Below are positions 1 through 51,481 of a DNA stretch of 51,481 nt, in pieces. The notes under the pieces are model-generated. The model was not told the origin of the DNA. It made no database searches and saw only the letters and a list, made by a program, of their open reading frames with translations. Source of the DNA: a virus (lineage: Duplodnaviria; Caudoviricetes); the IMG/VR virus record IMGVR_UViG_3300031259_000021, positions 1 to 51,481 of that record. The stretch is one strand, 5' to 3'. Position numbers and translations under genes: made by a program. The first letter of the stretch is position 1. Each line of letters starts with the position of its first letter.

Positions 1-103
1 GCGGAAGTTCGAAACCTTGGAGCGCAAGACGAAGGGCTTGCCCGAGCCGGCCGCCGATCCGGAGCTCGAGGACGAGTGCCCCTATCCCCCGGAGGTGGCG
101 TGA
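1..103 (+). CDS. 3' end of ParB-like protein, divergent allele of 42650-43726 (partial)
   Basis: Frame 2 reads RKFETLERKTKGLPEPAADPELEDECPYPPEVA*, homologous to RKFEALERKTKGTPEPVADPEIEFDECPYPPVEV. Confidence 0.85.
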   Translation, partial: RKFETLERKTKGLPEPAADPELEDECPYPPEVA

Positions 104-1710
104 TGTTCGGAGGCGAATTCCCACCCCCCCGCGATTTCCAGGAGAAGACGCTGGAGGCCCTGCGCGAGGGCATCCGGCTGGGCCACCGCCGGCAGTGCGT
201 CATGGCGCCCACCGGCGGCGGCAAGACCTACATCGCCATGCGGCTGGTCAAGAAGACCACCGACAACGACCGGCGGGCCTTGTTCGCGGCCGATCGGATC
301 ACGCTTATCAACCAGACCTCGGAGACGGCGGAGCGCTACGGGCTTTGGAACCACGGCATCATCCAGGCCAACAACCCGCGCATGGACCTGTCCCGGCCCT
401 TTCAGATCGGCAGCCTCCAGACCATGCAGAGCCGCGGCTGGCCGCAGGACCTCGACCTGGTGATCGTGGACGAGTGCCACTCCCTGATGAAGACCTGGGT
501 GGACTATGCGACCCAGGATTACACCTCCTGCCCGCGCTGCAAGTCCGGGCTGATCGTGGACCCGGCCCGGCCCGAGTTCCCCCGCTGTGAGTCGGCGAGG
601 TGCGGCTGGCGCGCCCCCATCGTCGTCGGGCTCAGTGCCACCCCCTTCTCGAAGGGCCTGGGCAAGGTCTTCACGAACCTGGTCAACGCCGCCACCATGG
701 CCGAGTTGACCGAGCTGAGGATCCTCGTTCCCATGCGCCTGTTCTCCTGCCGGAAGCCGGACATGTCCGGGGCCGCCACGGTGGGCGGCGTCAACGGGGA
801 GTGGACCGCCGAGGCCGCCAGCGACCGGGAGATCGCCATCGTGGGCGACGTGGTCACCGAGTGGACCCGCCACGCCTTCGGCCTGAAGACCATCGTCTTC
901 GGCGCCACGATCGTGCACTGCGAGGAGCTGTGCAAGCAGTTCCGGGAGTGCGGCGTTCAGGCGGCCGTCTTCACCGCGAACACCACGGACGAGGAGCGGG
1001 CGGTGCTGCTGGAGGAATACCGGCGCCACGACTCCAGCCTGCGCGTGCTGATCAGCGTGGAGGCCCTGGCCAAGGGCTTCGATGTGCCCGACGTGGAGTG
1101 CGTGTGCGACTGCCGGCCCTTGCGCCGGTCCCTGTCCACCGCCATCCAGATGTGGGGCCGCGGCCTCCGCGCCTCCAAGGAGACTGGGAAGACCGAGTGC
1201 CTGCTGCTGGACTTCAGCGGCAACATCATCCGGTTCATGGCCGACTACGAGCGGATCTTCTTCGAGGGCCTGGACAAGCTGGATGATGGGGAGAAGCTCG
1301 ACAAGGAGGTCCGGAAGGACGAGGAGGAGTCCCACGAGCCCAAGGCCTGCCCGAAGTGCGGGTACACCCCGTTCGTGAAGAAGTGCATGCACTGCGGGCA
1401 CGAGGTCAAACCCGTGTGCCTGGTGGAGAGCCTGCCGGGCCATATGGAGGAGGTCATCCTCTGCGGCAAGAAGAAGCTGGCCAACGACAAGATGGACCTG
1501 TGGACCCAGGTGGCCACCTACGCCCGGCAGCGGGCCAAGCCCGGGGGCAATCCGGCGGGCAGGGCCGCCCACCTGTTCAAGGACATCACCGGGGATTGGC
1601 CGCCGCGCGGCTGCAAGTTTGAGACCACGCCCTTCGTGGAGCCCACCCGGAACACCCTCGACAAGATCCGGTCCCTGTCCATCGCCTTCGCGCACAGGAG
1701 GGCGTCGTGA
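103..1710 (+). CDS. SF2 DEAD/DEAH-box helicase, allele A, with extra Cys4 insert
   Basis: PTGGGKT, DECH, LSAT, KGFD and QMWGRGLR motifs; C-terminal CPKC..CMHC; ATG at 103 overlaps the upstream TGA. Confidence 0.92.
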   Translation: MFGGEFPPPRDFQEKTLEALREGIRLGHRRQCVMAPTGGGKTYIAMRLVKKTTDNDRRALFAADRITLINQTSETAERYGLWNHGIIQANNPRMDLSRPFQIGSLQTMQSRGWPQDLDLVIVDECHSLMKTWVDYATQDYTSCPRCKSGLIVDPARPEFPRCESARCGWRAPIVVGLSATPFSKGLGKVFTNLVNAATMAELTELRILVPMRLFSCRKPDMSGAATVGGVNGEWTAEAASDREIAIVGDVVTEWTRHAFGLKTIVFGATIVHCEELCKQFRECGVQAAVFTANTTDEERAVLLEEYRRHDSSLRVLISVEALAKGFDVPDVECVCDCRPLRRSLSTAIQMWGRGLRASKETGKTECLLLDFSGNIIRFMADYERIFFEGLDKLDDGEKLDKEVRKDEEESHEPKACPKCGYTPFVKKCMHCGHEVKPVCLVESLPGHMEEVILCGKKKLANDKMDLWTQVATYARQRAKPGGNPAGRAAHLFKDITGDWPPRGCKFETTPFVEPTRNTLDKIRSLSIAFAHRRAS

Positions 1711-2642
1711 TCCCCCTCGAAAAGACGACAGCCGCAGCCCAGGGCCGCTGGCGGGACATCCTGCTGCACTTCGGCGTGGAGGCCCGATACCTCGAGGACC
1801 GGCACGGGCCCTGCCCGCTCTGCAGGGATGGTGAGGACAGGTTCCGCTGGGACAACACCGAAGGCAACGGCGGGTACTACTGCTCGGCCTGCGGGCCCGG
1901 CTCCGGCATGCACCTGCTCATGGTTCTGAAGGGCTGGGATTTCCCCCGGGCGGCCCGGGAGGTGGACGCCTTCCTGCCGAACGCCAAGGCGGAGCAGGTC
2001 CGGGCCGTGCGCAGCGAGGAGTCCAAGCGGGACTACATGCGGCGGATGTACACCGAGTCCCGCCCGGTGACGCCCGGGGACCCCGTGGGCCTCTACCTGG
2101 CCCGGCGGTGCGGCGACGTGGCGCAGCTGCTCGACGACATCCGGTATCACCCGGGTCTGAAGCACAGCATCGACGGCCAGGTCCACCCGGCCATGCTCGC
2201 CTTCATGGGCTGGGACCCGGTGAAGCGGAAGTTCTCCGGGATCCACCGGACCTACCTCACCACCGACGGCCGAAAGGCCGCGGTCGATCCTGTCCGGATG
2301 GAGTACGGCCCGTCCGGACCCGTGCGCCTCGGGCCGCCCGGCCCGGTCATGGGCATTGCCGAGGGCATCGAGACGGCCCTGTGCGCCCACGCGCTGTTCG
2401 GCCTGCCGGTCTGGTCCGGCATCTGCGCGAACGGGCTGAAGGCCTGGATGCCTCCGGAGGGTGTGCACCAGGTCGTCATCTTCGGCGACAACGACCCCAA
2501 CTTCGTCGGGCCGGCCGCCGCGTTCGAGAAGGCCCGGGCCTTGGCCGCCAAGGGCTACGAGGTGCAGGTCCAGATCCCCCCCATCGTGGGGCAGGACTGG
2601 GCGGATGTGTGGGCGGCAACACCGCGCACGGAGGTGGCCTGA
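1707..2642 (+). CDS. Primase (N-terminal Zn-binding domain + TOPRIM), allele A
   Basis: HGPCPLC..DRF..YCSAC zinc domain; IAEGIETAL, FGDND and DWAD TOPRIM motifs. Confidence 0.88.
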   Translation: MIPLEKTTAAAQGRWRDILLHFGVEARYLEDRHGPCPLCRDGEDRFRWDNTEGNGGYYCSACGPGSGMHLLMVLKGWDFPRAAREVDAFLPNAKAEQVRAVRSEESKRDYMRRMYTESRPVTPGDPVGLYLARRCGDVAQLLDDIRYHPGLKHSIDGQVHPAMLAFMGWDPVKRKFSGIHRTYLTTDGRKAAVDPVRMEYGPSGPVRLGPPGPVMGIAEGIETALCAHALFGLPVWSGICANGLKAWMPPEGVHQVVIFGDNDPNFVGPAAAFEKARALAAKGYEVQVQIPPIVGQDWADVWAATPRTEVA

Positions 2643-3022
2643 TGTCAGGCGGGTATTCCAAACTCTTTTCGGGCATCCTCACCAGCTCCATCTGGTGCGA
2701 GCCGGACCACGTCCTCCGCGTCTGGATCGCCATGCTGGCCCACTGCGACGCGGACGGCTACGTCCCGGGGTCGGTCCCGGGGTTCGCGTCCATGGCCCGC
2801 GTGGGCCTCCCGGAGATGCGCGAGGCTATCGCCAAGCTGGGAGCTCCCGACCCCGACAGCCGCAACCAGGACAACGAGGGCCGGCGCATCGAGACCGTGG
2901 AGGGCGGGTGGCAGATCCTCAACTATCCGATCTACCGGAACATGTGCCAGGACAAGCCCGGATCTAAGGCCAAGGCGATGCGGAAATCGAGGGCCAAAAA
3001 CAAGGGCGCTGACCCTGGGTAA
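2642..3022 (+). CDS. Phage replication initiator-like N-terminal domain, possibly truncated
   Basis: MSGGYSKLFSGILTSSIW..GW.ILNY..Y resembles phage initiator N-termini; followed directly by GTAAC repeats. Confidence 0.55.
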   Translation: MSGGYSKLFSGILTSSIWCEPDHVLRVWIAMLAHCDADGYVPGSVPGFASMARVGLPEMREAIAKLGAPDPDSRNQDNEGRRIETVEGGWQILNYPIYRNMCQDKPGSKAKAMRKSRAKNKGADPG

Positions 3023-3082
3023 CACGTTGCAAAACCGGTAACGCGTTACCTCTCGTGGTAACGCCAGGTAACACCGAGTAAC
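3018..3082. repeat. GTAAC iteron cluster, candidate replication origin
   Basis: GTAAC at 3019, 3038, 3058, 3068, 3078; perfect palindrome GGTAACGCGTTACC at 3037-3050. Confidence 0.6.
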
Positions 3083-3190
3083 GCCTGCCTCTGCTTCTGC
3101 TTCTGCCTTTGTTTCTTTTCCTGGGCCACCAGAAAAACAGGAACACGTACAGCATCCCCACCCCCCTGCACCCCCGCGAAAGGCCACCCC

Positions 3191-3544
3191 ATGAACACCA
3201 CCTCCCCCACGCTGGCCCAGGAATCCCTCACGATCATCCACCACCAGCCCACGAGGTGCTTCTTCCTCCTGAGCACCCAGCCGATCGGCTACGGCGCGCA
3301 GCGCCTGGTGCAGCAGGAGACGATCATCCCCTTCGGCTCTTTCTCTTCCCGCCCGGATCCCATCCGCCGGGCCTGGCTGTTCGTGGAGGCGAACCGCGCG
3401 ATGCACCCGCGCCCCGAACCCCCCGCGCCCCCGCCCACCCGGCCCCAGGTACTGCGGAGTGCCCTGACCCGGTGCATCGGCTGGCTGGTCCCCCGGACCC
3501 CCGCCTCTGCGCGCGAGAACGTGTCTCATCGGGTGCCCCGGTGA
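3191..3544 (+). CDS. Hypothetical protein
   Basis: ATG start; GTGA overlap with the next gene. Confidence 0.6.
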   Translation: MNTTSPTLAQESLTIIHHQPTRCFFLLSTQPIGYGAQRLVQQETIIPFGSFSSRPDPIRRAWLFVEANRAMHPRPEPPAPPPTRPQVLRSALTRCIGWLVPRTPASARENVSHRVPR

Positions 3545-3969
3545 AGCCCGAAGTGTTCGTCCTCCGGGATGACGACGACGCCGCCTCCCTCTACGCCTTC
3601 CTGAAGCTCAACCGGCGGCAGCAGGCTACCCTCGGCAAGCCGCTCTCTGTTGTCGTCTCCCTCGAGAAGACCAAGCGCAGCATCGCCGCCAACGCCTACT
3701 ACTGGGGCGTGGTCCTGAAGCAGATCGCGGAGCAGGTGTGGGTCGAGGGCACCCGCCAATACGCTCCCAAGGTCTGGCATGAGGAGTTCAAGGACCGGTT
3801 CGCGCCACGGATCGATCACCCCCTCGGCGGCAGCTACCCCATGAGCACCACGGACATGGACGACGAGCAGTTCCAGACCTTCGTCCACGAGGTGGAGGTC
3901 TTCGCGGCCCAGGAGCTGCAGGTGCGGTTCGTGGACAGCCGGGCGGTGGCGCCAGGGTGGGCGGCCTGA
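3541..3969 (+). CDS. ninB: NinB/Orf-family recombination protein
   Basis: KRSIAANAYYWG and STTDM..F..F motifs; GTG start coupled to the upstream stop. Confidence 0.7.
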   Translation: MKPEVFVLRDDDDAASLYAFLKLNRRQQATLGKPLSVVVSLEKTKRSIAANAYYWGVVLKQIAEQVWVEGTRQYAPKVWHEEFKDRFAPRIDHPLGGSYPMSTTDMDDEQFQTFVHEVEVFAAQELQVRFVDSRAVAPGWAA

Positions 3970-4508
3970 TGGGGAGGAAGTCGAAGCTCACTGAGGACCA
4001 GAAGGCCGACGTCCAGCGAAGGATGGCCGCCGGGGAATCCTGCCGCGCTCTCGCCCGGGAATTCGGGATGGCGGAGTCGAGCCTGCGAGCTTACTTTTCT
4101 GCGCGCGTGGCAAAAATCCAAACCACTGCAAAAAGGCTAGCTACGGTTGAGGATGAAGTTGCTGCGCTGCCTGTATCCGCGCAATTGACGGTGCGCGACC
4201 TCGCCGCGAACATGCGCACCACCGCCGCGAACCTGGCCGCCGTCACTGCCCTGAACACCCGGACCGCCCACCGCCTGGCAAAGCTGGCCGACAAGACCAT
4301 GGATCGGCTGGAGGATCCCGAGGTCAAGGCGGAGCGCAGGGAGGTGGAGCTGCTCAATCTCGCCACCTACGGCTCCCTCTCGCACAACCTCAGCCGGGTG
4401 GGCGTGTCCCTGGTCACCGCTGGCCACCCGCTGAAGCCAGACGAAGAGACCGGGCCGAACCTGGACGGCGCCATGGATGACCTGCGCCGCCGCTTGGGGA
4501 TGGCATGA
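3969..4508 (+). CDS. Putative terminase small subunit (N-terminal HTH)
   Basis: MGRKSKLT..GESCRALAREFG HTH; immediately upstream of and overlapping TerL. Confidence 0.65.
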   Translation: MGRKSKLTEDQKADVQRRMAAGESCRALAREFGMAESSLRAYFSARVAKIQTTAKRLATVEDEVAALPVSAQLTVRDLAANMRTTAANLAAVTALNTRTAHRLAKLADKTMDRLEDPEVKAERREVELLNLATYGSLSHNLSRVGVSLVTAGHPLKPDEETGPNLDGAMDDLRRRLGMA

Positions 4509-5830
4509 CGTCGATGGCCGAAGCGTTCCTGCAGCTGCCTGCCGCCGAGCAGGAGGCATACCTCGCGCGCATGGGCCCGGCCCTGCGCTACCGGTGGGAC
4601 TTCTGGTCGCGCCCTGAGCAGCTGGCCCCGGCCGGCGACTGGGTCTGGTGGCTGATCAAGGCGGGCCGTGGCTGGGGCAAGACCCGCACCGGCGCCGAAT
4701 GGGTGCGCGGCGAGGTTGAGGCCGGCCGGCGTGGGCGGTTCGCCCTGGTTGCCCGCACCGCGGCCGATGCCCGCGACGTGATGGTCGAAGGCGAGTCCGG
4801 GCTGCTGGCTATCTGCCCGCCCTGGCAAAGGCCCAATTACGAGCCCAGCAAGCGACGCATTACCTGGCCGAATGGGGCGCTGGCGACCGTGTACAGCGCC
4901 GACGAGCCGGACCTGCTGCGCGGCCCCCAGCACGACGGCGCCTGGGTGGATGAGCTGGCCTCCTGGCGCTTCCCCGACGCTTGGGACCAGCTGCAGTTCG
5001 GCCTGCGCCTGGGCGACCACCCGCGCGGGGTGATCACCACCACGCCTCGGCCCACGAAGCTGATCCGGGAGATTGCGGCCGCGAAGACCACGACCATCAC
5101 GAACGGCCGGAGCCTGGACAACAAGGCCAACCTGGCGCCCGAGTTCTTCACCTTCATCGTGAACAAGTACGCCGGGACCCGCCTGGGCCGCCAGGAGCTG
5201 GAGGGCGAGATCCTGGAGGACAACCCGGGCGCCCTGTGGCACCGGGGCAACTTCGACACCAACCGGGTCACCAAGATGCCCGAGCTGCGCCGCATCGTGG
5301 TGGCCGCCGACCCGGCCGTCACCTCGAACGCGGACAGCGACGAGACCGGCATCATCGTGGCCGGCCTGGGCGCCGAGAACCCGCCGCACTTCTACGTGTT
5401 GGATGACCTGAGCCTGTCGGCCTCGCCCGACGGCTGGGCCCGGGTGCTGGTGATGGCCTATCTGCGCCAGAAGGCGGACCGCATCATCGGCGAGGTGAAC
5501 AACGGCGGCGACCTCATCGAGACGATCATCCGCCATGTGGAGATCGACGGCAAGAAGGCGGGCCTGAACGCCAGCTACAAGGCCGTGCACGCCTCCCGGG
5601 GCAAGGCCATCCGCGCCGAGCCCATCTCCGCCCTGTACGAGCAGAACCGGGTGCACCACGTGGGCGCCTTCCCGGTGTTGGAGGACCAGCTTTGCGACTG
5701 GGACCCCGCCACCAGCACCGACAGCCCCGACCGCCTCGACGCCCTGGTCTGGGCCCTGACCGAACTGTCCGGCGACTCAACCGGGCCCATCAAGATCAAC
5801 GCTGGCCTGCTGGGAAGGATGCGCCGATGA
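4505..5830 (+). CDS. terL: Terminase large subunit
   Basis: AGRGWGKTR Walker A, LRGPQ, WVDE Walker B, TTTP, AADPA and DRLDALVWA nuclease motifs. Confidence 0.95.
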   Translation: MTSMAEAFLQLPAAEQEAYLARMGPALRYRWDFWSRPEQLAPAGDWVWWLIKAGRGWGKTRTGAEWVRGEVEAGRRGRFALVARTAADARDVMVEGESGLLAICPPWQRPNYEPSKRRITWPNGALATVYSADEPDLLRGPQHDGAWVDELASWRFPDAWDQLQFGLRLGDHPRGVITTTPRPTKLIREIAAAKTTTITNGRSLDNKANLAPEFFTFIVNKYAGTRLGRQELEGEILEDNPGALWHRGNFDTNRVTKMPELRRIVVAADPAVTSNADSDETGIIVAGLGAENPPHFYVLDDLSLSASPDGWARVLVMAYLRQKADRIIGEVNNGGDLIETIIRHVEIDGKKAGLNASYKAVHASRGKAIRAEPISALYEQNRVHHVGAFPVLEDQLCDWDPATSTDSPDRLDALVWALTELSGDSTGPIKINAGLLGRMRR

Positions 5831-6018
5831 AGAACCTGCTGCAGACCTGGGAGATGGAGCCCGGCCCGGGCGGCGTGCCGGTGGTGCCCGCCGCGGTAGA
5901 CCACGACCGCCGCCTGCTGCCCCTCCTGGACGCCTATGGCAACCACATTCCCGACAAACGGCCGCGGGCCGGGTTCGGGGCTCACCTTTACGACCACGAA
6001 GGAAGGATGCGCCGATGA
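5827..6018 (+). CDS. Small hypothetical protein flanked by 18-bp direct repeats
   Basis: ATGA overlaps at both ends; MKNLLQTW...GRMRR. Confidence 0.55.
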   Translation: MKNLLQTWEMEPGPGGVPVVPAAVDHDRRLLPLLDAYGNHIPDKRPRAGFGAHLYDHEGRMRR

Positions 6019-6416
6019 CCAGATTCCAGCACGTTCCCCATCCCCACATCGAAGCACGGAAGGACCAGGCGCCGCCCCCACTGCTCCCCCGCCACCGCCT
6101 TGATCGGATCAACGACACCCTGGCCGTGCGCATCACCAACGCGGTGGGCTCCATGTGGTGCGCCTACGCCTTCGGCCTCCTGGCCCTGGTCAGCCTGCCT
6201 GACGCCATCAAGGGCGGCACCGCGGCGCTCATCGCCTGGATCGCCCAGACGTTCCTGCAGCTGGTGCTTCTGTCCATCATCCTGGTGGGCCAGAAGGTGG
6301 CCGGCGCCGCCTCCGACGCCCAGGCCGCCGCCACCTACCGGGATACCGAGGCCATCCTGCACGAGCTGCTGGAGTTGCAGCGCCACCTGCACGCCCAGGA
6401 CGGGGAGGGCGAATGA
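6015..6416 (+). CDS. DUF1003-like two-TM membrane protein
   Basis: LAVRIT..VGSMW and LQLVLLSIILVGQ motifs; two hydrophobic segments. Confidence 0.6.
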   Translation: MTRFQHVPHPHIEARKDQAPPPLLPRHRLDRINDTLAVRITNAVGSMWCAYAFGLLALVSLPDAIKGGTAALIAWIAQTFLQLVLLSIILVGQKVAGAASDAQAAATYRDTEAILHELLELQRHLHAQDGEGE

Positions 6417-6601
6417 CCGACAAGAACTGGATCAGCACCGGCAAGGCCAACAAGATCTTCAACCAGGGCATCGATGACCGCACCTTCCGCGACAACTTCC
6501 GCGACTGCGTGCAGAACCACCTCACCCCGGGCGGACAGTTCCGCTGGTTCCGGCCCGAGGTCGAGCAGCTGCGCGACGCGCCCAAGGACAAGGCGAGCTG
6601 A
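6413..6601 (+). CDS. Small Xis/MerR-like DNA-binding protein
   Basis: WISTGKA..TPGGQFRW..EVEQL winged-HTH pattern. Confidence 0.55.
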   Translation: MTDKNWISTGKANKIFNQGIDDRTFRDNFRDCVQNHLTPGGQFRWFRPEVEQLRDAPKDKAS

Positions 6602-6640
6602 AACACGGAAAAGGCGGAAAACCAGGAAAACACGGAAGTA
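6602..6640 (+). promoter_or_regulatory. Four 9-bp-period GGAAA repeats upstream of the lysis/structural operon
   Basis: GGAAA at 6607, 6616, 6625 and GGAAG at 6634, in an intergenic gap. Confidence 0.5.
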
Positions 6641-6694
6641 ACATCCTGGATGCCTTCATGCGCGGGCGTGAGTCTTGGGTCATCCGAGGTTCAG

Positions 6695-7219
6695 ATGGCC
6701 GAGTTCATGCGCGCGTTGCCCTACGTGCTCGACAATGAGGGAGCCAATCTGCCTCACGGCGGAAAGTGCGACATCCCCGGCGATTCCGGCGGCCGCACGA
6801 ACTGTGGCGTCAGCACCCCAGCCCTTCTGGATTTCAACCGCCGGCATCCCGAGCTGGGGTTCCCCGATGACCCTTGGGCGCTGACGCCCGACCAGATCGC
6901 CACGTTCTACCATATGGACTTCTGGGGCTACGACGGCATCGCCGCCCAGCCCATTGCCACGAAGCTCATGGACATGGGCGTGAACATGGGCCGCGGCACG
7001 GCTGTGGAACTGGCGCAGAAAATCCTGGGCGTAACCGTTGACGGTGGATGGGGCCCTGCCTCTCAGGCGGCCGCCAACGCCCAGGATCCAGACGCGTTGC
7101 TTGACCACCTGGCCCAGGCCTCCACCGACCACTACAACGCCATCGTCGCCCGCAAGCCGGCGGACGCGAAGTTCCTGCCTGACTGGCTCCGGCGCGCCGC
7201 CAGGGTGCCGAATGCCTGA
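6695..7219 (+). CDS. Endolysin, glycoside hydrolase 108 family with peptidoglycan-binding C-terminus
   Basis: F..ALPYVL.NEG, D.GGRTNCGV, DMGVNMG, VDG..GP and KFLPDWLRR motifs. Confidence 0.88.
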   Translation: MAEFMRALPYVLDNEGANLPHGGKCDIPGDSGGRTNCGVSTPALLDFNRRHPELGFPDDPWALTPDQIATFYHMDFWGYDGIAAQPIATKLMDMGVNMGRGTAVELAQKILGVTVDGGWGPASQAAANAQDPDALLDHLAQASTDHYNAIVARKPADAKFLPDWLRRAARVPNA

Positions 7220-7544
7220 CGCATGTGCGACCCCGGAGACCCTTACGACGAGCGCCCCTACGACTGGCCGTACTGGCCTGTTCCGGGATCTGGTCAGGCG
7301 GGACCGGCCGGAGAGCCCCGAAGCGTTCGTGCTGATGGGCACGACCGGCTTCCTGGGCTCTGGATTCCTGATGATGGCCTTTGCGGCCGCTCGTCGGATC
7401 TGGATCAAGGGTGACCTGGGCGCCGGAGCCATGAGCGCAATTACCGCCACAGCCGCCTCGCTGGCACTGCTGATCGCCTACGTCAAGGGCCGGCGCCGGC
7501 CGGACGACGTTTCCCCTTCCACCCCATTCCAGGAGCCCCAGTGA
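7212..7544 (+). CDS. Holin candidate (2 TM)
   Basis: Two hydrophobic helices and a basic C-terminus; overlaps the endolysin end. Confidence 0.5.
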   Translation: MPDACATPETLTTSAPTTGRTGLFRDLVRRDRPESPEAFVLMGTTGFLGSGFLMMAFAAARRIWIKGDLGAGAMSAITATAASLALLIAYVKGRRRPDDVSPSTPFQEPQ

Positions 7545-7777
7545 AAACTCTTGAGCAGTACCTCCTCGACGCGGCCGACACCACCACGACCATGCACATG
7601 CTGGTCATGAAGCCCCGGGCCACTTCCACGGCGCCGGACGGCACGGTGACGCAGGCGCCGGTTTGTTTCTACATCCACCCCTCGGGCGTCGACGGCGAGA
7701 CCCTGGACTTCGCGGTGGACGGGAACACCCTGTCCCAGGATCCCAGCGTGACCTACGCCGAGGAACCGGCCCAGTGA
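7541..7777 (+). CDS. Hypothetical protein
   Basis: AGGAG RBS, GTG start, coupled on both sides. Confidence 0.65.
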   Translation: MKTLEQYLLDAADTTTTMHMLVMKPRATSTAPDGTVTQAPVCFYIHPSGVDGETLDFAVDGNTLSQDPSVTYAEEPAQ

Positions 7778-8481
7778 CCGCCAAGGGCTACCTCATCGCC
7801 GCCGTCCTGCTGCTCGCGGGCGGCGCCGGCCTGGGCTGGATGGCCCGCGGCTGGGGTAGCAAGAGCCAGCCCGCCGACCTGGCCCAGGCGGCCCAGCAGG
7901 ACCAGACCGGGGCGAATGCCTACGACGCGGGGGTGCAGCATGGCCAGGAAGCGAAGACCACGGCCCCGGCGGTCGCGAAGGACGAAGTTGCAGTTGCTGA
8001 CAAGGGCGCAAAGCTGGCCCAACTGCAGGCTGAGGTCGCATACCTTCGGAAACTGCAGCCCGGTGCTGTTCGCCCTTCCGGCGCTCCCGGTGCCCCGGCT
8101 GCTGGTGCTCTGCCGCTGCCTGTGGGAACGACTCTGGATGCGGCCAAGGACGAGCTGATCGATGCCGAGGACGCCGACCGCGGGGCCCTGAACCAGGACC
8201 TGGCCGACACCAAGACCCAGCTCGGCCAGACCCAGGCGGCGGCCGCCTCGTTCCAGCTGTCCGCCGACAGCTACAGGGCCGAGACCGTCACCCTGCGCAG
8301 CGCCATCGTCCCGGCCCGGCCCACGGCAGCCGGCATCATCTACGGCACCAGCCAGACCATCGGCGCATTCATCGAACGGGACTTCGGACCCATCCGCGCC
8401 GGCGTGGACGTGGTCCGCCGTGTGCTGCCCGCCGGCCCCGCAACCGTCGACGCCACCGCCCGCGTGGGCTGGTGCTTCTGA
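7774..8481 (+). CDS. Spanin-like protein (N-terminal TM, coiled coils, C-terminal beta region)
   Basis: KGYLIAAVLLLAGGAGLGW TM; Ala/Gln heptads; ends RVGWCF; lies in the lysis cluster. Confidence 0.55.
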   Translation: MTAKGYLIAAVLLLAGGAGLGWMARGWGSKSQPADLAQAAQQDQTGANAYDAGVQHGQEAKTTAPAVAKDEVAVADKGAKLAQLQAEVAYLRKLQPGAVRPSGAPGAPAAGALPLPVGTTLDAAKDELIDAEDADRGALNQDLADTKTQLGQTQAAAASFQLSADSYRAETVTLRSAIVPARPTAAGIIYGTSQTIGAFIERDFGPIRAGVDVVRRVLPAGPATVDATARVGWCF

Positions 8482-8491
8482 GGATACATCC

Positions 8492-8926
8492 ATGCCCGAG
8501 ATCATCACCTCCCACCTGACCCACATCTACTGGGCCCTCTTCTGCCTCCTGGTGGCCGTGCTGGTCCACTTCTGGCCAACCATCAAGACCTGGTGGGCCG
8601 CCCGAGCTGCTGCCGCTGCCGCCGAAGAGAAGCGCATCAAGGCGGCGCTGGAGCTGGCGGCCGGGGACGTGGAATCTGTCTACAGCCGCATCAAGGGCGA
8701 CCTGCAGGCCTACGTTGCCGGGACCGAGGCCAAGATCAAGGCGCTCGAGGCCAAGATCGATGCCCAGGTGAAGGCCGACGAGGCGAAGGTGCAAACTGCT
8801 GCCGCTCCTCTGGCCCAGGCGCCTGCATCCGGGCCTACGCCAGCATCCGACCCGGGTCCTGATCCCATCGCCAGCCCCGAAGCCGCGCAGGTCCATGGCT
8901 GGGCTCCTCCCGTGGCCCAGGCATAA
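8492..8926 (+). CDS. TM + coiled-coil protein (lysis region)
   Basis: IYWALFCLLVAVLVHFW TM, coiled coil, Pro/Ala tail. Confidence 0.6.
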   Translation: MPEIITSHLTHIYWALFCLLVAVLVHFWPTIKTWWAARAAAAAAEEKRIKAALELAAGDVESVYSRIKGDLQAYVAGTEAKIKALEAKIDAQVKADEAKVQTAAAPLAQAPASGPTPASDPGPDPIASPEAAQVHGWAPPVAQA

Positions 8927-8928
8927 GG

Positions 8929-9273
8929 ATGTCGCCCATCGCTTTCGCCCTCTCAATTCTGACCCTGGCCGTCACGTCGGTTCTGATCATCTGGCAAACC
9001 CTGCGGGCTGACCGGCGGGAGCGGAAGCGAGAGCGGGAGCAGTCCGAGCTGGACCGCGAGAAAGAGCAGAAGAGACAGCTCCAGCAGATGGAGCAAATGA
9101 TTCAGACCATGGTGGTGGAGAAGATCGAGGCCGCTTTCAGCGAGATCGAAAAGCTTCAGCACTCCATGGGCGATGTCAAGGAATCCCACGCCCACATGAA
9201 GGGTTTCCTCCAGGGCCGCGGGATCCTCGTCCCCGATCTGGCTGCTGACGACTTGAAGGGGACCCGGGCTTGA
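8929..9273 (+). CDS. TM + coiled-coil protein (holin/antiholin-like candidate)
   Basis: N-terminal TM followed by a highly charged helix. Confidence 0.55.
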   Translation: MSPIAFALSILTLAVTSVLIIWQTLRADRRERKREREQSELDREKEQKRQLQQMEQMIQTMVVEKIEAAFSEIEKLQHSMGDVKESHAHMKGFLQGRGILVPDLAADDLKGTRA

Positions 9274-10715
9274 CCATTGACGCCGGCTTCCTCGCGCGAA
9301 TGAAGGCCATGCAGGTCGACCGACCGGCGGCGCCCTGGCGCCTGCCTGACCTGCCGCCCGGCGTGGTCCCTGAGAAGGCGCGGCTGGCCATGGACGCCAC
9401 CGCGGAACCGATGTTTGCCTACCTCAACCGGGCCTTCGCCGGCCTGGGGTTCCTAGGCTATCCGTTCCTCGGGGAGCTGATGCAGCGGGCGGAATACCGG
9501 AACGTCTTCCAGCGCGTGTCCTTCGAGATGACGCGCAAATGGATCCAGCTGAAGAGCGCCAGCAGCCAGAGCAAGACCGAGGAAATGAAGATCATCGAGC
9601 AGCGCCTGAAGGAATTCAAGGTCCGGAGCTGGTTCCGCCTGGCAGCCAACCACGACGGGGCCTTCGGCCGCGGGCAGCTCTACATCAAGATGAAGGGCGC
9701 CCGGGCCACAAAACGCGAGCTGGCCTCGCCCCTGCTGGAGAGCCGATACAAGATCCCCCTCCACAGCTTCCAGGGCCTCAAGATCGTTGAGCCCATCGTC
9801 ACGTTCCCATTCGAATACAACAGCTCGGACCCGCTGGCGGATAGCTACTACGCGCCGCGGTCCTGGTACGTGATGGGCCAGCAGGTCCATGACAGCCGGA
9901 TGCTGACCTTCATTTCCCAGCCGCTTCCGGACCTGCTGAAGCCGGCCTACAACTTCGGTGGCATGTCCATGTCGCAGCTGTGCATGGAGACCATCGAGAA
10001 CTGGCTCAGCACCAGGCAGAACGTCAACCGGATGATCCAGGGCTACAGCACCAGCGGCATCCGCACGAAGATGGGCGACGCGCTCACCGGCGGCGACGGC
10101 GAAGACCTGATGAACCGGGCCGACCTGTTCGTCGCCGGCCGGGACAACCTGGGCTGCCTCATCCTGGACAAGGATACCGAGGAGTTCTTCCAGTACAACG
10201 CGCCGATCAGCGGCCTCGACAAGCTCCAGGCCCAGTCGCTGGAGCACATCTCGGCTGTCTCCCAGCTGCCGCTGATCATCCTCACCGGCATCTCCCCCTC
10301 CGGGCTGAACGCCAGCAGCGAGGGCGAGATTCGGGTGTTCTACGACCTGATCCACGACCGCCAGGAGAGCATCTTCCGCGAGCCGCTGGAGAAGATCATC
10401 CGCATTATCCAGCTCTCCGAATTCGGCTGCATCGACCCCGACGTCACCTTCGACTTCGAGCCGCTCTGGCAGGCCGACGTGGAGAAGCTCGCCCGGATGC
10501 GCAAGAGCGACGCGGATGCCGGTGTGGAACTGATCGCCGCCGGGGTCATCTCCGCGAAGGAGCACCGCGAGAAGATGGCCAAGGATCCGGATTCCGGCTA
10601 TGAGGGCCTGGATGTGGACGCCGAGCTTCCCGAGCCCGATCCCAACCTGGTCATGGGCAAGGATCCCCTCCTCGCCAAGACCGAGGGCCTTGAGAAGCCC
10701 ATGGGTGCCGTATGA
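9270..10715 (+). CDS. Portal protein (DUF1073/HI1409-like)
   Basis: EMTRKWI, LTGISPSGLNASSEGEI..FYD and F.FEPLWQ motifs; first gene of the head module. Confidence 0.88.
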   Translation: MTIDAGFLARMKAMQVDRPAAPWRLPDLPPGVVPEKARLAMDATAEPMFAYLNRAFAGLGFLGYPFLGELMQRAEYRNVFQRVSFEMTRKWIQLKSASSQSKTEEMKIIEQRLKEFKVRSWFRLAANHDGAFGRGQLYIKMKGARATKRELASPLLESRYKIPLHSFQGLKIVEPIVTFPFEYNSSDPLADSYYAPRSWYVMGQQVHDSRMLTFISQPLPDLLKPAYNFGGMSMSQLCMETIENWLSTRQNVNRMIQGYSTSGIRTKMGDALTGGDGEDLMNRADLFVAGRDNLGCLILDKDTEEFFQYNAPISGLDKLQAQSLEHISAVSQLPLIILTGISPSGLNASSEGEIRVFYDLIHDRQESIFREPLEKIIRIIQLSEFGCIDPDVTFDFEPLWQADVEKLARMRKSDADAGVELIAAGVISAKEHREKMAKDPDSGYEGLDVDAELPEPDPNLVMGKDPLLAKTEGLEKPMGAV

Positions 10716-11551
10716 AGCTGCGCGCCCCGGGCCCGAAGCCCATCCGCGTCGCTGCCGTCCGCCCCAACGAGGGCGTGAAGGCCGACTACCGCAAGCGCCT
10801 GCTGGCCCTGATCGACGCCATGCACAAGGACGTGCTGCGCGCCGTCACCCGGTCCTACAAGGCGAACCCGCCCCATGCGCTCCTGGCCAAGGATGCCAGC
10901 CCCGCGGCCGCCGAGCGCGCGGTCATGAAGGCCCTGCACCGGAAGTGGGGCAAGACCTTCGCCGATGCCGCCGACAAGATCGCCGCCCACTTCGCCGACG
11001 AGGTGCTGAAGCACAACGACTTCGCCCTGAAGCGCACCCTGCGCGACGCGGGCTTCAGCGTCAAGTTCCAGACGACCCGGCCCATGAACGACGCCTTCCA
11101 GTCCGTCCGGCACGCGAACGTTCAGCTCATCAAGTCGATTCCCCAGCAGCACCTGAACGACGTCGAGGGCATGGTCCAGCGGTCCGTCCAGCACGGCCAC
11201 GACATGGGCCAGCTGTCCAAGGACCTCCAGGCCCGCTACGAGGTCACCAAGCGCCGCGCAGCCCTGATCGCCCGGGACCAGAACAACAAGGCCACGGCCA
11301 TCATGAACAAAGTGCGCAAGCTTGACCTGGGCATCAAGCGGTCTCGCTGGATCCACACCGCGGCCAGCAAGCACCCCCGGGACTCCCACGAGGACATGAA
11401 CGCCACCCTGTTCGACACGGCAGAGGGCTGCTACGACAAGGAATACGGCGACTTCGTGCAGCCCGGCCAGCTGATCAACTGCGGCTGCATCGCCGAGGGG
11501 ATCATCCCGGGCATGGACGATGACCAGGAGGGCGACGATGAAGCCGCTTGA
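10712..11551 (+). CDS. Minor head protein (Mu gpF/SPP1 gp7-like)
   Basis: RAALIARDQNNK, W.H..PR.SH and PGQLINCGC motifs. Confidence 0.88.
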   Translation: MKLRAPGPKPIRVAAVRPNEGVKADYRKRLLALIDAMHKDVLRAVTRSYKANPPHALLAKDASPAAAERAVMKALHRKWGKTFADAADKIAAHFADEVLKHNDFALKRTLRDAGFSVKFQTTRPMNDAFQSVRHANVQLIKSIPQQHLNDVEGMVQRSVQHGHDMGQLSKDLQARYEVTKRRAALIARDQNNKATAIMNKVRKLDLGIKRSRWIHTAASKHPRDSHEDMNATLFDTAEGCYDKEYGDFVQPGQLINCGCIAEGIIPGMDDDQEGDDEAA

Positions 11552-12989
11552 GCGCATCATTCTGGCCCTGGACAAGTCCATGCGGCGCATCGATGAGAAC
11601 GGCTTCCTCCACGTGGCCGTTTCGAACATCAGCAAAGCCATGGTCTGCCCATACAACGGCAGCGAGATCGCGGACATTGCCCAGGAAGCCGGCGTGGTCG
11701 TGGACCCGAACAAGGTCTACTTCCTGTTGCGCGATCCCGAGGAACTGGCCGCGGGCGCCGGCACCTTCAACGGGATCCCCATCACCTACGTCCACGAGCC
11801 ACTGAGCTCCGAGGACCTGGCCACCGATCCGGAGAAAAAGGAAATCGTGGTCGGCGCCACCGGCACCGATGCCATTTTCGTCAAGCCCTACCTGCAGAAC
11901 AGCCTCGTCGTATGGGACGCCGCGGCCATCCAGCGAATCCAGACCCGGGAGCAGGTCGAACTGTCCTGCGCCTACCGCTGGGTGCTCGACATGACCCCGG
12001 GGACCTACGAAGGAGTCGCCTATGACGGCGTGATGCGCAAGCTGCGCGGAAACCATGTGGCGCTGGTGGACGAGGGCCGGGCTGGTCCCGACGTGCTCGT
12101 CGCCGATGCCAAACCCAAAACCCACAAGGAGCAATCCACCATGAAGAAAAAGCTCTCCCCCAGGGCGGTCGCCGTGCGAGGTGCCCTTCTGGGCCGTATC
12201 CCGCTCAGCCTTGCCGCCGACCAGGCGCTGAAGATCTCGGATCTCACCCCGCTGGTCGCCACCCTCACCGCGAAGAACTTCAAGGCGTCGAAGGCCAAGC
12301 TGGCCGAGGACATCAAAAAGACCTTCGCCCCCCGCCTGGCCCAGGATGCGGACCTCGACGACATCCTGTCCCTCCTGGACAACCTGGAAGACGGCGCCGA
12401 GGAGGAAGGCGTCGAAGATGCCGCCAAGCCCCCGGCTCCGCCCGCCCCGATCGCCAAGGACGACGACATGACCGGCGACGGCAACGAGGCCGGCCAGGAA
12501 CTGCTCGCCCTCCTGCAGGCCCAGAACCTCCCTGACGAGGTGATGGCCCAGGCGGCCGCCCTGCTCGACAAGATCAGCCCCGCCGCCCCTGCGGTCGATG
12601 GCCTTCCCCCCAAGAAAGGAGCCGCAGTGCCCAACCCCAACGACACCAAGGCGCTCACCGTCGGCAAGCCGGCCATGGACGCCGCCATCCAGGTCGCCGC
12701 CGACGAGACCATCGCCCGCATGCAGGCCGTGCGCGAGGCCGAGGACGCGGTGGAACCCATCATCGGCCGTGTTCGCGGCCAGAACACCGCCGAGGGCGTT
12801 TACAAGCTGGCGCTGGATCACATGAAGGTCGATCTCACCGGCCTTCCCCCCGTCGCCTACGGCCCCCTCTTCCAGCGCCTCGCCCAGAACATGAGCGATG
12901 AGCCCGTCGACGCCGGCTTCGTGGCCCAGGACTCCAAAGCCCTGGACGCCTACGCCAAGCGTTTCAACCCTGACCGGATCCGGAGGTAA
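11538..12989 (+). CDS. DUF2213 prohead protease/scaffold
   Basis: R.IDENGFL, LRDPEEL, ELSCAY, NHVALVDEGRAG motifs; acidic scaffold-like C-terminus. Confidence 0.85.
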   Translation: MKPLERIILALDKSMRRIDENGFLHVAVSNISKAMVCPYNGSEIADIAQEAGVVVDPNKVYFLLRDPEELAAGAGTFNGIPITYVHEPLSSEDLATDPEKKEIVVGATGTDAIFVKPYLQNSLVVWDAAAIQRIQTREQVELSCAYRWVLDMTPGTYEGVAYDGVMRKLRGNHVALVDEGRAGPDVLVADAKPKTHKEQSTMKKKLSPRAVAVRGALLGRIPLSLAADQALKISDLTPLVATLTAKNFKASKAKLAEDIKKTFAPRLAQDADLDDILSLLDNLEDGAEEEGVEDAAKPPAPPAPIAKDDDMTGDGNEAGQELLALLQAQNLPDEVMAQAAALLDKISPAAPAVDGLPPKKGAAVPNPNDTKALTVGKPAMDAAIQVAADETIARMQAVREAEDAVEPIIGRVRGQNTAEGVYKLALDHMKVDLTGLPPVAYGPLFQRLAQNMSDEPVDAGFVAQDSKALDAYAKRFNPDRIRR

Positions 12990-12992
12990 GCC

Positions 12993-14177
12993 ATGGGTTT
13001 ACAGACTTCCGTCAATACCTATTCCCCCATCGGCACCGAAGGTGCCAAGGCTTCCAGCAACCCCATCGCCGCGGTCATCGCCGCCAATGGTGCCCTGGTC
13101 GCGGATCCGGTGAACGGCCTGAACGTCGGCCGGTTCGCCTGGGTCAGCGCCCTCGCCACCATCCTGACCAACTACGCCCCCGGTGGGATTCCGACCGTCC
13201 CTGACGGCTTCATCATGCTGGAGATGCAGGCGAACAACGCCAACCTGCTGGCGCCGAACGGGATCAACATCCAGCCCGGCACCCAGGTCGCCGCATACAA
13301 CCGGGGCGATTTCTGCGCCCGCTGCGGCTTCGCCAATGCGGTGCGCGGGAACAAGGTGTTCGCCAACCTGTTCAGCGGCGCCGTGATCCCGGGCGTCGCC
13401 GGGAGCTTCCCGACCTACCCGGGCGGCGCTTCCACCACCCTTACCGGCTGGATCTCCGCGGCCAGCCCGGCCGTCCTGACCGTCACCGCGGTCACCGGCA
13501 CCCCGCTTGGCGTCGGCGCGCTGATCACCGGCCCCGGCGTCCCGATCAACACCCGTATCGCCAGCTTCGGCACCGGCACCGGCGGCACCGGCACCTACAA
13601 CCTGTCCACCCCGAACGTCGTGCCGAGCTTCACCGCGCAGGCTTCGCTCTCCACCACGGTCATGACGGTGGTCAGCGCGAACGGCCCCATCCTGGTCGGC
13701 CAGAGCGTCACCGGAACCGGCATTCCCACCGGCACCACTATCTCCTCCTTCGGGACCGGGACTGGCGGCGCGGGCACCTACAACCTCTCGGCCTCCTGCA
13801 CCACCGAGACCACCGAGACCGTCACCATCGGCGGCGTGGTTTCCACGACCCTGACCGTCACCCCGGCCGACGGCATCGGCGGCGCGGTCTGCACCGGCAC
13901 CACCGCCACCAACGTCCTGACTGTCACGGCGATGACCAGCGGCGTCCTGGTCCCTGGCCAGCTGCTCACCGACTCCACCGCCGGCCTCGCTCCAGGGACC
14001 TACATCGTCAACCAGCTCAGCGGCACCGTTGGCGGGATCGGCACCTACACCCTCTCCACCACCCCCGGAACCCTCGGCAGCGGAACCATCAGTGCTTCCG
14101 CCTGGATCGAGACGCCTTATTTCTTCCAGACCCCGGCCAACGTGGGTGAGCTGGCCATCATCGGCACGAGGAATTAA
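12993..14177 (+). CDS. Head decoration/cement protein with three inserted beta-modules
   Basis: Between protease and MCP; GLNVGRFAW..GDF..KVFA..IET pattern; three internal GTYxLS repeats. Confidence 0.75.
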   Translation: MGLQTSVNTYSPIGTEGAKASSNPIAAVIAANGALVADPVNGLNVGRFAWVSALATILTNYAPGGIPTVPDGFIMLEMQANNANLLAPNGINIQPGTQVAAYNRGDFCARCGFANAVRGNKVFANLFSGAVIPGVAGSFPTYPGGASTTLTGWISAASPAVLTVTAVTGTPLGVGALITGPGVPINTRIASFGTGTGGTGTYNLSTPNVVPSFTAQASLSTTVMTVVSANGPILVGQSVTGTGIPTGTTISSFGTGTGGAGTYNLSASCTTETTETVTIGGVVSTTLTVTPADGIGGAVCTGTTATNVLTVTAMTSGVLVPGQLLTDSTAGLAPGTYIVNQLSGTVGGIGTYTLSTTPGTLGSGTISASAWIETPYFFQTPANVGELAIIGTRN

Positions 14178-14179
14178 CC

Positions 14180-15298
14180 ATGAGCTTCCGACCCATCCGT
14201 TTCAACCCCAACCGCGACATGCTGTTTGACCGGCTGCAGGAGGACTTCGGCATCGTCCTGCCGGATGCCATCGCCGAGCAGCGCCCCGAGTGGGGCCGGC
14301 GCCTGGACGTCGCCATGGACGCCGCCCGGCGCGAATTCGGCATCGACGTGCGCGGCCGGTTCGGCTTTGACGCCGCCCAGCCCCTGGCCATCACCTCCAG
14401 CAACGCCGGCATCCCCCAGTTCCTCACGACGGTCATCGACCCCAAGATGATCGAGGTCTACACGGCCCCGCTGAACGCCACCAAGATCGCCCGGGAAGAG
14501 CTCAAGGGCGACTGGACGAAGATGATCTGGGAATTCCCGGTCGTGGAGTCCACCGGCAACGTCGTTTCCTATGACGACTACAGCACCGGCGGCGAGGCCA
14601 ACTTCCAGGTCAACTGGGTTCCCCGGCAGGCCTACCTCTACCAGACCCAGACCGAATGGGGCGAGCTGGAGCTTGAGCGCGCCGCCCTGGCCAAGATCGA
14701 CGCGGCCAACCGGAAGAACCTGGCCTCCGCGAAGGTCATGGCTGAATTCCAGAACAACATGTATTTCCTCGGGTTCTCCGGCATCCAGAACTACGGGCTG
14801 CTCAACGACCCGAACCTGCCGGCCGCCGTCGCTCCCCTGGCTGAGTCGGTCGGCTCCAGCATCGTCTATTCCTGGAGCGCCAAGGACGCCCTGGGCGTCT
14901 ACTCCGACATCCAGTATCTGGTGCAGCTGCTGATCCAGGCCACCGCCGGCATGGTGACGATGGAAAGCAAGATGAAGCTGGCCATGAGCCCGGCGGCCCA
15001 GGTCAACCTCACCAAGACCACCCAGTACAACGTGTCGGTCATCGACATGGTCAAGAAGAACTATCCCGGGCTGGAGGTGGTGACCGCCGTGCAGTACGCG
15101 ACCGCCTCCGGGAACCTGGTCCAGCTCATCGCCGACGAACTCAACGGCGAAGATGTGGTGGCCCTCGCCTTCAACCTGAAGCTGCGCGCCCACGCTGTGG
15201 TTCGTGACTCTTCGTCCTTCAAACAGAAAAAGAGCGGCGGCGGCTGGGGTGCCATCTGGTATCAGCCCACCGGCGTTCAGCAGATGCTCGGAGTTTAA
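14180..15298 (+). CDS. Major capsid protein (DUF2184-type)
   Basis: NAGIPQFLTT.IDP, KGDW, WGELE, YGLLNDPNLP and KQKKSGG.WG motifs. Confidence 0.9.
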   Translation: MSFRPIRFNPNRDMLFDRLQEDFGIVLPDAIAEQRPEWGRRLDVAMDAARREFGIDVRGRFGFDAAQPLAITSSNAGIPQFLTTVIDPKMIEVYTAPLNATKIAREELKGDWTKMIWEFPVVESTGNVVSYDDYSTGGEANFQVNWVPRQAYLYQTQTEWGELELERAALAKIDAANRKNLASAKVMAEFQNNMYFLGFSGIQNYGLLNDPNLPAAVAPLAESVGSSIVYSWSAKDALGVYSDIQYLVQLLIQATAGMVTMESKMKLAMSPAAQVNLTKTTQYNVSVIDMVKKNYPGLEVVTAVQYATASGNLVQLIADELNGEDVVALAFNLKLRAHAVVRDSSSFKQKKSGGGWGAIWYQPTGVQQMLGV

Positions 15299-15301
15299 AC
15301 C

Positions 15302-15697
15302 ATGGCCGAAACCGTCATCGTCTATTGCAAGATCGCAAACGGGTATCACCTCACGGTGAAAGCCGCTGATGGAGTCGACCATACCATCCGCATCAACGGG
15401 CCCGTCAACAAGCAGCCCAGCGACGTCCCCGTCGTCTTCGGCCACGGAGCCACCCGGATCCCCAAGGATTTCTGGGAGCAGTGGGTGAAGGAGCACGAGA
15501 ACCTCGAACCGGTCAAAAAAGAGCACATCTTCTCGGCCGACAAGCCGGCCTCGGGCAAAGACATGGCCCGGGAGCGGAAGAACAACCACACCGGTCTGGA
15601 GGGGCTTGATCCCAAGAAGCCCGGCCACGGCCTGACGCCTGCCGACGAGATGAAGAAGGTGCTCGACAAGCTGCCGTCCCAGGAAGGCCTGGTATAG
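15302..15697 (+). CDS. Post-capsid hypothetical protein
   Basis: V.VYCKI.NG, G.T.IP.DFW..W and TGLE.LD motifs; synteny. Confidence 0.7.
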   Translation: MAETVIVYCKIANGYHLTVKAADGVDHTIRINGPVNKQPSDVPVVFGHGATRIPKDFWEQWVKEHENLEPVKKEHIFSADKPASGKDMARERKNNHTGLEGLDPKKPGHGLTPADEMKKVLDKLPSQEGLV

Positions 15698-15700
15698 CCC

Positions 15701-16129
15701 ATGGGATTCATCGCGTCCTTCGACCCCGTCTACTGGCCCGCACGCTACCCGGAATTCGCGGGCATCACGACGACCACCGCCCCCGGGTATTTCCTGGAGG
15801 CCGGGCTCTACCTGAACAACACCGGGTCCAGCCCGGTCCAGGACGCGCCGACCCAAAGCCTGCTCATGCACATGCTCACCGCCCACATCGCCGAACTCTA
15901 CGATGCCACCAGCCAGCGCGGTTCCCAGGCGCTGGTTGGGCGCATCACCGACGCCAGCGAGGGCACCGTCAAGGTCGCCGCCTCCATGGACGACAGCGAC
16001 CGGGACGCCTGGCTGAACCAGACCAAATACGGTGCGAGCTTCTTGCGCGCCACCCGCAAGTATCGCCGGTTCAGCTACCGGGCCCCGTGCCCGAAGGCGC
16101 CGATCTACTACCCAACGAGCGGGAACTGA
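15701..16129 (+). CDS. Head-tail adaptor (DUF4054-like)
   Basis: YPEF, LTAHIA, VGRITDASEG.V and W..QT.YG..F motifs. Confidence 0.8.
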   Translation: MGFIASFDPVYWPARYPEFAGITTTTAPGYFLEAGLYLNNTGSSPVQDAPTQSLLMHMLTAHIAELYDATSQRGSQALVGRITDASEGTVKVAASMDDSDRDAWLNQTKYGASFLRATRKYRRFSYRAPCPKAPIYYPTSGN

Positions 16130-16130
16130 T

Positions 16131-16643
16131 ATGGAATTCACCGGCGGGGAAGCGTTCAAGGCCAAGCTCCAGGAGATGATGGCGGCGGCGGGGGAGAACA
16201 TCACCCTTCGCATCGGCTTCCTGGAAGGGTCCACCTATCCCGACGGCACCCCCGTCGCCCAGGTGGCCGCCCTGAACGAGTACGGCCATGCCACCCCCGT
16301 GGGCAAGCGCGGCATGGGCCCCGCGGCCCGCACCGTCGCCCGCTCCTTCTTCAGCCAGATGCTCGCCGAGAAGTCGCCGGACTGGTCGCGCCGGCTGGCC
16401 AATCTTCATAAGTTCAACCATGGCGACATGGGCAAGGTCATGAAGTCCCTGGGTGAGTCCATCGCCTTCGATCTCCAGAAGGCCATCGTCGACTTCAACG
16501 ATCCGCCCGACAAGCAGATCACCATCGACCGCAAGGGCTTCAAGGGCGGCGCCGATGCCACCCTGCAGGACACCAAGGTCATGCTCCGCGAAGTGGCCTA
16601 TGAAGTGGACGGGGAGCGATTCCCGGGGCCGGTGCAGTCATGA
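16131..16643 (+). CDS. Neck/tail-completion protein
   Basis: IGFLEG.TYPDGT.VA.VA..NEYG and RKGF..L.DT motifs. Confidence 0.75.
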   Translation: MEFTGGEAFKAKLQEMMAAAGENITLRIGFLEGSTYPDGTPVAQVAALNEYGHATPVGKRGMGPAARTVARSFFSQMLAEKSPDWSRRLANLHKFNHGDMGKVMKSLGESIAFDLQKAIVDFNDPPDKQITIDRKGFKGGADATLQDTKVMLREVAYEVDGERFPGPVQS

Positions 16644-17008
16644 ACCTCCACGGCCTCGCTTCCAGCTGCACTGGCGCCGTCAATCCCGACGTCGAGGCAA
16701 CCATCAAGACCAGCACCGGCAGCACGCCCAATCCCGACGGCACCCTGACCCCCACCTACGCTACCGCCACCGGCCTGGTCAACATCCAGGCCCTCGCCGC
16801 CAAGGACATCCAGCACCTCAACGGCCTCAACTACCAGGGCGTCGAGAAGAAGGCCTACTGCTACGGCGCCGTCAATGGCATCGTGCGGGCTTCCAACAAG
16901 GGCGGCGATCTGCTGACCCTTCTGGACGGCACGATCTGGCTGGTGGGCCCCGTCTTCGAATCCTGGCCCGACTGGTCCGCCGTCGGCCTTACCCAGCAGG
17001 TCTCCTGA
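16640..17008 (+). CDS. Head closure/neck protein
   Basis: MNLHGLA..AVNP, KGGDLL and E.WPDW motifs. Confidence 0.72.
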   Translation: MNLHGLASSCTGAVNPDVEATIKTSTGSTPNPDGTLTPTYATATGLVNIQALAAKDIQHLNGLNYQGVEKKAYCYGAVNGIVRASNKGGDLLTLLDGTIWLVGPVFESWPDWSAVGLTQQVS

Positions 17009-17526
17009 TGACCTACACCCCCTCCATCACCACATCCCAGGTCTTCACCGGCCTGAAGGCGTGGCTCATGGATGCCCTGGGACTTGGGTCGGCCTCTGTG
17101 GTCCAGGAGCTGCAGAACCGCGCGGCCGCTCCGAAAGCTGGGTTCGTCAACATGCTCCACAAGATGCAGAAGCGGCTGGGTGCGAACACGGTCGACTACA
17201 GCGGGCCCGACGAGACGGTCACCACCACCAAGCCCACGGACTTCCAGATCCAGGTGGACAGCTATGGGACCGCCGCTGGCGACTGGGCCACGGTGATCGC
17301 CGGTATGTGGAACTCCCCGCTCGCCATCGCCTTCCTCGCGCCCTATGGCCTCGTCCCGCTCTGGGCCGACGACCCCGTTGAGCTGTCCATCGTCAACGGT
17401 GAGGCGCAGTACGAGGAGCGCTGGGTGACCGTGCTCCACATGCAGTTCAACCCCGCCCTCACAGCGGCCCAGACGTTCCTGACCAAGCCCAGCATCACCA
17501 TCCTCGACATCCTCACCAAGCCCTAG
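17008..17526 (+). CDS. Tail terminator/neck protein
   Basis: QVD.YG, PL.ADD and NGEAQYEERW..QFNP motifs; directly before the sheath. Confidence 0.72.
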   Translation: MTYTPSITTSQVFTGLKAWLMDALGLGSASVVQELQNRAAAPKAGFVNMLHKMQKRLGANTVDYSGPDETVTTTKPTDFQIQVDSYGTAAGDWATVIAGMWNSPLAIAFLAPYGLVPLWADDPVELSIVNGEAQYEERWVTVLHMQFNPALTAAQTFLTKPSITILDILTKP

Positions 17527-17536
17527 GAGGCCGCCC

Positions 17537-19237
17537 TTGTCCATTCCTGTCAAACAGCTCATCAGCGTGACGCCCAGCGTGGTCTCCGGCGGCGGCGTCG
17601 CCGAGACCCTCAACGGCGTCCTCCTCAGCCAGAATCCCTCCCTGCCGGTGGGCACCCCCCTGTCGTTCCCCAACCTGGCCGCAGTGCTGGCGTTCTTCGG
17701 GAACTACAGCTGCAACTTCACCGGCACCTGCGCCGGCAACACCCTCACCGTGACTCAGACCATTTCCGGGGCCCTCGCGGTGGGCCAGCAGATCCAAGGC
17801 GCCCAGGCCGTCGGCGTGCCCCCCGGGAGCACCATCACCGCGCTGGGAACCTACAGCAGCGTCACCGGTATCGGCACCGTGACCATTTCCGGCCCGGGTT
17901 TCACGCAGGCGACCAGCTCCCCGATGACCAGCAACTGCCTGGAATACCAGATGGCCCAGGTCTACTTCGCCGGCTTCACCATCGGCACCCAGACCCCCCA
18001 GGCCCTGATTTTCTACCGCTACGCCACCGCCGCCTGCTCCGCGTTCCTGACCGGGGCCGCCATGGGGTTGACCCTGGCCCAGGTGCAGGCAATCGTGACC
18101 GGATCCCTCACCGTCACGGTGGACGGCACGGTCAAGACTGCGGCGGCCGTGAACCTCAGCACGGCCACCAGCCTCAGCAACGCGGCCGCCCTGCTCACCA
18201 CCGCCCTGAGCCTCACCGGGGGCGCCGCGGTCACCTACAACAGCCTGTTCGGCGCGTTCGTGATCACCTCCGGGACCACCGGAGCGACCTCGACCATGAC
18301 CTACGCCACCGGCACCCTGGCCGCGACGCTCGGCCTGGCCTCGGGCAACGCGGGCACCCTCTCGCAGGGCTCCGCCGCCATGACCCCCGCGGCCGCCATG
18401 ACCGCCCTGGTCGCGCAGACCGCGAACTGGGCCGGCTTCAGCCATTGCTTCGAACCAATCGACACGGATAAGCAGGCCTTCGCTACCTGGACGGCCGGCT
18501 ACCCCACCCAGTTCTATTATGTGCCCTATTCCACGGACGCCACCGCCCGCGGCACTTCCGGCAGCTATGTCGGATTCGGCTACTGGCTGAAGCAGAATGC
18601 CGTCCAGGGAACCTGCTGCTTCCTTACCCCGTTCGAGTCAGCCTTCGAGCTGAGCCTTTCCGCCTCGACGAACTACGGCGTGAGCAACGGCCGGATCGAC
18701 CACCAGTTCAAGACCCCGAACGCGGTCCTCACCCCCAGCGTCACGGATGCCGTCACCGCGGCCAACGTCGTGGCCAACGGCCTCAACTACGTCGGGACCT
18801 ACGCCACCGCCGCCACCCAGTGGAACATCCTCTACCCGGGCCAGATCTCCGGTCCGTTCGCCCAGATCGGCTGCTATGTGGATGCCATCTGGCTCAACGC
18901 CAACATTCAGCTGGCCGAGATGAACATGTTCACCGGCGCGAACAGCATGCCCAACGACCCCACCGGCTACGCGCTGATCAAGGCGGCCTGCAAGTCCCTG
19001 TTCGCCCAGGCCCTTAAGGCCGGGGTGATCCAGACCGGCGTGGCCCTCACCAGCACGCAGCAGGCCCTGGTCAATACCCAGGCTGGCCAGAACATCGCCG
19101 GGACCCTGTCCACCGTCGGCTGGTTCTTCCAGGTCAACCCGGCGCCGTCGCCGTCGTCCACTCCGCCCTGCCTGTTCTGGTACACGGGCGCGTTCGGCCT
19201 GACCACCCTCAACGTCGCCTCGATCTTCATCCTGTAA
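17537..19237 (+). CDS. Tail sheath protein (DUF3383-like)
   Basis: SIP...V.P.V..GG, EYQMA..YF.GF, NWAGF and G.NY.G.YAT motifs; TTG start after GGAGG. Confidence 0.85.
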   Translation: MSIPVKQLISVTPSVVSGGGVAETLNGVLLSQNPSLPVGTPLSFPNLAAVLAFFGNYSCNFTGTCAGNTLTVTQTISGALAVGQQIQGAQAVGVPPGSTITALGTYSSVTGIGTVTISGPGFTQATSSPMTSNCLEYQMAQVYFAGFTIGTQTPQALIFYRYATAACSAFLTGAAMGLTLAQVQAIVTGSLTVTVDGTVKTAAAVNLSTATSLSNAAALLTTALSLTGGAAVTYNSLFGAFVITSGTTGATSTMTYATGTLAATLGLASGNAGTLSQGSAAMTPAAAMTALVAQTANWAGFSHCFEPIDTDKQAFATWTAGYPTQFYYVPYSTDATARGTSGSYVGFGYWLKQNAVQGTCCFLTPFESAFELSLSASTNYGVSNGRIDHQFKTPNAVLTPSVTDAVTAANVVANGLNYVGTYATAATQWNILYPGQISGPFAQIGCYVDAIWLNANIQLAEMNMFTGANSMPNDPTGYALIKAACKSLFAQALKAGVIQTGVALTSTQQALVNTQAGQNIAGTLSTVGWFFQVNPAPSPSSTPPCLFWYTGAFGLTTLNVASIFIL

Positions 19238-19246
19238 GGAGCCCCC

Positions 19247-19684
19247 GTGACCCGTTCCATCACTTCGCTTGACGCGGTAATCATCCTCACCATCCCGGGG
19301 GTCTATCCCAGCGGGGTCCAGCTCCAGGGCTGGAAGACCGACGACATCTTCGACGTGGCCTCCTACAAGCCCAACATCACCCGGATGGGCGTCGACGGCG
19401 TCCTCAGCGCCGGCAAGCAGTACGCCCCCCGGGTGACGAAGATCCACCTGGAGGCCAGCTCCGAAAGCCAGCAGGTTTTCGACGAATGGATCAACGCGGA
19501 GAACACGCCGCCGGTGGATACGATCCCCGCCTCCATGACCGTGATGTTCCCGGCGAACGGCCAGGAATACAGCTGCTACCAAGGGATCCTGACCGACTAC
19601 AAGGACGCCCCCGACGGCAAGAAGGTCCTGGATCCGCTCACCTACGAGATCACCTGGGAACTGATCCAGAAGACGGCGCTGTAA
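19247..19684 (+). CDS. Tail tube protein
   Basis: SITS..LQGW..D, MGVDG.LSAG and L...S.S..FD motifs. Confidence 0.82.
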   Translation: MTRSITSLDAVIILTIPGVYPSGVQLQGWKTDDIFDVASYKPNITRMGVDGVLSAGKQYAPRVTKIHLEASSESQQVFDEWINAENTPPVDTIPASMTVMFPANGQEYSCYQGILTDYKDAPDGKKVLDPLTYEITWELIQKTAL

Positions 19685-19687
19685 GCC

Positions 19688-20188
19688 ATGCTGAAACCCG
19701 AACCCTTCACCATCGATTCCACCGGGCCCGACAAGGGCAAGGTCTTCCTGCTGACCAAAATGGACGCTTTCCGCGCCGAGAAGTGGGCGATCCGCGCGTT
19801 CCTCGCGCTCATCGAGGGCGGCGTGCAGATCCCACCGGAGCTGGCCGCCGGCGGGATGACGGCGCTGGTGTCCGAGGAGGCCATGTCGGCCATCTTCGGC
19901 GCCCTGCTGGGCGGCCTGGGCAAGCTCGACTGGACCAAGGTCGAGCCGCTCCTGGACGAGATGCTGGAGTGCATCCGGTTCATGCCTGACTCGGTGGGCA
20001 ACCCCGACTTTTCCCGCCCGCTCAACAAGGCGGCCGGGGACATCGAGGAGGTTCCCACCCTGCTCAAGCTCCGGGGCGCCGTGTTGAAGCTCCACACGGC
20101 TTTTTCTCAGGCCGTCAAGCCCTCCAGCTCGAAAGCTTCGACGGCCTCGATGGTTGCGCCAATTACGCGAATGTCCCGCCGCGCATAG
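19688..20188 (+). CDS. Tail assembly chaperone (gpG-like)
   Basis: DKGKVF.LT.M.A..AEKWA.RA and DIEEV.TL..LR motifs; between tube and tape measure. Confidence 0.82.
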   Translation: MLKPEPFTIDSTGPDKGKVFLLTKMDAFRAEKWAIRAFLALIEGGVQIPPELAAGGMTALVSEEAMSAIFGALLGGLGKLDWTKVEPLLDEMLECIRFMPDSVGNPDFSRPLNKAAGDIEEVPTLLKLRGAVLKLHTAFSQAVKPSSSKASTASMVAPITRMSRRA

Positions 20189-20328
20189 GCGTCGTCGTCA
20201 GCCGCAAGCTGGCGACCCTTCACGAGCTCCAAACGATCTACTGCCTCGAGGACCTTTACGACATGTTGGAAATCATCGCCGTGGACAACCACAACGACAT
20301 GCTGGCCTCCAAGCGAGGGGCTGAATAA
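20101..20328 (+). CDS. -1 frameshift extension of the tail chaperone (gpGT-like), absent from the ORF track
   Basis: Open -1 frame FFSGRQ..NVPPRIGVVVSRKLATLHELQTIYCLEDLYDMLEIIAVDNHN..AE*, with no early start codon; T-run at 20101-20105; TAA overlaps the tape-measure ATG. Confidence 0.75.
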   Translation, partial: FFSGRQALQLESFDGLDGCANYANVPPRIGVVVSRKLATLHELQTIYCLEDLYDMLEIIAVDNHNDMLASKRGAE

Positions 20329-22271
20329 TGGCCACCGTTCTGGACGCCTTCCTGGTCACCCTGGGGCTCGATAACCGCGAGTTCAAGAAGGGCTCCGAAG
20401 AGGCGGAGAAGGTTTATGGAGAGCTGGTCAAGAAGGCGGCGGCCGCGGCGAAAGAGATTGTGGCGGCCGCCCAGGGCAAGACCAAGGGAGAGATCGAAGC
20501 GGCCAGGGCCTCCGCCCGGGACCTGGTCGCAGCGGCCAAGGGGAAGTCCCAGGCTGAGGTTGCCTCCGCGCGCGAATCCGCGAAGGAGATCGTGGCCGCG
20601 GCCAAGGGCAAGTCTCAGGAGGAAGTCGAGGCCGCCAAGATGGCCGCGCGGGAGATCGTCTCGGCAGCTCAGGGCAGGGGGAAGGCGGAGATCGCCGCCG
20701 CCACCGCGGCCGCCGGCCAGCTGGTCGCCACGGCCCAGGAGAAGGCGAAGGGTGAACTTGCCATCGCCAACACCGCCGCCAAGGATCGACAGGCCGTGGA
20801 AGTGAAGGCCGCCAAGGCGATCAAGGACAACCTGGTCAAGGAGACCCAGGAGGCCAACGAAAAAATCAAGAAGCAGACCGAGAAGGGGAAGGAATTCTTC
20901 AAGGAGGTAGGCGTCGCGGCCATGGAGTTCTTCGGGATCATGGCCGCGGCTGCCGGGATGGTCGAGTTCGTGAAGTCCACCCTGGAAGCCGAGGTCGGGG
21001 CCGGCCGCCTGGCCAAGACCCTGAACGTCGACGTCGAGGAGCTGGAGGCGCTGCAGGGCGCCGTCAAGCGGGTGGGTGGGACCAGCGAAGGCCTCGACGC
21101 CAGCCTGAAGGGCCTGAACAGCCGCCTGGAGATGATCGCGATTCACGGCCCGCGCTCCAAGATGGCCCTCACGGTCTTCGCCGGGCTGGGGATATCCGCC
21201 GTTTCCCTCAAGGGGAAGGATGCGATCGGCGTGCTGGGCCTGCTCTCCGAGAAGATGGCGGGCATGAGCGAGGCAAAGGCCCAGGGCCTGGGTGAACGCC
21301 TGGGGCTCGACGAAGGCACGATCCGGCTGCTGACCAAGGGCAAGGAGGGCATGGCGGCCCTGGTCGAGCATCAGAAGAAGCTCGGCGTGGCCTCCAAGGA
21401 GCAGGGCGAGCAGGCGGAAAAGCTGGAGCAGGACATGCTCGACTTCAAAGACAGCGCCTCGGCCGTGGGCCGGGAGCTGCTCTCCGCGCTGATTCCCGTC
21501 CTCTCCGGCCTGGGCAAGGGCCTGGCCAGCATCTCCGCCTGGATGGCAGAGCATGCCGAAGTGGTCAAAGCCGGGATCCTCGGCATCGCCACGGCTTTCC
21601 TGGTGGTCAACGCGAACGCGATCCTGATGGGCATCAACGCTGCCATCGCCTGGTTCATGGCCACCTGGCCATTGGCCCTGCTCGTGGCTGGGATTGCCCT
21701 GGTGGCAGGGGGCCTGTATCTCCTGGTGGGGCACTTCAAGGAGGTAGGCCACTGGGCCAACGAGACCGCCTTGAACATCGTCTTCCACCTCCTGAAGGCC
21801 TTCTTCACGGTCGAGCACGCGGCCGCCAAGATGTGGAAGGGCGTGAAACAGTCGGCCATGGCGCCCCTGGAATGGATCTGGAGCAAGCTCAAGGCCATCA
21901 TCGACATCGCCAAGCAGGAGGGCAACTTCTTCAGCGCAATCCTCCACGGAGACGTGAAGGGAGCGGTTGGCGCGGTGAAGGCGGCCGTCGGGGATGTGGC
22001 ATCTGTGGCTGGGCTCACCCCTGCCACCGCCGGCGGGCCCAGCTTGGGCACCGTGCCGGCCCGGGCCGCCGCCCCGGTCACTGCCGGCATGGCCCTGCGC
22101 CCGTCCTCCGTCTCCAACAACCACACCACGCACAGCACCAGCCGGCAGACCACCGTCACAATCGGCACCGTCACTACCCAGGCGAAGGACGCCCAGGGCC
22201 TGGCCAACGAGCTGCCGGGCGCCATCCAGTCGCACTCCTCGCTTGTCGACCAAGCGGACGGGGGGTTCTAA
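20328..22271 (+). CDS. Tape measure protein
   Basis: MATVLDAFLVTLGLD N-terminus, Ala/Lys-rich helical body, TM segments. Confidence 0.85.
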   Translation: MATVLDAFLVTLGLDNREFKKGSEEAEKVYGELVKKAAAAAKEIVAAAQGKTKGEIEAARASARDLVAAAKGKSQAEVASARESAKEIVAAAKGKSQEEVEAAKMAAREIVSAAQGRGKAEIAAATAAAGQLVATAQEKAKGELAIANTAAKDRQAVEVKAAKAIKDNLVKETQEANEKIKKQTEKGKEFFKEVGVAAMEFFGIMAAAAGMVEFVKSTLEAEVGAGRLAKTLNVDVEELEALQGAVKRVGGTSEGLDASLKGLNSRLEMIAIHGPRSKMALTVFAGLGISAVSLKGKDAIGVLGLLSEKMAGMSEAKAQGLGERLGLDEGTIRLLTKGKEGMAALVEHQKKLGVASKEQGEQAEKLEQDMLDFKDSASAVGRELLSALIPVLSGLGKGLASISAWMAEHAEVVKAGILGIATAFLVVNANAILMGINAAIAWFMATWPLALLVAGIALVAGGLYLLVGHFKEVGHWANETALNIVFHLLKAFFTVEHAAAKMWKGVKQSAMAPLEWIWSKLKAIIDIAKQEGNFFSAILHGDVKGAVGAVKAAVGDVASVAGLTPATAGGPSLGTVPARAAAPVTAGMALRPSSVSNNHTTHSTSRQTTVTIGTVTTQAKDAQGLANELPGAIQSHSSLVDQADGGF

Positions 22272-22808
22272 GTGGCAAACGGCTGGGGCATCTACGACCT
22301 GAGCGGGAACCTGGTGTTCGACGTGGACAGCGTCCTGGACCTGAAACAATCGGCCAAGGCGAAGGCCTCCTCGTTCCCCGTGGAAGAGGGGACCTTCGCC
22401 AGCTACAACAAGGTGCTGGATCCGTTCACCACCAAGGTCCGGCTGGCGGTGAACGGCCCGGACCGGGTGGCAGCATTCCAGGCAGCCCTGGATGTGGAGC
22501 TGGACTCCACCAACCTCTACAACGTAGTCACCCCCACGAAGACCTACCTCAATGTGACCCTGGAGAGCTACGACCATGACCAGACCGCCGAGAACGGCGG
22601 GGTGAGCGGCCTCGTGGTCGACCTGGCCCTGCTCCAGATCCGCGAGGTGACGCCCACCTACACCACCGTCACCGTGCCGAAGCCCAAAAACCCGACCAGC
22701 GCCTCCAACCAGACGAACGGGAAGGGGCAGGCCCAGGCACCTGCGAAGCCGCCTTCCCATCAGTGGTCGACGGTGATGGCCGAAGCTGACACGGCCGCGG
22801 GGGAATGA
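22272..22808 (+). CDS. Baseplate/tail initiator (Dit-like)
   Basis: WGIYD, S.FPVEEG.FASYNKV and Y.VVTP..Y motifs. Confidence 0.75.
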   Translation: MANGWGIYDLSGNLVFDVDSVLDLKQSAKAKASSFPVEEGTFASYNKVLDPFTTKVRLAVNGPDRVAAFQAALDVELDSTNLYNVVTPTKTYLNVTLESYDHDQTAENGGVSGLVVDLALLQIREVTPTYTTVTVPKPKNPTSASNQTNGKGQAQAPAKPPSHQWSTVMAEADTAAGE

Positions 22809-23113
22809 TGGCAAACCTATACTGCGACCTCGCCATCAACGGAGTGACCCTCTGGACGGGTGTGGTCTGCCTCAACTGCCGGCTGATCGACACGTACCCC
22901 TACCTCGGGTTCATCGGGCACCTGGCGTTCGACGATGGCCTGGGCTCCACAGATCCGCTCTACACCGGCCTCGGGCCCGGGGGCCGCTACTCGCTCCTCT
23001 ACTTCCAGGCCAGCCAGCCCGTGCTCCAGGTTCCCCTCCAGGCGGTCCCAGCCCAGCAGCTCGACGTCACGTTGGGCGGGCAGAACTGCACCATCTCCCT
23101 CTATCAGAAGTGA
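22805..23113 (+). CDS. Small baseplate (plug-like) protein
   Basis: YLGFIG.L.F.D..G..DP.Y.GLG..Y.L.Y motif. Confidence 0.7.
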   Translation: MMANLYCDLAINGVTLWTGVVCLNCRLIDTYPYLGFIGHLAFDDGLGSTDPLYTGLGPGGRYSLLYFQASQPVLQVPLQAVPAQQLDVTLGGQNCTISLYQK

Positions 23114-23117
23114 ACCC

Positions 23118-23990
23118 ATGACCCAAGGCTCCAGCTTCACCTCCAAGGTTCTGCAGGCCAACCTCACGTTGACCAGCGGGACCTTCGACGGCACCCACAA
23201 CACGGCGCAGCTCTCAGGCCTGCGCATGTCGGCTGAGATCGATAAAGGCGGACACCCATCGAAGAACAAGTTGAAGCTGAAAATCTTCGGGATGAGCCAG
23301 AACGACATGGCCAAGCTCACGACCTTGCCCGCGAAATCCGGGAAGGCCCTGGCGGTGCACAAGTCGAAGCTGCAGCTGCTGGCCGGGGACGAGTATGGTC
23401 TGGCCACGGCATTCACCGGGGAGATCACCGGGGCCTGGATCGACTACCAGAGCGCGCCCGACATGGATTTCAACATCGAGGCGATCGCCGGCTACTACCC
23501 GGCGATCGCGCCGGTGGCGCCGAAGAGCTACCAGGGCGGCGTGCCGGTGGCCCAACTCATGGAGACGCTCGCTTCCCAGATGGGCTATGCCTTCGAGAAC
23601 GCCGGCGTCACGGCCCAGCTGCACAACCCGTATCTGCCGGGGACCGCGATGCAGCAGGCGGCCGCCATCGCCGCTGCGGCGAATATCGAGTTCGGCGTGG
23701 ACGACGACACCCTGTTCATCGCCCCCCGCGGCACGGCCCGGGTCGGCAACGCCCCGCTGATCTCCGCCGCCACCGGCCTCAAGGGCTATCCGATATTTGA
23801 TAAGGAAGGACTCAAACTTGTATCCCTCTACAACCCGGGCATCAAGCTGGGCGGCCTGATCAGCGTCCAGTCCTCGATCGCCGTCGTCTGCGGCACCTGG
23901 CGGGTGCACGGGCTGAAGCATCATCTTGCCTGCCTGACCCCGGGCGGGCCCTGGGATTCCAAGGTGTCGGCCACCTGGGTGGGGAACTGA
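23118..23990 (+). CDS. Baseplate hub protein
   Basis: L.I.GM...M..L, F.G.I..A, MGY.FEN.GV and TGL.GYP motifs. Confidence 0.78.
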   Translation: MTQGSSFTSKVLQANLTLTSGTFDGTHNTAQLSGLRMSAEIDKGGHPSKNKLKLKIFGMSQNDMAKLTTLPAKSGKALAVHKSKLQLLAGDEYGLATAFTGEITGAWIDYQSAPDMDFNIEAIAGYYPAIAPVAPKSYQGGVPVAQLMETLASQMGYAFENAGVTAQLHNPYLPGTAMQQAAAIAAAANIEFGVDDDTLFIAPRGTARVGNAPLISAATGLKGYPIFDKEGLKLVSLYNPGIKLGGLISVQSSIAVVCGTWRVHGLKHHLACLTPGGPWDSKVSATWVGN

Positions 23991-23992
23991 CC

Positions 23993-24772
23993 ATGGCCGA
24001 TCAACCCGTCTATCCCCAGAAGGATCCCAGCAGCGGGAACAGCGATTTCAACCAGATCTCGTTCCTGGTCCAGATGGCCCTGGCCAAGCTGAGCGTCGCC
24101 ACCCTGGTGGAGGTGGTCGCGGTCCACCCCGGCGCCGGCCTCTTGGTCGGGTTCGTGGATGTGATGCCCATGGTCAACCAGGTGGACGGCGCCGGCCAGG
24201 CGCAGCCCCACACCACCATCTTCGGCGTGCCCTATTTCCGGGTTCAGGGCGGGGCCAACGCGGTGATCTGCGAGCCGCAGGTCAATGACATTGGCTTCGC
24301 CCTGTTCGCGGACCGGGACCTGTCCAGCGTCAAGGCCACCGGCGCCGCGGCGAACCCCGGATCCGACCGGCGCTTCGACATGGCCGACGCGCTCTACTTC
24401 GGCGGCTGGAACATGGCCGTGCAGCCGACCGCCTACGTCCAGGTGACCCAGAGCGCGATCAACCTGGTGCTGCCTGGCGGAACGAACATCGAGCTGACCC
24501 CGGGCCTCTGCACGGTCAATGCCACCGCCACCAAACTCAACGGCACCCTGGAGGTCTCCGGGAACGCCACCTTCGATCAGAACGCCATCGTGACCCAGAA
24601 CCTCACCTACGGCGGCGGGCTCAGCGGCACGGGCGCGGCGGGCGGCGGCGGGGCAACCATTTCCGGTCCCGTCACGGCCACCGGCGAAGTCCAGGGTAAC
24701 GGCAAGAAGCTCAGCACCCACACCCATTCCGGCGTCACCACTGGCGTCGGGAATACCGGAGTGCCCAACTGA
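23993..24772 (+). CDS. Baseplate spike (gpV/Gp138-like)
   Basis: VDV.P.V, PYFR.QGG.NA, DRD.S motifs; C-terminal HTHSGV metal-binding tip. Confidence 0.85.
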   Translation: MADQPVYPQKDPSSGNSDFNQISFLVQMALAKLSVATLVEVVAVHPGAGLLVGFVDVMPMVNQVDGAGQAQPHTTIFGVPYFRVQGGANAVICEPQVNDIGFALFADRDLSSVKATGAAANPGSDRRFDMADALYFGGWNMAVQPTAYVQVTQSAINLVLPGGTNIELTPGLCTVNATATKLNGTLEVSGNATFDQNAIVTQNLTYGGGLSGTGAAGGGGATISGPVTATGEVQGNGKKLSTHTHSGVTTGVGNTGVPN

Positions 24773-25122
24773 TGAACACGCTCCAGCTCAACCTCGCCAC
24801 CTGGGACCTCGAGCTCGACAGCAACGGCAACCTGGCCGTCGCCACCGGGCCCCAGGCCATCGCTCAGGACGTGGCCTCGGCCATCTCCACCTTCCTCGGC
24901 GAGGTCTACTACGACGTCACCCAGGGCCTGCCCTGGCAGTCCGAGGTGTTCGGCCAGCAGTTCTCCCCGTCCCTGGTCGGCGCCCTCATGGAACAGGCGG
25001 CGCTCACCGTCCCCGGCGTGGTTTCCGCGAAGGCATCAGGTCTGACCTTCTCGGCCGGCAAGGTCACCGGAACCATCAATTTCATCGACACAACCGGCGC
25101 GAGCCTTGGCGTCACCTTCTAG
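24772..25122 (+). CDS. Baseplate wedge protein (gp25-like)
   Basis: WDL.LD..GNLA, AQDVASAI.TFLGE.YYD and VPGV motifs. Confidence 0.78.
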   Translation: MNTLQLNLATWDLELDSNGNLAVATGPQAIAQDVASAISTFLGEVYYDVTQGLPWQSEVFGQQFSPSLVGALMEQAALTVPGVVSAKASGLTFSAGKVTGTINFIDTTGASLGVTF

Positions 25123-25131
25123 GAGCCCGCG

Positions 25132-26589
25132 ATGACCAACGTCCCACAGCCCACCCTTGGTCCCACCGGCTACGTGATCCCCTCCGAGGCCGCGATCCTG
25201 GCCGGCGTGATCCTGGACATGCAGGCCGCGTTCGGCTCCGGCTTGAATCTGTCGCTGAACAACCCCTCCAGCCTGACCACGCCCATGGGGCAGATCGCCA
25301 GCAGCCTTAGCGCGGTCATCGCCGACTGCTACGCCCAGTTCCTCGCGCTGGCCTCTCAGTTCGATCCGCAGTACGCCCAGGGGCGCAACCAGGATGCCGT
25401 CGGGAACATCTATTTTATGACCAGGATCTCAGCCCAGGGCACCCAGGTCTCCGGGAACTGCAACGGCCTGGCTGGCACGGCGATCCCGGCCGGGGTGCCG
25501 GTGGCGACGGACGGCGCCGGGAACCTCTATACCTGCCCTGGCGGCACCATCGGCGCCAGCGGGTCTCTCCCCATGGTCTTCAGCAACCAGGCGGTGGGCC
25601 CCGTGGCGTTCACCGGCCCGCTCACCATCTACCAGACCACGCCCGGGTGGGATCAGATCACCGGGGCGACCCAGACGCAGCTGGGCAACCTGGTGGAGAA
25701 TGCGCAGGCTTTCGAGGCCCGGCGCTCGGGTTCCGTGGCGGTCAATGGCTCCGGCTTCGCCGCCGCGGTGAAGGCCGCGGTGTTGGCCTCTGGTCAGGCC
25801 CTGGTGCCTCCCCAGCAGCCGACCAGCGTCTACGTCTACGACAACCCGACCTCGGCCGCGGTGGTCACCGGAGGTCTCACGCTGCCCATGAACAGCCTCT
25901 ACGTGGCGGTAGCGGGCGGGAACCCCGCGGCCATCGCCGCGGCCATCCTGACAAAGAAGGGCCCGGGCTGCAACTACGCCCCCAGCGCCATCTTCAATGC
26001 GACCGTGGCCGGCACCGCCCTGTCCGTCAACTCCCTGACCTCCGGCGTCATCGCCATCGGCCAGACCCTGATCACCAGCGCGGGCCAGCCCTACCTCAAC
26101 TCGGCCGGGGGACAGATCACCATCGCCTCGGGCAGCGGCACCGCCTGGACGCTGAGCGCTGCCCCGGGCAGTGGCAATTTCTCCGGCACCACGGTCTGGA
26201 CGGCCACGACCGTCACCACCCCCGATTCGAGCTACGCCCCGCCCCAGCCGATCTACAACGTGAGCTTCACTTTGGCGGTCGTCACCCCAGTCAACATCCA
26301 GGTCACCTTGGCGGCGATCTCCAACCCGCCCAGTAACGCGCTCGCGCTGCTGCAGGCCTCCACCGGCCTGGCCCAGGCCTTCACCGGCGCCGACGGCGGG
26401 GCCCCGGTGGCGCAGATCGGCGCGACCGTCTATGGGAGCAGGTTCTACAGCACCATCGCCGGGATCCTGCCCGCAGGGGTCACCATCCTCAGCGTGCAGG
26501 TCAGCACCGGCAGCAGCTGGGCGAACAGCCAGGCCATGAACATCAACCAGGTGCCCGCCCTCGGGACCGTCAGCCTGGTGCTCGCATGA
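25132..26589 (+). CDS. Baseplate J-like protein
   Basis: TNVP, TP.GQ.ASS, DP..A.GR.QDA, FE.RR..SVA and K.PGCNY motifs. Confidence 0.85.
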   Translation: MTNVPQPTLGPTGYVIPSEAAILAGVILDMQAAFGSGLNLSLNNPSSLTTPMGQIASSLSAVIADCYAQFLALASQFDPQYAQGRNQDAVGNIYFMTRISAQGTQVSGNCNGLAGTAIPAGVPVATDGAGNLYTCPGGTIGASGSLPMVFSNQAVGPVAFTGPLTIYQTTPGWDQITGATQTQLGNLVENAQAFEARRSGSVAVNGSGFAAAVKAAVLASGQALVPPQQPTSVYVYDNPTSAAVVTGGLTLPMNSLYVAVAGGNPAAIAAAILTKKGPGCNYAPSAIFNATVAGTALSVNSLTSGVIAIGQTLITSAGQPYLNSAGGQITIASGSGTAWTLSAAPGSGNFSGTTVWTATTVTTPDSSYAPPQPIYNVSFTLAVVTPVNIQVTLAAISNPPSNALALLQASTGLAQAFTGADGGAPVAQIGATVYGSRFYSTIAGILPAGVTILSVQVSTGSSWANSQAMNINQVPALGTVSLVLA

Positions 26590-27251
26590 TCAACCTCGAG
26601 CAGACCATCCAGGCCCAGTACGCCAACAGCCCGATCCTGCTGCAGCTGATCAACAACATGAACAGCTACATCGATCCCTCGGCGAACCTGACCAATTTCT
26701 ACAACCAGGTGCAGAACGTGCTGACGGCCCAGGGCTATGGCCTGGACGTGTGGGGCCGCATCGTGGGAGTGAGCCGCACGGTCCCGATCCCCGTTAGTGC
26801 CAGCAGCTTTAATTTCCGGGAGTCTGGGATCGGAACCCCATTCGGCCCGGGCGGATCTGCCCCATTCTACGACGGCTCCAAGGGGACCACACTCTACCGG
26901 CTCTCAGATGCCGCCTTCCTCACTCTCATCCTCACCAAGGCCCTGGCCAATATCTCCTTCTGCTCCGCCCCGGCGCTGAATCAGATGCTGCAGAACCTCT
27001 TCGGCAAAGGTGCGGCATTCTGCAGCGACCTCGGGAACATGACCATGCAGATCACGTTCAACAACCTGAGCAGGCTGGACTACTACATCCTGATCAACTC
27101 CAAAGTCTTGCCCCGTCCAACCGGAGTGCTGGCCTACCTCTACAACGGGTATGTCCCAGGGAAAACCTTCATGTTCCGCGAATCAGGCGCAGGGACCCCC
27201 TTCGGCTATGGGGTCCTGTTCTCCGGCCAATACAGCCCTCTCTCTTTTTAA
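26586..27251 (+). CDS. DUF2612-like baseplate protein
   Basis: QYANSP, TA.GYGLDVWGRIVGVSR and LPRPTGV motifs. Confidence 0.85.
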   Translation: MINLEQTIQAQYANSPILLQLINNMNSYIDPSANLTNFYNQVQNVLTAQGYGLDVWGRIVGVSRTVPIPVSASSFNFRESGIGTPFGPGGSAPFYDGSKGTTLYRLSDAAFLTLILTKALANISFCSAPALNQMLQNLFGKGAAFCSDLGNMTMQITFNNLSRLDYYILINSKVLPRPTGVLAYLYNGYVPGKTFMFRESGAGTPFGYGVLFSGQYSPLSF

Positions 27252-27263
27252 GGAGCCAAGACG

Positions 27264-28439
27264 ATGTCCTCGTCCCTCGTCCTGCCAATCCTCCTCGCCT
27301 CAGCCTGGGCCAGCGGCAACCTCCCCACCAAGGGGCTGGTTAATCCACTCGGAACCATCACCAGCGGCGTGCTCTCGTCCTCGGCCTCGCTTTCGCCCGG
27401 AGCCAGCCTGGCCGACGGCTACCCGATTATCACGACGACCAACCCCCTCGCCGGCGGGGTGGCGCCGGCCGGAGCCGATCTCAACGGGATTTTGAACTAC
27501 ATCACGTCCTTCCAGGCCTGGGTCAACGCCGGCGGGGCCTTCTCCTTCAACAGCACCCTGGCCGCGGCGATCGGCGGTTATCCCCTCGGTGCCACACTGC
27601 AGCTCAACAGTGGCCTGGGTGAGGTCGTCAGCACGGTCAACGGCAACACCCAGGACCCGAACGTCAGCATGACCGGATGGGCACCCTACGGTGGGGCGTT
27701 CACGGTGGGGCAGATTCTGGTGGGCAGCGGGACCGGAACGGTCAGCAGTGTAGGGTTGACCTACACGGCCACGGCTGGTCTGGGTGTGACTACAACCAGC
27801 GTGGCCACGTCTGGAAATATCATTGGCGTCAGTTCCGCTTTAACGTTGACACCTGCATCCGCGTCCTCTGCTGCGGCCATTGGCGCTCAGTTCCTCGCCA
27901 CCACAAGCGGTGGAATCAGCCCCAGCGTCACGCAGTACGGATTGATCGGAGGCGTCACCAACTCTTGCACGGCAGGAACCTTACCACTGGCATGCGGAGT
28001 CAATGCCTATGCGGTTCAGTCCGGTGCTGGCACCACAACGCAGATGAACGGGTTGTTGGTCAACATAACCAAGAACGCCGGGGTTGTGTCAACTGCATGC
28101 GGGATCTATATAAACCCTGTTACGGCTGGTTCCGTGGGCAATTACGCCATCTACACCGGCGCTGGCATCGTCAACATCGGCGACACGACCGCTTCCACTC
28201 TCGCAACTAACGGCGCGCTGGTTGTAGCGGGTGGCGTCGGTTGCGGTCATCTGACCACAAGCGGAAATATCAATGTCGCAGGGACGGGCGGACACACCGT
28301 CAATTTCGCCAATTTTTCCAGTAATGGCAGCACCGCCACAGCGCTCGGAAGTGTTGGACCGGCTGGTTCATCAACTGTAGTGGGTGGTTGGATCAACATC
28401 TCTGTCAATGGCACCGTCCACTACGTTCCTTACTGGTGA
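27264..28439 (+). CDS. Tail fibre/receptor-binding protein
   Basis: AS..DG.P..T..GG..P.G.DLNGIL and AIGGYP.GA N-terminal anchor; G/T/S-rich C-terminus. Confidence 0.8.
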   Translation: MSSSLVLPILLASAWASGNLPTKGLVNPLGTITSGVLSSSASLSPGASLADGYPIITTTNPLAGGVAPAGADLNGILNYITSFQAWVNAGGAFSFNSTLAAAIGGYPLGATLQLNSGLGEVVSTVNGNTQDPNVSMTGWAPYGGAFTVGQILVGSGTGTVSSVGLTYTATAGLGVTTTSVATSGNIIGVSSALTLTPASASSAAAIGAQFLATTSGGISPSVTQYGLIGGVTNSCTAGTLPLACGVNAYAVQSGAGTTTQMNGLLVNITKNAGVVSTACGIYINPVTAGSVGNYAIYTGAGIVNIGDTTASTLATNGALVVAGGVGCGHLTTSGNINVAGTGGHTVNFANFSSNGSTATALGSVGPAGSSTVVGGWINISVNGTVHYVPYW

Positions 28440-28500
28440 TCCCCGGATGACCGCAGCCAACGTCTATAAATTTCTCAGCAACCGCCCAAGGAGGCACCTC

Positions 28501-28833
28501 ATGAAACTCCCCTTCGCCACCACCCTCACCGACCTGTCCGGCACCGCCATCACCACCCAGGCCGCGACCGACACCACTCCCGCGAAGTTCCTGACCTTCA
28601 AGGATGCGCTGATCGCGGCTTTCAGCGCCAACCACGCCGATGACGAGCGGCTCTCTAATACCGACCGCTACGCGATGGGCAAGCTCGGCTTCGCCATCGG
28701 CAAGGAGGCAGACCTCACCGTCGAGGACGTGGCAAAGATCAAGGAGCGCGCCGGCAAAGTGCTCACCCCCGGCATCGTTTTCCAGGTCTACGACCTGATC
28801 GAGGAAGCCGCCAAGGGCGAGGTGACCGCGTGA
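28501..28833 (+). CDS. Hypothetical protein (possible fibre chaperone)
   Basis: AAGGAGG RBS; follows the fibre gene. Confidence 0.65.
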   Translation: MKLPFATTLTDLSGTAITTQAATDTTPAKFLTFKDALIAAFSANHADDERLSNTDRYAMGKLGFAIGKEADLTVEDVAKIKERAGKVLTPGIVFQVYDLIEEAAKGEVTA

Positions 28834-29132
28834 GCATCACCACCGCCGTCACCCAGACCATCGTCAGCACCAAGCGCCGCACCTGGCGCGTGAATATCGA
28901 GACCGCCAACGGCCAGACGCCGGTCATCAGCGGCTACCGGGAGGTCATCAGCCTGGATGCCAGCGGGAACCAGGTGGGCCTGTCGGAGCAGTCCTTGTCC
29001 CCCTTGGTCATGGCGCTCGATGCCGCCGCCATCGCCGCGCTGCCCGCCAAGTATCAGCCGCTCCCGGGGCTGATCAGCGCCTTCTTCGATGACTTGGAGT
29101 CTGGGGCCCTGGCCGCCGCGGTTGACAAATGA
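28830..29132 (+). CDS. Hypothetical protein
   Basis: GTGA coupling; typical codon usage. Confidence 0.6.
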   Translation: MSITTAVTQTIVSTKRRTWRVNIETANGQTPVISGYREVISLDASGNQVGLSEQSLSPLVMALDAAAIAALPAKYQPLPGLISAFFDDLESGALAAAVDK

Positions 29133-29701
29133 GCAGCCGCTGGAACATCCTTTGGGCTGCCCCCTGGGGCCTGGCCTCCTGGCTGGCCGTGGAGCTGGTC
29201 ATCTTCGCCCCGGTATTTCTGGTCGGGCTCCTGCTCCTGCCGGCCCTGCTGCTGGTGGCGCCCGTCGTCCAGCGGGAGTCCACCATCGATGCCGGCGTGC
29301 AGGTGGAGGCCTTCGCCTGGGGATGGGCGAACACGCTCTGGGGCAACCTGGAGGACGGCCTCTCCCCGACCTGGTGGACGATCCAGTGTGGGGCGGCCGC
29401 GCCCACCTGGAAGACCCGGATGACCTGGTATCTCAGGAACCCGGTCTGCAACATGCGGTTCTGGCCGGTGGTCAGCACGTTGCCCAAGACCTCCGTGTGC
29501 TGGATCGGCACCGACCAGGTCCCGGCCGACGGCACCCCCGGGTGCTTCCTCTGTTGGGAAGGCGCCTACGTCGGGTTCCGCTGGCAGTGCCGCAGCTGGG
29601 GCGTGTGGGCGGGGTGGAAGGTCAACCCTGCGGACCGAAACGGCTGCACCGACTACAGAAAGTTCGGCCTCGGGACGGCCGGGCAGATCATCCGGTTCTG
29701 A
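29129..29701 (+). CDS. Trp-rich membrane protein
   Basis: N-terminal TM; W.N..DG, WYLRNP and GWK motifs. Confidence 0.65.
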   Translation: MSSRWNILWAAPWGLASWLAVELVIFAPVFLVGLLLLPALLLVAPVVQRESTIDAGVQVEAFAWGWANTLWGNLEDGLSPTWWTIQCGAAAPTWKTRMTWYLRNPVCNMRFWPVVSTLPKTSVCWIGTDQVPADGTPGCFLCWEGAYVGFRWQCRSWGVWAGWKVNPADRNGCTDYRKFGLGTAGQIIRF

Positions 29702-29734
29702 GAAATTAAAGGAAAAGACCGGCCCCGGGCTCAC

Positions 29735-29932
29735 TCAACCCCTGGGGCCTTTCTGCGCCTCCAGCCATGCCGCAACCGCCTCCCGCACTGCGGCATGAAC
29801 CGTTATTCCTCGGGCGGCGGCCGCCAGCTCCAGTTCCTGGTCCATCGCCAGCGGTATCCGGATCCCCCGGCGGCGAGATGGGGCAGGCGGTTCCCCCTTT
29901 CGAGGGCGACCTGGTTCGTTGCGAATCGGCAT
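29735..29932 (-). CDS. Ribbon-helix-helix-like regulator with GRPR AT-hook-like motif
   Basis: GRPRKG..GIRIP..ELELAAAARGITVHAAVREAV pattern. Confidence 0.6.
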   Translation of the reverse strand: MPIRNEPGRPRKGEPPAPSRRRGIRIPLAMDQELELAAAARGITVHAAVREAVAAWLEAQKGPRG

Positions 29933-29972
29933 ATTCCAGGAAACCCAAGGGTGGGGGTTTGTCACAAGTTCA

Positions 29973-29993
29973 ATAAATTGGGGCCCAATTTAT
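29973..29993. promoter_or_regulatory. 21-bp palindrome, candidate operator
   Basis: ATAAATTGGG-G-CCCAATTTAT between divergent genes. Confidence 0.5.
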
Positions 29994-30067
29994 ATCGGAC
30001 ACTGGCTGTCGGTCCGATAGATTGGGAGTGCGATACCATTTACAAAAGCGAAAAAAAGGAGAAGTTG

Positions 30068-30265
30068 GTGCTCGATAAACCTCAAATCCTTGAGCTGATC
30101 GGCCGTTCCGAACGCGCCGCGATCCTGTCCTTGGCGGCCCACGGTCTCCTGCTGCAGAAGGGCGAGGTCGATCTGGCCCGGGTCGTCTGGTGCTTCCACC
30201 TGGCTGCCGTCAAGAACGCCACGACCATGGGCAAGGCGGCTGGGGTGGAAGTGACTTGTGATTGA
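30068..30265 (+). CDS. Small hypothetical protein next to att
   Basis: AAGGAG RBS then TTG/GTG; VLDKPQILELIG...VTCD. Confidence 0.45.
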   Translation: MLDKPQILELIGRSERAAILSLAAHGLLLQKGEVDLARVVWCFHLAAVKNATTMGKAAGVEVTCD

Positions 30266-30311
30266 AAATCCCCTTGGGTTCACCCTCGTTCGGGTCTGTT
30301 CCGGGAACGGG

Positions 30312-30333
30312 TTTTGAGCCGATGTTGAGCCGG
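30312..30333 (+). promoter_or_regulatory. Integrase arm-type site pair (left)
   Basis: TTTTGAGCCGATGTTGAGCCGG, 21/22 identical to 30563-30584; tandem TTGAGCCG. Confidence 0.65.
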
Positions 30334-30372
30334 CGGCTATTTTTGGTGCCTACCGATGCCGATAAATAACAA

Positions 30373-30393
30373 GAGGCCCCTATGTAGGGCCTC
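30373..30393. terminator. Intrinsic terminator downstream of the tRNA fragment (possibly bidirectional)
   Basis: GAGGCCC-7nt-GGGCCTC stem with T-rich flanks on both strands. Confidence 0.7.
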
Positions 30394-30401
30394 GTGTTTT
30401 T

Positions 30402-30446
30402 TGGTTGGCGCGAGTGGAATCGAACCACCGACCCCTACCGTGTCAA
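30402..30446 (-). other. attP-like core: 3' half of tRNA-Val(GAC)
   Basis: Minus strand TTGACAC GGTAG GGGTC GGTGG TTCGATT CCACT CGCGCCA A CCA; no 5' anticodon stem or D-arm; 148 bp upstream of the integrase. Confidence 0.88.
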
Positions 30447-30562
30447 TGCGCAGGAGCCTTTCAGATCGCACAATACCGCACTCAACCGAAAACGTTAAGC
30501 CCTGGCTTTTCAGTGGTGGCACCTTGTCCTGTTCGGTTGCGAGTAGGCTTGTTCAGGTGGCC

Positions 30563-30584
30563 TTTTGAGCCGCTGTTGAGCCGG
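30563..30584 (+). promoter_or_regulatory. Integrase arm-type site pair (right)
   Basis: TTTTGAGCCGCTGTTGAGCCGG. Confidence 0.65.
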
Positions 30585-30594
30585 AGAATTCGCC

Positions 30595-31953
30595 ATGGCA
30601 AGGACGAAACGCAGCCAGGACCTGGACACGCGGACGAAGCGCCTGGCGCTGCCCATCGGGAAAAGGTTTACCGAGACCCTGGCCGAAGGGTGCTACATCC
30701 TCTATAAGCGGCCGGCGAACGGGGCCTCCGGGAACTGGATCGCCCGGCGCTACGACCTGGAGACCAAGAAGTTCCGGCAGGAGGTGGTGGGCGTGGCCGA
30801 TGACCTCCTGGACAGCGACGAGATCAGGATCCTCACCTTCGCTCAGGCCCAGAAGCGCGCAGAGGCCCGGTTCGAAGCCTGGAGCCGGGAGGCGGTGCTG
30901 GTCGCTGGTGGCGAGGTCCCGCACAAGGGGACCTTCACGGTGGGCGATGCCTGGGCCGAGTACATCGCGGACGCGGAGCTGCGAGGCGTGCACGGAATCC
31001 GAATCATGAAGCAGACCGCCGAGGCCCACATCATCCCGACCCTGGGCCAGGTGGACGTGGCCAAGCTCACCCCGAAGAAGGTCCGGGACTGGCACCAGGC
31101 GCTGGCGGCCCTGGCCCGGCGGAAGACCGGCGCGAAGCGGAAACCCGGGGCAGACGTCGAGCACCTGGCGGATCCGGAGACCGAGGACGAGAAGCGGGCC
31201 CGGAAGGACAGCGCGAACCGGATCCTGAGCAACCTGAAGGCCGCCCTCAACTTCGCCGCCAAGTCCCGCGGCATCGGCCGGGCCACAGACTGGCGCCAGG
31301 TGAAGCCCTTCCAGAACGTCACCCAGCCCCGTGTCAGGTTCCTGACGGTGGATGAGCAGCAGCGCCTGGTCAACGCCTGCCCGCCGGAGCTGCGCGCCCT
31401 GGTCAAGGGGGCCCTGTACACCGGGGCCCGCTACGGCGAGCTGACCCAGGTCCGCGTCGGGGACCTGAACCCGCAGGGCAGCCTCCACATTCTGTTCGGC
31501 AAGGCCAACCGGGGCGGCTACAAGCCTCGGCACGTGGTGCTGACCAAGGAGGGGCTGGAGTGGTTTGTCAGCCACACCGCCGGGCGGAAGGCGACCGAGC
31601 TGATGTTCCAGCACACCGCCACCCGGGCCGGCCGGGCCGAGGCCCTGAAGGACTGGGACGGCTGGGTGGCCTACGATCAGGCGAAGGTCATGGAGGCGGC
31701 CTGCGTGAAGGCGGAGATCACCGCGGTGACCTTCCACGAGCTGCGCCACACGTACGCCTCGGCCCTGGTCAACAAGGGCGTTCCCTTGGCCTACGTCGCC
31801 GAGCAGCTGGGGCACTCGAACACCCGCATGGTGGAGAAGCACTACGGCCATCTATGCCCGAGCGCCAAGGCGGATTCGATCCGGCTCCTGGCGCCCGTGC
31901 TGGGATTCGATGGTGACCTGGTCGTGCAACCCCTGGATATCAAGAAGGGGTGA
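30595..31953 (+). CDS. int: Tyrosine integrase
   Basis: TGARYGEL, K, HELRHTYAS, LGH and HYGH catalytic set; N-terminal arm-binding-like domain. Confidence 0.95.
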   Translation: MARTKRSQDLDTRTKRLALPIGKRFTETLAEGCYILYKRPANGASGNWIARRYDLETKKFRQEVVGVADDLLDSDEIRILTFAQAQKRAEARFEAWSREAVLVAGGEVPHKGTFTVGDAWAEYIADAELRGVHGIRIMKQTAEAHIIPTLGQVDVAKLTPKKVRDWHQALAALARRKTGAKRKPGADVEHLADPETEDEKRARKDSANRILSNLKAALNFAAKSRGIGRATDWRQVKPFQNVTQPRVRFLTVDEQQRLVNACPPELRALVKGALYTGARYGELTQVRVGDLNPQGSLHILFGKANRGGYKPRHVVLTKEGLEWFVSHTAGRKATELMFQHTATRAGRAEALKDWDGWVAYDQAKVMEAACVKAEITAVTFHELRHTYASALVNKGVPLAYVAEQLGHSNTRMVEKHYGHLCPSAKADSIRLLAPVLGFDGDLVVQPLDIKKG

Positions 31954-31962
31954 TCCTCGGTT

Positions 31963-33048
31963 TTACTGCAACTGAAGCCAATAGTAATAGATAAAGAAGT
32001 TCCCAGAGCTATCGGCGGGATAACTGGACTTGAACACTACATTCCCGCTGCCGATCACAATGGGGTATTCCATCGTGTATTGAGGAGTGGCGGATAGCAT
32101 TAGGAAATCCGTCGTGGTCGGATTGTAGGTCATGCTGATCTGCTGCGATGCGCCAGCCGCAATGGTGTATGTGTTCAGCGTGCCAATGAAGTTGGAATAT
32201 GTGTATTGATTCCCGAAGTCGCTAATGGTGAGAGGCACGTTTCCCTTGTTAACCACCGTGTAGACCGCCTTGGTGGGGTCGATTGCCAGGCTGCCGGTGA
32301 AGCTCGTATTGACCTGGTACCACCCACTCAGCGGGAATTCATTCAGGTCAGACCCGACAGGGGGGAGCGCAGCATAAAATGGGTTAGACAACAGCACTGG
32401 CGCGGCTTGCGTTGCCGACTGCACCATCAAATCGACCCCCGCGTAATCCTCGAGGGTGAACTGTGCGACCTGGACGTTGAGATCGATTTCGCACGTGGCC
32501 GAAATCGTGGCCCCGGTCGTGTCAGTGCCGCTCGCCGTGAGGTGGAAGACCAGCGCACCAGCGGGCAGAAGCGGGGAGGTGCCGTGGCCGTTCTGCCCGA
32601 CGCCGTGGATCACCTGAACCTCGGTGAGCGGCACGATGGAGCCCGTTCCCTGGAGGGGCAGGACCGCAATCGTTCCCGGCGTGACGATGACCGCTGGGTT
32701 ATCCGCCGTCACCACGACGTTGTTCACGATGGCGGTGCCTGTGTTTTCGATCTGGAACAAGTAGGTCGCCGACGATGGGATGTTGCCGAAATTGAACACC
32801 GTGGCGGCGGGCGTGGTCACATCAGCCCGTTCCAGCATGGTCATTACCTTTGCCGTCGCGGGGGTTGCGTGAACCGCCGTGAAGGCTATGGCGCCAGAAA
32901 CGGTGGGCGTCGGGGTCGGTGTCGGAGTGGGCGTCGGGGTTGGGGTCGGCGTGATGATCCCACCCGGAGCAGCCGTGCTACCACCTCCGCTACCGCAGCC
33001 GACGGCAAGCGCCAACACAAAGACGCAAAGAAAACTTGGGATTCTCAT
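31963..33048 (-). CDS. Lipoprotein moron with PT linker and Ig-like beta-rich domains
   Basis: AAGGAGG RBS; MRIPSFLCVFVLALAVG-C lipobox; (TP)n linker; visibly lower GC. Confidence 0.8.
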   Translation of the reverse strand: MRIPSFLCVFVLALAVGCGSGGGSTAAPGGIITPTPTPTPTPTPTPTPTVSGAIAFTAVHATPATAKVMTMLERADVTTPAATVFNFGNIPSSATYLFQIENTGTAIVNNVVVTADNPAVIVTPGTIAVLPLQGTGSIVPLTEVQVIHGVGQNGHGTSPLLPAGALVFHLTASGTDTTGATISATCEIDLNVQVAQFTLEDYAGVDLMVQSATQAAPVLLSNPFYAALPPVGSDLNEFPLSGWYQVNTSFTGSLAIDPTKAVYTVVNKGNVPLTISDFGNQYTYSNFIGTLNTYTIAAGASQQISMTYNPTTTDFLMLSATPQYTMEYPIVIGSGNVVFKSSYPADSSGNFFIYYYWLQLQ

Positions 33049-33164
33049 GATAAGTCCCTCCTTGGGACGGTGTAAATGTGGATGGGGAAAGGGTAGCACT
33101 ACTGGGGCGACATTTATTGACGCTCAATCTACCCTCGGAAGCGCGGGGCGAAACCGCAGGAGTC

Positions 33165-33389
33165 TTAAGCAGCGTTTGAATCGAGGTAGGCCTGGATCTC
33201 CGTACGCGGGATGATCCGGCGCTTCCCTTCCTTGATTGACTTGAGCTTGCCGTCGCGGATCAGGGCATAGATGGCAGTGCGGGCGAGGCCGGTCACCAGC
33301 GCGGCATCCTCGGGGGAGTAGGACAGGGGCTCAAGCAGAAGACGGTCCGGCTCGGGCGGGGGAGGAGGAAGGGCGGCGCGGCGTTTCAT
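33165..33389 (-). CDS. xis: Excisionase-like HTH protein
   Basis: YSPEDAALVTGLARTAIYALIRDGKLKSIKEGKRRII; near the integrase. Confidence 0.8.
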   Translation of the reverse strand: MKRRAALPPPPPEPDRLLLEPLSYSPEDAALVTGLARTAIYALIRDGKLKSIKEGKRRIIPRTEIQAYLDSNAA

Positions 33390-34399
33390 GCTACGTCCTC
33401 CCCCAGCACCGCTGGGTCGCCCTCTTCCAGCAACCGGACGCACATCGCCATGGTCTGAATGATCTCGACGTGCACGGCCGCCAGGGTGGCCCCGGGCTTG
33501 CGGTTGTGCAGGTCCAGCGCGGCCTTGACCACCTCGCCGGCCTCCTCCATCAGCGCGAGGGTGCGGTGCTCGGATGTCGGGAACTTCGCCCTGGCCCGGG
33601 CCAGTTCGGCTTGCACCTGGCGCAACCAGGGCGGAAGCATGGCGTCGGCGTCTGCCATGAGCCGCCGCAGATCGTCGGTCAGGTCCACCTTCACGTTCAC
33701 GAGGAAGCGGTCCCGCTGGTCAAGGTCGGCGGCGGTGAGCCCCCCGCAGGGAGCCTGGGGCAGCAGCGCGCGCAGGTCCTCGGCGGTGGGTTCAACGTAG
33801 GGGCCCGGGCCGGCCTTCTCAAACAGGGGTTCCGCGTCCACCACCGACTGCAGGGTCTGGGCGCGTTCGGCGTTCTCCTCCTCCACCAGCGCGGCCAGGG
33901 TCGGCATCGGCGCCGGCTCCGCGAACGGGTTGATCGGCAGGGCCGGGAACTCGGGCTCGCCCAGGTCGTGCTTCTTGGCGATCTCCCGGGCCTTGTGGCG
34001 CAGGTTGTTCACTCGCTGGTAGAGCGTGCGGAAGGTGGGGCGGTCGAAGGCGTTGGCGGCGCGCGCCGTCGCGTCCTTGATTTCGGCCAGGACGTCCTGC
34101 AGGGTCTGTTTGGGGTCGTTCACGGGGATCTCCACGGTGAGAGGTTTGGGTTGGGGGAAGGGGCAGTCCTTGGCGGCAGTGGCGCGCTGGCCCTGGAGGA
34201 GTTCCAGGTCGAAGGTGAGCAGCTCGTGTTCCTGGGCCCAGGCGGTGAGAGAGGGAATGTCGGTGTTGGCGGGGCGGCTGGCCTTGTGCTTGTCGATGAG
34301 GACCAGCTGGTGGGCGATGGCCCGGGCGAGTTCTGAGGGCGAGAGCGCCTTGACGACGTCGGTCTTCTCTCCTGGGCTGGGGTAGCGGACGGCGGTCAT
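33386..34399 (-). CDS. Hypothetical protein with C-terminal MazG-like domain
   Basis: LALMEEAGEVVKA..EIIQTMAM motif. Confidence 0.6.
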   Translation of the reverse strand: MTAVRYPSPGEKTDVVKALSPSELARAIAHQLVLIDKHKASRPANTDIPSLTAWAQEHELLTFDLELLQGQRATAAKDCPFPQPKPLTVEIPVNDPKQTLQDVLAEIKDATARAANAFDRPTFRTLYQRVNNLRHKAREIAKKHDLGEPEFPALPINPFAEPAPMPTLAALVEEENAERAQTLQSVVDAEPLFEKAGPGPYVEPTAEDLRALLPQAPCGGLTAADLDQRDRFLVNVKVDLTDDLRRLMADADAMLPPWLRQVQAELARARAKFPTSEHRTLALMEEAGEVVKAALDLHNRKPGATLAAVHVEIIQTMAMCVRLLEEGDPAVLGEDVA

Positions 34400-35166
34400 T
34401 TGGCCTCCAGGAAGTCAGGGAAGAGAGGGACGCCGCCGGCCACGATGTGGCCCCGGGCGTTGCGGATCCAGACGGGGGTGGTGAAGCGAGGGCGGAGGAC
34501 CTTGGCGCGCTCCCTGGGGACCTTATGCGCGGCCTTGGGCTTCACGGGCGGGACAGGTCGGTCAATCAGGAGATCCGGGTGCTCCTGGAGCATCCTGGCC
34601 ACGGCGAAGGCCTTCCTGGTGGGCAGGCAGTACGTCCCGCGGCCATCGGGCCCATGCACCACCACTGCCACGCCCTCGCCGTTGTAGGCGCCCAAGAAGT
34701 AGGGCTCCTGCTCGGCGTCCACCCTCCGCACCAGCTCGACCACTTCGCGCCGGACGGCCGGGTTTGTCATGGGGCCGGTGGTGGCCGCGAGCCACTCTTC
34801 GGCGACGTCTCCCGCGGGGGTGTTGCGCAGGGCCTGGGCAGCGTCCCAGAAACACTGGGCTCGGTGGCCCACCATGAAGCGCCAGTGCTGTTTCGGCGCA
34901 AAACCCGCAGTGTCGAGGGCCGCTTCCATGTTCTCCAGATAGACGGAGAGATCCTCCATCCACTCGGCGGCCAGGTCGAACTGCTCCTGAGCCAGGAGCT
35001 GCACTGCGCCAGAGAGCAGCATGTTCTCGTCGATGGCATTGGGAAGGAACCGCTCGCTGACCTGGTGGAAGGCCTCGCGCGCCTCCGAGCCGTAGCCCAC
35101 CTCGAAGGGGATCCGGTCCTTCTTGGGCCCGGTGTCCACAGAGTCAGGGAAGTGGTAGGTCACCAT
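34396..35166 (-). CDS. Hypothetical protein
   Basis: Coupled ORF in the leftward operon. Confidence 0.6.
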   Translation of the reverse strand: MVTYHFPDSVDTGPKKDRIPFEVGYGSEAREAFHQVSERFLPNAIDENMLLSGAVQLLAQEQFDLAAEWMEDLSVYLENMEAALDTAGFAPKQHWRFMVGHRAQCFWDAAQALRNTPAGDVAEEWLAATTGPMTNPAVRREVVELVRRVDAEQEPYFLGAYNGEGVAVVVHGPDGRGTYCLPTRKAFAVARMLQEHPDLLIDRPVPPVKPKAAHKVPRERAKVLRPRFTTPVWIRNARGHIVAGGVPLFPDFLEAK

Positions 35167-35534
35167 TCGTCACCCCCGAAAAGGGACTGCTGGACCCCGA
35201 CGAGGCACAGGGCTGGACCAGGGGCGGGCCCGGCCTGAACCGGCTCGAGGGCGGCGACCGCCAGCAGGGGCTCACCGTCCGGACCGAACGGGAGCGGTTT
35301 GGAGGCCTCTTCCTGGCTCAGGCCGGCCTGGAGCCCGGCGATGAAGTCACCCAGCACCTTGCGCCCGTCGATGCGGTCCAGGGCGTTCAGGAGCTGCTCG
35401 TACGTCCGCGCGCCTTGCTCCACCCGCCGGTCTCCCTTGATGGCCACATGGACCCAGCGCGCCTCCGCATCCGACCAGGTTTGCTGGCCGCACCAGCCGC
35501 CGCGATATTGGAAGGGCAGGGTCTTGGCGCTCAT
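35160..35534 (-). CDS. Hypothetical protein
   Basis: MSAKTLPFQ start with ATGA overlap. Confidence 0.55.
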   Translation of the reverse strand: MSAKTLPFQYRGGWCGQQTWSDAEARWVHVAIKGDRRVEQGARTYEQLLNALDRIDGRKVLGDFIAGLQAGLSQEEASKPLPFGPDGEPLLAVAALEPVQAGPAPGPALCLVGVQQSLFGGDEW

Positions 35535-35722
35535 GCTGGCCGCCCGACCTTCGCCCAGGCGTTGGCCTCTTCGGCCGCAAGAGCCTGACACTCCAGGTTC
35601 GCAGACCAGGCCGCCTCGACGGTCTCCTGGTTGGCCCACCGGGGGAGGGTGGAGCGCACCCGGCGCAGGGCGGCGCGCAGCTGCACTGTGAGGAGCACGG
35701 CATGGTCGAGAGGATCACGCAT
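35531..35722 (-). CDS. Hypothetical protein
   Basis: Coupled small ORF. Confidence 0.5.
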   Translation of the reverse strand: MRDPLDHAVLLTVQLRAALRRVRSTLPRWANQETVEAAWSANLECQALAAEEANAWAKVGRPA

Positions 35723-36059
35723 GGATCACCTGTTCGCCGGAGAGGTCGGCCAGATACCAGACCTGCATCCCGATGGCCATGGCGGTCTCCGCCTCCTCCC
35801 GGGAGCCCTTGGACTGCTCCCACCCCGGCAGCAGCACCAGGCAGTCCTGACTCGGGTCCATGGAATGGAGGATGGCCCGGCAACGGTCCATGGCCGTCTC
35901 CCAGTCCACCCGGTGGGAGCCGGAGACGTGCGGGACGATGCAGTGGTAGCCGCGCTTGGTCAAGGTGCAGGCGGCCACCAGGGCGGCCATGACGTTCTGC
36001 AGTTCGCGGGTGCGGGTGTCGGCGCTGTACGAGCCGGCCACGTAAACCTGACGGATCAT
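35715..36059 (-). CDS. DUF4406/nucleoside deoxyribosyltransferase-like protein
   Basis: VYVAGSYS and LLPGWEQSKGSREE..A motifs. Confidence 0.7.
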   Translation of the reverse strand: MIRQVYVAGSYSADTRTRELQNVMAALVAACTLTKRGYHCIVPHVSGSHRVDWETAMDRCRAILHSMDPSQDCLVLLPGWEQSKGSREEAETAMAIGMQVWYLADLSGEQVIHA

Positions 36060-36250
36060 GCCTTCTCCTTGCAGTAGCGGTGGAATTCCTGGAAGCCCCG
36101 GGTGAAGTAGGGCAGGGCGTCGATGGGGCAGGGGGTGGGGAGCGGATCCCGGCGGCCGCAGCGCGTGCAGAGGATGTCCACGCCCGGGCCGGGCCGGTCC
36201 GGGGCTGTGGCGATGACCCACTTGACGTCTTTTCGAATGACCTGGCTCAA
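36056..36250 (-). CDS. Small Cys-containing hypothetical protein
   Basis: CTRCG..HRYC; TTGA overlap. Confidence 0.5.
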   Translation of the reverse strand: MSQVIRKDVKWVIATAPDRPGPGVDILCTRCGRRDPLPTPCPIDALPYFTRGFQEFHRYCKEKA

Positions 36251-36498
36251 GCGCTCACCTCGAAAGGGACGGGAGACTCGAAGCCTTGCGCTTCCACGAA
36301 CCGCTTGGCATCGGGCAGATTGAGGAACGGGCCGGCCGGCGCCGGTCCCACCCGGGGCGTCCCGGGCGGTGTGTAGCGGTACTCGGCGTGGTAGGCCCAC
36401 CACCACCCGTCCGGGAACAAGCCGACCTTGTGGCCGTCGCGATGCCGGGAGGTGTGCACCTGGCCCAGGGTGTCGAGCTTGTCGGTCCAGGGGCTCAT
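36247..36498 (-). CDS. Hypothetical protein
   Basis: MSPWTDK start; GPF..L.DAK motif. Confidence 0.5.
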   Translation of the reverse strand: MSPWTDKLDTLGQVHTSRHRDGHKVGLFPDGWWWAYHAEYRYTPPGTPRVGPAPAGPFLNLPDAKRFVEAQGFESPVPFEVSA

Positions 36499-36827
36499 GC
36501 GATGCGCCTCATGGTCCCGGAGTCCAGCAGCCAGAGCATGGTGTTGTAGACGGCCTCGAGGAACATGCGCTCCCGCTCGGCCCGGGGAAGGAGGGGCCCG
36601 CCCTCGGGCCGCCCGTCCACCTGGTGGTGGCAGAGCGGGCATAGGTAAGCGGGGATGTCGTGGGCCTTGTGCCCGGTGCCGTGGCCGTGCGCAATCCGGT
36701 TGGAGTGGCAGGCCACGATGGTTCCCGGTTCCTGGCGCTGCAGGCAGCACATGCAGTAGGGCGCGAACTGGGCGGCGTCCAGGATCCGGGGGTTCCGGTA
36801 GGTCATCGGCTTCGGGCAGGGGCGCAT
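36495..36827 (-). CDS. DUF1364-like zinc/nuclease-domain protein
   Basis: CxC, TIVACHSN, G.G.KAHD and AYLCPLCH motifs. Confidence 0.7.
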   Translation of the reverse strand: MRPCPKPMTYRNPRILDAAQFAPYCMCCLQRQEPGTIVACHSNRIAHGHGTGHKAHDIPAYLCPLCHHQVDGRPEGGPLLPRAERERMFLEAVYNTMLWLLDSGTMRRIA

Positions 36828-37954
36828 TAGTAGCTGATCGCCACGTGGGCAATGGTTTTCATCGTGAGGGCGATGACAACTGCGCGGGCCTGGGCGTGGT
36901 CCAAGCCGGCATTGGTCATGAGGTCCTCCATTGCCTCGGTGTGGATCTTGAGGCGGTGCTGCTTGTTCCGCTCCCGCTCGGCGATGGCGTCGGCCGCCGC
37001 CTGGTCCGCCTCGCGCTGGCGGCGCTCTGCCGCCTGGGTGGCCTCGACACGGGCCTGCTCCTCCCGCTCATCGGCTTCCTTCTTGGCCTGGGCCTCCCGG
37101 GCGTCGGCGGCGCGCTTGGCATCGATGGCAGCGGCCGCGGCGTCCTCGCGTTCCCGGGTGGCTCGCTGCTCGGCCTGGCGCGCGCGCTCCTCGGCCTCCT
37201 CCTTGTCCTTTACGGCCTTCTCGGCGGCCAGCTTGGCCTCCAGCTCGCGGCGCAGGGAAGCCTCCTTCTCGGCCTCGGCCCGCTCCTGGGCCTCCCGGGT
37301 GGCCTTCTCGGCAGCCTCCCGGGCGATCCGGGCTTCGTTGTCCAGCTGGGCCTGCCTGGCGGCGCGGGTGGCCTCTTCGATGTCGCGGGTCCGGGCCCTG
37401 TCGAGAAGCAGGGCGAACTCGTGGGCCAGCTCGATCTCCTTGGCCAGGGCCACGGCTGCTTCCTCAGCCTGGCGTTCGGCCTCGAGGCGCGCCTGCTCCG
37501 CCTCGTAGTCGTCCACCGGCTTGCGGGTCTCGTCGGCCAGGTCGTCGAGGAAATCGCGCATGACCTTCCGGTTGGCGTCCACCAGGCCGATCTCCTTCTT
37601 CTTGTCGGCGACCAGGTCCTTGCCGAGGGCGTCCAGGTAGGTCTTCGCCTTGGTGACCCGGAACGCACGGGAGACGATCTCCTTGCGGCCCTTGAAGGTG
37701 GTCACGTCCGAGACGCAGGAGCGCACGTCGGCGGCGATCTTCGCCAAGATGGGGTCCAGCTGCGCCTGGTCGGTGAACACGCTCTGGACGGTCGCCGGGT
37801 CGAGCTTGACGAGCTCCATGGGTTCGACGGTGCCTTCCAGGGGGGCGAGCTCGAGGGCGCTGCTGCCGTCGATGGAGGGGGCCTGCGCGGGCTTGGCCTT
37901 GCGGGCGAGGGGTTTGACGGGGGCGGGGGCACCGCCGATTTCGAGGTCTTCCAT
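36827..37954 (-). CDS. Conserved phage coiled-coil (Ala/Glu/Arg-rich) protein
   Basis: T.KGRKEI.S.A..V.K.KT.LD..GK.LV N-terminal motif, long coiled coil, C-terminal I.HV.ISY. Confidence 0.75.
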   Translation of the reverse strand: MEDLEIGGAPAPVKPLARKAKPAQAPSIDGSSALELAPLEGTVEPMELVKLDPATVQSVFTDQAQLDPILAKIAADVRSCVSDVTTFKGRKEIVSRAFRVTKAKTYLDALGKDLVADKKKEIGLVDANRKVMRDFLDDLADETRKPVDDYEAEQARLEAERQAEEAAVALAKEIELAHEFALLLDRARTRDIEEATRAARQAQLDNEARIAREAAEKATREAQERAEAEKEASLRRELEAKLAAEKAVKDKEEAEERARQAEQRATREREDAAAAAIDAKRAADAREAQAKKEADEREEQARVEATQAAERRQREADQAAADAIAERERNKQHRLKIHTEAMEDLMTNAGLDHAQARAVVIALTMKTIAHVAISY

Positions 37955-37961
37955 GGGTCAC

Positions 37962-38531
37962 CTATGCGTCGTGGGGCGGTTCGGGGAATTCGTCGGGGTC
38001 GAAGTCGGGGGCGTCGGGTGGTGGCGGTTGCGGTGGCGCAGCTGCGGCCGGCGGCGGGGTGGGCTGGGCCTGTGGTGCGGCCGCGCCCGGGGCTGGCCGG
38101 CTCTCGACCTTGTGCATCACCATGTCGAAGGCCTTCTTCTTGGGGTGCTTGATCTGGACCGTCATGTCGGCGGCGATCTCCGGCGAGCCCCAGATCCGAA
38201 GGCACGGCTGGCCGAACATCTTCCCGGGCGTCTCCACCTTGCCTTCGAAGAGGGTGATCCGCTTGCCGATCCAGTCGGCCAGCATGTTGCCGAACATCGC
38301 CTTGATGCACATGGCGTTCGTCTTGCAGCAGACGAGCTGCATGTCCTTGCCGACGAAGGTGAAGATGGCCTTCAGTTCCGTGCCCTTCTCGCCTTCGAGC
38401 TTCTCGTGCTCGATCTTGGCGATGGTGACGGTGACCTGGTGCCCGTCCAGGGTGCCGGCCTTGAGGAAGCGCCCGGGGTAGAGCTGGTCGAAGTTCTTGG
38501 GCTGGGGGAGGGGTGCTGCAGGTGCGGCCAT
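37962..38531 (-). CDS. Putative ssDNA-binding/annealing partner of the exonuclease
   Basis: YPGRFLKA, KTNA..I..FG..W.GK.ITL; Pro-rich linker, acidic tail; adjacent to RecE-like gene. Confidence 0.5.
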   Translation of the reverse strand: MAAPAAPLPQPKNFDQLYPGRFLKAGTLDGHQVTVTIAKIEHEKLEGEKGTELKAIFTFVGKDMQLVCCKTNAMCIKAMFGNMLADWIGKRITLFEGKVETPGKMFGQPCLRIWGSPEIAADMTVQIKHPKKKAFDMVMHKVESRPAPGAAAPQAQPTPPPAAAAPPQPPPPDAPDFDPDEFPEPPHDA

Positions 38532-38543
38532 GGATGCTCCTTG

Positions 38544-39416
38544 TTATGCAATGAGGCCGAGATCGGAGAGGTCGTTGTCTTCGCTGTTGCTGCCGCCGGC
38601 CCAGCCGGGGAGGTCCAGGTCCATCTCTTCCGTGGCCCGGGCCGGCCACACGTCCGTGGCCTCGCACTCCTGCAGGGTCGCCAGGACGCGCTGGTAGTCG
38701 TCGTGGCCGCGGGTGAGGAAGTCCTCGGTCGCCACGTACACGGCCGGCTCGTAGGGCGCCTTGGACTCGACGGCGAGGGCCACGAACCCGGGGAATTCGT
38801 CGGTGAGGGTGTGGAAGCCGTCGCAGTAGAGGCCGAACTGCAGGTGGTAGCCGAGCCCAAAGGCGTCGCTGGTGAATTTGCGCCGGCTGCTGTTTCGGGT
38901 GGTCTTGAGGTCGCACAGCCAGAACTGGCCGTCCAGGTAGGTGAGCCAGTCAATCCGGCCGTGCATCTTGCGCCCAGTGATGGGGTCCACCCACTGCATG
39001 GTGACTTCGGCTAGGCCGTGCTCCAGGAAGCGGGCCGCGGGGGCGTGGCCGCAGATGGCGGAACGCATGCCCTTCACGTCCTCGAACTCGGAGCGGCTCA
39101 GAATGACCTTGCCGGCGTTGGCTTCCTCGAAGGCGTCCCAGGCTTTGCCGCGCTTGGCCCCGGTCTCCCACAGCACGTAGTCGGTCTTCATCCGGTGCGG
39201 CTCCAGGACGGCGGTGTGGGTCGCTGTGCCCATCATCATGGCCGGCGTGCTGGAGTGGTCCGGGTGGTCCAGTGCCCACTTGTAGTTCAGGGGCGACTGC
39301 ATGGCCTTCTTCAGCTTCGAGGCGCTGTCGCCCTCCAACTGCAGGTACTGGTCGAAGGGCATCCCACAGGTGAAACCGGGCACCTTGTTGGCGGCGATGG
39401 TGGCGAGGTCGATCAT
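38544..39416 (-). CDS. RecE/exonuclease VIII-like PD-(D/E)XK nuclease (DUF3799-like)
   Basis: SASKLK, GTATH..VLEP, GRIDW, DLKTT and YHLQ..Y motifs. Confidence 0.85.
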   Translation of the reverse strand: MIDLATIAANKVPGFTCGMPFDQYLQLEGDSASKLKKAMQSPLNYKWALDHPDHSSTPAMMMGTATHTAVLEPHRMKTDYVLWETGAKRGKAWDAFEEANAGKVILSRSEFEDVKGMRSAICGHAPAARFLEHGLAEVTMQWVDPITGRKMHGRIDWLTYLDGQFWLCDLKTTRNSSRRKFTSDAFGLGYHLQFGLYCDGFHTLTDEFPGFVALAVESKAPYEPAVYVATEDFLTRGHDDYQRVLATLQECEATDVWPARATEEMDLDLPGWAGGSNSEDNDLSDLGLIA

Positions 39417-39622
39417 GAGGCGTGCTCCGTGGAGAAGAGGGGCTGGAGGCCCAGGGCTTCGGGGGTGGGCTCGGTGTCCCGGGCGGCGTCGGCCATGCAG
39501 TCGACGCAGACGCCCTCGTCGAACTCCATCTCGAGGGTGAGGGGCTCACCGCAGGCGCAGAACCTTGTCACGCGCGGGGCCGGAGGCAGGAAGGCGGGGA
39601 AGGGAAGGGCGGCGGAAATCAT
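39413..39622 (-). CDS. Small zinc-finger protein
   Basis: CACGEPL..GVCVDC. Confidence 0.55.
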   Translation of the reverse strand: MISAALPFPAFLPPAPRVTRFCACGEPLTLEMEFDEGVCVDCMADAARDTEPTPEALGLQPLFSTEHAS

Positions 39623-39696
39623 GCGGCCACCTTCAGGGGAGCGATGGGCTCGGGATCGCGGGGCTTGCGCGGCGCAGGGTTGAAGGGGATGATCAT
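39619..39696 (-). CDS. 25-aa micropeptide
   Basis: AAGGAGGT RBS, ATG, stop overlapping the next start. Confidence 0.45.
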   Translation of the reverse strand: MIIPFNPAPRKPRDPEPIAPLKVAA

Positions 39697-39723
39697 GGAA
39701 ACCTCCTTGCACGAGGTGCGATT

Positions 39724-39754
39724 GAGGCCCGGGCGGTTGGAACGTCCGGGCCTC
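39724..39754. terminator. GC-rich hairpin after the first leftward gene
   Basis: GAGGCCCGGGCG / CGTCCGGGCCTC stem; weak U-tract. Confidence 0.4.
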
Positions 39755-39764
39755 TGTTGTTGGG

Positions 39765-40439
39765 CTAGGCGATGGCAGCCGCGGTGACGGCCTCCAGGAA
39801 GCCATCCGGGATGCAGACGTAGTAGGTGAGGCTGGGGAAGTCGACGCGGTTCCAGCCGCCCGAGCTGTCCTTGACCGTGCCGGCCTCCTCGGGGATCCAG
39901 GGCGAGACCTTGCTGCCCGCGGCCGTCATCTTGACCTGGTCGCCGCCCTTGAAGGCCGGCTGCTCCTCTACGGCCGGAGGGGCCGGCGGCTGGGCCGCCC
40001 GGACCTGCTTGGCCATCTCGATCACGCCCAGGTAGCCGCCCAGGTGCACCGGGTTGCCCGTGTGGGTGCGGCGCACGGCCGCCTCGAACTCCTCCAACGT
40101 CCCGTTGAAGCACCCGCAGACGATGCGGTCCTCCTGGAGGTAGATCTGGGTGTAGCCGCACCGGGAGCCGATGGGCCCGACGCTCAGGAAGGGCTTGTAG
40201 TTCTTCGCGCCGTCGAGGTTCGCGCCGTAGAGGTTCGCGCCGTAGAGGTTCGCGCCGTCGAGGTTCGCGCCGTAGAGGTTCGCGCAACGGAGGTTCGCGC
40301 CGTACCCGAACTTGACATCCCGCAGGTCACAGGATGAGAAATCAATCCGGGCGCCCTCCTCATGGTCAGAGTCCAGCCAGAGCTTGCCCTGGGCCAGGAC
40401 TTGGTCCGCTTCTTCCTGGGTGTAGCGCTTCATTGCCAT
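39765..40439 (-). CDS. Pentapeptide-repeat protein
   Basis: ANL(Y/D)G repeats followed by SVGPIGSR..CGCF.GTLEEF domain. Confidence 0.85.
   Translation of the reverse strand: MAMKRYTQEEADQVLAQGKLWLDSDHEEGARIDFSSCDLRDVKFGYGANLRCANLYGANLDGANLYGANLYGANLDGAKNYKPFLSVGPIGSRCGYTQIYLQEDRIVCGCFNGTLEEFEAAVRRTHTGNPVHLGGYLGVIEMAKQVRAAQPPAPPAVEEQPAFKGGDQVKMTAAGSKVSPWIPEEAGTVKDSSGGWNRVDFPSLTYYVCIPDGFLEAVTAAAIA
40204..40304. repeat. 15-bp tandem repeat (about 6.7 copies) encoding the pentapeptides
   Basis: TTCGCGCCGT(A/C)GAGG units. Confidence 0.9.
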
Positions 40440-40557
40440 TGATGTCCCTTTCGTTGAGGGGTTTGGGCATGCCGAAGGCACGGCTCCTGTGAGCTGGGCT
40501 TGGGCGGTTGGGGTGGACTCGGGTTCCGTTCAGGTTGGTTAGGGATCCAACATCCAA

Positions 40558-40586
40558 AGTATGGACATCATGTCCATATTTGTCCA
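40558..40586 (-). promoter_or_regulatory. PL-like promoter overlapped by a 19-bp palindromic operator
   Basis: TGGACA-17-CATACT on the minus strand; TATGGACATCATGTCCATA at 40560-40578. Confidence 0.7.
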
Positions 40587-40621
40587 TGGTCTTTTTTTCA
40601 GAAATTTCGTCCGAACGCCAA

Positions 40622-40644
40622 AAAGCCCCGCAAGGCAGGGCTTT
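40622..40644 (-). terminator. Terminator after the repressor gene
   Basis: AAAGCCC-9nt-GGGCTTT with a T-run on the minus strand. Confidence 0.6.
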
Positions 40645-40662
40645 CCACTATCTTAATTGCGG

Positions 40663-41061
40663 TTACCGCTGGGTCAGCATCCCTTGGACCACCGCTTTCC
40701 ATGTGTTCATGGCGATTTCGCGCTGGGCAGGGCTCAACCGCTGCATGTCAGCGGCCACCGTCCGGAGGTCCACCCGGGTCTCCTCGGTTGTTCCCGCGAA
40801 TTCCTGGGGGTTGAGCCCATCAGGCACCACGTCTGGGTAATCCCAGAAGTCGGCCATCTTGTATTGGCCCTTGGTAAGGGTCACCAGGTTCCGGAGCTTG
40901 TCCTCGCCCGGGCGCCTGGTCTTGTCGGCCATGTACTTATCGAGAGATTGCGGTGATAGTTCCATGGCCAAGGCAACGCCTGCTCGGGACATGCCGAATT
41001 CTTCCCGGCACCAAGTGACGGCATCTCGAAAATTGTCCCAGTGTGCCCAAATCTTGGCCAT
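40663..41061 (-). CDS. CI-like XRE repressor without peptidase domain
   Basis: GMSRAGVALAMELSPQSLDKYM..RRPG HTH; divergent from the cro-like gene. Confidence 0.72.
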   Translation of the reverse strand: MAKIWAHWDNFRDAVTWCREEFGMSRAGVALAMELSPQSLDKYMADKTRRPGEDKLRNLVTLTKGQYKMADFWDYPDVVPDGLNPQEFAGTTEETRVDLRTVAADMQRLSPAQREIAMNTWKAVVQGMLTQR

Positions 41062-41081
41062 TCCCTCATGGTCCGCACCTG

Positions 41082-41136
41082 GGACAAAAAGTCCATGCGG
41101 ACACCTATTGCGAAATAGGGACAATGTGTCCATACT
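41082..41136 (+). promoter_or_regulatory. OR-like operators and PR-like promoter
   Basis: GGACA-AAA-AGTCC at 41082, GGACA-ATG-TGTCC at 41119; TTGCGA-17-CATACT at 41108-41136. Confidence 0.7.
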
Positions 41137-41142
41137 TCCTGT

Positions 41143-41403
41143 ATGGTCTCCCCCTGGAACAATCTCCCCCTTTCCCTCGCCGAAATCGCCCGAAGGTGCC
41201 ACATCTCTGATTCCCTCCTTCGCAAGGTGAAGTCTGGCAAGCGTCCGGCCACTGAGGACCTGGCCGTGAAGATCCACCACGTCACTGGAGGCGCTCTGCC
41301 CTGCTGGGTCCTCCGCCCTGACCGATGGCGGGAAGGGCAGGTTCCGCCGCTGCCTCTTGACCTCGATGTTCATCTTCCAGTCCCCTCAGCGCCTGCGGCA
41401 TGA
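41143..41403 (+). CDS. Cro/YdaS-like HTH
   Basis: LAEIARRC.IS..LL.KV.SG.R..TGG..LRPD. Confidence 0.75.
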   Translation: MVSPWNNLPLSLAEIARRCHISDSLLRKVKSGKRPATEDLAVKIHHVTGGALPCWVLRPDRWREGQVPPLPLDLDVHLPVPSAPAA

Positions 41404-41588
41404 GGCCAGCGATCGAACGGCACCATGTTGCCCACCCTGCTGCCGCGCTCACTCCTGAGCTTGAGCACCAGGCGCAGCTGCGCCGCCTCCGGGTTGTTTT
41501 GCTCCCAGAGGCAGCGGTGCGCCTGTACGCGTTTTTCAGGCAAGCCTGGATCTTCCATCTACCCTCCATTTTCCAAGTGAGACTTTGA
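41400..41588 (+). CDS. Hypothetical protein
   Basis: Overlaps both neighbours. Confidence 0.4.
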   Translation: MRPAIERHHVAHPAAALTPELEHQAQLRRLRVVLLPEAAVRLYAFFRQAWIFHLPSIFQVRL

Positions 41589-41854
41589 TGGTTCAAGGGA
41601 AAGATAGGCCAAATGAACTAATTGTTGATCCATATTCAGTAAACGTACGAAAAATTCTAAACCGCCTCATCGCCGTGCACGACGCGAAGCAGGAGTGGCT
41701 GGCCGAGGTGTGCGGATGCACTACGCAGGCTATGGGCCAGTACCGCAGCGGGAAGCGCCCCCTCCCGATCCACATCGCCGCCCGGGTCGACCTGGCCTTC
41801 GAGTGCCACGAAATGCACGACGAGATGGGGCGCATGGAAGGGAGGGCTTCATGA
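41588..41854 (+). CDS. CII-position HTH protein
   Basis: KQEWLAEVCGCTTQAMGQYRSGKR HTH. Confidence 0.65.
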   Translation: MVQGKDRPNELIVDPYSVNVRKILNRLIAVHDAKQEWLAEVCGCTTQAMGQYRSGKRPLPIHIAARVDLAFECHEMHDEMGRMEGRAS

Positions 41855-41907
41855 CCGCCGAAATCATTTCCTGGGCCGTCTGCATCGCCGCCATGGCCGT
41901 GCTCTGA
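41851..41907 (+). CDS. 18-aa hydrophobic micropeptide
   Basis: GGAGG RBS, ATGA overlap, MTAEIISWAVCIAAMAVL. Confidence 0.4.
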   Translation: MTAEIISWAVCIAAMAVL

Positions 41908-41926
41908 CCCATCTTCTTCCCAAACG

Positions 41927-41950
41927 AAAAGCCCCGCGGTCAACGGGGCT
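41927..41950 (-). terminator. Hairpin with U-tract on the minus strand
   Basis: AAA-AGCCCCG-7nt-CGGGGCT. Confidence 0.5.
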
Positions 41951-41979
41951 GAACTTCAACCGCTTCACAGGAGCGATCC

Positions 41980-42297
41980 ATGAATAATATCAACGAAAGT
42001 GACGCCGCCGTCAAGGCTCGACTGGAGGCGCACACCTACTTCGAGCCCACCACCGGGTGCTGGATCTATACCGGGTGCTGGGACAAGGACGGCTACGGGA
42101 AGGTCCACTTCCGGGGCGAGACGATCCGTGTGCACCAGGCCTCGTTCAGCCTGTTCCGCGGCCGGCTCCGGCGGGGCAAGGAAATCGACCACACGTGCAA
42201 CATCCGCGCGTGCTGGAACCCCGATCACCTCGAGGACGTGAGCAGGGCCTGCAACTGCCGGCGGATCTTCAGCCGGCGGAAAGCGATGGCCGCATGA
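41980..42297 (+). CDS. HNH endonuclease
   Basis: CWIYTG..DGYG, EIDHTCNIRACWNPDHL..N. Confidence 0.85.
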   Translation: MNNINESDAAVKARLEAHTYFEPTTGCWIYTGCWDKDGYGKVHFRGETIRVHQASFSLFRGRLRRGKEIDHTCNIRACWNPDHLEDVSRACNCRRIFSRRKAMAA

Positions 42298-42653
42298 TCT
42301 GGACCATCAAAATCTCCGCCGCCACCCCCAGCGGCAACACGACCCTGCGCAAGCACTGGGCCGCCCGGGGCCGGCAGCAGTTCGACATGTATTTCCTCCT
42401 GGCCGCGGGCCTCAACAAGGTGGCACCCATCCCGGCCGCCACCGGCAAGCGCCGCCTGACCATCGAGCGCCACGGGAAACGGCTGCTCGACGCCGACAAC
42501 CTGGCCGCCGGCTGCAAGGCCCTTATCGACGTCGTCAAGTTCCGGAAGCTGATCCTCGACGACAACCCGGCGGTCTGCGAGCTGGTGTTCCGGCAGGCGC
42601 CCGCCTCCATCCTCGCCCCCTTCACCCTCGTAACCCTGGAAGACATCGCATGA
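42294..42653 (+). CDS. RusA-like Holliday junction resolvase
   Basis: PSGN, LDADNL..GCK.LID and LILDDN motifs. Confidence 0.7.
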   Translation: MIWTIKISAATPSGNTTLRKHWAARGRQQFDMYFLLAAGLNKVAPIPAATGKRRLTIERHGKRLLDADNLAAGCKALIDVVKFRKLILDDNPAVCELVFRQAPASILAPFTLVTLEDIA

Positions 42654-43726
42654 GCAACGTTCGCAGCATTCTCCTTCGTCACATCCGCCTGGACGGCGGC
42701 ACCCAGGCCCGGGTCAAGGTCGACCAGGCCGCCATCGACGAATACGCCGAAGCCATGGAGGCCGGCGCCAGCTTTCCGGCCGTGGTTGTGTTCGAGGACC
42801 ACACCAGCAATCTCCTCTGGCTGGGCGATGGCTTCCACCGTGTGGCCGCCGCCGAGGCCGCCGGCAAGAAGAACATCAAGGCCGAGATCAGGGAAGGCGG
42901 CCTCCGGGAGGCGCGGCTGTTCGCCATCGGTGCCAACGTCACCCACGGCGTGCGCCGGTCGAACGCCGACAAGCGCATGGCCGTCTCCCTGCTTCTTGAT
43001 GACCCCGAGTGGGGCGCCTGGAGCAATCGTGAAATCGCAAGGGTCGCTGGCGTAAGTGAGTTTCTTGTCAGAGATATGAAGGATGAGAGAGTGCGATTAA
43101 ATCGCACCCAGGAGGGCACTGGGGTGCCAACCGTTGGCACCCCGACCAAGGAAAAACCGGCACCTGGGCCAGCCAAAGCCGACAGCACCACCTGGTCCGA
43201 GATGGAGGCTGGCGCCACCGAGCAGGTGTGCGGCGTCTCCGAATCGACCAGGTCATTCCCCTATGTCGATGAAGCCCAGCTCCACCCGGCCGTGCCGCCC
43301 GCCGCCCCCATCAAGGCCGACCCGCTGCCGCCCGGGCCTGACGATCGGGACAGCCGGATCGTGCAGCTCGAGCACCTGGTCGAGGTGAAGGACGCGGAGA
43401 TCGCCGAGCTGACCCGAAAGCTCGAGGAAGCCGGCGCCCAGGTCCAGGAGCTGGCCGAGGAGCTGGCCGCCGCACAGCGGGTGCTGGATGGTGAGGATCT
43501 GTTGAAATCCTTCCAGACCGAGGTCACCCGGGCCCAGGCCCTGGCGCGCACCACCGAGGAGCGGTTCCGGGGCATGCAGAACCAGAACAAGGCGCTGTCC
43601 AAGTCGGCCACCTCCTGGAAGCGGAAATTCGAGGCCCTGGAGCGGAAAACCAAGGGCACACCCGAGCCGGTCGCGGATCCCGAGATCGAATTCGACGAAT
43701 GCCCCTATCCCCCCGTCGAGGTGTGA
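42650..43726 (+). CDS. ParB/Srx-like N-terminal domain + HTH + coiled-coil protein
   Basis: GTQAR, FPAVVVF, DGFHRV, HG..RSNADKR and WSNREIAR motifs. Confidence 0.8.
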   Translation: MSNVRSILLRHIRLDGGTQARVKVDQAAIDEYAEAMEAGASFPAVVVFEDHTSNLLWLGDGFHRVAAAEAAGKKNIKAEIREGGLREARLFAIGANVTHGVRRSNADKRMAVSLLLDDPEWGAWSNREIARVAGVSEFLVRDMKDERVRLNRTQEGTGVPTVGTPTKEKPAPGPAKADSTTWSEMEAGATEQVCGVSESTRSFPYVDEAQLHPAVPPAAPIKADPLPPGPDDRDSRIVQLEHLVEVKDAEIAELTRKLEEAGAQVQELAEELAAAQRVLDGEDLLKSFQTEVTRAQALARTTEERFRGMQNQNKALSKSATSWKRKFEALERKTKGTPEPVADPEIEFDECPYPPVEV

Positions 43727-43727
43727 G

Positions 43728-45248
43728 ATGGACTTCGGAGGAGAATTCCCACCACCCCGTGATTTCCAGGAGAAGACCCTCGAATCCTTGAGACAAGGGA
43801 TCCGCGAGGGCCACCGCCGGCAATGTGCCATGGCGCCCACCGGCGGAGGCAAGACCTACATCGCCATGCGTGTCATTGAGCGGGCCCTCGCCAAAAGCCG
43901 GCGCGCCCTGTTCATCGCCGACCGGATCACCCTCATCAACCAGACCTCGGAGACGGCCGAGCGGTACGGCCTCTGGAACCACGGCATCATCCAGGCCAGC
44001 AACCCCCGGATGGACCTGGCCCGTCCGTTTCAGATCGCCAGCCTTCAGACCCTGGCGGCCCGCGGCTGGCCCAAGGACATCGACGTGATCGTGGTCGACG
44101 AGTGCCACACCCAGTACAAAACCTGGGTCGACTACGTCACCAGCGACGAATGCACGGCGCAGGTGATCGGCCTCAGCGCCACACCGTTCTCCAAAGGCCT
44201 GGGCAAGGTCTTCACGCGCCTGGTCAACGCCGCCACCATGCACGAGCTGACCGAGCTGGGGATCCTGGTGCCCATGCGCCTGTTCTCCTGCCGGAAGCCG
44301 GATATGTCCGGGGCGGCGACGGTGGGCGGGGTCGCCAACGGGGAGTGGACGGCCGAGGCCGCCAGCGAGCGGGAGATCGCCATCGTCGGCGACGTCGTCA
44401 CCGAGTGGACCCGCCACGCCTTCAACCTGAAGACCATCGTCTTCGGCGCCACCATCGTGCACTGCGAGGAGCTGTGCAAGCAGTTCCTCGCGTGCGGGGT
44501 CCAGGCCGCGGTCTTCACGGCCAACACCACCGAGGAGGAGCGGGCGGTGCTGCTGGAGGAATACCGGCGCCACGATTCCAGCCTACGCGTCCTGATCAGC
44601 GTCGAGGCCCTGGCCAAGGGCTTCGATGTGCCCGACGTCGAATGCGTCTGCGACTGCCGGCCGCTCAGGAAAAGCCTCTCCACTGCCATCCAAATGTGGG
44701 GCAGGGGCCTCCGCTCCTCCAAGGAGACCGGGAAGACCGAGTGCCTGCTGCTGGACTTCTCCGGCAACATCATCCGGTTCATGGCCGACTACGAGCGGAT
44801 CTTCTTCGAGGGCCTGGACAAGCTGGACGACGGGGAAAAGCTCGACAAGGAGGTTCGCAAGGACGAGGAGCACGAGCCCAGGCCCTGCCCGGCCTGCGGC
44901 TACACCCCCTTCGCTAAGAAGTGCATGCGCTGCGGCCACGAGGTCAAGCCGGTGTGCCTGGTGGAGCACCTGCCCGGGCACATGGAGGAGGTCATCCTCT
45001 GCGGCAAGAAGAAGCTGGCCAACGACAAGATGGACCTGTGGACCCAGGTCGCCACCTACGCCCGCCAGAGGGCCAAGCCCGGCGGCAACCCGGCCGGCAG
45101 GGCCGCCCACCTGTTCAAGGACATCACCGGCGAGTGGCCGCCCCGCGGCTGCAAGTTCGAGACCACGCCCGAGGTACAGCCCACCCGGAACACCATGGAC
45201 AAGATCCGCTCCCTGAGCATCGCCTTCGCGCACAGGAGGGCGTCATGA
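43728..45248 (+). CDS. SF2 DEAD/DEAH-box helicase, allele B
   Basis: Same motifs as 103-1710; lacks the Cys4 insert. Confidence 0.92.
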   Translation: MDFGGEFPPPRDFQEKTLESLRQGIREGHRRQCAMAPTGGGKTYIAMRVIERALAKSRRALFIADRITLINQTSETAERYGLWNHGIIQASNPRMDLARPFQIASLQTLAARGWPKDIDVIVVDECHTQYKTWVDYVTSDECTAQVIGLSATPFSKGLGKVFTRLVNAATMHELTELGILVPMRLFSCRKPDMSGAATVGGVANGEWTAEAASEREIAIVGDVVTEWTRHAFNLKTIVFGATIVHCEELCKQFLACGVQAAVFTANTTEEERAVLLEEYRRHDSSLRVLISVEALAKGFDVPDVECVCDCRPLRKSLSTAIQMWGRGLRSSKETGKTECLLLDFSGNIIRFMADYERIFFEGLDKLDDGEKLDKEVRKDEEHEPRPCPACGYTPFAKKCMRCGHEVKPVCLVEHLPGHMEEVILCGKKKLANDKMDLWTQVATYARQRAKPGGNPAGRAAHLFKDITGEWPPRGCKFETTPEVQPTRNTMDKIRSLSIAFAHRRAS

Positions 45249-46210
45249 TCCCCCTCGAAAAGACAACGGCCGCGGCCCAGGGCCGGTGGCGGGACATCCT
45301 GCTGCACTTCGGCGTGGAGGCCCGATACCTCGAGGACCGGCACGGGCCCTGCCCGCTCTGCAGGGACGGGGAGGACCGCTTCCGCTGGGACAACACCGAC
45401 GGCAACGGCGGGTACTACTGCTCTGCCTGCGGGCCCGGCTCGGGCATGCACATGCTCATGGTCCTGAAGGGCTGGGACTTCCCCCGGGCGGCCAAGGAGG
45501 TGGACGCCTTCTTGCCGAACGCCAAGGTGGAGCAGGCCCGGGCCGTGCGCAGCGAAAAGTCAAAGGAGGACGCCATTCTCCAAGTCTGGAACACGTCGCG
45601 CCGCTTGGCCCTTGGAGATCCCGTGTGGACCTACCTGGAGTCCAGGTGCGGACCTCTCGACCCACCACCCAGGAACATCCGGTTCCACCCCTCCCTGCGC
45701 CACAGCGTGGATGGAGGGAACCATCCAGTGATGGTCGCCAGGTCCTTCTTTGCCGACGGAACGCCGGGCGGATTGCATCGAACGTTCCTCACCCCAGATG
45801 GAAGGAAAGCACAGGTAGACCCCGTTCGGCAGGCCCTGGGCAAGCTGCGGCGCGAAGCGGATGGGCCTGGGGCTGCAATTCCGTTGACCCTCAAGGCCGA
45901 TCGCCTGGGGATCGCTGAAGGCATCGAGACGGCGATCTGCGCCGGCATTCTGCACGACATGCCGGTTTGGGCCGCCATAAGCGCTAACGGGCTGAGGGCC
46001 TGGGTCCCTCCGGAGGGTGTTCGATCCGTGGTGGTCTTCGGGGACAACGACGCAAACCGTGTCGGCCAGAAGGCCGCCTGGGCATGTGCGTCCCATATGG
46101 CCGACTTGGGCCTGGACGTAGAGGTGTGCATCCCTCCCATCCCTGGGCAGGACTGGCAAGACGTATGGGCCGTGCAGCACGCGCAGCCCAAGCTGCAGGG
46201 GGTGGCCTGA
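45245..46210 (+). CDS. Primase (Zn + TOPRIM), allele B
   Basis: N-terminus nearly identical to 1707-2642; divergent TOPRIM half with AEGIETA, FGDND, DWQD. Confidence 0.88.
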   Translation: MIPLEKTTAAAQGRWRDILLHFGVEARYLEDRHGPCPLCRDGEDRFRWDNTDGNGGYYCSACGPGSGMHMLMVLKGWDFPRAAKEVDAFLPNAKVEQARAVRSEKSKEDAILQVWNTSRRLALGDPVWTYLESRCGPLDPPPRNIRFHPSLRHSVDGGNHPVMVARSFFADGTPGGLHRTFLTPDGRKAQVDPVRQALGKLRREADGPGAAIPLTLKADRLGIAEGIETAICAGILHDMPVWAAISANGLRAWVPPEGVRSVVVFGDNDANRVGQKAAWACASHMADLGLDVEVCIPPIPGQDWQDVWAVQHAQPKLQGVA

Positions 46211-46590
46211 TGTCAGGCGGGTATTCCAAACTCTTTTCGGGCATCCTCACCAGCTCCATCTGGTGCGAGCCGGACCACGTCCTCCGCGTCTGGATCGCCA
46301 TGCTGGCCCACTGCGACGCGGACGGCTACGTCCCGGGGTCGGTCCCGGGGTTCGCGTCCATGGCCCGCGTGGGCCTCCCGGAGATGCGCGAGGCTATCGC
46401 CAAGCTGGGAGCTCCCGACCCCGACAGCCGCAACCAGGACAACGAGGGCCGGCGCATCGAGACCGTGGAGGGCGGGTGGCAGATCCTCAACTATCCGATC
46501 TACCGGAACATGTGCCAGGACAAGCCCGGATCTAAGGCCAAGGCGATGCGGAAATCGAGGGCCAAAAACAAGGGCGCTGACCCTGGGTAA
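46210..46590 (+). CDS. Initiator-like protein (copy of 2642-3022)
   Basis: Identical translation. Confidence 0.55.
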   Translation: MSGGYSKLFSGILTSSIWCEPDHVLRVWIAMLAHCDADGYVPGSVPGFASMARVGLPEMREAIAKLGAPDPDSRNQDNEGRRIETVEGGWQILNYPIYRNMCQDKPGSKAKAMRKSRAKNKGADPG

Positions 46591-46758
46591 CACGTTGCAA
46601 AACCGGTAACGCGTTACCTCTCGTGGTAACGCCAGGTAACACCGAGTAACGCCTGCCTCTGCTTCTGCTTCTGCCTTTGTTTCTTTTCCTGGGCCACCAG
46701 AAAAACAGGAACACGTACAGCATCCCCACCCCCCTGCACCCCCGCGAAAGGCCACCCC

Positions 46759-47112
46759 ATGAACACCACCTCCCCCACGCTGGCCCAGGAATCCCTCACG
46801 ATCATCCACCACCAGCCCACGAGGTGCTTCTTCCTCCTGAGCACCCAGCCGATCGGCTACGGCGCGCAGCGCCTGGTGCAGCAGGAGACGATCATCCCCT
46901 TCGGCTCTTTCTCTTCCCGCCCGGATCCCATCCGCCGGGCCTGGCTGTTCGTGGAGGCGAACCGCGCGATGCACCCGCGCCCCGAACCCCCCGCGCCCCC
47001 GCCCACCCGGCCCCAGGTACTGCGGAGTGCCCTGACCCGGTGCATCGGCTGGCTGGTCCCCCGGACCCCCGCCTCTGCGCGCGAGAACGTGTCTCATCGG
47101 GTGCCCCGGTGA
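46759..47112 (+). CDS. Hypothetical protein (copy of 3191-3544)
   Basis: Identical translation. Confidence 0.6.
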   Translation: MNTTSPTLAQESLTIIHHQPTRCFFLLSTQPIGYGAQRLVQQETIIPFGSFSSRPDPIRRAWLFVEANRAMHPRPEPPAPPPTRPQVLRSALTRCIGWLVPRTPASARENVSHRVPR

Positions 47113-47537
47113 AGCCCGAAGTGTTCGTCCTCCGGGATGACGACGACGCCGCCTCCCTCTACGCCTTCCTGAAGCTCAACCGGCGGCAGCAGGCTACCCT
47201 CGGCAAGCCGCTCTCTGTTGTCGTCTCCCTCGAGAAGACCAAGCGCAGCATCGCCGCCAACGCCTACTACTGGGGCGTGGTCCTGAAGCAGATCGCGGAG
47301 CAGGTGTGGGTCGAGGGCACCCGCCAATACGCTCCCAAGGTCTGGCATGAGGAGTTCAAGGACCGGTTCGCGCCACGGATCGATCACCCCCTCGGCGGCA
47401 GCTACCCCATGAGCACCACGGACATGGACGACGAGCAGTTCCAGACCTTCGTCCACGAGGTGGAGGTCTTCGCGGCCCAGGAGCTGCAGGTGCGGTTCGT
47501 GGACAGCCGGGCGGTGGCGCCAGGGTGGGCGGCCTGA
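47109..47537 (+). CDS. ninB: NinB-family protein (copy)
   Basis: Identical to 3541-3969. Confidence 0.7.
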   Translation: MKPEVFVLRDDDDAASLYAFLKLNRRQQATLGKPLSVVVSLEKTKRSIAANAYYWGVVLKQIAEQVWVEGTRQYAPKVWHEEFKDRFAPRIDHPLGGSYPMSTTDMDDEQFQTFVHEVEVFAAQELQVRFVDSRAVAPGWAA

Positions 47538-48076
47538 TGGGGAGGAAGTCGAAGCTCACTGAGGACCAGAAGGCCGACGTCCAGCGAAGGATGGCCGCCG
47601 GGGAATCCTGCCGCGCTCTCGCCCGGGAATTCGGGATGGCGGAGTCGAGCCTGCGAGCTTACTTTTCTGCGCGCGTGGCAAAAATCCAAACCACTGCAAA
47701 AAGGCTAGCTACGGTTGAGGATGAAGTTGCTGCGCTGCCTGTATCCGCGCAATTGACGGTGCGCGACCTCGCCGCGAACATGCGCACCACCGCCGCGAAC
47801 CTGGCCGCCGTCACTGCCCTGAACACCCGGACCGCCCACCGCCTGGCAAAGCTGGCCGACAAGACCATGGATCGGCTGGAGGATCCCGAGGTCAAGGCGG
47901 AGCGCAGGGAGGTGGAGCTGCTCAATCTCGCCACCTACGGCTCCCTCTCGCACAACCTCAGCCGGGTGGGCGTGTCCCTGGTCACCGCTGGCCACCCGCT
48001 GAAGCCAGACGAAGAGACCGGGCCGAACCTGGACGGCGCCATGGATGACCTGCGCCGCCGCTTGGGGATGGCATGA
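47537..48076 (+). CDS. Putative terminase small subunit (copy)
   Basis: Identical to 3969-4508. Confidence 0.65.
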   Translation: MGRKSKLTEDQKADVQRRMAAGESCRALAREFGMAESSLRAYFSARVAKIQTTAKRLATVEDEVAALPVSAQLTVRDLAANMRTTAANLAAVTALNTRTAHRLAKLADKTMDRLEDPEVKAERREVELLNLATYGSLSHNLSRVGVSLVTAGHPLKPDEETGPNLDGAMDDLRRRLGMA

Positions 48077-49398
48077 CGTCGATGGCCGAAGCGTTCCTGC
48101 AGCTGCCTGCCGCCGAGCAGGAGGCATACCTCGCGCGCATGGGCCCGGCCCTGCGCTACCGGTGGGACTTCTGGTCGCGCCCTGAGCAGCTGGCCCCGGC
48201 CGGCGACTGGGTCTGGTGGCTGATCAAGGCGGGCCGTGGCTGGGGCAAGACCCGCACCGGCGCCGAATGGGTGCGCGGCGAGGTTGAGGCCGGCCGGCGT
48301 GGGCGGTTCGCCCTGGTTGCCCGCACCGCGGCCGATGCCCGCGACGTGATGGTCGAAGGCGAGTCCGGGCTGCTGGCTATCTGCCCGCCCTGGCAAAGGC
48401 CCAATTACGAGCCCAGCAAGCGACGCATTACCTGGCCGAATGGGGCGCTGGCGACCGTGTACAGCGCCGACGAGCCGGACCTGCTGCGCGGCCCCCAGCA
48501 CGACGGCGCCTGGGTGGATGAGCTGGCCTCCTGGCGCTTCCCCGACGCTTGGGACCAGCTGCAGTTCGGCCTGCGCCTGGGCGACCACCCGCGCGGGGTG
48601 ATCACCACCACGCCTCGGCCCACGAAGCTGATCCGGGAGATTGCGGCCGCGAAGACCACGACCATCACGAACGGCCGGAGCCTGGACAACAAGGCCAACC
48701 TGGCGCCCGAGTTCTTCACCTTCATCGTGAACAAGTACGCCGGGACCCGCCTGGGCCGCCAGGAGCTGGAGGGCGAGATCCTGGAGGACAACCCGGGCGC
48801 CCTGTGGCACCGGGGCAACTTCGACACCAACCGGGTCACCAAGATGCCCGAGCTGCGCCGCATCGTGGTGGCCGCCGACCCGGCCGTCACCTCGAACGCG
48901 GACAGCGACGAGACCGGCATCATCGTGGCCGGCCTGGGCGCCGAGAACCCGCCGCACTTCTACGTGTTGGATGACCTGAGCCTGTCGGCCTCGCCCGACG
49001 GCTGGGCCCGGGTGCTGGTGATGGCCTATCTGCGCCAGAAGGCGGACCGCATCATCGGCGAGGTGAACAACGGCGGCGACCTCATCGAGACGATCATCCG
49101 CCATGTGGAGATCGACGGCAAGAAGGCGGGCCTGAACGCCAGCTACAAGGCCGTGCACGCCTCCCGGGGCAAGGCCATCCGCGCCGAGCCCATCTCCGCC
49201 CTGTACGAGCAGAACCGGGTGCACCACGTGGGCGCCTTCCCGGTGTTGGAGGACCAGCTTTGCGACTGGGACCCCGCCACCAGCACCGACAGCCCCGACC
49301 GCCTCGACGCCCTGGTCTGGGCCCTGACCGAACTGTCCGGCGACTCAACCGGGCCCATCAAGATCAACGCTGGCCTGCTGGGAAGGATGCGCCGATGA
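48073..49398 (+). CDS. terL: Terminase large subunit (copy)
   Basis: Identical to 4505-5830. Confidence 0.95.
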   Translation: MTSMAEAFLQLPAAEQEAYLARMGPALRYRWDFWSRPEQLAPAGDWVWWLIKAGRGWGKTRTGAEWVRGEVEAGRRGRFALVARTAADARDVMVEGESGLLAICPPWQRPNYEPSKRRITWPNGALATVYSADEPDLLRGPQHDGAWVDELASWRFPDAWDQLQFGLRLGDHPRGVITTTPRPTKLIREIAAAKTTTITNGRSLDNKANLAPEFFTFIVNKYAGTRLGRQELEGEILEDNPGALWHRGNFDTNRVTKMPELRRIVVAADPAVTSNADSDETGIIVAGLGAENPPHFYVLDDLSLSASPDGWARVLVMAYLRQKADRIIGEVNNGGDLIETIIRHVEIDGKKAGLNASYKAVHASRGKAIRAEPISALYEQNRVHHVGAFPVLEDQLCDWDPATSTDSPDRLDALVWALTELSGDSTGPIKINAGLLGRMRR

Positions 49399-49586
49399 AG
49401 AACCTGCTGCAGACCTGGGAGATGGAGCCCGGCCCGGGCGGCGTGCCGGTGGTGCCCGCCGCGGTAGACCACGACCGCCGCCTGCTGCCCCTCCTGGACG
49501 CCTATGGCAACCACATTCCCGACAAACGGCCGCGGGCCGGGTTCGGGGCTCACCTTTACGACCACGAAGGAAGGATGCGCCGATGA
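49395..49586 (+). CDS. Small hypothetical protein (copy of 5827-6018)
   Basis: Identical. Confidence 0.55.
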   Translation: MKNLLQTWEMEPGPGGVPVVPAAVDHDRRLLPLLDAYGNHIPDKRPRAGFGAHLYDHEGRMRR

Positions 49587-49984
49587 CCAGATTCCAGCAC
49601 GTTCCCCATCCCCACATCGAAGCACGGAAGGACCAGGCGCCGCCCCCACTGCTCCCCCGCCACCGCCTTGATCGGATCAACGACACCCTGGCCGTGCGCA
49701 TCACCAACGCGGTGGGCTCCATGTGGTGCGCCTACGCCTTCGGCCTCCTGGCCCTGGTCAGCCTGCCTGACGCCATCAAGGGCGGCACCGCGGCGCTCAT
49801 CGCCTGGATCGCCCAGACGTTCCTGCAGCTGGTGCTTCTGTCCATCATCCTGGTGGGCCAGAAGGTGGCCGGCGCCGCCTCCGACGCCCAGGCCGCCGCC
49901 ACCTACCGGGATACCGAGGCCATCCTGCACGAGCTGCTGGAGTTGCAGCGCCACCTGCACGCCCAGGACGGGGAGGGCGAATGA
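49583..49984 (+). CDS. DUF1003-like membrane protein (copy)
   Basis: Identical to 6015-6416. Confidence 0.6.
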   Translation: MTRFQHVPHPHIEARKDQAPPPLLPRHRLDRINDTLAVRITNAVGSMWCAYAFGLLALVSLPDAIKGGTAALIAWIAQTFLQLVLLSIILVGQKVAGAASDAQAAATYRDTEAILHELLELQRHLHAQDGEGE

Positions 49985-50169
49985 CCGACAAGAACTGGAT
50001 CAGCACCGGCAAGGCCAACAAGATCTTCAACCAGGGCATCGATGACCGCACCTTCCGCGACAACTTCCGCGACTGCGTGCAGAACCACCTCACCCCGGGC
50101 GGACAGTTCCGCTGGTTCCGGCCCGAGGTCGAGCAGCTGCGCGACGCGCCCAAGGACAAGGCGAGCTGA
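49981..50169 (+). CDS. Small HTH protein (copy)
   Basis: Identical to 6413-6601. Confidence 0.55.
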   Translation: MTDKNWISTGKANKIFNQGIDDRTFRDNFRDCVQNHLTPGGQFRWFRPEVEQLRDAPKDKAS

Positions 50170-50262
50170 AACACGGAAAAGGCGGAAAACCAGGAAAACA
50201 CGGAAGTAACATCCTGGATGCCTTCATGCGCGGGCGTGAGTCTTGGGTCATCCGAGGTTCAG

Positions 50263-50787
50263 ATGGCCGAGTTCATGCGCGCGTTGCCCTACGTGCTCGA
50301 CAATGAGGGAGCCAATCTGCCTCACGGCGGAAAGTGCGACATCCCCGGCGATTCCGGCGGCCGCACGAACTGTGGCGTCAGCACCCCAGCCCTTCTGGAT
50401 TTCAACCGCCGGCATCCCGAGCTGGGGTTCCCCGATGACCCTTGGGCGCTGACGCCCGACCAGATCGCCACGTTCTACCATATGGACTTCTGGGGCTACG
50501 ACGGCATCGCCGCCCAGCCCATTGCCACGAAGCTCATGGACATGGGCGTGAACATGGGCCGCGGCACGGCTGTGGAACTGGCGCAGAAAATCCTGGGCGT
50601 AACCGTTGACGGTGGATGGGGCCCTGCCTCTCAGGCGGCCGCCAACGCCCAGGATCCAGACGCGTTGCTTGACCACCTGGCCCAGGCCTCCACCGACCAC
50701 TACAACGCCATCGTCGCCCGCAAGCCGGCGGACGCGAAGTTCCTGCCTGACTGGCTCCGGCGCGCCGCCAGGGTGCCGAATGCCTGA
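50263..50787 (+). CDS. GH108 endolysin (copy)
   Basis: Identical to 6695-7219. Confidence 0.88.
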   Translation: MAEFMRALPYVLDNEGANLPHGGKCDIPGDSGGRTNCGVSTPALLDFNRRHPELGFPDDPWALTPDQIATFYHMDFWGYDGIAAQPIATKLMDMGVNMGRGTAVELAQKILGVTVDGGWGPASQAAANAQDPDALLDHLAQASTDHYNAIVARKPADAKFLPDWLRRAARVPNA

Positions 50788-51112
50788 CGCATGTGCGACC
50801 CCGGAGACCCTTACGACGAGCGCCCCTACGACTGGCCGTACTGGCCTGTTCCGGGATCTGGTCAGGCGGGACCGGCCGGAGAGCCCCGAAGCGTTCGTGC
50901 TGATGGGCACGACCGGCTTCCTGGGCTCTGGATTCCTGATGATGGCCTTTGCGGCCGCTCGTCGGATCTGGATCAAGGGTGACCTGGGCGCCGGAGCCAT
51001 GAGCGCAATTACCGCCACAGCCGCCTCGCTGGCACTGCTGATCGCCTACGTCAAGGGCCGGCGCCGGCCGGACGACGTTTCCCCTTCCACCCCATTCCAG
51101 GAGCCCCAGTGA
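50780..51112 (+). CDS. Holin candidate (copy)
   Basis: Identical to 7212-7544. Confidence 0.5.
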   Translation: MPDACATPETLTTSAPTTGRTGLFRDLVRRDRPESPEAFVLMGTTGFLGSGFLMMAFAAARRIWIKGDLGAGAMSAITATAASLALLIAYVKGRRRPDDVSPSTPFQEPQ

Positions 51113-51345
51113 AAACTCTTGAGCAGTACCTCCTCGACGCGGCCGACACCACCACGACCATGCACATGCTGGTCATGAAGCCCCGGGCCACTTCCACGGC
51201 GCCGGACGGCACGGTGACGCAGGCGCCGGTTTGTTTCTACATCCACCCCTCGGGCGTCGACGGCGAGACCCTGGACTTCGCGGTGGACGGGAACACCCTG
51301 TCCCAGGATCCCAGCGTGACCTACGCCGAGGAACCGGCCCAGTGA
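51109..51345 (+). CDS. Hypothetical protein (copy)
   Basis: Identical to 7541-7777. Confidence 0.65.
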   Translation: MKTLEQYLLDAADTTTTMHMLVMKPRATSTAPDGTVTQAPVCFYIHPSGVDGETLDFAVDGNTLSQDPSVTYAEEPAQ

Positions 51346-51481
51346 CCGCCAAGGGCTACCTCATCGCCGCCGTCCTGCTGCTCGCGGGCGGCGCCGGCCT
51401 GGGCTGGATGGCCCGCGGCTGGGGTAGCAAGAGCCAGCCCGCCGACCTGGCCCAGGCGGCCCAGCAGGACCAGACCGGGGC
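51342..51481 (+). CDS. Spanin-like protein (copy, partial)
   Basis: Matches 7774-7913; cut by the window end. Confidence 0.55.
   Translation, partial: MTAKGYLIAAVLLLAGGAGLGWMARGWGSKSQPADLAQAAQQDQTG

Follow-up and report, generated by a model that had tools for sequence, protein, structure and literature searches.

Lysis Cassette and Neighboring Genes

The window, that is, the whole 51,481-nucleotide stretch of DNA analyzed in this study, belongs to a temperate myovirus. Its lysis cassette includes an endolysin gene at 6650..7219 (+), the product of which contains Glyco_hydro_108 and PG_binding_3 domains (Pfam E 4.3e-11 and 1.8e-09, respectively, both above the cut-off) and matches the PHROG endolysin family phrog_315 (E 1.5e-26). 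The endolysin stop is overlapped (ATGCCTGA) by the start of a gene at 7212..7544 (+) for a holin-like protein of 110 aa, in which a Kyte-Doolittle scan found two hydrophobic segments. Pfam gave only a sub-threshold match for this protein (Phage_holin_3_6, E 0.02), and a comparable ORF with two transmembrane (TM) segments occupies the same position in the related loci L003, L004, L010, and L015. A small ORF at 7541..7777 (+) encodes a soluble protein of 78 aa with no Pfam match and a weak match to phrog_38873; in L003 and L014, this slot is filled by a small ORF of unrelated sequence. The gene in question (P0001/P0002) lies at 7774..8481 (+) and encodes a candidate envelope protein of 235 aa. 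Its start codon, GTG at 7774, shares nucleotides with the TGA that ends the preceding ORF (GTGA), a GAGGA motif is found 9–14 nt upstream, and the stop codon is at 8479–8481. The GTG is equivalent to the start Met of the homologues, and the coordinates given in a preliminary description of this DNA were exact for what is a real ORF. The record contains an exact repeat (2633–7913 = 46201–51481), and the repeated record end (51342..51481, +) carries the start of the gene once more, as a truncated second copy (residues 1–46, 100% identity).

Two possible further components are encoded directly downstream. The gene at 8492..8926 (+) encodes a TM, coiled-coil, and Pro-rich protein of 144 aa with no significant Pfam or PHROG family, and that at 8929..9273 (+) encodes a TM and coiled-coil protein of 114 aa whose PHROG matches, to several Rz-like spanin and holin families, are all weak (E about 0.01). 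In a synteny comparison, which covered L005–L009 in part, both genes showed the same distribution: they follow the family gene in L003, L004, L010, and L014, and are absent from L015 and from the bacterial genome loci L024 and L025. Since two TM/coiled-coil genes come next in the closest relatives, the system may not be single-component.

The hydrolase family varies across the relatives while the family gene stays. The upstream hydrolase is Peptidase_M15_3 in L003, Tlde1/YkuD in L004, L014, and L015, Phage_lysozyme in L016, and GH108 in the genome locus L025. We also examined a subgroup of the family with a beta-rich middle region, whose loci were found with a 12-sequence subset of the class-2 alignment A4 (27 ORFs scanned, 25 of them from 52 listed candidates). 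Phage_lysozyme, Peptidase_M15_3, or GH19 was encoded at most about 1.3 kb upstream in 12 of the 16 loci with upstream sequence, and DUF5675 in two more of these 16. In L015, the beta-rich subgroup, L024, and L025, the cassette ends with the family gene. These data strongly support the position of the family gene in lysis cassettes.

Domain Architecture of the 235-aa Protein

An AlphaFold2 model of the protein, based on a 15-sequence alignment (mean pLDDT 71), and the sequence itself bore out the architecture proposed in the preliminary description, namely a TM segment, two coiled-coil segments separated by a Pro/Gly hinge, and about four strands ending in Phe. The N-terminal hydrophobic helix (residues 4–26; 7783..7851, +) is followed by helix 1 (residues 32–94; 7867..8055, +; pLDDT 70–89), a Pro/Gly/Ala-rich hinge (residues 95–117; 8056..8124, +; pLDDT 57–63), and helix 2 (residues 118–178; 8125..8307, +; pLDDT 80–91), the two helices being of similar length at about 60 residues each. 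The conserved C-terminal four-strand domain (residues 184–235; 8323..8478, +), identified from the alignment and the model, ends in W-C-F. The strands noted before, AGIIYG (186–191), IGAFIERDF (196–204), IRAGVDV (207–213), and ATARVGWCF (227–235), correspond to model strands at 184–190, 195–203, 207–216, and 224–233, in a region where pLDDT is only 61–68.

The N-terminal segment is read as an uncleaved signal anchor, which would give the protein a type II topology. Among 122 family members, the uncharged run has a median length of 21 residues and is preceded by at least one K or R in 115. The first 233 residues of the 235-aa protein contain no Cys. A lipobox-like Cys (x-S-C) is present at the end of the hydrophobic segment in 20 of the 122 members, and therefore the N-terminal anchor may differ in these proteins.

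A Conserved C-Terminal Domain Family

The most conserved part of the protein is its C-terminal stretch of about 52 aa, which holds most of the 35 columns invariant among 15 homologues. A profile of this domain retrieved 177 clusters at E ≤ 1e-3 among 1.84 billion representatives (clusters at 50% identity). Family members are almost all 170–250 aa long, and in nearly all of the 150 matches listed, the domain match ends at the last residue or a few residues short of it. The N-terminal anchor is kept across the family, the middle being either coiled coil or beta-rich.

The family does not correspond to any described one in the resources searched. In a Pfam scan of 122 members, no family covered the domain, the 235-aa protein had no Pfam match at E ≤ 0.1, the domain family has no PHROG family, and the profile found nothing at E ≤ 10 among PDB sequences. 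A tblastn search of 50,697 phage records, including actinophages, with the 235-aa protein and the distant members P0069 and P0132 gave no match. A pattern scan of GTDB species genomes yielded 76 pattern matches, none of which was confirmed, and our literature searches found no paper on the family. In the ESM Atlas, residues 176–235 matched only unnamed viral clusters (0.92), with DUF6808 (0.88) as no more than a lead.

We found a barrel-like pattern in the strands of the 122 members. The columns in the "out" register have a mean hydropathy of +1.8 and are variable, with aromatic residues at their ends: W184 in 111 members, Y190 in 100, W or another hydrophobic residue at column 233, and F or W at column 235 in 121. 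The "in" columns have a mean hydropathy of −1.13 and include the most conserved positions, G187, G197, D203, R208, G210, R230, and G232. The chains themselves end in F in 101 members and in W in 13 (114 of 122 together). A BAM-type beta-signal consists of a terminal aromatic residue and alternating hydrophobic residues in the last strand; columns 225, 227, 229, 231, 233, and 235 are hydrophobic, and columns 226, 230, 232, and 234 are polar or Gly. With a register chosen post hoc, the alternation over 37 strand columns in the 122 members was equaled by 4 of 20,000 permutations, and that in the 235-aa protein alone, likewise with a post hoc register, by 451 of 20,000. Two features run against the barrel pattern: the conserved R202 and R/Q215 sit in the "out" register, and the strands are short (7–10 residues). 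With its conserved polar face, variable hydrophobic face, aromatic ends, and terminal F/W, and with the strand pairing predicted for three copies, the C-terminus looks unlike a soluble domain.

Predicted Self-Association and Structural Comparisons

When three copies of residues 160–235 were folded together, the score was 0.64, as compared with 0.00 for the best control. At least 87% of contacts were shared between the runs, and the partner pLDDT was at least 74. Among proteins of known structure, 20 of 30 one-chain pairs and 1 of 23 single chains reach the mark for this score; the job was calibrated on pairs, covers one stoichiometry, and may pass through likeness to solved autotransporter anchors. 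The predicted contacts form an antiparallel ladder between strand 4 and strand 1 of the neighboring copy, at both edges of the scored copy. Of the trimeric 12-strand barrel suggested in the preliminary description, the prediction covers this strand pairing, the contacts being those of the scored copy alone. Self-association of the C-terminal domain through strand pairing is a prediction of these models.

Structural matches were generic. The model of a beta-rich member (pLDDT 91.3) matched the membrane anchors of Hia and AtaA in Foldseek with a probability of 0.96–0.99, yet with E values of 0.12–0.25, at an rmsd of 3.5–4.2 Å and 22–28% identity over about 50 columns. The class-1 model gave nothing at E ≤ 0.001, the top rows being helical hairpins. 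With VIA, where Z scores under 8 may reflect a common arrangement, the best Z was 5.7, and soluble methyltransferases appeared alongside gasdermin pores, AtaA (Z 5.2), KdgM (Z 5.1), and OprF (Z 4.5). A single unnamed viral protein in BFVD (E 5e-4) had an rmsd of 25 Å and was regarded as uninformative.

Search for a Lipoprotein Partner

The preliminary description had noted no convincing lipobox-bearing o-spanin, and this held in our regex scan of all frames of the plus strand between 5800 and 9500. The same heuristic scan was applied to the family gene plus 900 nt downstream on the plus strand of 27 loci, and a credible o-spanin was absent from 26 of them (the window and 25 of 26 related loci). 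The single lipobox match was in a 38-aa ORF of L058, the mature part of which would be an implausible 11 aa.

An embedded +1-frame ORF at 7916–8158 (80 aa) was considered as an Rz1-like gene and rejected, as it has no acceptable lipobox: it contains L-V-L-C in the window and no Cys in L004. An open frame is also found at the corresponding position of L003, L004, L010, L014, and L015, where its similarity tracks that of the main frame in GC-rich DNA. By the regex scan, the sole real lipoprotein of the phage is a PT-rich protein of 361 aa (31963–33048, −). This protein was also rejected as an o-spanin and is regarded as a moron, since its gene lies 23 kb away on the opposite strand beside the integrase gene and encodes Ig-like domains. 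Because the gene at 7774..8481 occupies the position of a spanin gene, its product has putative anchors at both ends, and no lipoprotein partner was found, it may represent a new route of envelope breaking.

Host Range of the Family

Two copies of the family gene occur in one genome from the phylum to which Aquirhabdus belongs (Pseudomonadota), each as the last gene after those for an endolysin and a holin. Of 401 genomes sampled from the phylum, this one alone had a full-length match, and no further one was found among 301 genomes of its order. Relatives of the portal protein occur mainly in phages of Gram-negative hosts, which account for all ten of the commonest host genera. In a search aimed at the host of this phage, the portal matched only Enterobacter (50%) and Aquirhabdus (46%), both too distant to name a host. 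The presence of the family in a Pseudomonadota genome and the portal relatives found chiefly in phages of Gram-negative hosts make a monoderm host less likely for this phage.

Discussion

The 235-aa protein resembles several known systems in part. As with lambda Rz/Rz1, its gene follows those for the endolysin and holin in the lysis cassette, and its predicted layout, in which an N-terminal TM anchor precedes two hinged and presumably periplasmic helices, is that of an Rz-like half by the definitions in PMC6139136. Its similarity to the Rz family is marginal (phrog_2466, E 0.013, residues 2–88 only), and weak Rz-like PHROG matches were seen in 4 of 122 members. Unlike Rz/Rz1, no lipoprotein partner is embedded in, overlapping, or adjacent to the gene by our heuristic scan, and whereas the C-terminus of an i-spanin binds Rz1, the 235-aa protein has its own conserved beta C-terminus. 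For T1 gp11, too, one chain is proposed to link the two membranes, and its predicted beta-sheet periplasmic domain (PMC6139136) is resembled by the beta-rich subgroup. In contrast to the gp11 type, the 235-aa protein has no N-terminal lipobox Cys and ends in four amphipathic strands with conserved charges rather than in a TM helix. The phiKT gp28 "disruptin" is described as a cationic antimicrobial peptide for outer-membrane disruption in phages without spanins (10.1101/515445); the 235-aa protein differs from it, as so described, in being membrane-anchored with a predicted folded beta domain.

The trimeric autotransporter anchors of YadA, Hia, and AtaA, to which the C-terminus had been likened, share with it four short strands per chain, short loops, a terminal aromatic residue, and, in the three-copy prediction, the pairing of strand 4 with strand 1 of the neighbor. 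This structural likeness was not accompanied by a likeness in sequence: none of the 122 members matched YadA_anchor (PF03895) or OMP families, and an hhalign comparison of the 122-member domain with 19 genome-derived YadA-type anchors gave a probability of 1.3% over 11 columns (0.2–0.4% for reversed controls). The 235-aa protein also differs from trimeric autotransporters in having no exported passenger, and the helix preceding its strands would be tethered to the inner membrane. In solved autotransporter anchors, a helix runs through the pore, and there is none in the 235-aa protein. In TonB, TolA, and VirB10, an N-terminal TM anchor is linked by a long periplasmic spacer with a Pro-rich stretch to a C-terminal domain acting at the outer membrane, a layout that the 235-aa protein may share; TonB and TolA bind outer-membrane partners and do not insert, while VirB10 inserts helices within a large secretion machine. 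Neither the 235-aa protein (Pfam, E ≤ 0.1) nor the 122 members matched any of these three families.

We propose, with a probability of roughly 45%, that the 235-aa protein is a spanin analogue made of one chain, with a beta-barrel as its anchor in the outer membrane. The preliminary description had suggested a possible spanin of a new, single-component kind. The cassette position favors that reading, and neither an o-spanin, a soluble C-terminal domain, nor a monoderm host came to light, although the likeness to trimeric autotransporter anchors did not extend to the sequence. The protein would act after holin and endolysin, breaking the outer membrane. The N-terminal helix would serve as the inner-membrane anchor, the remainder of the protein lying in the periplasm, which the two helices of about 9 nm each and the hinge would bridge through the peptidoglycan mesh. 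The four-strand module, with its OMP-type C-terminal signal (G-W-x-F end), would go into the outer membrane, where copies may join edge to edge (strand 4 to the next strand 1) into a small barrel, of 12 strands if trimeric. Once the endolysin strips the peptidoglycan, the equal-length helices could fold back as a hairpin, and this collapse would draw the anchors and membranes together, leading to rupture or fusion.

An unlikely alternative is that the protein is anchored in the inner membrane like an i-spanin and forms no autonomous barrel, its C-terminal domain docking instead on a host outer-membrane component that plays the o-spanin role. BamA would be the most attractive candidate, through beta-signal mimicry and strand augmentation, with another outer-membrane protein, Lpp, or Pal as further candidates. 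The cassette context, the anchor, and the spacer apply equally to docking, and the conserved terminal aromatic residue and alternating last strand are features recognized by BAM. The conserved polar face (E201, D203, R208, D212, and R230) could bind a partner, and a 2026 preprint describes protein antibiotics that inhibit BAM through a C-terminal peptide by beta-signal mimicry (10.64898/2026.09.25.754295). However, a docking peptide needs less than four strands that carry aromatic ends and, throughout the family, a hydrophobic face, and the three-copy fold confidently self-pairs both free edges in the prediction. It is quite unlikely, in our view, that the protein leaves the outer membrane intact and is a lysis-timing or holin-associated, superinfection-exclusion, or other envelope protein with a different periplasmic target that travels with the cassette. 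Unexpected extra membrane proteins do occur in lysis cassettes: by their abstracts, Lcc6 of LambdaSo works at the holin level (10.1101/2024.01.23.576932) and LysZ of corynephages targets lipoglycans (10.1101/2025.06.24.661397). Neither of these, Lcc6 being 65 aa long, resembles the 235-aa protein as far as the abstracts describe them, and the tblastn search with three family members found nothing in the phage records, those of actinophages included. The outer membrane is favored as the target because the OMP-like C-terminus is extremely conserved, the spacer is long, and the cassette contains no other candidate for outer-membrane disruption.

The two downstream genes raise the question of a multi-component spanin, which we consider very unlikely. 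In such a system, the N-terminal signal would be cleaved, or be a lipoprotein signal in some members, and the mature protein would be the protein-anchored equivalent of an o-spanin, pairing with the products of 8492–8926 and/or 8929–9273 as i-spanins. The arrangement shared with L003, L004, L010, and L014, the weak Rz-like spanin matches of the 114-aa protein, and the x-S-C motif in 20 of 122 members are in line with this, and PMC6139136 foresaw an outer-membrane protein as an o-spanin. On the other hand, such partners are missing from L015, the beta-rich subgroup, L024, and L025, where the family gene is last, the N-terminal hydrophobic run is long, and, in members whose N-termini were read by eye, it leads into an aromatic residue and Pro instead of an A-x-A site.

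If the preferred reading of a one-chain spanin analogue is taken further, the family could, a shade more tentatively, constitute a third class of spanins and the first protein family integral to both membranes of a diderm cell, with an inner-membrane helix, a BAM-assembled homo-oligomeric mini-barrel in the outer membrane, and, between them, a spacer of coiled coil or beta-rich structure able to collapse. The phage would then plant its outer lysis anchor by using the barrel-assembly machine of the host. To our knowledge, there is no precedent for one chain with both an inner-membrane helix and an outer-membrane beta-barrel. In a 2018 survey, about 13% of the phages infecting Gram-negative hosts lacked a recognizable spanin, and its criteria left aside that "an OMP could act as an o-spanin" (PMC6139136). 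The family described here is a concrete and widespread candidate for the role of such an outer-membrane anchor protein. If confirmed, it would close some of the "spanin-less" gap and provide a C-terminal signature that annotators can search for. It would pose a new problem as well, namely how a chain tethered to the inner membrane reaches the barrel-assembly machine through the cell wall, and its compact domain, self-assembling in the outer membrane, could serve for display or anchoring.

Results

The family gene occupies 7774–8481 on the + strand, where its GTG start codon at 7774, preceded by GAGGA, overlaps the stop codon of the upstream ORF (GTGA) and its stop codon lies at 8479–8481. The start methionine of homologues coincides with the start of this gene. 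Upstream on the same strand are the terminase gene, two small ORFs, an endolysin gene with GH108 and PG_binding_3 domains (6650–7219), a two-TM holin-like ORF (7212–7544) and a 78-aa ORF; downstream are two TM/coiled-coil ORFs (8492–8926, with a Pro-rich C-terminus, and 8929–9273, both + strand), followed by the portal gene, also on the + strand. The preliminary description had proposed an N-terminal TM segment, two coiled-coil segments split by a Pro/Gly hinge and about four C-terminal strands, and this proved correct in every particular. The AlphaFold2 model built with 15 homologues (mean pLDDT 71, pTM 0.44) contained a TM helix (residues 4–26), helices at 32–94 and 118–178 joined by a Pro/Gly-rich linker (95–117), and four strands (184–190, 195–203, 207–216 and 224–233), the strand region having a pLDDT of only 61–68. 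The best Foldseek matches of this model, none significant, were antiparallel helical hairpins, which suggests that in the model the two helices, equal in length, double back against one another.

A search seeded with words identified 17 relatives, each an unnamed protein from a metagenome or a virus, in which the C-terminal ~52 residues were by far the best conserved region. A HMMER profile of this domain, made from 12 loci and searched against 1.84 billion cluster representatives, matched 177 clusters at E ≤ 1e-3 and 52 at E ≤ 1e-10. Nearly all matched clusters were 170–250 aa long, and in nearly all of the 150 matches listed the domain ended at, or a few residues before, the last residue. 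Members fall into two architectures with a common N-terminal hydrophobic segment and C-terminal domain: the window type (class 1), with a coiled-coil middle, and a beta-rich type (class 2), with a non-helical middle of ~100 residues. The confident AlphaFold2 model of a class-2 member (pLDDT 91.3, pTM 0.73) showed a TM helix, three strands and then the same four terminal strands. No Pfam family covered the domain (0 of 122 members), weak PHROG matches to Rz-like spanins appeared in just 4 of 122, no sequence relative was found in the PDB at E ≤ 10, and tblastn of three members against 50,697 phage records matched nothing. In 20 of 122 members the N-terminal segment closes with a lipobox-like x-S-C motif, often x-Y-S-C or x-W-S-C (for example in proteins P0017, P0035, P0049, P0054, P0064 and P0098, and at loci L006 and L009). 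This cysteine, reminiscent of the unusual A-W-A-C lipobox found in PB1-type u-spanins, could serve as a lipid anchor or in an intermolecular disulphide in these members.

Across the 122 aligned members, the four strands showed a strict two-residue periodicity. On the hydrophobic face A, V, L and I interchange freely, bounded by W184 (111/122), Y190 (100/122), R/Y/K at 202, W/I/V/L at 233 and F/W at column 235 (121/122), and the opposite face holds those positions that vary least in the whole protein (G187, G197, W/F199, E/D201, D203, R208, G210, D/E212, R/K230 and G232). Mean hydropathy was +1.8 on the former and −1.13 on the latter, a split matched by 4 of 20,000 permutations, or by 451 of 20,000 for the window protein alone, both generous figures as the register was set post hoc. 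The actual last residue was F in 101 of the 122 members and W in 13. In transmembrane barrels the hydrophobic face varies and is bordered by aromatic residues, the conserved face is Gly/charged and the chain ends in an aromatic residue, whereas in a soluble sandwich the conserved part is the core. By this analogy, the family tail appears to follow the barrel pattern, the opposite of the soluble one.

The C-terminal domain is predicted to pair with itself. When three copies of residues 160–235 were folded with the 122-row alignment, in three runs with three controls, the median score was 0.64 as compared with 0.00 for the best control, with at least 87% contact agreement between runs and partner pLDDT of at least 74; the score mark, calibrated on pairs although three copies were folded here, was attained by 20 of the 30 proteins whose solved structures are pairs of one chain and by 1 of the 23 solved as single chains. 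The confident contacts formed an antiparallel ladder from strand 4 (224–235) to strand 1 (184–193) of the next copy at both edges of the scored copy, exactly the pairing required for 12 strands to form an unbroken sheet or a barrel. The contact list covers the scored copy only; the closed 12-strand trimeric barrel envisaged earlier may form by this pairing. A resemblance to solved autotransporter anchors may account for the score. With the class-2 model, Foldseek retrieved the Hia and AtaA membrane anchors with a probability of 0.96–0.99, but an E-value of 0.12–0.25 (rmsd 3.5–4.2 Å, 22–28% identity, ~50 columns). A Foldseek-independent structure search gave Z-scores of at most 5.7; its membrane beta proteins (gasdermin pores, AtaA at 5.2, KdgM at 5.1, Hia at 5.0 and OprF at 4.5) were intermixed with soluble methyltransferases, and the tool labels such matches a common arrangement. 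Comparison of the domain profile by hhalign with 19 YadA_anchor regions taken from sampled genomes gave a probability of 1.3% over 11 columns (reversed controls, 0.2–0.4%), indicating that the resemblance to trimeric-autotransporter anchors is one of design and not of detectable descent.

The hydrolase upstream of the family gene varies among relatives. It is GH108 in the window and genome locus L025, and Peptidase_M15_3 in L003. In L016 (4865–5626) and genome locus L024 (9068–9958, − strand) it is a Phage_lysozyme domain preceded by a lipoprotein signal peptide, and it immediately adjoins the family gene. Small Tlde1/YkuD-like proteins (L,D-transpeptidase fold) fill the endolysin slot in L004 (4987–5382), L014 (4995–5408) and L015 (5169–5564), which suggests an L,D-endopeptidase-type endolysin. 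For class 2, 19 viral loci were fetched, 16 with upstream sequence, and 27 ORFs were scanned, 25 of them from 52 upstream candidates. Phage_lysozyme, Peptidase_M15_3 or GH19 lay within ~1.3 kb upstream in 12 of the 16, DUF5675 in two, and only holin or DUF7940 matches in two, in a partly redundant set (L060/L062 and L071/L074 are near-duplicates, and L065 is the L016 contig). An endolysin that is exchanged between loci beside a neighbour that stays constant is the hallmark of a lysis cassette. The lysozymes in L058, L071 and L074 have an N-terminal hydrophobic segment of signal-anchor-release-type appearance. Immediately 5' of the family gene, four loci of the beta-rich subgroup, L060 (3519–3875), L066 (1435–1851), L070 (3390–3797) and L075 (3456–3686), encode a DUF7940 protein that has a hydrophobic segment and is possibly holin-like or an accessory in lysis.

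The preliminary description had found no convincing lipobox-bearing o-spanin, and our scans agreed. Heuristic, permissive regular expressions accepting unusual lipoboxes such as A-W-A-C, reported in a 2018 spanin survey (PMC6139136), revealed no lipoprotein ORF on the + strand of 5800–9500, and nothing in 26 of 27 loci across the gene and 900 nt downstream. The remaining locus, L058, has a 38-aa lipobox ORF whose mature peptide would be just 11 residues, and it was rejected. A +1-frame ORF inside the gene (7916–8158) is open in relatives and lacks a usable lipobox. The sole convincing lipoprotein in the phage, a 361-aa protein with a clear lipobox and a long Pro-Thr repeat (31963–33048, − strand), was also dismissed as a partner; it is encoded on the other strand next to the integrase, has an Ig-like HYDIN/VesB/DUF1573 domain, and is likely a lysogeny-expressed moron. 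A similar PT-rich lipoprotein occurs near the cassette in L004 (2902–4002).

The spanin proposal presupposed a host other than a monoderm. In a sample of 401 genomes from the phylum to which an Aquirhabdus genome belongs (Pseudomonadota), one genome, G106, had two full-length family copies (E = 5e-13 and 6e-7), and at both loci the family gene is last in a cassette with endolysin and holin-like genes. Three other genomes gave short partial matches only (E ~0.002–0.003), and 301 genomes of the order of G106 yielded no further full-length copy. The family is therefore present in diderms, and rare among sequenced species representatives. The ten commonest host genera of portal relatives (best identity 48%) were all Gram-negative, and the window phage's own host may be a diderm too. 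The window is an IMG/VR virus record of a temperate, myovirus-like phage, with terminase, portal, Mu-F-like protein, DUF3383 sheath, E217-type baseplate hub and integrase, and a unit length of ~43.6 kb. An exact direct repeat of 5,281 bp (2633–7913 and 46201–51481), one copy at each record end, accounts for the recurrence of the gene's first 46 codons at the record end; the record has the appearance of a circular genome or a concatemer whose sequence runs on past its start, possibly with two variants mixed. The helicase genes flanking the repeat (76–1710 and 43728–45248) are similar and non-identical. A pentapeptide-repeat protein is encoded at 39765–40481 (− strand), in the early or lysogeny region.

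Discussion

We propose that the N-terminal helix would remain in the inner membrane, and that the C-terminal module would be delivered to the outer membrane and assemble a small barrel with its neighbours. By our arithmetic, two ~9-nm helices and a 23-residue hinge would reach ~20–26 nm, which, given the width of a typical Gram-negative periplasm, is taken as enough. Once the endolysin has cleared the wall, the equal-length helices would collapse into a hairpin, an idea known for Rz from the spanin literature, and bring both anchors, and hence both membranes, together. Until then the peptidoglycan mesh would keep the complex extended, as proposed for Rz/Rz1 in PMC6139136. The analysis establishes the architecture, the conservation and the gene context, and predicts the pairing of copies; the rest of this mechanism is inferred.

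For a lysis role, the most telling evidence is the varying hydrolase beside a constant family gene, though it is association only. A non-spanin role of the protein seems improbable. Against an outer-membrane barrel count the short strands, the conserved arginines in the lipid-facing register and the low confidence of the class-1 strand region; moreover, we know of no precedent for one chain integral to both membranes. The C-terminal domain might instead dock on BamA or another outer-membrane protein of the host without autonomous insertion, which we regard as rather unlikely. According to PMC6139136, an outer-membrane protein could serve as the o-spanin. It is quite improbable, in our estimation, that the window protein is the outer partner of a multi-component system. 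The two downstream genes, kept in L003, L004, L010 and L014, encode small proteins that matched no assigned family, each with an N-terminal TM segment and a coiled coil. They may be part of the same lysis device and are possible partners in the closest relatives, but they are absent from distant members and from the genome copies.

Among the titles and opening abstract lines listed for the open literature, none told of a spanin or other lysis protein whose anchor is a beta-barrel or of outer-membrane-protein type, and the term "beta-barrel" is nowhere in the text of PMC6139136, which reports ~13% of genomes without an identifiable spanin. The spanin interpretation of 7774–8481 has partial support and is the best reading at hand; if confirmed, its product would be a new variety of spanin.
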